The notes under the pieces were generated by a model. That model ran no database searches. It saw only the letters and a program-made list of their open reading frames with translations, and was not told the origin of the DNA. A stretch of 63,370 nucleotides of DNA, the filler included, from Kipferlia bialata (Eukaryota), in NCBI GenBank assembly GCA_003568945.1. It is 6 parts of 6 records of this genome, joined end to end, with 100 filler letters (N's around TTAATTAATTAA, not from the genome) between each part and the next. Parts side by side here need not be neighbours in the genome. Positions count along the whole stretch, not along the records: positions 1 to 10,505 come from BDIP01001412.1; 5 more parts are not named here. One strand, 5' to 3'. Positions within the stretch are counted from its first letter, which is position 1; each line of letters opens with the position of its first letter. Of the stretch, positions 1 through 63,370 are shown piece after piece. The position numbers were made by a program, and so were the translations under genes.

Positions 1-622
1 TTTTGTTTTTATGTTTTTCCCCCCCCCCCCCCCCCCCCATTTTGTCTTTCTCTCATATGTGGCCCCAGAGGTATGTGCACTCATATTATCTGGGTACTGT
101 GTCTATACGGGGGGGGGCATCTTCCCATAGTTCTAGATCGGTCTCTCTCTCTCTCTCTCCCTCCCTCTCTCTCAATCTGTATGTCTCTCTCTCTCCCAAC
201 CTTCCCTATTTCATACATCCGCGTTCGACCCATATACTATCCATCCCCCTCTCTCCTCTCTCTCTCTCTCTCTCTCCTCTTTCCATTTTCCTCTCAAGGT
301 CAAAGACGAGAGTATGCTCTCTCTCTCTATTCCTCTCCTACTGTCATTTAAGTACTCTCTTACCAGTTCTATCAGTACTTTCCCCCCATCAGGGTCACGA
401 GACACCAAGGGTGACTCTTACATTACCATTCTTACATTATCTCTCCAGGACAACAATACGCTTCTCCCTAAATGACACTCACGTCTATCAACCATCAACT
501 CCCAGGTCAAGAGGCAGGCCAAGGGTGACTGTGACCTATATAGCTATACCCTATGAGCAGTATAGTTATATATGTATATATATATATATATATCAATTAC
601 CCATCTATCCATTAACTCCTAG

Positions 623-3600
623 GTCAAGAGACAGGCCAAGGGTGACTGTGACCTCCTTGTCCTACCCGAGACATGCCTGACAAGGGGAGGGGGGAGGGAC
701 GCAAGGGAGCAGGTACAGTTACATTGAATGGTGTATTTGCATAGTTAATACACCCAGTGTATATATTATTGTGTAAATATTAGGGGGGAGGGACGCAAGG
801 GAGCAGGTATATATACTGCCAGATGATAGAGTGTATATACATATTGTATATATGTGAATACATGGGAGGGTGGGTGATGCGAGAGACGCAAGGGAGCAGG
901 TACATTTACAGTGAATACAGTAGCTTTGCAGTATCAGTATCAGGACCGATACTGTCCTATGTGTGTGTATGATGTCACCCACCCCAGTCCCGTGCCTTCA
1001 CCGAGCACTTTGTTATCTTAGTAACCACCCACTTTATATATGAATTTTTGTGATATATGGATACTATTCCATTGTGATTAACCCACCCCAGTCCCGTGCC
1101 TTCACCGAGCACATCCTATATGTATCTTAATTATAGTTCTTGCTTCTCATTATTATTATATGTCCCTGACCCCCAGTCCCGTGCCTTCACCGAGCACATA
1201 CTATATGTATCTAATCATATAGTTCTTGCTTCTCATTACTATAACATGTCCCTGACCCCCAGTCCCGTGCCTTTACTGAGCACATCCTGCCCTCTCTGTC
1301 TGACCTGGCCAAGTCACTCAACACACCAGTCATAGCACCCATACTGAGGTGGGAGGATGCTATACATACAGACTCATACCTGTATATATAATGTATATAG
1401 TATACATTATATACACATTTCACTCAACACACCGGTCATAGCACCCATACTGAGGTGGGGGAGTCTATACATATGTGTTGTTAAATTGTGTCCCACGTCC
1501 ACCCCCAACCCCCAGACCCCTCCCTACCTGTATATGTTTTTCCATATTATTGTATATGGATATCCCTGTATGCATATATGTATGTATTATTATACTGGTA
1601 GTGTCCCACCCCCAGACCCCTCCCCGCCAACCGTGCCCCCACTGTCCTACCCACATTCACCAAGGACTCACCTTACATACACAAAGCAGGTGATACTGAT
1701 ACTGATACATATAGAAAGCAGGTATTATGAATGGGTGCATACATATACTGATACTGATACATACACAAAGCAAAGGTACCATGTGTGTATAGCAGTTTCG
1801 GACCTTCGCCCTATGCCCCCCCCCCTCCCATACTCCACTGAAGATATCTCTCTCTATTTATGTTGATATCCACTAAACCCAGCCCCCAAGGAGCTCCTCC
1901 TCAACACCCAGCTGGTCATCCACTCCATTGATGATACATATATACAGATAGATATATATATATTTATTTACTATAACGATATCTACTGACCCTAGAGCCC
2001 AAAGAGCTCCTCCTCAACACCCAGCTGGTTATCCACTCCATTGATGATACATATAGATATGTATAGATACAGACATATATACTATAACGATATCGACTAA
2101 CCCCAGAGCCCAAGGAGCTCCTCCTCAACACCCAGCTGGTCATCCACTCCGATGGCAGTCTGTGTGCTGCATACGACAAGATACACATGTTCGAGCTCAT
2201 ATCAAGTGCGTAACCAACATACCTCTCCTCGTAGTGAATGGGTGTGTATTCTTCATTCCCTGTCTCACCCTCAGCCGGTCCCGGTGGCCACTCTGTCAGG
2301 GAGAGAGACACATACGAGCCAGGTGACCACCTGACAGCGGTGAAGGTATGGGGGTAGTATATATCTGCTCTTCATTGTGCAAATTACTGTATATGTATAT
2401 TTATTCCACCCATTGTGTATATATTACCATCTCACCCCCAGCTGAAGGGCTGGAACATTGGTCTGACCACGTGTTATGATGTCAGGTAACAGTTTCAAGA
2501 ACTTGAATTATACACAGTAGCTGTTATGCATATCCTCTCTAACCCCATGTTCCCCGAGCTGTACCGCATGTATATAGTGCATGAGCATCTAACTTGAGTT
2601 ACATATGTATATATGCATTGTAGATGCATATCCTCTCTAACCCATGTTCCCCGAGCTGTACCGCCTGTACCAGGCCCAGGATGATATTGACGCATTCACA
2701 GTGTGCGCCAATTTCACAAGGTCAGATCATGTACATACACCCATGTCTCGCTAACCCATATCTTGTTATGTCTCTTCCACGTTAGCTGATCTAGTGCTAC
2801 TGATGATACTTTTGTTCCATGGATGTATGGTTGTATACACCAATATGAAGCAATACGCAGTCTACACTCTAACTCCCTAGGTTCACCGGCCGTGACCAAT
2901 CTCGGTATCAGTGTCATCATTCTGATATCATACTGATACTGGTACAATGCATATATACACATTCTACATATATATATATACTCTAACTAAATAGGTTCAC
3001 CGGCCGTGACCACTGGCACACCCTGCTCAAGGCAAGGGCCATCGAGAACCAGGTGATGGCACACTCTTAATCACTTACCAACTACTGTACTGATACTGGT
3101 GATCTCATCGCCCTCACCCCTCAGTAGTATCTGCTAGCCCCCATCAATGTATGTCTATTATAGTATAGTATATATGTGTATATATATCAGTGTATCTATT
3201 ACCTTATCTCTAGGCCTATGTCCTTGCCCCCAACCTGGCTGGTGACAATGCTAGGTCGGGACTCGGCTCGTACGGACACACACTCGGTGAGGATCTGGAG
3301 TATGATATTCGTTGTATTTGACTGTTTCTTCTTACAGTGTCTCAGTGTTACAGTGTCTCAGTCTCTCTAACCCTTCAGCCGTTGACCCCTGGGGCAGTGT
3401 GGTGTCAGACCTGGGCACAATGCCAGAGGGAGTAGGTATAGGACTGCATGGAGTATATGTACACACATATATACACACATATATATATGTATGTGGCCTG
3501 GGTACAATGCCAGAGGGAATCGGTTTTTTCTATTGTGCACAGTACATGGATATTGTCGTTGATCTATGTAGTACACACTATTATATATATATATCAGACC

Positions 3601-3809
3601 TGGGCAACGTCAAAGGGAATATGTATAGGGATAGTATAGCAGTTTTTAGGTTGTGCCAAGACAGAGAGTCTCCACTATTATTGAACATTGGTATGTTAAG
3701 TGTATACTGACCTCTAGGCATGGTGACACTGAAGAGAGAGGAGATGGACAAGGCAAGGCAGAAGCTGCAGAGCGTCAGGTGGGGGCACACTGTGGACGAT
3801 GTACCTCTC

Positions 3810-3848
<39 letters not shown>

Positions 3849-4005
3849 TTTGCATAGGGCATCTCATTCGTTGGCAAGCCCACCTAAACTGTAACTGTGC
3901 CCTCCTGTGCTCTGTATTCATCTCAGGGACATCACCCTGATCGACAAGGCCAAGCCCCCTGGCTCTGGTGCCCCATACCCACTCTTCACAGCAGACCTGC
4001 ACTGA
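623..4005 (+). CDS. Carbon-nitrogen hydrolase (nitrilase superfamily, Nit1/deaminated glutathione amidase-like), multi-exon, 5' partial
   Basis: Manual splicing (exons include 623-712, 1263-1348, 1616-1689, 2107-2205; last exon ends TGA 4003-4005) gives DLLVLPE (catalytic Glu), NTQLVIHSDGSLCAAYDKIHMF (Lys), IGLTTCYDVRFPELYR (Cys), TGRDHWHTLLKARAIENQAYV, SYGHTLAVDPWG. All are canonical Nit1-branch motifs in the expected order with consistent intron phases. Confidence 0.93.
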
Positions 4006-4390
4006 TACAGACTAGATGCATACTTGCACTGTTACTATTGGACGGCATTATGTTGGAGGCAGACCTGCACTGAAGCAGAGACATGGTGCTGTGGTTCAGA
4101 CGTGCACTGATGTCATGTTGATATTGTGACAGTGCTGATACCGATACCCAACGAGTTGATCGCTGATTGTGGAAGGGGTAAAGCTGAGTCCGTAACCGAC
4201 TCGGTGACTGGAAGTTGAGGAAATATATATTTGTGAATTCGGTTATTCGTCTCTTGTGGTGTGCCTTGTGTTACAATGTCACAGTGACATTGATATGCAA
4301 AAGTGAAAGGGGGTTGGATCACTAAGCACATTTGCCCACTTTGAAAGTGTGACTTTCTGTGACTGCCTCTCCAACACACTACCCTGTACC

Positions 4391-4620
4391 ATGTGGGTGG
4401 TTGTGGCACTGGCTCTGTGCATATGCATGGCCCTAGCAGGTGTGCCTCCCAGTGGCTTCCTGACTTCCATCAACCAGAGGGCACTCCAGAAGATAGAGGA
4501 CGCCTTCCTGCCGCTGTGCGTTGTATCATGTACTTGTTATGTTGTATGTATATGTATATACTGTAACACCTAGATTGACTGTGAGATATAGTATGTATTC
4601 CTTCCACTGGAAGTGTACGC

Positions 4621-4660
<40 letters not shown>

Positions 4661-7600
4661 CCCATCCTCTCTCCACTCTATACTGCTACTCCTCTGTTCA
4701 TCCACTCTTCACTCACACTCAGGCTAGAGGCCGAGCTGACCCACATCGACGTGCCAGACATCCAGGTGAGTGTATTTTCAGTGTATGACTGTGTATATCT
4801 CTCTCATTATACATGCTCTCTCAGAGAGAGTCTCTCCCCACATTACTGATCCCTTTTCACAATACTTCCCAATTGCTGTCAGTTAATATCTCTCTCTCTC
4901 TCTCTCACTCCTATATATACTCTCTTTTTCTATATAGTGTTCTCTCTCTTTGCTCTCTCTCTCTCTCTCTTCCCTTCTCTCTCTCACTATCTCACTCCAG
5001 CTCAAGGACCCCTTCACCATAGACTTCACGGAGATCGACATCACAGGTGGGTATTTGTATACATATTCATCTATAGGCACTGCCTATTAGGCAGCTTCTG
5101 ATACTGATACTAACATCGACATCACACTGTGGAGTATATTAATTATTGTACATATATTATTAGGTTGTGGTAAAAGGGAGGGCGAATTCGATATGATACA
5201 GGAATTCTGAATCTAGTAGATCTCCCCGTTCCTCCAGTCACCAGCTGGGGCATACTTACTTCAGAGTGTGTAGTAGTCTCTGATACTATATGTATAGTAC
5301 ATCTTATACCATCTGACCCTCCAGTCACCAGCTGGGGCTCCCTCAATGTCAGCTTCAATGACGATGGGGGTATCCACGTCTTCTTCACAGGGTTCAGTCT
5401 GGTCGGTACGGTATACGTGTATATATGTACATGTATGCATATTGCATGTATATATATTCCTGTATTGATTTCTACTTCACAGTGTTCAGTCTGGTGGGTA
5501 GTACCCACTGGGACGGAAGTAATTCATTGCTCTAGGTAGTATATAGATATATCATAGTGTCTATATAGTATAGACTACCCCAGGCTGGATGAAGTGGCAA
5601 GATACCTATATATTATGTGTATATCATATGTACTATATATCCTTTCAGATGTAACCCCCAGGCTGGATGAAGTGGCACTACAAGGACTGGGTGTTGGTGT
5701 CCTATGTACAGGACAGTGGCACGGCCACCCTGGGGTGTGAGGACAGCACGATTGGGTTCCACCTAGACCTGACTGATACATTTGGGGAGTTGACAATGAG
5801 GTATGTATATGTATAGGAGTGTATATATATGTATGGTAGATAGAAGGTTGAATATGAGTGATACTGATACCTTTGACAGCGAGGTCAGTATATCAGTATG
5901 TCAGAGTGTTGTTTCAGTTTATACAGTATAGGTACTGATACGGACACATTTGGGGAGTTGACAATGAGGTATGCATATGTATATCAGAGTTTATAAATAA
6001 TATACATTCATGTATAATAGTGATTCTGACACTGATACCCCTTTGACTGACCCTCAGGGTGTCCCACATGCACAGTGACATTGGGTACATCAGTATATGT
6101 ATGATGGAGTNNNNNNNNNNNNNNNNNNNNNNNNNNNNNNNNNNNNNNNNNNNNNNNNNNNNNNNNNNNNNNNNNNNNNNNNNNNNNNNNNTTATGTACT
6201 TACTATGAGGGTGTCCCACATGCACAGTGACATTGGGTACATCAGTGTGGACACACACGGGTCATGGGCACGTACGTGGAACCAAAGCCTAGACATATGT
6301 ATTCTTCATTTACATATATATATATGCACATATGTAACCATGTGTGTTACAAGCATGACCACGTACGTGGTAGAGTGGTATAGTGTACTATATATTGCTG
6401 GTACCACATACGCAGCCTTCATTTATTCATATATCCCCCCTCCATTCCAGAGTGGATATACGTAGCCATCATGATGGTGGAAACGCCATCTCAGTATATA
6501 TACATGAGTGGATATATATATATATAAATATATGTAGTCTTCACCCATATATATATACATATACACTAACACCCCAGAGTGGATCTATGACGACATCATC
6601 AAGGTTGCCGAGCCCTCTCTGAACAAGAGTGTGCAGGATGCCCTCAACAGTGGCATACCCGATGCGGTGGATGGCATAGCCAGTGGTGTGCTGAGTGAGA
6701 TCAACTGGCTGGCACCCATCGACAACCACGAGTGAGTGAGTTATTACTATACCATAGTTAAGCCTTACTATATAGTGTATACGGGTGGGTACTGGATGTG
6801 TGGGCTAACCCATCTCTCGTATCCAAGTGATACACATTGCCTCACTCCTAAAGTCTGTGATAGTGTCTCTGGTCAGGACACGCCAGAGTGTCATTACACG
6901 TCTACACGCATCTAATATATCCCTCTCTGCCCCTCACCCACAGAGTGGTTGACATGCACCTGACGGTCAGGTCCTGACCACCGACCCTGTTGTGTCACAG
7001 GACGTGGTGGACATATACTGGCTGGGGCAGTTCAAGTGCGGCAGTCATATATATGATACTATTTGACATGTGCAACTCATATACTACTATAATGTATATA
7101 TGTATAAGGATACACAATGTAGATGCTGGCTGGGGCATTTCATGTGCGGCAGTCATATACTCTATGCGTAATGATGAGAGACTCAAGAGTATTGAGAGCA
7201 ATCCAAAGTGGTTTCCTGTATGTATACTCACTGTTACCCCGCTGACCCCAGATGCGGAGATGACCCCTCTAGGCATACATATATATGTGTATGTGTTTAT
7301 GTGTGTATATATTATTATTTATATAGGTATATATGATATATAATATATCTCCCTGACCCTAGATGCACCGATGGCCCCTTTGGCCTCATTCAGTATCAGT
7401 ATCAGTATCATATATATACATGTATACACCTACATATATCATATTACCCCACCTCTGACCCCAGATACACCGATGACCCCTTTAGCCTTGTTGAACTGCC
7501 GTCTGTAATACCCAGTGTGTTTGGACATGACGGCAGCGCATATGACATTGATATAGTGGTATGTGCCTTGTATGTATGTAAATATATGCATACATGTCTG

Positions 7601-9517
7601 TGATCGCATTCCCCACCCAGGGGACTGGGGCTGTGCCCTATTCCATGCACTCCCAGTGTTGATATGCATGTTTGTGTATATATATGTATATATATATGTG
7701 TGTGTGTATATACCATGTATGCGTATGTCTCCTCTATATAACCCCAGGTGACTGGGGGGGTGCCCAACTTCATATGCGGTGCCAGTAGTAGTGTATATGA
7801 AAATTTATACATGTATATACATATGTGTGTATGTGTGTATACTTATATACACGTATATGAATGTATCTAACCCACAGGTGACTGAGGACGTGCCCAACTC
7901 CATGGTGGCAGTGGCAGTCCAGAGGGGGCAGCTGGTACGGGGTGTATATAGATATAGATATAGTGTGCATGATATCCTGTACCTTTACATTCGTGTATGG
8001 AGAGGGGCAGCTGGTACGGGAGGATAGAGCATGAACCTGAACAGAAGACTGTGTAAATTTTGAAAGAGGTTACGATTCTTCTGTCTCGTCTAAGAATGTT
8101 TGCCTTACCGCACTTGAACTATATCACATGGTATGTACTACATAGTAGCACTTGAGTCTTTCCATCCCCACCTTCTTCCTCACCAATCAGAACTTCAACA
8201 TCACCAGTGAGGATCTAGGCGGGTTCCTTGAGATCCGGTATGGCCATGTCTGTAATACCCTAACCTTGCGCTGTTCATTCATGTCCTATGTCTTATGTGT
8301 CATCCTTGGGTATCAGTTTCAGTATCTATATACATACACATATTCCGCTGCTCTCTTGCGTTGGTAGTATTCCTCGATATCCCCCACCCTTTTACAACCT
8401 GTCCAGGTCCATACCCTGAACGCCGCTATTTCTCATACCAGTACACTGTCTTCTTACCCTCATTGTAGCAACCTGCCCCACCCCAGCAACCTGTCCATGT
8501 TCATGCCGTGTCTCAGGGACCTCTTCCCAGATGACCAGATGGCACCCTTCTACCTGTACCTAGAGCCAGTAGGAGTGCCGAAGGTGCACTTTGACACTGA
8601 CACAGGCATCACTGTGGATGCATCTGGGTGTCTCTCTGCACTGTACAGTGATGGGTATGAGGAGTATGACCTGTTTGGTATGGATATTGACCTGTCATTG
8701 AGTGCAAGGCCAGAGATATTCAGCAACTCAACAGGTGTGTAGATGTGTGTATTGCTGATGGGTGTATGTGACAGACGAGTTGCATCTTTAGTGTCAGTGT
8801 CTGACCCAGAAGTGTGTGTCCAGTGTCAGTATCATGCATACATCAGTGTATATAGTGATATATATGTTGTATTTCCAGTGTCTGACTGTATCTAACCCAG
8901 ATGTGTATGTCCACTATCTAGTAGACACTGATACTGGTATACAATTTATATATGTGTATATGCACCTCATATGTCTCTGACCCAGATGTGTATGTCCTGG
9001 CCACCCTAGGGGTAGAGAGTATGGACATCACTAAGACACACTTCCTGTGTGACATGATAGACTTCCAAGGCATAGAGGACCTGGTCAACTCACTGTTTAT
9101 GGACCTGATAGTGCCAGTGTGGTGAGTTCAGAAGTATCTCTCTATTCATCCTAAGACATCTGGGTCTATGTCTCTTTTACTCTTCATGGACTTGATAGTG
9201 CCTGTGTCGTGAGTATCACATCTTCTGTGTCTCCTAATGTGTATGTTTGACTCTATATATGTTAATTCATTCTAACTCAAGGAATGCTCTCTTCAAACAG
9301 TATAGCGGCATTCCGCTCATACCATATGTCATTACCAATATACGTGTACCTATACTCATTACACAACTAAATACCTAGTTACCCCAGGAATGGTCTGTTT
9401 GAGGAGTATGGCGGCATCCCCCTCCCCATGCTGCCTGGGGTAGAGCTGGTAGACCCTGCATTCCTGTATGGACGCCGGATGCTGCAGATAGGCACAGACT
9501 TCGCCATCAGTGTATGA
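4391..9517 (+). CDS. LBP/BPI (TULIP) family secreted lipid-binding protein, multi-exon; contains a 14-nt frameshifting insertion at ~6965-6978
   Basis: ATG 4391 with signal peptide MWVVVALALCICMALAG, then GFLTSINQRALQKI, LTHIDVPDIQ, WHYKDWVLVSYVQDSGTA, HGSWAQWIYDDII, VTEDVPNSMVAVAVQRGQL, and C-terminal GGIPLPMLPGVELVDPAFLYGRRMLQIGTDF; TGA 9515-9517. This matches the two-domain BPI layout. Confidence 0.85.
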
Positions 9518-10505
9518 TGTATAGCATGGGATGGGTGTATGGAGGGACTGCTCATTGCAGTCCTCCATCAGCATATGTTGTGTGCTTGTGTAGTGGCTAT
9601 GTAACAGTCTGAGTGGTCACTAGTAGTAGTGTGTGTTAGTGTTGTTGGTGTTAGCCTTAGATCTAGTGCCTCTCTCTCTCATACGTGGTACATTTTGGAT
9701 GTGCTACTGTGATAAGAGATGGTAGTGTATAATAGACAACTGTGTGTGCAGCAGTCTAATGCCGTGGTTAGATATAGTCCTCACTGGTGGCATATGCCGC
9801 TTATGTCAACGCAAGTTTACCATGTACTTACATTCTAATCACATCAGCAGCCCAATAGGGTGGGGTCGATATACATTGTAACAATACAGAAAGCTGAGTG
9901 GTCTAATAGAAATGTGTGTCTGAACCTCGGCCAGTATGAATCATAATGATAGAGTGTCAGAACGTGTTGGCCAGATGCAATGATCCGCACTGATGATTGG
10001 ATTGGTTCATTGAAACGCATCTCTCTTTGCAATCATATCAAACAGTAGCCATATGCAGTCCTGTGTGAAGCTGTTGATCGGACAGGTGTGTGGATGTTGT
10101 GTTTGGAAAGTGGATGTGATATGTGGTGCTATGTGCTAGAGACCCGGTTGCTCAGATGCCCTTCATTCTCTGTATATCTGCCCCTCATACCTACAGTGAA
10201 CCCTGCTCTCTACACTCATTATGTCCCCTTTCCACCTCCACTGGCTCATTTATAAATACAGATAGTCCCATATCACTATATATCAGGGTTGAGTAGGTAT
10301 CCGTGAGATACGGTTGTGTGGATATACATCTATATACGAAGTCCTATTAACCTCTGTCTTGGTCTGAATACCCACTATATCGTCTTGTATGCTCATGGAG
10401 CGGATTCCAGGCGGCCTACCTCTCTCTCTCTCTCTCTCTCTTTCTCTCTTCCCCCCCCCCCCCCCCCCCCCCCCCCTCCCCCCCCCCCCCCCCCCCCCCC
10501 CCCCC

Positions 10506-10605
10506 NNNNNNNNNNNNNNNNNNNNNNNNNNNNNNNNNNNNNNNNNNNNTTAATTAATTAANNNNNNNNNNNNNNNNNNNNNNNNNNNNNNNNNNNNNNN
10601 NNNNN
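10506..10605. other. Artificial scaffold spacer
   Basis: N44-TTAATTAATTAA-N44 (stops in all six frames); identical 100-bp spacers recur four more times. Confidence 0.98.
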
Positions 10606-10669
10606 GTGGCTATGGCCCATACATAGCCTCAAGAAGTACATTCCCCCCCCCCCCCCCTCTGACCCCCAG

Positions 10670-11406
10670 TGGCGCTGTCAATCTGTTTGACAAGGACAAC
10701 AAGAACGGGGGGACGCTCAGGACACTCCAGGTATGGATATAGTGAATTATGTATAATGATGTGTATGTATAGAGATGTATATATGTGTGTATACTAGCAG
10801 CATACACCCACCCCAGGGCCTGGACTCTGGCAATGAGGCTGTGTCCGGCATGGTGTTCGACACATTCCACAGGTGTGGAGATTAATATCGATATAGTATA
10901 TGATATATGGTGATATGATATATACCATATATATATAGATTGTGCATGAGGCTGTGTCCGGCATGGTGTTCGACACATTCCACAGGCATGTAGATATTAG
11001 TATTGAGTATATAGAGGTTTGCATATGAATGTATACATAATATATCTGCACTGCTTCTAACCCTTAGGCTTCTCTTTGCCTGCAACGGGTCCTCCCTGTG
11101 TGCATGGGATGTAGTTGACACACAGGCACACACACCTGTCGTGTCAAAGCCACTCGGTACGGGACATATGCATACGTCACTCTTAACCTCTCTCTCTCTG
11201 TCTCACCCTCAGGTGCCTGTGCTCTGTCTGTGTCTAGACTGTACTGTATATGTATATTGTATATAATTGTATGTATATATATATATATCTATATATACAT
11301 CTGTCTCTCACTATAGGTGCCTGTGCTCTGTCTGTGTCCAGACTGTCCTCTGAGGACACCCAGGGAGAGGGAGAGGTCACACTCCTCGCAGGTGGGGAAC
11401 ATTGTC

Positions 11407-11438
<32 letters not shown>

Positions 11439-11992
11439 GAGAGGGAGAGGTCACACTTCTGGCAGGAGATGGCTGTTATATATATATATATGTAGTCGAA
11501 TCAAAGGTCTTTTCCGCGACTTCAATGCTACCCTAGGGGGTTGGATGCGGAGATGGCCGTTTCAGTTACACTATGACACACCGTGACTCTGCCTCTATGT
11601 ATGTCTCTCTGTCTGTGACGCTGACCCCTCAGGCTGTGGGGATGGCCGTGTCTTTGTGTACAGCGTCGAGTACACACCCGCATTCCACAGGTAGGGAGTG
11701 GTGTATATATGTAGTGGGAGGGTATATGTGTGTGCAACAGTGTATCAAGCTATCGTTCCACGTGTGGGGACTGCTTGTGTTGGTGATGGATCAATCGAGA
11801 GTGAGTGTTTCTCTGAGAGGGTCTACTCCTGTTCTGTATATCTACTGTATATACCTATCCCCTCTGACCCCATGACCACTCTGTCCTCATACCTTGGCAC
11901 ATATCCTATGAATACACACACACACATATATGTATATATTTATATTAATGTGTGTGTATCCTCTCACCCCAGGGCCACGCTGTCCTCCTCCC

Positions 11993-12025
<33 letters not shown>

Positions 12026-12153
12026 ATACCTCTCTCTATGTACCTATCTCACCCCAGGGCCACGCTGTCCTCCTCCCACCCCCCCATCACAGCTGCACAG
12101 TCACCCATCGCAAAGATCAGGTATGGTAGATGTATGTGCATAGATATCTATAT

Positions 12154-12184
<31 letters not shown>

Positions 12185-12467
12185 ACGTGTCATTGACGGC
12201 CTACTTGTTTATAGGCACAGTCACCCATAGCCACTATCAGGTATGAGAGATGTATGTGTGTGCACAGATCAATGGTTTCCCCCTTGAGTCATGTCTCAAT
12301 GCATATATGTCTTAATATATAAGTATGAGTATATATGTATATGTCTCTGCCTCACCCCCAGGGGTCCAGCTGCCCCCCACCTGGGCATCTCCATCATAGT
12401 GGCACAGGACACAGTCAACTGCGTGAGGTAGGGTATTGTATACATAGATAGTATGTATATATAGATA

Positions 12468-12507
<40 letters not shown>

Positions 12508-12668
12508 ATCATAGTGGCACAGGACACAGTCAACTGCGTCAGGTATATATATATATATATGTATATTGTATATATATATATATATATATATCCATCATAG
12601 TGGCACAGGACACAGTCAACTGTGTCAGGTATGGTATATATATAGAGAGAGAGAGAGTGTGTGTGTGT

Positions 12669-12712
<44 letters not shown>

Positions 12713-27500: not shown

Positions 27501-28932
27501 CATGTACAAGGCATAATAGTATAGCTACAAAACACACTTCATTCCATTCATACCTAGCACCTTCTGCATGAGGAAGTAGTACTCAGGACAGTGTCTTAAA
27601 TGTATGTACATTCATGTATCTAATATAATCACCGTGTATACGTAGTATATATACACACATAAATGTACCTAGCACCTTCTGCATGAGGAAGTAGTACACT
27701 GGGCTGGGGGTGTAGTCAACGACATTCACAATACACTGAGGGTAAGAAATAGTAGAATATCCACTATATCATGTAGTATAACATGTCCACAATGTAATGT
27801 ACAATTATAATTATGTAATATACAATTACACTCGTGAATATATATTGGGTGTAGTCAACCACATTCACAACGCACTGAGGGTGAGACATAGTGCAACGTT
27901 CAATATATATATAATACTAGACTAATGAATTTTGAATATTCGAGTATTGATACCTCGTATGTGTTATCCGAACTTGACACCACTGAGATATGTCCCATAC
28001 ATTATGTACTAATAGCATACTAATAATGAATGTGGAATCTTCGACTATATTGTAAATATATGCACATATGTATGAATACATAAATACCTCGTATGTGCTA
28101 TCCGAACTTGACACCACTGAGACATCCTTGCTGACCACATTGGCAACGATACTGAAGGGTCAGACATATATAGCCATATATTGTATATAGATAGATTTAG
28201 ATTTAGATAGATTTAGACATAGATAGATAATGTAATAACATACAGAGAGACAGAGAAGGAGGGGGAGAGAGAAAGTTACTGGAGAGACAGAGAAGGAGCG
28301 GGAGAGACAGAGAGAGAGAGGCGAGAGATAACCAACATCTATCCATGGAGGTGGTATAGAAGGGGGAAGAGAGGGTGAGGGAGGGGGGGGGGGGTTAGAT
28401 GGAGATACGGGGAGAAAGGTGTGTGTGTGTGTGAGATGGAGACACGGGGAGAGAGAGTGAGGGGGGGTGAGATGGAGATACGGGGAGAGAGAGAGAGAGA
28501 GAGGGTGAGATGGAGATGCGGGGAGAGAGGTGTGTGTGTGTGTAAGAAAGAGAGGTACCTTTCCTTTAGGTGCAAGGTGCATAGATGAAGAGAGATATGG
28601 AGACAGAGAGAGAGAGAGATTTACCTTTCCTCTGAGATCAAGTCGTTGAGGTCATGGTATCTGGCCGAAAACTGGAGTAAGAGAGATAGGATAGGGAGGG
28701 CGACTACTGGTCATAGAGATGAATGTATGAACGTCTCCTCGAGCATATCCCTAGTGCTTGAACCTATATGTCCATGCATCAATAAATATGTACACTACAT
28801 GCCTGTACCATCTGTATACGTATATACATATGGATATACTGTACCTGTATCATCTGGATGCCATACACCAGTGAGCACCAGAAGGCATAGAAGAGCACAG
28901 TCCCGAGGCAGCTGCCCTTGTTCTTGTTGGCC

Positions 28933-28934
<2 letters not shown>
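24584..28934 (-). CDS. Uncharacterised two-transmembrane protein with Cys-containing luminal loop and low-complexity Pro/Tyr-rich tail
   Basis: ATG at 28934 (MANKNKGSCLGTVLFYAFWCSLVYGIQMIQ, TM1); loop ...CIVNVVDY...AEEFCNEFQAGQSVVVYT...CDTSYDNGPC; TM2 VLHFICGWTLCLSFPVTITCLIVYP; tail ends DQADSAFHY with TAG at 24584-24586. About 11 exons with consistent phases. Confidence 0.75.
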
Positions 28935-28975
<41 letters not shown>

Positions 28976-29100
28976 GTTCCCTGCCTCTCTCTCTCTCCGC
29001 CTTAACTCACTGAAAGCAAGGGTTACTCAGTACCCTTCTAGCACAGTAGATCTATGGCCTATATATAGACTGCCAATCAGTGTCCAATCAAGAAGAAATT

Positions 29101-29143
29101 CGGTATGGAGGGGACTCGAACCCGAGACTTCGTGACTCTGAAG
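29101..29143 (-). pseudogene. tRNA-like 3'-half fragment (B-box/T-arm)
   Basis: Minus strand reads CTTCAGA GTCAC GAAGTCTCGGG TTCGAGT CCCCT CCATACCG followed by a T-rich run. The T-loop is clear, but no matching 5' half (D-arm, 5' acceptor GGTATGG) is found nearby. Confidence 0.35.
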
Positions 29144-29381
29144 CTGATACATCATCTCACATATAGATCTAGGGTCTCATATGAAGATTTTCATTTCTAG
29201 TTTGCTCCAGCCTTCGACATTCCCTTTACAAGCTTCACGTGTTCAAGCGTACAATCGCATTAGGTAACACACTGACACTTCTTCTCCATATTCATAACAT
29301 CTGATTCATAAGAAATCTATTGCTTCACATAGGGTCCAATCGCGACGATTGATTCAAGGATTGATTCAATGATTGATTCTG

Positions 29382-31579
29382 TCACCGCTTACACACTGCA
29401 TAGTCCTGGTTGTTGTATTCATAGGCCATGTGGACATTCTGGAGTCAGATGCATAAGAGTTCAAACACTCCAACAAGCAACCAGAAACATATACAGATGA
29501 ACACAAGAAATATCTGCAAATCGGTTCGAATTAGTAAATACAAAAATGTGCACGAAGAAATATAGCGGAAAAGTGCATGTATAGTCGTGTACCTTATTGT
29601 TTTTCTCCCCTGCCCAACATGCGAATCTGTCAACATGTTCTCCCACATAACCCCTTACAACAGAGCTGCCATCGAAGAAGTCTCGAAGGTCATCAACAAT
29701 CTGTGTTTAGAGGGGGATAAACATACAATACTTATACATATATATATGTATATATATATATATACTCTGTCAAAGAAGTCTCGAAGGTCATCAATAGTCT
29801 GAGAATAGAGGGGGAGAAACAGAGAACATCGCATATATCAAAGAGAATAGAAGAATTGATAGGAAACATACATGATAGTTGTCTGCCACAAAGGACAGGT
29901 GCAGTATGACTCCATCAAGTGCAAATGGACATAGAATATACCATGGATACCAGTATATATAACTACAATGTCTCGAATACATCAATAACTTACATGATAG
30001 TTGTCTGCCACAAAGGACAGGTGCAGTATGATGGTGTCAAGTGCAAATGGACCATCTCCGTCTACTGTCTGGTTGATCAACCAGCGCATGTCCTAGGGTA
30101 AATATGTATACTATTACATGTGTAACCAGAGAGATACAGCAGAGTACTAGGTTGGTTGATCAGTCTTTGCATGTTTCAAAGAAGACTCAAGATGATTCAA
30201 GAGTACCAGCCTCAAAAGACATGTAAAGATCTTCCCTTCTCACCTCCCCTTCTACAACTACCCCATTGAACATGAGTTCCTTATTAGTATACCTACACCT
30301 AATATATTCATTATACACTATTCAAAGTATAAACATAGGATGTGTATAACTAAGCATATCTACCCTTACCTCCCCTTCTAGTATGACGCCATTGAACATC
30401 AGTTCCTCCACTCCAGCTGTGTCCGATAGGGTCTGATATGAGAGAATATATAGATATAGAGGAACTGCAGTTCAAATAGTAGATAGATGGAACTACTCAC
30501 CAGAAGTCCGAATAGTTCATCCATCGGAATCACTGGTTTGCAGTAGTCACCTGAGGTCAGAGATGTAATATACTCTATAAGAATACGCAATCAGTGTGTG
30601 TCTCTTGCAGTAGTCACCTGAGTTAACGGAGGTAGGTAATACTAACACAGATATTCAAGAACAGAGCCATATGATACGTTATACCCTCTCACCCCCTCGC
30701 CAGTATTATGATGTCTAGGGTACTATGTAATGTACTCGTACCATACATATATGTGGTATTGTTAGACGTACCCACTATGGCCAGTCTTGTGATGTCTAGT
30801 GTGTCAAACAGAGTGTGCAGGAGCAATGGAAGTGTCCTTGTGTTACACTCTATATCATGTATATATACTACTTCTAGAGATATATCGATAAGACTGGTGT
30901 GTCAAACAGAGTGTGCAGGAGCAAGGGGAGGGTCCTAGGGGTGAGGAAAATTCTTCTCGGAGATATGTTGTAAATAGAGGACAGAATACTTGATTGTCTA
31001 TATATATACTGTATCTATATTTCGGAGACACATACTATTCACAAATGTATCCATATAATTATGATACCTAATCTCTTCGTCTGATGTCCTATCTCCCTCC
31101 CCATAGTGGGCAGTGCGGTTACTGATGGGACTGAGGTTGAGCAGGACATTGGTAGCACCGTTATAGTCACCGGCCTGAGGTCAGTGGGAAGGGTACAACA
31201 TATATATTCTCAATAATTATATTATCAAATGAAGTTTGTCAGACGATGCTGGCACCATTGTAGTCAGCTGCCAAAGGTGAGAGGGTAACCCTATTATCAA
31301 CACTTGATACATACTACATCTATATACAGAGGGATGAATATATGAATATATGTATATATATGTATATACATGCATACATATGTATATATCCCATACCCCA
31401 TATATCTGCATAGTACATAGCGTATGTGTGGGAGGAGGACAGATACAGTAATCACAACCACACACACACACATATATATAAGGAGTAATATACGTATATA
31501 TACACATACTACTTACCACTATCTCTGCGTAGTACATGGTGGATGTGTGGGCGGGGGTCAGATGGATAACAAGGTCAGG
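29382..31579 (-). CDS. Hypothetical protein, multi-exon, 5' partial
   Basis: Eight phase-consistent exons: PDLVIHLTPAHTSTMYYAEIV / AGDYNGATNVLLNL... / TLPLLLHTLFDTLDITRLAIVGDYCKP... / ...IILHLSFVADNYH / IVDDLRDFF... / NVHMAYEYNNQDYAVCKR*; stop at 29382-29384. No family recognised with confidence. Confidence 0.7.
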
Positions 31580-31672
31580 CTGGGTTAGTATTGTAGATAA
31601 TACATTGTAATAGACATTTGTAAATGAAAGGGGGGGGGGGGGGGGGGGGGCCCCCGGGGGGAAAGGGGAAAA

Positions 31673-31772
31673 NNNNNNNNNNNNNNNNNNNNNNNNNNNN
31701 NNNNNNNNNNNNNNNNTTAATTAATTAANNNNNNNNNNNNNNNNNNNNNNNNNNNNNNNNNNNNNNNNNNNN
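31673..31772. other. Artificial scaffold spacer
   Basis: N44-TTAATTAATTAA-N44. Confidence 0.98.
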
Positions 31773-32166
31773 AGTCCTCCTCCCCCCCCCCCCCCTTCCC
31801 CCCCCCCCCCCCCCCCCCCACCCCCCTCCCTCCCCGTCTTCATTAACACTCACCTACCTCTCTCTTGTGTTGTATGAATATGCAGCATCGTGTATCATAC
31901 CGTATCGGCGGTGGGTTGTGTGGACTGTTGTTCCATTCTCTCTCTCACTATGTATACTAGTAGCAATCTCTCCCTGGTCTCTCTTCCTCCACCACCCTCT
32001 CTCTATACACTTATCTGCCTAGTCTGCATCTCATCCCCAAAGTCTCTGAGCGTCCACTTCCTCTCTCTCTCTGGTTACTCTCCCTCTATGTCACATATAT
32101 AAAACCCCTTAGGTCTCTGACCGTATGTATTATCTCTCTCTCTCCCTCTTCTCTCTTATCCCCTAG

Positions 32167-32293
32167 GTCTCTGAGCGTCTGCTCCTGCTGTTGCTGAGGA
32201 AGAACTTCAGCAGCAGAGAGTCGTCCAGACTCACAGACAATGAGCTGGAACTCTTAGGTATGTTTCTCTATAAGCTAATGTACCTATGTGTAT

Positions 32294-32326
<33 letters not shown>

Positions 32327-34404
32327 AACTCATAGGTGTACTGATCCTATTCAATACTATAACTGAAATTATTTGATATACTCTCTCTGAAAGAGATAGT
32401 ATGTGCCTGACTCCAGTGTCTGTGCGTGAGAGTCTAGGGGAGACCACCTTCCAGCAGTACGAGGACAAGGCAAGGTATATATATTGCGAATAATATATGT
32501 AAATATATATATATGTATGTGTGTGTGTGTGTGCAATACACCTTCCAGCAGTACGGGGAAGGCAAGGTATACATGTAGAGTATGTATGGGTATATACGTG
32601 GTCTACTCTTAATCTGTATAGATATATTAATTCATATGATACCATCCAGCAGTACGAGGACAAGGCCAGGTATCTTAACTTGGAGTATACTATGTATATA
32701 TATACATTGGGATTACCCGTACACTCTCTCACCCTCCCAGGACCATGCGTGCTGACCTCCGTCCCCTTGACAAGAAGGTACTCTCTCTCTCTCTCTCTCT
32801 CTGCCATTACTACAGAGATACGGGGAATGAGTGTCCCCCCCCCCCCAATCCTTCACTATCTTGCAGTATGTTTCACCTTATTCACTGTCTTTGTACTTAT
32901 GCTGTATGCGTATGTGTTTCTGACTCCAGGTCCGCAAGCGCTATGAGAGACAGGAGGCCGAGGAGTGTAGGTTGGTGTATGTGTGTGTATATATGTAGTC
33001 TTTCACTGATTGTATATATATCTAATTGTACATGGTTTCTGACCCTCAGCGGTGAGCTTGAGCGTGTCCTGCGTATCCTGGAGGAGTCCAAGAGGGGAGA
33101 TGAGAGCAGGGAGAGTGAGAGGGGAAGCGACTCCCCACCTGAGAGAGAGGCACCTGTAGTGGATGAGGAGATGGAGAGAGAGAGAGAGAGAGAGAGACTC
33201 ATGGAGGAGGAGGAGTTCCACTTTGCACCACCCAGGGTATCATCCATCGCTAGGTATGTGTAGAAGTATGTATATGTATAGTGTATACTATATACTATAT
33301 ACTATATACTGTATACTATATTCTATATACCACCCAGGGTGTCATCCATCGCTAGGTGTGTGTATGAGTATGTAGGGACTGAGAGTCTGTTTATAATGTC
33401 TTTTCAATATCTATGTTGCCCTTAGCCTAATCTCATTCACAGGTCTGACGAGCCCGATGCTGCACAGTGTTAATTAACTCAATAGTACTTTCATAAGTTC
33501 ACTTTTATATAACGTCAGTATATAGTATCTCTTATCCTCTCAGGTATGTGTATATATACTACTTGTTTATAGTTTATGTATATCTATATATCTTATCCCC
33601 CAGGTCTGACGAGCCCGATGCTGCAGAGCGTCTGCAGAGAGAGAGAGACGTAGCCATAGAGAGAGAGGTGGCAGCCATCAGGTGGGGGTTGCATGTAATG
33701 ATTGATAACTGGGGTGAAATCATACCATGGGTATAGACAGGGAGAGAGAGAGAGAGATAGGTGGCAGCCATCAGGTGGTATATATATATACATTGTGGTA
33801 ATATTGTTAAGTTATGTTAAGTATCACTATATATGCAATAACTGACCTCAGGGAGAATACCGGAGTCGAGGTCGAAACAGAGATAGAGAAGGAGAGGGAG
33901 AGAGAGGAGGCCTGGGCGATGGAGGCCCAGATTGAGAGGGAGAGAGAGGCAGAGATGGAGAGGAAGAGGGAGAGAGAGAGAGAGGCTGCCGAGCAGAGGG
34001 TGTCAAATGGCGGTGTCACTGAGAACGTCATTGTCTACAACGACAGGCCCCAGGATGGTGAGTCATAGTCATTATTGTCATACTGTCTGATATCCTCCTA
34101 TATATATACTCATTCACTATACTCACCCTAGGCTCCCTCCCCTCTGTCACCCCCTCCACTCCCGTACATTATGAAAAGTACTTTCATACATCTTATCCCT
34201 TCTGATATCAGGCTCCCTCCCCTCCGTCACCCCCTCCCAGCTCAGGTCTGACACACTGGCAGTGTACGTGCCAGAGGGGTATGCTGATGCAAAGGTATTG
34301 GTACTGTAGATATATACTATTGATACAATTAGGTATCTCCTATATATCTGCAGAGTCACTCCCAGGCGCTTGTCACCGTCAGCGTATTCATTATATATAC
34401 ATTA

Positions 34405-34438
<34 letters not shown>

Positions 34439-37400
34439 TGTACTTATACCCAGTCCCTAGTCACATCCAACCCCCCCTTGGCCTGTGAGATGCTGGTATC
34501 CTATAGCCAGGAGTGCACAGACCTCAAGAAGAGGGTGCACTACTTGGAGGCACTGCTAACTGAGGAGGTATAGTGTAGATACATGTATATATATATATAA
34601 GAGTATATATATATACAGCCAGGAGTGCACAGACCTCAAGAGGAGGGTGCATTACTTGGAGGCATTACTAACTGAGGAGGTAATACTTTTTGATCAATAA
34701 CATCTGACTACAGGATATTCAGTCATTCATTAAACTCCCTACACCCCACGTCCCCACCTGTGTGTCAGACACTCATATTTATACATTTGTATTTATAACA
34801 TTATTCATGTATTTAGAGTTGTGTATAACATATCCATGACCCCAGGTCCCCACCCTGTGTGCCAGACACGAGACAGAGACACACCGGATGAGGCAGGTAT
34901 GGAACAATATTGTATATACATATATATATATATATATTGTATATATATATATGTCTACATGCCAGTATATGAGACACAGTATATATGGATATACTCTATA
35001 CTAGATATATTCTCTCTGGATATACATGTACATGTACATATATACATACATGTAGAAACACACAGGATGAGGCAGGTGTGGAACAATTATTATTAGTTAT
35101 ATATATATATATATATACATATTAAGAGAGAGAGAGACAGAGATAGAGACACACAGGATGAGGCAGGTATGAGATATATGTATGTAGTATAGTGTGGATC
35201 GTTGTATAAAAACCTACAGTTATATACTAGTGCCTTGCTAAAATACCTGACCTCTGGACAAGGATGCCTTTCATATCAGTTGATATATATATCAGTATAT
35301 GCATCTGTATATATATATACTAAATATCAGTACATACACTTTCCCCCAGGACTACGATGCCCTGATATATGTTAATGTACATCTATATATCAATATGTGT
35401 AAGTATATATGCACACACACATATATATAAACATATGTATATATGTGTGTCTATAGTGTATATACCTGACCCCCAGGACTACGATGCCCTGATATATGTA
35501 AGTATATATATATATATATATATGTATACATGAATATGTATATATCTGATATATATAGAGGTGTATATACCTGACCCCCAGGACTACGATGCCCTGGAGG
35601 CACAGCTGGACGAGGCTCGCATACAGGTATATCAGCGTATCTCCATTTCTCTGCCATATTCCTTCTACAAATACCTTCTCTAACCACTACTGGTATAATT
35701 ATTTGATACCTTATACATAGAACGCTTCCTCCCACCAGAGGCCAGACATTGATATATATGAACTACTTCGTATGAAGAAAATCTTTTGGATCATCAGACC
35801 AGCTATAAATATATCTCTATGTTCTATTATTCTTCATTTACTGATACTAATAAATGACTATTTCCTTACACCCAGAACGCTTCCTCGCACCAGCGGCTTG
35901 TGGATGAGACCGAAATGCTGAGGAGACAGCTGGAGGGGAGGGTGGCTGAGGTATTGTATTTCGTTAGGCTCTGTTTCATTCTCACCCCAGGACTCGTGTA
36001 AGTATGTTTATCTATTGGTTGTGTTTCTCTAACCCCCAGGGTGTAGGCATCCACTCTGGGGCTGCAGCTGTGATGCTGGAGGCAGAGAGAGCCAGGGCAC
36101 ACTCAGAGGGTATGTATTCGTCTATATATATGTGTCAGTATATACATGTCATTATATACATGTATAGTATACCAGGTATACATAGAAGAACATAGTATGA
36201 TACTCAACCCCAGACACTGCCGAGAGGGCAGACCTGGCATATATATATATATATATATATATATAAGTACATACTATATATACATATAAATGACTATTTA
36301 TATTTGTGTACTACGTTTGTACGTTTGGTATACTATATCCTTACTCATATATCACCCCAGGCTCCGCTGAGAGAGCAGACCTAGCACGGGCTGAGCAGAG
36401 GCTGGAGCAGGTGTGTCTTTTAGAGAGTTGTAGTATTCTACTCTCTCTAACATACTTGAACAAGGTCACATTATTGAGCATTCTACAATATATATATATA
36501 TATATTATAGTTCTGCATGTTATCTAACATCAGCTGTCCCATGAGCTCCAGGCCAATCGGTCTTCCTCTTGTCATATTGTTGAGCATACTCTATATACTA
36601 TAGATATATATGATCATATATATGTATAGATATGTCAATATACATATAACACCTAGCTGTCCCACGAGCTCCAGGCCAGCCGGTCTGTACAGAGGCAGTT
36701 GGCAGAGGCCGAGGAGCACATCACGGTGCTGCAGGGTTAGTGTTTCTTATGAATACATCCTATACACATGGATTTATATGTATATACATATGTATGTTGT
36801 ATCTATACAGAGACAGCTGGCAGAGGCCGAGGAGCACATCAAAGTGCTACAGGGTACTTAAGGTTTTGTACACGGATGGGTATCTCTATTCCATCGTATG
36901 TATACTGAGTAACATGTGTGTACTGAGTAACATGTGTATACAGAGCGTGTGTGCAGAGAGATACTGATGCCAGGTGACCTCTCTGACTCCCAGAGGCGGG
37001 AGAGAGAGATGACATCCGCCCTGAACAGTCTGGCAGAGGTGGGGTGGATATATATGGATGTATACATATTATACTATATATTATACTGGGAGAGGTGGGA
37101 GGCATATATATGTATATCTGAGTACGGTGCAGAAGAGCTCTCTCACCCCTCAGGTCCTTGCAAATAATGATCCTGAATCCTCTGCGTCTCTCTCTCTCTC
37201 TCATCCCCACACTCACCCATTAGGTCCTTGTGACTGATCAGGCTGACCCCTCTGCCTCTCTGCTAGGCACAGCCAAGGCCATGGTGCACAGGCACAGGGA
37301 GACAGAGGTGCGTATATTTATAGTCATATACGGATGGTGGTATGTACGTATATTTTTACATATAACACTTGGTCAACGGTGCACAGAGGGACAGAGGTGG

Positions 37401-37641
37401 GATTGTCTTTTCTGTTTTGCTCTGTATTAGTGTGTTTTCCCTGATGTCCAAAGCAATTACTCTCCCTCCTCCGATTCAGTGTCTCAACGATTGTCGATTC
37501 TCACCCTCTCATTCTCATACATATATGTGTATGTCCTCCTATACGCACATGTATATATACCCTAATATCCAGGCCAAGCTGCACCGTAGCACTGCTGCCC
37601 TGGGGTACCTCTCACAGCAGTGCCAGGACATTAGGTGTGTA

Positions 37642-37686
<45 letters not shown>

Positions 37687-40666
37687 ATGTGCGTATATAG
37701 TACATTGTGTCCCAACAGTGCCAGGACATAAGGTTGGGACTTAGTATGCCATTACATAAATACCATTGTAGTATCATTATGATAAATATTCACATTGTCT
37801 CACCCCAGGGCCGACACCCTTGAGCTGAGGGCTGCCTTTGAGGCAGAGCTCGCAGACACTAGGTATGTATAGATATGTGTTCTGTATTCATCTATGTGAA
37901 TTGTACACTAGTTGAGTATATATGTCTTTGAGTCAGAGCTGGCAGATACGAGTATAATACTAGTATAGTATATATACTGGTATAGTATAGTGTATTGTAT
38001 TGTAAAGTATATCGTATAGTATAGTATATAGGTAGTGTTGATATATATACATATAGCCGCCTTTGAGGCAGAGCTGGCAGACACGAGGTATATTGTACAT
38101 ACTTACTCTTTATATTGTATATACTTACTCTACTATATACGCTAAAGAGTGTGGTGTACATGCTGTATTACTCTATGAACTGTCTAGAATACCGGGATAC
38201 GTCTCTATAAGGACTCACTTAGGCTCTCCCTAGCTGAGGCCACCACCTGTAAATTAATTCAGTGTATATTTTCTTATATATATATCTCCTGAATAGTAGA
38301 ATATATATAGAATACCTAATTCACAGGCTGTCCCTAGCCGAGGCCACCACCCAGATATATATATGCAGTATATATGTATATTTTCTATACAATATATGTA
38401 TATAATGCCTAATTCCAAGGCTCTCCCTTGCCGAGGCCACCACCCAGATATCTGTGGCATGGGCAGCACAGAGGAGCAGGAGCAGCAAGGTGCCATAACA
38501 TGCACTCCCTATATAGTATATACCATGGATGAACTAACCCCCATGTGTCGAGTCCTCTCTACTGTCTATTATAAAGATACGTTCTAACCCCAGGTGTCCT
38601 CTGCCCTGTCCAAGGCAGTGCACCACACATCGGCACTGCACTCAGGGTGTGTACTGTATATATAGATGACTAAGTGTATAGTATGACACATAATACATTC
38701 CAATTAGTATCATTATCAGTATCATAACATACCTATTAGATGCTGTTCTTATCTCACCCCAGCGATGCCTCTGCCCGTGCCTCTCTAGAGCACCTGGAGA
38801 CACCCACTAGGTATGAATTAGTATGTATATTTGTATTATTGTGTATTTTATTAATGTATCAAGACAGATATTAGTATAGACACGCCAGGTATATGCATGC
38901 ATTTGTATATTGATATATTTGTCAGTGTTTCTATGTACATATATGCTATATTAAACATGTCCTATTCCGTTTCCCCTTACTCTAAGTCCTATATTCATCT
39001 ACTTATCCTCAGGGGCTCCGTGTCTGTCGTTGGTCTGTGCCGGGGCAAAATCGAGGAGTCAGGTATAGTGTATATATAGTATATAGTAATATATAGATAA
39101 TAATGTGTATAATATATATATGTATATATATTGCACATCATGATTTGTAGGGGCAACACTGAGGAGTCAGGTATGCATGTAAATCCGTCAAGACTGTACA
39201 TCCAGCCCCATAATATTACTCTATACTCGTATCAGAATGTCAATATGTATTGATAGGTATATATCTCACTCCCAGGTGTCATGATTGACTCTGAGCGTGA
39301 CGTTGTCTTTAGAAGCAGAGACAAGGAGACAAGGAGGTATGGTATAATGAGATAGAAAATGAGATAGATACTATCATGTGGTGTGAGAGAGTACACATCA
39401 CTCTATTTCATCTCACATCCAGATACACCATGGACTGTGCCCTGCCCACCCCAACTAGCCCAGACCAGACAGCCAGACTTAGTGAGTGGTACTAGCAATA
39501 GGAGTCCTCCACCCCCCCTCTCTATATCTCTTCATATTAACATGTATACCTGTAATACCTCACACTCAGTGGAGGAACTGGCAGACTCCGTGCCCTCTGT
39601 GCTGGAGGGCAACGACGTGTGCATATTCTCATACGGACCCAGGTACTCAAGTAGTACCGAGACACTAGTCTCTTTGAGTATCTCCAGTTACTCAATAATA
39701 TTTGTCGTAATTGACCTTCCATACAATCATATTCAAATATTCATATTCAGCAGGATTACTCTTCTATACTTCTAGTTACTCTTATAATGGTATCCTCACC
39801 CTCAGGGCTTCTGGCAAGGCCGCCACCGTGCTTGGCTCCACCTCTGGTGCCTTTGAGGGACTCTTCGCAGAGGTCGGGAGGGAGGTATGGATCGCTATTC
39901 ATGCACTGGTATTGACTCGTGTTTTTAAATCCTTTTCTTACCTCATTATACTCTCACCCCCTAGATCCTGTCTGCCTGTTCCGACATGGACCCGGACACC
40001 AGACCGGCCATGCACGTGTCGGTCTACAGGTGTGTATGTCACATTTGCTTCCGTATACGTATATGATGTTGTTCATTTTCCTCTCTATATATACACACTC
40101 ATACACTCACCCCAGGGTCCATGGTGATAAGGCAGAGGATGTCCCACACCCATACTGTCTATATATATATATATACAACAGTTATATCTGCGACAGATAT
40201 ACTCTATATACCTATGTACTGACCCCAGGGTCCATGGCGATAAGGCAGAGGATGCCTTAAAGCCTAGTGGGGGACCCTTCTCAGTCAAGATGGACGCACA
40301 GACCCAGGTATCATGCTCTATATGTACGGCTATTATTCTCTCTTTCTCTCGTGTATTACGAACTCTACGGTTTCTAATCCAATAGCGCATGTACCCTTTA
40401 CATATAGATCCACCTACTATCTCGTTAATCTCTAACCCACAGCGCATGTACCTATCTGGTGCCACCAAGGTAGCTGTGACCTCGGCAGATGACCTCTCTA
40501 GACTGCACACATACCTCATGAGTGCACTGGGACCTACGGACTTGGCTACTACAAGGTATATATATATCTATATACTTGAATAACTATGGATGTGTGTGTA
40601 GCCCTGGTGCCTATATCTATATACATACCTCATGAGTGCACTGGGACCAACGGACCTTGCAACAAC

Positions 40667-40707
<41 letters not shown>

Positions 40708-42114
40708 TTGTATAACTTTGTGTGGTGCCTATATCTATATACATACCTGATGAGTGCACTGGGACCTACGGACCTTGCAACAACTAGGTGTGTGTTTATA
40801 TATGTATATATAACTATATGTGTGTGTGTAGATGTTACCCTGGTGCCTATATCTATATACATACCTGATGAGTGCACTGGGACCAACATACCTGGCCACA
40901 ACTAGGTGTGTACAGTATGTATTATTATATTATATTATTATTATAATTATAATATTATATATATATATATATATATATTTCATTATACATTATGATTACA
41001 TTATACATACGTACATACTATACCTATATATGTTTTCTTTCATATATCGCACCGTCAACTCCCTTACCTATCAGCCTTGTGATTGTGCTTGACATTGTGA
41101 TCCCATGGTATATGCAAGATATTCTAACATATCTATATATGTATATATCTTCTCATATGAGTGTGTAGATGGACTCTTACCCCTCAGCGTTGTGATCGTG
41201 CTTGACATTGTGATCCCCTGCACCACTGGGGCAGAGGGAGAGAGACAGGGAGAGAGAGAGAGAGAGCCCCAGCAGCACAGGGTGGGCAGGGTGTCCATGG
41301 CCATCCTACCAGACTCAGACGCGGTTGTTACAGGTATGTTTATGTATATATATATATTTATGTATATATATATATATACTATCTCATTCAATATAGTCAT
41401 ATGTATGGTAATATACTGATAAGTGTCCATGGCCATCCTGCCAGACTCAGACGCTGTAGTGACAGGTACAGGGGCATTGATAATAGTTAGTTAATGAGAC
41501 ATATATAGGTGGTTATATGACTCTCCTCCCGGACTCAGACGCTGTTGTTACAGGTACAGGGGCATTTATAATAGTTAATGAGTAATATATAGGTGGTTAT
41601 ATGGCTCTCCTGCCAGACTCAGACGCTGTTGTTACAGGTATGTAAATTTGTATATGTTGATATACCTATATATATGCATAAGTGTGTATATACACTCACT
41701 AACCCTCCAGGCAAGAGGGGCATTACGGCTGTGACCGATGTGGTATCTGCCATAGTCAGTGGGTCAGCATTCATACCACACAGGTTTGTGTATCTATAAT
41801 GTAAGGAAATATTCTTATCTTCAATACATACAGTACTGGGATGAATTGTAGTGTGAGTGCATCTGCTATAGTCAGTGGGTCAGCATTCATACCTCACAGG
41901 TATGGTAGGGTATGTACATTATATGTGATTATAGTGTTAGTAACCTGGGGAGGACATACCCAACGTCAATGTATTTGGTAGTACCAGGGTAATATCTTTG
42001 TGTACTTTGTATCCCAATCCTCAGGAACTCCAAGCTGACCTTCCTGCTCAAGGACGTCCTGACCCCCACCTCCTCCATCCACTTCATGGTGCACGTGCCA
42101 GTGGATGTGTCTAG
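32167..42114 (+). CDS. Kinesin-like protein with long coiled coil and degenerate C-terminal motor domain (kinesin-14-like layout), partial at both ends
   Basis: Coiled-coil exons from 32167 to ~38810. The motor domain starts at 39013: GSVSVVGLCRG, SVLEGNDVCIFSYGPRASGKAATV (P-loop), MYLSGATKVAVTSADDL, VVSAIVSGSAFIPHRNSKLTFLLKDVL (kinesin L12/alpha5 signature). Confidence 0.88.
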
Positions 42115-42247
42115 GTATATACACACAATAGTATCTAGTGTATATACGTATTGTATATACACTTCATGGTGCACGTGCCGGTGGATGTGGCTAGGTACAA
42201 TGACACATACACTCTTGTATTGGTGTTTCATAGTTGATATACAAGCA

Positions 42248-42347
42248 NNNNNNNNNNNNNNNNNNNNNNNNNNNNNNNNNNNNNNNNNNNNTTAATTAAT
42301 TAANNNNNNNNNNNNNNNNNNNNNNNNNNNNNNNNNNNNNNNNNNNN
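42248..42347. other. Artificial scaffold spacer
   Basis: N44-TTAATTAATTAA-N44. Confidence 0.98.
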
Positions 42348-42509
42348 CCCAGAATATGAAATACTATTTCTACTATCATTTCAAAACCTTTGAGAGGAGA
42401 GACAGGTATTACGAATATCTCTCCAGGACACATATATATCCAGAATATAACATCCTATACATCATTTCAGTACAAACATATATTATGTTACGTATTTCCT
42501 CACTGTTAG

Positions 42510-42588
42510 GGCCGTCGAGATGGAGGGACCCCGAGGTGGGCACTTTTATGTAACAGAGTCTGGCAAGAAGCAATACGTCAAGAAGTGA
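42510..42588 (+). CDS. Terminal exon of a 5'-truncated gene encoding a PBCV-specific basic adaptor domain-like motif
   Basis: Acceptor CTCACTGTTAG, then AVEMEGPRGGHFYVTESGKKQYVKK with TGA at 42586-42588; matches the GPRGGxYxxTxSGxKxYV pattern. Confidence 0.65.
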
Positions 42589-42933
42589 ACATCAGACTGA
42601 CCAGCTGAGTGCCATTGGTCTGATACAGCAGCATATACCATATAACAGACATCTCATTGTCTTTGTTGTACTATAGAGTTGGCCAGACGTAATCTGCAAC
42701 ATAACTAATGCAGCATATGCGTAATGCTAGCCTAGTGTAGATCCACGAGGCAGAATCATGGGTGTGCTATTGAATAGAGGAAGTTGCTATGTGACGTGTG
42801 TCTAGAGACTATGTCAGTGTGTAACCATCTATTATTGCTGACGGGATAACTATATATCAAGTGACGTAATTGCCAACACCTAAATACAACCTGATATGTT
42901 TGATCTCTCTGGCGCAGACACCTTGCTTGGACT

Positions 42934-43905
42934 TCAGTAATCGATGTCCAATATGTCAACCAGGTATATCCTTTTCTCCTGATTAGTGAATAGGTCCTCA
43001 GCCCCAACAATGGCTGTGTTCTCCCCTACACGTACGCACATGCGCATGTACTTGGAGGTTCCCAATAGACCCACCAGACTTCTAATACTCCCTGATACAG
43101 AGGACATCAGAAGAATGCCTCGTTGTTGCCTGATGATGACCCACGGCCCTAAGGGAGTAATGCCGAAGGGTGCCCAGTCTTGACCCATTGACGAGTCTTG
43201 ACCCATTGACGAGTCTTGATCCGTTGACGTCATACGCACACTGGTGGCATTGAATGTGTATGAGTACACGCTCTTGTCGATCCCAATCCAGTACCAAGTT
43301 TCATCACCTGAGCACAATAGCCTCAGAGCACCACCACTATCTTTGTACTTCTCTAGCATTGGCACTGAACTCACTTCTCCGGACTCTGGATCAAAGAGAA
43401 CAGGTGACGTAATTCCTCTCCCGGCCCCAGTTGACACCCACACATACTCTGAAATGACACCAACTGTGAATCTGTACCCACATTGTGGGCCACAAAACCC
43501 TATGGTTTCCTTGAGATCGGTCTCCACACTCCATTTCCTCCACTGGTGTGTATCTAGTGAGAAGACCAACCACGACTGGAGCGAAAACACCAAGGATCCA
43601 TCCTCTCCCTTGTGTGGCTCGAACTGTAGTCCATACACATCACCTCCAATTCTTCCTGCCAACTGAAAGTAGCACTGGAATACTCGGTTGTAGGGTAGAT
43701 GGAAGGTTGGCGCCGGTATCTCCTCATGTGATACACTTCCATCATCATGTGTGGTGAGTATGCCAGCTGTAGTTCTCTCTTCATTGTACACATGGCCAAT
43801 CCAGAGTGTCTGGTTGTTGCCAATGTATGTAGATGTCTCCATGTTGGCGATCAGATCAGAGGGTAGTTCTGTCACATTGACGTCGGGTACTAAGGCACTT
43901 TCCAT
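42934..43905 (-). CDS. Intronless 323-aa hypothetical protein, probably a divergent kelch/beta-propeller-like fold
   Basis: Clean uninterrupted ORF with no microsatellites. Beta-strand-like motifs GRIGGDVY, WLVFSLDTHQWRKW, VLFDPESGEV, PLGPWVII; internal 18-nt tandem duplication (QDSSMG x2). Confidence 0.75.
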   Translation of the reverse strand: MESALVPDVNVTELPSDLIANMETSTYIGNNQTLWIGHVYNEERTTAGILTTHDDGSVSHEEIPAPTFHLPYNRVFQCYFQLAGRIGGDVYGLQFEPHKGEDGSLVFSLQSWLVFSLDTHQWRKWSVETDLKETIGFCGPQCGYRFTVGVISEYVWVSTGAGRGITSPVLFDPESGEVSSVPMLEKYKDSGGALRLLCSGDETWYWIGIDKSVYSYTFNATSVRMTSTDQDSSMGQDSSMGQDWAPFGITPLGPWVIIRQQRGILLMSSVSGSIRSLVGLLGTSKYMRMCVRVGENTAIVGAEDLFTNQEKRIYLVDILDIDY

Positions 43906-44200
43906 TGGATTGCTTACAGTTGGGATTAGAGAAGGTAATAGGAGAGGTTACTGGCCAAAGATACTGTAACGGTGTCGAACTGTATACTTCTACATACATG
44001 GTCAAGGCTCACACTGTAGAGACTCTACAGTGGAGTGGAACCATTGATGTGGGACTGTACTGGTGACATTCTTTTGCTACATTTGGAAACAGAAACTAGA
44101 TATGTACGTTACATCTCTTGGTACATCAAGTACCAACTGAAACGAAGTACGAACCGTGGATTCATAGCAAATACCATGAACATCTATTCATGGTGGTCTT

Positions 44201-47200
44201 TCACTTCTTGGAAAGTGACTTCCTAAAGTGCTTCATCACATTCTCCTCATGCCTCACGTACACCAGCCATCCCACTACATAGGACACAACACATGGAGCC
44301 AGATCAGAGTTTCTGAACATTAATATCACTCTGAATGAAAACACAGAGTTGGGGATTGTTAAAGTAAATATAATAAGTGTATATAAATGTGGGTAGAAAG
44401 TACATATATTCGGGTGTGTGTGGAGTGAAGAACCCTACCTGAACGTCTTTGCCTTGAAGCGCCACCCCTCCTGCACACTCACATTGGTCAGGTGCACTAC
44501 CTGTAGCACCTGGGGTTAATCAGGAAGACGGGCTATATCGCGTAGAAACGATTAGTCGCGTAGTTGCACTCACCTGCTTGTCTAGGTCGGCCAGCCCCTC
44601 CCCGTATGCCTGGACCTGCCTCTCCTTGTCGGGTGCTCCTCACGCAGCCTGGTGATTAGGCGGTGCTACTTATACATATATATGGATACACTATCAGTCT
44701 GATGGTTCGGGGGTGGGGGGCTTATAACATTTCTTCAAGAAAGGAGGGACTGAGAGAGAGAGAGAAAAAGATAGACCCCTGTACCTGACCATGGCCAGGG
44801 CCAGAGATGTGCGAAGGGCAGGGACCAGCTGGCGGATCTCCTCTAAGGGTAAGACATGAGGTTATATAGATAGGACATACACTTACGTGACACAATGTAC
44901 ACATTACAATGTCAGTAATACTACACGATCCCATACCATCGTCGAGTCCCTCCTCTGGGTGCTTGTTGACAGCCAGGGCGAAGATACTCTCCTGCACAGC
45001 GGCAGGCAGCCACTGTCTGAGGTGAGAACACGCTCTTACACGATACACATTTAAGCTACACGATAGACACTGAGGTTACACGATTCCCCATCTACCTGGC
45101 TGCGATGGACAGGTTGAATGGGCTGAGGACGGTGGCAGCCAGTGTAAACACGTTGTAGATAGCCTGGGCCAGGACAGTCTCCACAGCTGGGGTGAGATGG
45201 TACTATTCTTACACGATACAAGTACACTACGCGATACATATGTATAGAGTACCTGTGTCCACAGGTGGCTCCCAGTCCTCTATCAGAGCGATGTTGGCGA
45301 ACTGCGGGTCGTCGTCATCAGCAGCTAGAGGTGAGAGATATGAATAGAGGAAGAATAACATAGAAGGTGTGAGAGAGAAGGAGTTTTCTTACCCTCCGGT
45401 GACTTGTGTGTGCCAAAGAGGTTGGCGAAGGTGTGCCTCAGGATCTTGCCAACCTGAGGGTGAGAAGGAAAGAAGGACGATAGCACATCTTGAATATGAT
45501 CAAATGAAATATCATCTTGAGATGGTATATGTACCTTTCTGTTCTTCTTCTGTCTGTGTCTGGAGCTAGATGACTTGAACAGGGCATACATCCACCTGGG
45601 GTAAGGATAACAAATGAATATCATCTCTCTACTATAGAAAGAGAACGATGAATATGTCTCTAAAGGTGCATATACAATCATACCATGTAGGCAGCTCTGG
45701 CCCACAGTCCTGGTCACTGAACTCTGAGTCGGCATGGACAGACGTGTACTTGGACCTAGGGAGTGAGTGACAAGTAACAAATACTGAATTAGTCATAAAA
45801 TTTGAAAGAATATTGAGAATGAAGTGCACTGAAACGTTACCTTGGAGCCGAGTAGAAGCCGAACATGTATCCGACGTTCTTCATGGCCCAGTATGAGCAC
45901 ACTCTGCCAAAGACAGACAGGGCCTCGGATCGGGATCTGAAGGTTAGAATGGGGAATAGTAATGGGCAATTTCATTATTCAATAAAAGAGAGTGAGTAGA
46001 GTGTGCAACATTGTGTATCACAAATAGAGGCGGTCTGACCTGTCTCCCTCCTTCTTGTATACACTGAGCACAGGTCTAACAACCCCGGCCACGTCGAACC
46101 TAGGGGTTAGAATACACACTCTGTGCAAGATACTACGCGCTATCACTTACGCGATACATATATTCGTACCCCTCATCGATGTCTGGTTGGCGGCTGATGC
46201 AGTCAATATGGGCCTGCTGCAGCCTAAGGGGATGAGAGAGAAGGTAAGGTTCATAATGGGGTCCCAACACAGATAAGTCAAATGCTGTCGCTACCAGTAC
46301 TGTTACACACCTTGGTAGTAGTCTGTCCTCATGGATATAACATGTAATGTGTACTAATACTACCCCTCGCTCTTATGCATCTCTCTCTCTATATATATGT
46401 ATATCATACACTATAGCTACTCATTTACCCACCTTGTGTAGTAGTCTGTCCTCATGGATGTCATTGCATTGGCTGCACCACCGATGGCCATAAGGAGGGT
46501 GCGCTCGGCCTAGAGGGTAAGAAATAGTAAATCATATACTAATAATTGTATATAACAACAGCAGTGGTGCGCTCAGCCTAGGTCTCAGAGGATATGGGTA
46601 TAAATATATCGAAGAATATTTATAGGTGGCCATCAGAAGGGTGCGTTCGCATAATGGTAAGACATTTATATACTATACGTAAATACACGTTAGCACACAT
46701 AGTGTAGAGAAACAGAAGAGTACGCTCACCCAAGAACTGAGAAGTTACGGGTATATAAATATGAGTATAATATATCTATGTATGTGGTGGTGTGCACTAC
46801 AAAATTACAGATACCTACCTGTGTCATTGCCGTGCCCACTGACTCCTCCAGCTCGATCAGGGCAGTAGAGTCAGTCACCTCCTGAAGGGTAATACATCAA
46901 TGAATGAGAATGCCATGAATTAGCAACAATGTACATACATATTCATACTATACCTCCTGCCACGTCCTTCCAAAGTCTGTCGGGTATAGAACCTTCATTC
47001 TCACCTCCTATATGTAACGCATATAGGTTTATAACAGTCTAACCTCCTGCCACGTCCTTCCAAAGTCTGTGGGGTATGGTGACCTGGCCGCATCTACGAC
47101 AAGAGGGGCCAGTACCCCACCCTGCCACTCCTGCACCTGCTTCACAACCCTGGTAAGGTGAGTACACGTCGCGTAAAATTCTAGGTATGTTATTTTGCTG

Positions 47201-50200
47201 TGAGTTGTACCTGAGTCTGAGCAGCAATTGACAGAATGAGCTGTACCCTGTGCCCAGGGCGTCTGTGACGGATATCGTCATCTGGCGCTGGGTGGAGAGT
47301 TGGTTGCCACGGAGGCCTGGAGATATTAGCACTAAACTACACTGCACATACTACATGTAATATATGTGTAAGTAGAATGACTGCTACGTTTCAAACGCTG
47401 AGTGGAGAGCTGGTTGCCACGGAGACCTGGACGTGTAAGCTACACACATATACGTGAGACGTTAAAACCAACACAATGTATACTCGACGCGCCATATACT
47501 AATATGTGTGTACCTAGAGTGGGTGCCACTGCGTTGGTGGCCAGTCTAAGTAGGATCTGGACAAAGACACTCTCCTGAGTGTGGCCAAGGACAGCCCTGG
47601 GGTTAGTCATATATACATATTTACAGACATGTACTGATATACATACATATATACATACATATATACAGATATATATACACTTATCATTACTCTCCTGGGT
47701 GTGGCCAAGGACGGCCCTGGGGTTAGACCTATAACACATATATATATAAATCAAGACATCAATACATTAATACATCCTTATATACAGATATACACTCCTG
47801 TAATGACCCTCCTGGGTATGTCCATGGACGACCATGGGGTTATGAGGCTGTTGAATACGCCACTAGAAGTCACAACTAGATATATAGCAACACTTACAAA
47901 TACATATAATGTAAGTACCTTGCAGCTGCCTGCACACTCAGTAGTCTGATGGCCTGGAGCCCAAAGAAGAGAAGACCGCCCCAGACCTGGGGTTAGAATC
48001 TAGAACTATACATGTGATGGAGAATTCAGTACAGATGACACTGACCTTCTCTGTTGCGAATGGGATGGGGTCACTCTGGAAGGAGAACAGTCTGTCGAGC
48101 GTGTTGGCTGTTGTGAACAGACCCAGCACTGACTCGGCTAGGGCAGCGCACTGCTGAAGGTTAGAGAGAGTACTCTCTAGTCAATTCACACACCTTTTCC
48201 GTTGTCTTTCCCCTCATCATGATCATATGGAAGACATATACTGGAGAATTCTAATATAGAACAATGTAATACATGAGAGTATGGCAACGTCTAAAAGAGA
48301 TACACACATACCTCCACTCCTCTCCCGTTGTCTTCTCTCTCAATCTCCTCGCCGTCATCATTGAAGTGGGGGGTGGTGTCTGGTGGTTACGAGAGGGGAA
48401 GTGTAACACAAATAGAGGGTGGCCATTCAAATACTATGTTAAGACATGTGTTCATGTACCTCTCTCCAAAGGGTGGACAATGTGTAATAATAATATATGT
48501 ACTCTCCATATATATACCTCTCTCGAGCAGGTGTGCTATCTTGGCCGAATACGATCACTCTCCACAAATACTCTCTCAATACAATCTTAATATAGGCATG
48601 TGCTTCCATACCTCTCTCCAGGAGGTGTGCTATCTTGGCCGACAGGTGCTCTGGGGGCTTAATGGTCTTTACCAGCTTGATCAGTCTGTACATCAACGCC
48701 TCGCAGAAGGTGCGCTGCAGTTAGAACTTGAATATTGCTGACATTCCAATAACGGTGAATGTATATGCTTCCCAATGCATGCAAGGAATACATAGTATAC
48801 CTCTGCCTCGTGCCCTATGGCCTCTAGCACAGGCTCAAAGGCCTGGACATGCGTGACAAGACGGTCTGCTAGTTCCTTTGGTGTGAGCCATTTATACTGT
48901 GACATGCAATGGTGATTACCTTGAACAGTGTAATGTGCTGCAGCATTGTGAGTCCCTCTGGTATCTTCACCATGCACTCCTTGTAGGCCAGCTCCTCAAA
49001 GACCTGGGCATGTCAGTACTCTACGCGATTACGTAAATATTACACGATACTAACTACTGTATACTTACGCGATACACTCACCAGCCTGACCACCTCTGTG
49101 CCGTCAACTAGGGAGTCTCTGGAGAATGGACAGTCTGCTACACACTGAGGGTGAGAGACTATTGATTTAGCTGATAGTATGCGTTAGCTACAGGAATGAA
49201 AGGAAACTCTGCTTCAACATGAGTGTGATTTATGTATCAGGGATATATAGTGAAAGTACAATGGACTAAAGGGGAATTACAGTTACCTGCAGGGATGGTA
49301 TGCACAGTGTGTCTATGGTTGTGATATAGTATATATGCATTATGGGAACTGTAGTAAGTGACTGTATATACTATACACTATATACCTGCAGGGATGGTAT
49401 GCAGAGTGTGTCTATGCTGGTGGACAGGGCCTCTGCGGCAGAGACAGACTCAGGCATCTCGGGGGTGAAGAGGCAGTCGTAGTTCTAGGGGTGAGAGAGA
49501 GGAGATAATAGAAATAATGAATATCCAACAAACAGTATTCAGTGCGAGTCAACATACATACACAACAAAAGCCTTCACCTGCAGGTACAGCATCATCTGT
49601 TCTGACACCCTCTTGACCACCTCAATATACATGATATAAAGATATATATAGATATATATCACTCTATATTAACATTGCTCACCTGAAGATATAGTATCAT
49701 CTGCGCTGACACCCTCTTGACCACCTCGCCAGTGCCCCTGGGGGTGAGGCACGTGGGAATTTATGTATATAGTATACCAATATACTATTAATATATATAT
49801 ATATATTAGCGTATACTTATGTCCATCCCTACCTCTCCCTCATCTTCACCTCCTTAGTGGCCTCGTACTGCTATACTTAACACTGTAAGCTATAAATATA
49901 GAGTATTATGTATGCATAATATGAACATACCTCTCCCTCCTATTCTCGTCCTCTGTGTCATCGTCATATGTATATATCAAAATACAAGTACATGTCTAAT
50001 AATAATACATGTCTCTAATTACCAATTACTCATTACACACCTCTCCCTCCTCTTCTCGTCCTCTGTGTCATCGTCTGGGTTGGTGTCCACATCAGCATCA
50101 ATGAGAGGGGCCATGCCGCCTAGGGTAAGAGACAATATCGCATCGAATAACATATCCCGTCTACGTATATAATAGGTATAATACATCGGTATCAATGAGG

Positions 50201-51545
50201 GGGGCCACGCCGCCTGGCGTTAATTCCCATATTATCTCATAAAATGTATTATATCTCTAATATAGTATAATATATACTATATATGTATACACTATATGTA
50301 TCCACTATACACACCCAGCAGAGCACTCATGGCCGAGAGGGACGGTCTGGTGGGGGTCAGACACGAGGACTGGGGGTGAGACATATCGCATGCACTACCA
50401 GATTGATGTATCCGGAAGCAACAAACAAGTCCAACCTGAAATACTACCAGAATGCATATCTGTCATCTCGTTGATGTAACAGGTATCAACATATTTCAAG
50501 ACATACCTGAATCTGCAGCATATATCCGGGTATTCCACACTGAGTGACCTTCTGGCCCGTCCCAACAACGACAATACCTCTACACAATGTATATATATAC
50601 ATATACATATCTATACTAATCCTGAAAGAGGGTATACTGCGTATACTAACCTGAATCTGCAGCATTTCCACCAGTATATCTGGGTATTCCACACTAAGTG
50701 ATCCCCTGGCCCATGAGAGCAGGACAAAGACTAGGCCCACACCCAGTCGGAAGATGTCCTCGGCCTCACTCTCCTGGGGTAAGCTACACGATAGATAGAG
50801 AAGTAGCTACACGAAGTATACATGTCCTCGACCTTGAAGTTACAAGAGACTAATATATAAGTATATATACTAGTATACAACCGATTATTACTGATATATG
50901 GTGCTACACAATCTCTTACCTTGAGACCCTCCATCAGATCCTCTGCGAGTTCAATATACACTTATGCGGAATACTCAACCTAGTATAATCACATTGTAGG
51001 TATTAATATACCTTTAGCCCCGCCATGAGGTCCTCTGCTAATGTAATTACTATATAACATAATTGCTATATCCTTATATATACCTGTAGGTCCGACATTG
51101 CCATGTATAAATATACAATCCCATGTACCTTTAGCCCCGCCATGAGGTCCTCTGCGATGCTTGACCGACAGGGTGCAGCGAAGGAGGGAAGAGATACCAT
51201 GGACATAAACTCGGTGTCACTGGGGGTCAGATATTTGAATATATGTGTAGATACATATATATATATATGTATAGAGAGAGAGAGAGAGAGAGAGAGAGGA
51301 TGGGAGGGACACCATGGACATGAATTCAGTGTCTCCGGGGGGTCAGGTATATGTATATACATGTAGGTATATATATACAGAGAGAGAGATCAGTGTCAGT
51401 GGGGGTTAGGTATATATGGTTAACAAATACATTTGTATGTAGTGAGAGAGAGATAGACCCCGGACACATACAGATATACTCAGTATCTATACACTCACCC
51501 CTTTGCCTTGTATGACTGTGCTCATGCCACCATACATAGGTATGT

Positions 51546-51577
<32 letters not shown>

Positions 51578-52625
51578 CTGTCTATATACATATATCACTC
51601 ACCCCTTTGCCTTGTATGGCTGAGCCCAGGAGACCAGGCATGAGTATATACACATACATATATATGTATCTATTAATCCAAGTATATCTGATACATACCC
51701 CTTTGCCTTGTAGGGCTGTGCCCATGTCACCATCCGAAGCAGGGCATACTCAAGCCTAGGGTCAGATAAGAGCATGTATATACTCTATTCTATATAGTCA
51801 TACAACATATAAATAAAGCCATGTCACCATGCGGAGCAGGGCATACTCAAGTCTGGGTGTGAATAGAATGAAATACAATAAACCTTCATCTATGGATATG
51901 ATCAATAGATGTATAAGTGAGTATGCGAAGAAGGGCATACTCCAGTCTGGGGTCAGAATGTATATCATCAAACATGATATGTATGTGCGTGTGTGAATGT
52001 GTGTACCTGGCCCACTTGTCTATATCCATGTACTAGTATATGGATACAAGTGTACTTTGCCCACTTGTCTGGCAGTATGGATGCCACCACTATATATATG
52101 TGTATTCATACCTGTATATATGTATATATATCCATGTACTAGTATATGGATACAAGTGTACCTTGCCCACTTGTCTGGCAGTATGGATGCCACCACACCC
52201 TCCTCTGGGGCAGCATCCACGGGGAGGGCATCGCTGAGGGTGAGAGAGAGATATATATAGACAGCGAGAGAGAGAGACAGAGACAGAGAGAGGGAGGGAG
52301 AGATAAAGAGTCATCTGGGGCACCATCAACGGAGAGGGCATCGCTGAGGGTGAGACATAAAAATATATATATGTATATGTATATTGAGAGAGAAAGAGAG
52401 AAATTGAGACATATCTGGGGTAACATCCACGGGGAGGGTATCACTGGGAAAGACATAATACAAGCTGGAGTATGTACATATGAAACAATTACATATATAT
52501 ACCATAGTATATGTACCTATCATCAAACCCATCTCCCTCCCCCTCTGTGGGTGACACTGCAGGTGTGGGGTCTGCTGTGACGGGTGCCTCATCCTGCTGA
52601 GAGAGCTCCTGGTCACTGTCCCAGG
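44201..52625 (-). CDS. Large hypothetical alpha-helical protein, ~32 exons, 5' partial; apparent 1-nt frameshift near 44631
   Basis: Continuous phase-consistent exon chain (e.g. LEYALLRMVTWAQPYKAKG, EDIFRLGVGLVFVLLSWARG, RTFCEALMYRLIKLVK, VETVLAQAIYNVFTLAATVLSP) ending KHFRKSLSKK with TGA at 44201-44203. Confidence 0.75.
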
Positions 52626-52724
52626 CTGGGGTTAGGTTACTTATTACTACATAGTTAAAACACAATTGGTATACTATACACGCACATTACTAGCTCCTGG
52701 TCACTGTCCCAGGCTGCGGGTCAA

Positions 52725-52758
<34 letters not shown>

Positions 52759-52812
52759 GAGAGAGAGAGAGAGAGAGAGGGAGAGAGTGCTAAGAGAGCT
52801 CCTGGTCACTGT

Positions 52813-52912
52813 NNNNNNNNNNNNNNNNNNNNNNNNNNNNNNNNNNNNNNNNNNNNTTAATTAATTAANNNNNNNNNNNNNNNNNNNNNNNNNNNNNNNN
52901 NNNNNNNNNNNN
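52813..52912. other. Artificial scaffold spacer
   Basis: N44-TTAATTAATTAA-N44. Confidence 0.98.
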
Positions 52913-53189
52913 ATACCTGGGGTAAATAGGGGTGTAGAGAGAGAGAGAGAGAGTGATGGTGCCATACATAGGGTAAAGAAGGGTGTACAGAGGGAGAGAG
53001 AGAGAGAGAGTGATGGCGCCATACCTGGGGTAAAGAAGGGTGTACAGAGGGTGAGAGAGAGAGATGTAGGAGAAGATGTGAACTCATAAATACTCACTTG
53101 GATTCGTGTACAGTGTATACCCCATTCACTGTCTCCACTGTCACTGTGCAGTGATATATATAATATAATCTCTCTATACACTGTACTCA

Positions 53190-63370: not shown

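What the first reader, a model, noticed from the sequence alone, without database searches (positions are those of the whole stretch)
290..2205. Strictly polarised arrays of decoy splice junctions around most exons
Seen: copies of branchpoint-AG plus the first 15-50 nt of an exon lie only upstream of the true exon (297, 391, 504 before 623; 985, 1088, 1173 before 1263; 1880, 1993 before 2107). Copies of the last 15-60 nt plus GT lie only downstream (783, 880 after 712; 1420 after 1348; 1760 after 1689). Fidelity and length often rise toward the real exon, and the missing part of each copy is replaced by (TA)n/(TG)n/(GA)n DNA. The architecture recurs in all six unrelated scaffolds and on both strands, and accounts for much of the intron length. 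Inference: repeated local tandem duplication of junctions is a main mode of intron growth here.
Basis: partly seen in the sequence, partly recalled or inferred. Interest (0 to 1): 0.8.

Follow-up and report, generated by a model that had tools for sequence, protein, structure and literature searches.

The report
Introns stocked with stranded allele ends
In the free-living protist Kipferlia, over half of all exons have unused copies of their start just upstream or of their end just downstream, and these copies differ from the working exon mostly at silent codon positions, so they are likely stranded ends of other working alleles left by faulty recombination, a possible record of genetic exchange inside one genome.

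Summary
Real and widespread. Of 180 curated exons, 103 have partial copies in a flanking intron: 76 upstream hits are exon starts, 96 downstream hits are exon ends, none reversed, none whole. Each copy adds about one intron length (104 nt); such units hold 44% of intron bases. Read-derived unitigs contain them; an RNA-type contig skips them. The polarity is simply the geometry of a break inside an exon, and the structure is known from single lancelet loci as 'mirages' (the scan also noted one in an urchin). Plain tandem duplication does not fit: copies differ from the live exon at 19.4% of fourfold but 4.0% of zerofold sites (ratio 5.4, CI 3.9-7.6; a dead copy allows about 2), copy-versus-copy differences are also silent-biased, and the spacers mostly do not align. 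The copies were therefore coding when they diverged. Best reading (inferred): staggered recombination between alleles about 12-15% apart at silent sites, anchored in the exon, tolerated because splicing pairs the innermost sites across each exon. No second strain was available to prove this.

The parts
297..310 (+). very short, decayed acceptor copy of exon 623 (below search threshold)
   Evidence: about 9 of 10 nt
391..416 (+). acceptor copy of exon 623 (AG plus 23 nt)
   Evidence: inside DNA unitig 286-558
504..537 (+). acceptor copy of exon 623 (AG plus 32 nt, one silent change)
   Evidence: inside DNA unitig 286-558
623..712 (+). used exon of a nitrilase-like gene (family name recalled from motifs)
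   Evidence: RNA-type contig covers it with no differences and joins 712 to 1263
782..808 (+). donor copy of exon 623-712 (25 nt plus GT), skipped
881..901 (+). second donor copy of exon 623-712 (19 nt plus GT), skipped
986..1008 (+). far acceptor copy of exon 1263, skipped
1090..1117 (+). middle acceptor copy of exon 1263, skipped
1175..1202 (+). near acceptor copy of exon 1263; differs from the used exon at silent sites only among shared positions; its spacer aligns
1263..1348 (+). used exon
   Evidence: RNA-type contig, no differences; loose end continues into exon 1616
1420..1456 (+). donor copy of exon 1263-1348 (35 nt plus GT), skipped
   Evidence: RNA-type contig goes from 1348 to 1616
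   Evidence: read by eye; skipped
1616..1689 (+). used exon
   Evidence: open frame; start seen as loose end of the RNA-type contig
1758..1777 (+). donor copy of exon 1616-1689
1881..1926 (+). far acceptor copy of exon 2107, identical to it over 42 nt; spacer upstream unrelated
1994..2039 (+). near acceptor copy of exon 2107 with two private silent changes (Lys, Val codons)
2107..2205 (+). used exon (by open frame)
280..62300 (.). the same architecture in 11 of 12 gene fragments on six scaffolds: 177 copies around 103 of 180 exons

Best explanation
The copies are unused exon ends that diverged from the live exon under protein-coding selection, and they are likely the stranded ends of other alleles, left when recombination between diverged homologous chromosomes was joined out of register. 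Shown: each unit is 20-55 nt of exon plus splice site and about 70 nt of intron, about 104 nt in all; differences follow the genetic code; silent divergence is near constant while amino-acid-changing divergence varies like an age. Inferred steps: (1) a break falls in or near an exon; (2) the end pairs with another allele through the exon, the main island of homology, and copies about 70 nt on into that allele's intron; (3) it is joined to the old exon end by microhomology instead of annealing, so the old end stays behind as a dead copy, upstream for acceptors and downstream for donors; (4) an existing copy can itself mispair with a live exon of another allele, adding a further unit with the same breakpoint (21 of 46 neighbouring pairs); (5) the product survives because the spliceosome pairs the innermost sites across each short GC-rich exon (exon definition), which also purges whole-exon copies. 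Whether the partner was an allele in an outcrossing population or a homeologue in a hybrid is open.
For: Fourfold 134/690 vs zerofold 105/2596 for the nearest copy at 128 junctions, corrected ratio 5.4, bootstrap CI 3.9-7.6; dead-copy simulation through the same detector 1.96-2.2, allelic baseline 0.15 gives 5.6. At twofold third positions silent transitions 7.5% vs transversions 2.7%; signal vanishes in shifted frames; holds in genes checked against public proteins (64/279 vs 43/1074), without CpG-prone contexts and at single-copy junctions, and in a fixed 15-nt ungapped window (68/281 vs 56/1068). 68 of 128 copies have no amino-acid change yet carry 84 silent ones. Copy vs copy 57/255 vs 48/955; private to nearest copy 15/173 vs 10/636. 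Silent counts fit a near-constant rate, amino-acid counts an exponential age; their rank correlation 0.14 lies below a shared-age model (0.32-0.61) and inside baseline-plus-age (0.07-0.41). Amino-acid differences are conservative (BLOSUM -0.05 vs -0.65). Spacers align in only 23 of 124. Copy sites score at least as well as the used site in 35 of 78 acceptors and 46 of 98 donors, yet the RNA-type contig uses the innermost sites at three junctions. Copies also follow a stop codon, where there is no splice site. PMC8516963 section 8: metamonads lack NHEJ; examined fornicates lack Rad51A and have two Dmc1; Dmc1 stabilises mismatched joints (abstract of PMC6719624).
Against: No second allele or strain was seen: three protein searches returned one member each. 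In 29 of 131 nearest units the intron side aligns for 35 nt or more, as a cis duplication would give, though these too are silent-biased (22/159 vs 18/599). Introns here may turn over fast, so unalignable spacers and the rarity of intron-only repeats (3 of 72 echo-free introns) are weak evidence. The joining step and the role of Dmc1 are untested. RNA support is one assembled contig over three junctions; the run's RNA label is a guess. The site-strength comparison gave copies the best of seven offsets, which favours them.
Confidence: 0.6

Rival explanations
1. Units arise by tandem duplication in cis; later ordinary allelic gene conversion or crossing-over replaces the live exon (and sometimes a copy), which creates the silent-site excess. 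This still needs exchange between alleles 12-15% apart at silent sites.
For: 29 of 131 nearest units have long intron-side similarity; similarity above control extends about 12-17 nt into the intron on average; 21 of 46 neighbouring copies share a breakpoint.
Against: Most spacers do not align even where the exon part is identical (5 of 26); the silent baseline is present in nearly all copies, including the least decayed, and in changes private to the nearest copy.
Confidence: 0.2
2. Plain repeated tandem duplication of junctions, copies dead from birth, no allelic exchange.
For: Explains polarity, spacing and the partial gradient toward the live exon.
Against: Predicts a ratio of about 2 for copy vs exon and at most 2 for copy vs copy; observed about 5 and 4.4; predicts correlated silent and replacement divergence and homologous spacers.
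Confidence: 0.05
3. The copies are under selection now, as back-up templates that convert the live exon or as parts of alternative transcripts.
For: Differences follow the genetic code and are conservative; three copies before 1263 could be read as in-frame mini-exons.
Against: Only 6 of 78 acceptor copies are followed by a strong donor, fewer than about 15 expected (p = 0.005); the RNA-type contig skips them; copies carry frameshifts and 3 stop codons; conversion frequent enough to select would also erase the 20% silent divergence (inference).
Confidence: 0.07
4. Whole exons were duplicated, both copies worked for a time as alternatives, then one decayed by half.
For: Would give silent-biased differences.
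Against: No whole-exon copy among 177 hits, and none of the two wrong-side classes that decay should also leave.
Confidence: 0.03
5. Assembly artefact: two alleles of a heterozygous genome laid in tandem.
For: Silent-biased differences are what mis-stacked alleles would show; the DNA run may be the source sample.
Against: Unbranched read-derived unitigs span 286-558 and 604-1006 with no differences at depth 448-465, across copy-spacer joints and the live exon; the run holds 97% of sampled 31-mers of 290-6000.
Confidence: 0.02

Closest known systems
Amphioxus 'mirages' (Adh3, TnC, globins BflGb6/BflGb9, PGBD5; PMC3087553, PMC3902484, passages read)
   Same: Repeats of an intron/exon boundary at either end, many with AG/GT intact, not disturbing splicing; found in a highly heterozygous species.
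   Different: Mirages are described at single loci as minisatellite-like whole-unit repeats (81-100% identical, concerted evolution, unstable length). Here they touch 103 of 180 exons, counts per junction are near Poisson, spacers mostly do not align, and copies carry a protein-selection signature; the word 'synonymous' does not occur in PMC3087553.
Human F7 intron 7 VNTR with silent 5' pseudo-sites (PMC1557585, abstract read)
   Same: Donor copies downstream of the exon stay silent although functional; position, not strength, decides.
   Different: One 37-bp minisatellite, donor side only, identical units.
Intron gain by tandem genomic duplication (PMC3265369, abstract read)
   Same: Local duplication involving splice signals changes gene structure.
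   Different: There the duplication creates a new spliced intron; here intron number is unchanged and an existing intron lengthens.
Tandem duplication by aborted synthesis-dependent repair with alternative end joining (recalled, no call)
   Same: Geometry: copied segment joined to the old end by microhomology.
   Different: The template is inferred to be a diverged homologue, not the sister chromatid.

Membership tests
mirage (amphioxus type) | repeats span an intron/exon boundary, at 5' or 3' exon ends | tested here: met
   76 start copies, 96 end copies
mirage (amphioxus type) | many copies keep AG/GT | tested here: met
   AG in 66 of 76, GT in 86 of 96
mirage (amphioxus type) | normal splicing is undisturbed | tested here: met
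   three junctions only; 107 of 109 exons agree with public protein models
mirage (amphioxus type) | minisatellite-like head-to-tail units homologous over their whole length | tested here: not met
   spacers align in 23 of 124; 29 of 131 extend 35 nt or more
mirage (amphioxus type) | length instability among haplotypes or cells | not testable with these tools
   no second strain found; contigs only
dead-on-arrival tandem duplicate | fourfold/zerofold divergence ratio to the parent about 2 or less | tested here: not met
   5.4, CI 3.9-7.6; null 1.96-2.2
exon-definition splicing | innermost sites across the exon are used over equally strong outer sites | tested here: met
   direct RNA evidence for three junctions
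exon-definition splicing | cross-exon pairing of spliceosome parts; no two-step removal via the inner copy-to-copy intron | not testable with these tools
   needs raw RNA reads or reporters
mutually exclusive duplicated exons | whole-exon copies with both sites | tested here: not met
   0 of 177

The most novel reading that the evidence does not exclude
A genome-wide mode of intron growth in which homology-directed repair between strongly diverged alleles, run by a Dmc1-only, NHEJ-less repair system, swaps in a new exon end and strands the old one; the introns of one isolate thus archive pieces of many former working alleles, giving evidence of genetic exchange and about 12-15% silent diversity in a fornicate from a single genome, and a natural library of matched decoy sites proving exon definition in a metamonad.
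Probability: 0.45. Interest if true: 0.85.

Novelty: new variant of a known kind. Interest (0 to 1): 0.7.

Why it matters
It names a process that supplies nearly half of intron length in this organism and is not transposon- or slippage-driven. The silent-site signature means two diverged working gene copies met in one nucleus again and again, which makes genetic exchange and diversity in a free-living relative of Giardia testable from existing sequence. It implies position-based, exon-anchored splice-site choice in a protist with short introns and a reduced spliceosome (87 of 174 proteins in PMC6679479, passages read). The same codon test can be run on lancelet and urchin mirages to ask whether they too are allele-derived. 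Practically, gene predictors will mistake some copies for exons.

Tried and rejected
No whole genome is held, so all counts are from this 63-kb window. Only 200-1370 could be laid on runs; parts without unitig cover (559-603, 1111-1370) prove nothing. No run is on record as RNA; X2 is a guess. Two metagenome scans found no relative. Paste-in of a whole foreign exon into the old one was rejected: both-sided exons are no more common than chance (28 seen, about 24 expected) and the two copies are not complementary. A triplet-register effect of the recombinase was rejected as the source of the codon pattern because twofold and fourfold third positions differ. Faster mutation in live exons alone was rejected. 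Two sources versus many alleles could not be told apart (13 of 35 multi-copy junctions have private silent changes on two or three branches, close to what drift would add). Targeting to junctions rather than random placement is not established: intron-only repeats are rare but decay hides them. Rows dropped: 7 of 177 hits (last two exons of gene E, uncertain frame; stop exon of gene A) were left out of codon counts; 3-4 introns with N left out of length counts; four donor copies at 21211-21555 whose exon lies off the scaffold were not counted. Ten literature searches showed no report of these copies in Kipferlia or of a silent-site test on mirages; the genome paper PMC5874029 has no occurrence of 'duplicat' or 'heterozyg'. 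Subscription papers, including the original Adh3 mirage paper, and all supplements were not seen. No tRNA genes.

Full report
Setting. The window is six scaffolds of about 10.5 kb joined by artificial spacers. Three protein searches returned proteins named Kipferlia bialata at 100% identity, each on a contig of the scaffold's length. A self-trained gene parser plus hand curation gave 180 exons in 12 gene fragments with open frames. Against public protein sequences, 107 of 109 exons tested agree exactly (13/13, 31/33, 33/33; 30/30); the other 71 exons are my models only. The genome paper says its models used transcriptome hints (passage). Exons are short (median 73 nt, 57% GC), introns 38% GC, with the branch-point A 7-8 nt from the exon start in 113 of 178 acceptors.

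Observation. Aligning each exon alone to its two flanking introns (threshold passed by 0.3% of foreign introns) gave 177 hits: 76 upstream, all exon starts; 96 downstream, all exon ends; 5 internal; none reversed, none whole. AG precedes 66 of 76 and GT follows 86 of 96. A splice-site-anchored scan confirms it with zero wrong-side or control hits at score 8. 103 of 180 exons have a copy. Copies are spaced by a median of 104 nt on both sides; introns without copies have a median of 103.5 nt, the residue after removing units 105 nt, and units make up 44% of intron bases. The exon part is mostly 20-55 nt whatever the exon length. Copies per junction are near Poisson. The gradient toward the live exon is partial.

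Not an artefact. Read-derived unitigs of run X1 cover 286-558 and 604-1006 without a difference at depth 448-465, across the joints between copies and spacers and across the live exon; X1 may be the source sample, but the joints exist in reads. Contig 5 of run X2 (RNA by guess) joins 712 to 1263, enters 623 from an off-window exon and leaves 1348 into 1616, skipping ten copies, and matches the live exons without a difference.

Polarity. An event with one break in the exon and one in the intron must leave the truncated start upstream and the truncated end downstream; this follows from geometry. What is informative is that such products survive. In keeping, about 41 whole-exon copies would be expected from random 104-nt placement and none is seen, and strong donors after acceptor copies are depleted (6 of 78, p = 0.005). 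Two-step removal through the inner junction is not excluded.

The unexpected result. A copy dead from birth mutates evenly while the live exon keeps only silent changes, so the fourfold/zerofold ratio should be about 2; simulation through the same detector gave 1.96-2.2. Observed for the nearest copy at 128 junctions: 134/690 (19.4%) against 105/2596 (4.0%), corrected ratio 5.4, CI 3.9-7.6. The pattern follows the code (twofold transitions 7.5%, transversions 2.7%), disappears in shifted frames, holds in publicly checked genes, outside CpG-prone contexts, at single-copy junctions and in a fixed ungapped window. Copies differ from each other the same way (57/255 vs 48/955), and so do changes private to the nearest copy (15/173 vs 10/636); the unit at 1994 is an example. 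Replacement differences are conservative and vary like an exponential age, whereas silent ones are near constant and barely correlated with them (0.14; shared-age expectation 0.32-0.61). The simplest account is a silent baseline of roughly 0.12-0.15 present when the copy died: both sequences had been working alleles. Silent divergence varies among genes (p = 0.015).

Spacers. Similarity to the flank of the live site fades within about 12-17 nt; the spacer aligns in 23 of 124 units and in only 5 of 26 whose exon part is identical; 29 of 131 align for 35 nt or more. This fits a spacer taken from another allele's intron, but fast intron turnover could also produce it. Copies after stop codons (4059, 23800-23870) suggest anchoring on coding homology rather than on splice sites.

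Mechanism (inferred). A broken end pairs with a diverged homologue through the exon, copies on into its intron and is joined out of register to the old exon end; existing copies then seed further unequal exchanges (21 of 46 neighbours share a breakpoint). Section 8 of PMC8516963 (read) reports no NHEJ in metamonads, partial or full alternative end joining, and loss of Rad51A with two Dmc1 paralogues in examined fornicates; the abstract of PMC6719624 reports that Dmc1 stabilises mismatched joints. This is context, not a test. I give 0.6 to this, 0.2 to cis duplication followed by allelic exchange; both need exchange between diverged alleles. No second allele was found.

Known relatives. An earlier scan note (e1-7787241) pointed to lancelet mirages; passages of PMC3087553 and PMC3902484 confirm boundary-spanning repeats that do not disturb splicing, described as minisatellite-like, mechanism unclear. 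The human F7 VNTR (abstract) shows positional donor choice. The present case shares the structure but fails whole-unit homology, is genome-wide, and carries the coding signature. Ten searches found no such report for Kipferlia; the library lacks most subscription papers.

Verdict. Observation confirmed; interpretation partly supported; new variant of a known kind; interest 0.7.

Noticed in passing
window 2486-2645 (+): Intron apparently ending in AT instead of AG; only this acceptor keeps the frame and the recalled nitrilase motif CYDxRFPE. Its upstream copy at 2549 also has CCAT. Not checked against RNA.
   Followed up: partly
window 61059 and 61291 (+): The frame-keeping donor is GC, as is the first copy; the distal copy has a canonical GT, so a weak inner site would be used over a strong outer one. 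Not checked against RNA.
   Followed up: partly
window 6944-7040 (+): Exon-like stretch in the BPI/LBP-family gene with acceptor, donor and its own donor copy near 7117-7150, but no single open frame; the public model P0001 skips it.
   Followed up: partly
window 23735-23880, 4059-4080 (+): Copies of the last codons plus stop codon downstream of the gene end, where no splice site exists.
   Followed up: partly
window 42934-43947 (-): Intron-free open frame of 337 codons in an intron-rich genome; no Pfam match, no metagenome relative.
   Followed up: partly
window 28370-28530: Intron-only minisatellite of a GC-rich 14-mer alternating with (GA)n/(TG)n; the one clear intron-only repeat among 72 echo-free introns.
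   Followed up: no
window 29100-29130: Short stretch resembling a tRNA arm fragment by eye; ARAGORN found no tRNA gene.
   Followed up: partly
window 21211-21555 (+): Four donor copies in a row whose live exon lies off the scaffold start; not counted.
   Followed up: no

What the first reader, a model, noticed from the sequence alone, without database searches (positions are those of the whole stretch)
40443..41637. Untranslatable intronic exon-end copies diverge almost only at synonymous sites
Seen: the kinesin exon ending at 40555 (ACA TAC CTC ATG AGT GCA CTG GGA CCT ACG GAC TTG GCT ACT ACA AG|GT) has three partial copies in the next intron (40623, 40741, 40859). By hand count they carry 4, 5 and 7 synonymous codon changes and only one replacement in total; the copies are not independent. 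The changes include TTG/CTT/CTG Leu swaps. The exon ending at 41333 has an echo at 41423 with 4 of 4 changes synonymous. The same bias appears in other scaffolds: 9096 vs 9183 (TTT>TTC, CTG>TTG, CCA>CCT), 34508 vs 34617 (CAC>CAT, CTG>TTA, K>R), 20758 vs 20872 (CGG>AGG), 21898 vs 21751 (CCC>CCT, GCT>GCA), 1263 vs 1178 (TTT ACT>TTC ACC), and 60292 vs 60154. Donor echoes have no acceptor and sit behind stop-ridden (TA)n DNA, so neutral decay should hit all codon positions. Inference: the echoes are or were under protein-level selection. Possible routes are (i) cycling into the functional position by unequal crossover or gene conversion, since deleting between exon end and echo regenerates an intact gene, (ii) capture from diverged functional alleles, making introns an archive of allelic exon ends, or (iii) programmed DNA deletion using the echoes as pointer-like repeats. 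I know of no described system with this signature.
Basis: partly seen in the sequence, partly recalled or inferred. Interest (0 to 1): 0.92.

Follow-up and report, generated by a model that had tools for sequence, protein, structure and literature searches.

The report
Introns archive other alleles' exon ends
In this free-living protist more than half of the introns examined carry dead partial copies of the neighbouring exon edge, and these copies differ from the working exon at silent positions far more than decay alone explains, likely because they were copied from other working versions of the gene, which would make a single genome a record of hidden recombination and very high diversity.

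Summary
Database names identify the genes as Kipferlia bialata. Across 179 curated exons I found 173 intronic copies ('echoes') of exon ends or starts; 94 of 163 introns carry one. They are not 'almost only' silent (267 silent versus 208 replacement or stop codons). Per site, however, non-degenerate positions differ by 5.5% and four-fold positions by 21.8% (ratio 0.22, CI 0.18-0.31). The right null, a free copy beside a selected exon, gives about 0.5 and is rejected. Silent divergence stays near 0.2 however decayed the echo is, and array copies are mosaic. One DNA contig spans exon and echoes at full depth; one spliced RNA contig skips the echoes. Clonal cycling simulations fail; copying from diverged alleles fits. 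Best reading (0.62): silent junction duplicates derived from other functional alleles in a very diverse, recombining population or a hybrid past. No second strain was found, so this is untested directly. The scan noted similar echoes before in animal genomes, where one note explained the silent bias by selection on the exon alone; that explanation fails here.

The parts
32167..42114 (+). Kinesin-like gene, 33 exons in my model
   Evidence: All 33 exon peptides are found exactly in the public protein P0001; 11 GT-AG joints confirmed by a spliced contig
40443..40555 (+). Working exon whose last 47 bases are echoed three times
   Evidence: RNA contig matches it with 0 other letters
40623..40669 (+). 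Donor echo 1, followed by GT; 4 silent codon changes
   Evidence: its first 40 bases lie on the same DNA contig as the exon
40741..40787 (+). Donor echo 2, followed by GT; 5 silent codon changes
   Evidence: contiguity not checked with reads
40859..40905 (+). Donor echo 3, followed by GT; 7 silent changes, 1 replacement
   Evidence: contiguity not checked with reads
41075..41107 (+). Acceptor echo (after AG) of the start of exon 41188; 2 silent changes, 1 replacement
   Evidence: the RNA contig's loose end reads the exon version, not this one (table 7)
41188..41333 (+). Working exon with one acceptor echo and three donor echoes
41423..41465 (+). Donor echo, 4 of 4 changes silent
41517..41553 (+). 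Donor echo, 3 silent and 2 replacement codons
41601..41637 (+). Donor echo, 3 silent and 1 replacement codon
37863..38419 (+). 557-base intron holding two donor echoes then two acceptor echoes; spliced from the first donor to the last acceptor
   Evidence: RNA joint; echoes at 37923, 38056, 38223, 38327; all on one DNA contig
51297..51333 (-). Acceptor-side echo of exon 51219 with 7 silent changes and no replacement in 37 bases; its AG is lost
59315..59367 (+). Acceptor echo with ortholog-like divergence (silent changes plus mostly conservative replacements)
394..61716 (.). Span of all 173 echoes (98 donor-side, 75 acceptor-side), on both strands and in the scaffolds of the window

Best explanation
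The echoes are unspliced, decaying partial duplicates of exon-intron junctions, and they likely derive from other working alleles of the same gene. Shown: each echo copies about 30 coding bases plus the adjacent splice signal, sits a median 106 bases from the real site, is skipped in the mRNA seen, and decays with time. Inferred step 1: a break in a microsatellite-rich intron would be repaired by copying about 100 bases from the homologous chromosome and then end-joined instead of annealed, leaving exon A, part of intron A, the end of exon B, intron B. Later allelic recombination beside the echo would give the same result. Inferred step 2: only duplicates that hold one splice site survive, because splicing likely pairs sites across the short exon (last acceptor, first donor); whole-exon duplicates would be purged. 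Inferred step 3: allele B had been under selection until it was copied, so it differs from the exon mainly at silent sites (about 0.15-0.2 per site), and only its later neutral decay (about 0.055) hits replacement sites. This implies sex, parasex or hybridisation among highly diverged lineages.
For: Ratio of non-degenerate to four-fold divergence 0.22 (unique events 0.235, family bootstrap CI 0.18-0.31, 0 of 5000 resamples >=0.5); 0.20 after trimming distal ends, 0.195 without extension, 0.219 with one echo per family, 0.043 in the 11 echoes with RNA-backed frame. Four-fold divergence is flat (0.20, 0.21, 0.28, 0.22) for echoes with 0, 1, 2 and >=3 non-degenerate changes. Non-degenerate divergence doubles from the nearest to the farthest echo (24 vs 45 of 661) while four-fold barely moves (37 vs 43 of 185). 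Changes private to the nearest echo are also silent-biased (15 of 661 vs 17 of 185, P=8e-5). Echo-echo ratio 0.32. 6 of 8 informative site pairs fail the four-gamete test. Non-degenerate changes are AT-biased (96:47), four-fold changes are not (71:57). Replacements are milder than random (BLOSUM -0.30 vs -0.59 or -0.70, P 0.007 or 0.0004). Forward simulation: clonal 0.48-0.72, recombining 0.23-0.25, allele capture 0.19. The species has Spo11, Hop2, Msh4, Dmc1, Mus81 and PolQ entries and none for Ku70 (PMC8516963 supplement rows).
Against: No second strain was found, so no echo variant has been matched to a living allele. The diversity value 0.17 was chosen by me to fit. The implied silent divergence is at or above the eukaryote record (0.13 raw, 0.20 corrected, PMC4576712). 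The sequenced culture shows no second haplotype over 3 kb. The intron flank of most echoes is only weakly like the real flank (z>2 in 28-34%; 23 of 251 spacer pairs align), even beside identical echoes, which needs very fast intron turnover or repeated refreshing. Four-fold dispersion (1.09) lies at the low edge of the simple allele model. One of 11 gene pieces gives 0.89 and a twelfth gave no ratio. The four-gamete result rests on two families. Frames outside two genes rest on open reading frames only. My simulations omit the detection threshold.
Confidence: 0.62

Rival explanations
1. Clonal snapshots with a fast exon: each echo is copied from its own exon, and the exon's silent sites then change about 3.5 times faster than the echo (local mutation bias, or selection to diverge from the echo).
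For: Sites where the exon differs from both echoes are almost all silent (5 of 661 vs 17 of 185). Needs no record diversity. With narrow age spread the model is not rejected (shape >=3).
Against: With the age spread that matches the data (dispersion 1.75) it predicts four-fold divergence 0.09-0.18 in undecayed echoes against 0.193 seen (P 0.012; slope P 0.003). It predicts no silent bias in changes private to the nearest echo; in 30 families where the far echo is at least as decayed these are 4 of 517 vs 14 of 134 (families chosen on that same class, so the unselected 15 of 661 vs 17 of 185 is the fair figure). It does not give four-gamete conflicts.
Confidence: 0.17
2. The echoes are used now: a share of chromatids or transcripts removes the DNA or RNA between exon end and echo, so the echo is translated and selected directly.
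For: Any removal between matching positions keeps the frame. Many echo splice sites score as well as the real one (41 of 98 donors, 32 of 75 acceptors). Replacements are mild.
Against: The DNA contig keeps all echoes at depth 409 with no deletion joint, and the only RNA contig laid uses the exon version in 5 echo-bearing introns. Echoes show AT-biased decay, 5 stop codons, 7 gapped copies, and 25 of 173 have lost GT or AG, in line with their 5.5% decay per base. No acceptor echo lies upstream of a donor echo, so no pseudo-exon forms. Heritable collapse or conversion alone does not lower the ratio.
Confidence: 0.08
3. Ordinary neutral decay: free copies beside a selected exon.
For: Explains the replacement changes, their AT bias and their rise with distance. 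An earlier scan note reported this fit in a sea urchin gene (e1-9861148, unchecked).
Against: Predicts a ratio near 0.5 (simulated 0.41-0.66) and four-fold divergence 0.03-0.07 in undecayed echoes; observed 0.22 and 0.20.
Confidence: 0.05
4. Assembly artefact: diverged haplotypes joined in tandem across microsatellites.
For: Fragmented draft with (TA)n introns; two perfect duplicates beside gaps are probably artefacts and were dropped. The DNA run may be the one the window was built from.
Against: A separately assembled 3026-base contig spans 37701-40662 with 1 other letter and no gap, at depth 409, like other contigs at 400-436; it holds 7 whole echoes and most of an eighth. Arrays with four or five versions would need that many haplotypes. 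Echoes carry stops and lost splice sites, which working haplotypes would not.
Confidence: 0.04

Closest known systems
Human F7 intron 7 37-bp minisatellite whose first unit spans the exon-intron border (PMC1557585; abstract and outline read)
   Same: Tandem copies of an exon end with its donor; downstream pseudo-donors stay silent and the first donor is used.
   Different: One locus, near-identical short units, many copies, donor only. Here 94 of 163 introns, mostly 1-4 copies of a roughly 106-base unit, acceptor side too, with code-shaped divergence.
Intron gain by tandem genomic duplication (PMC3265369; abstract read)
   Same: A local duplication that carries splice signals remodels gene structure.
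   Different: There the duplicate creates a new intron. Here it lengthens an existing intron by about 96 bases per echo and adds no splice event.
Tandem exon duplication giving mutually exclusive exons (recalled, no call)
   Same: Intronic copies of coding sequence with silent-biased divergence.
   Different: Those copies have both splice sites and are translated. Echoes have one site only and are skipped in the RNA seen.
Recombination in hyperdiverse Schizophyllum commune (PMC4576712 passages; PMC4209137 abstract)
   Same: Silent diversity 0.13-0.20; crossovers favour conserved exons, the setting my model needs.
   Different: Measured there from many genomes; neither the passages nor the abstract I saw mention junction echoes. 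Here diversity is only inferred from one genome.

Membership tests
Junction-spanning minisatellite (F7 type) | First unit spans an exon-intron border and repeats the splice site | tested here: met
   159 of 173 echoes reach within 2 bases of the splice site; 148 of 173 keep GT or AG
Junction-spanning minisatellite (F7 type) | Pseudo-sites are silent | tested here: met
   RNA contig uses outer sites in 5 echo-bearing introns; minor forms not visible in contigs
Junction-spanning minisatellite (F7 type) | Homogeneous head-to-tail units along their whole length | tested here: not met
   23 of 251 spacer pairs align; flank z>2 in 28-34%
Junction-spanning minisatellite (F7 type) | Copy number varies between individuals | not testable with these tools
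   one sample only
Duplicated alternative exon | Copy has its own acceptor and donor | tested here: not met
   Echoes abut one site; no acceptor echo precedes a donor echo in 163 introns
Duplicated alternative exon | Copy appears in mRNA | tested here: not met
   One RNA contig laid, exon version only; contigs drop rare forms
Intron gain by tandem duplication | Duplicate creates a new intron between the two copies | tested here: not met
   Echoes lie inside existing introns that are removed whole
Programmed DNA deletion with pointer repeats | A deleted form with one repeat copy exists as DNA | tested here: inconclusive
   No exon-to-echo joint in the DNA contigs of 37500-40770; contigs only, one culture
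Allele-derived copies (proposed here) | Silent divergence independent of the copy's own decay | tested here: met
Allele-derived copies (proposed here) | Echo variants occur in working exons of other isolates | not testable with these tools
   no relative closer than about 43% protein identity found

The most novel reading that the evidence does not exclude
Introns of this protist are built largely by repair events between diverged homologous chromosomes, each leaving a dated fragment of another allele, so one apparently homozygous genome archives many alleles per gene and proves cryptic sex and record-level diversity in a free-living metamonad. A still bolder form, that echoes are swapped into the working gene by programmed deletion, is not excluded but has about 0.08.
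Probability: 0.45. Interest if true: 0.85.

Novelty: new variant of a known kind. Interest (0 to 1): 0.7.

Why it matters
If the echoes are allele fossils, sex and population diversity of an uncultured-in-numbers, deep-branching protist can be read from one assembly, with about 125,000 introns as data (intron count from PMC5874029). It would also name a dominant route of intron growth (about 96 bases per event) in a lineage that lacks classical end joining and Rad51A. Independently of origin, the genes are a natural test of splice-site choice: strong decoy sites 80-150 bases from real ones are skipped on both sides, which points to exon-based recognition in a protist with 99-base introns and a reduced spliceosome. 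The echoes also mislead gene finders: my first model absorbed them as false mini-exons.

Tried and rejected
No whole genome was held, so all counts come from this 63-kb window. No RNA holder was listed as such; run X2 proved spliced when laid. Reads could be laid only on 37500-40770, so the second and third kinesin echoes and the 41423 group are not checked for contiguity. Two metagenome scans with P0001 and P0002 found no relative; the profile-free search found nothing closer than 41-43%. Pfam on 20 single exons hit only 2, both below cut-off (nitrilase, protein kinase). Three-base periodicity of recombinase pairing as the cause: rejected, replacement transversions are equal at all three positions (0.0186, 0.0181, 0.0181) while silent ones at position 3 are 0.074. 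CpG effect: silent excess remains outside CpG (0.094 vs 0.033 transitions, 0.067 vs 0.018 transversions). Frame-keeping spacing: none (63/57/53 by remainder). Link between exon length and echo spacing: none (rho 0.05). Gradient of divergence with distance from the splice site: none clear. Stop-codon depletion: 6 seen vs 8.6-11.2 expected, inconclusive. Duplicates in 3580 intergenic bases: 3 weak hits by a different window method, a hint only. Literature searches for a prior description: 0 papers; 0 papers; the genome paper's main text has no word starting 'duplicat', 'heterozyg' or 'ploid'. Subscription papers are not covered, and I did not look at that paper's supplements.

Full report
Setting. 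The window is a join of scaffolds separated by N runs and a stop linker at five places. No whole genome was held. Two exon queries each hit one protein at 100% identity, both named Kipferlia bialata by their source, a free-living fornicate with 124,912 introns (PMC5874029, passages). I built gene models with a self-trained finder and hand curation: 179 exons in 13 gene pieces, reading frames open. The finder was told to avoid later copies of donors and earlier copies of acceptors, so 'which copy is real' is an assumption outside the genes checked. Checks: all 33 kinesin exon peptides are found exactly in public protein P0001, and 13 of 14 in P0002. Eleven GT-AG joints of a spliced contig give an open kinesin frame. 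Introns without echoes have a median of 99 bases, exons 73.

The observation. Each exon was aligned to its two flanks with position-blind scoring. Score >=14 gave 178 hits in 358 comparisons against 3 in 1074 controls. After dropping 2 gap-flanking duplicates and 3 copies behind stop codons, 173 echoes remain in 128 families; 159 reach within 2 bases of the adjacent splice site and 148 keep GT or AG. 94 of 163 N-free introns carry at least one, and each adds about 96 bases (r=0.84). Median echo length is 30 bases, median spacing 106 (5-95%: 78-147). The headline is too strong: 267 silent, 203 replacement, 5 stop codons. Per site the bias is large: 197 of 3594 non-degenerate against 209 of 959 four-fold sites; corrected ratio 0.22, or 0.235 (CI 0.18-0.31) counting each event once; shifted frames reverse it. 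It holds for donors (0.18) and acceptors (0.28) and in 10 of 11 gene pieces; one piece gives 0.89 and a twelfth gave no ratio. It follows the code, not a period of three, and is not a CpG effect.

Is it real DNA, and is it spliced out? On 37500-40770, one contig of DNA run X1 spans 37701-40662 with 1 other letter and no gap at depth 409, close to other contigs (400-436). It holds 7 whole echoes and 40 of the 47 bases of the first kinesin echo. No exon-to-echo deletion joint and no second haplotype appear. The run may be the source of the window, and contigs drop rare forms. The one X2 contig laid joins first donor to last acceptor in all 11 listed joints, three of them in echo-bearing introns; its two loose ends read the exon versions across two more such introns; the eight pieces listed have 0 other letters. 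Echoes beyond 40662 were not covered.

The right null. A neutral copy beside a selected exon collects changes at all sites while the exon collects silent ones, so the expected ratio is about 0.5, not 1. Simulation gives 0.41-0.66. The data lie well below. An earlier scan note reported that this null fitted echoes in a sea urchin gene (e1-9861148, unchecked); here it does not.

Two clocks. Non-degenerate changes behave like decay: AT-biased (96:47), overdispersed (1.73), doubled in the far echo of an array (45 vs 24 of 661), and matched by loss of GT or AG in 25 of 173. Four-fold changes do not: no AT bias (71:57; the contrast between the classes is P=0.06), dispersion 1.15, and 0.20, 0.21, 0.28, 0.22 for echoes with 0, 1, 2, >=3 non-degenerate changes. 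So echoes seem to start life about 0.15-0.2 away from the exon at silent sites. Changes private to the near echo, where exon and far echo agree, are still silent-biased (15 of 661 vs 17 of 185). Six of 8 informative site pairs show all four combinations, 5 of them in the 47-base kinesin array. Replacements are milder than random.

Models. In a forward simulation with lethal replacements in the exon, clonal birth gives 0.50, clonal two-way conversion 0.48 and clonal collapse-and-recopy 0.72. Recombination between exon and echo at 2Nr of 10-50 gives 0.24-0.23, and birth from a random allele 0.19, with diversity set by me to 0.17. A clonal model with 3.5-fold faster exon silent sites is disfavoured when its age spread matches the data (P 0.012 and 0.003) but not when ages are narrow, and the simulations omit the detection threshold. 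I therefore rank allele origin first (0.62), fast exon second (0.17), present use (0.08), plain decay (0.05), artefact (0.04).

How it would work (inferred). Fornicates lack Ku and Rad51A and keep Dmc1 (PMC8516963, section 8); the supplement lists PolQ, Spo11, Hop2, Msh4, Mus81, Msh2, Msh3 and Rad10 for this species. Dmc1 tolerates mismatches (PMC8682777, abstract), and in a hyperdiverse fungus crossovers favour exons (PMC4209137, abstract). A break in an intron, repaired by copying from the homolog into the next exon and then end-joined, would leave a junction echo from the other allele. Echo junctions are somewhat richer in dinucleotide repeats than intron background (35% vs 23%), a weak hint. 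With 73-base exons and 99-base introns a 100-base duplicate nearly always crosses a border; those with a single site are harmless if splicing takes the sites that flank the shortest exon. First-donor choice is known from the human F7 repeat (PMC1557585, abstract); last-acceptor choice over decoys that often score as well (32 of 75) points to exon-based recognition.

What does not fit neatly. The implied silent divergence equals or exceeds the record of 0.13 raw, 0.20 corrected (PMC4576712, passages), so donors may be diverged populations or a hybrid partner. The culture looks homozygous. Intron flanks of echoes are mostly unalignable with the real flank even beside identical echoes, which needs very fast microsatellite turnover or old echoes refreshed by conversion. 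No relative was found to test allele identity.

Novelty. Junction-spanning repeats are known, and the scan has noted them in several animal genomes. Their presence in over half of introns, on both sides, with silent divergence beyond the exon-only null, did not turn up in six literature searches of the open library. I class it as a new variant of a known kind, interest 0.70.

Noticed in passing
window 2644-2646 and 2547-2549: The nitrilase-like gene needs an acceptor ending in AT rather than AG to keep its frame; the upstream echo has the same AT, so it is unlikely to be a read error. Possible non-canonical intron end, not checked in RNA.
   Followed up: partly
window 6944-7035: An exon of the lipid-binding (LBP/BPI-like) gene is frame-shifted by a short inverted-repeat insertion. 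The public protein P0002 skips it, while paralog P0003 has a matching segment, so the exon is real and either recently broken or mis-assembled.
   Followed up: partly
window 61059 and 61292: The modelled donor is GC while the farthest of its two echoes has GT; the units are nearly identical over 116 bases. Not checked in RNA.
   Followed up: no
window 4059-4073, 23800-23815, 23860-23875: Copies of the last codons and stop codon lie downstream of two genes, so coding ends are echoed as well as splice junctions.
   Followed up: no
window 44574-44648 (minus strand): An exon reads best with a one-base frameshift, probably an assembly error in a C run; left out of the counts.
   Followed up: no
window 25455-25562 and 6056-6246: Perfect duplicates on either side of assembly gaps, probably scaffolding overlaps; dropped from the counts.
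   Followed up: yes
window 42934-43905 (minus strand): Intronless 323-codon reading frame in an otherwise intron-rich genome, with an 18-base tandem repeat and no echoes.
   Followed up: no
window 21205-21557 and 52913-53066: Echo arrays whose working exon lies beyond the scaffold end; not counted.
   Followed up: no
window 38510: The DNA contig reads C at full depth where the window has T, in an intron; likely an assembly difference.
   Followed up: no
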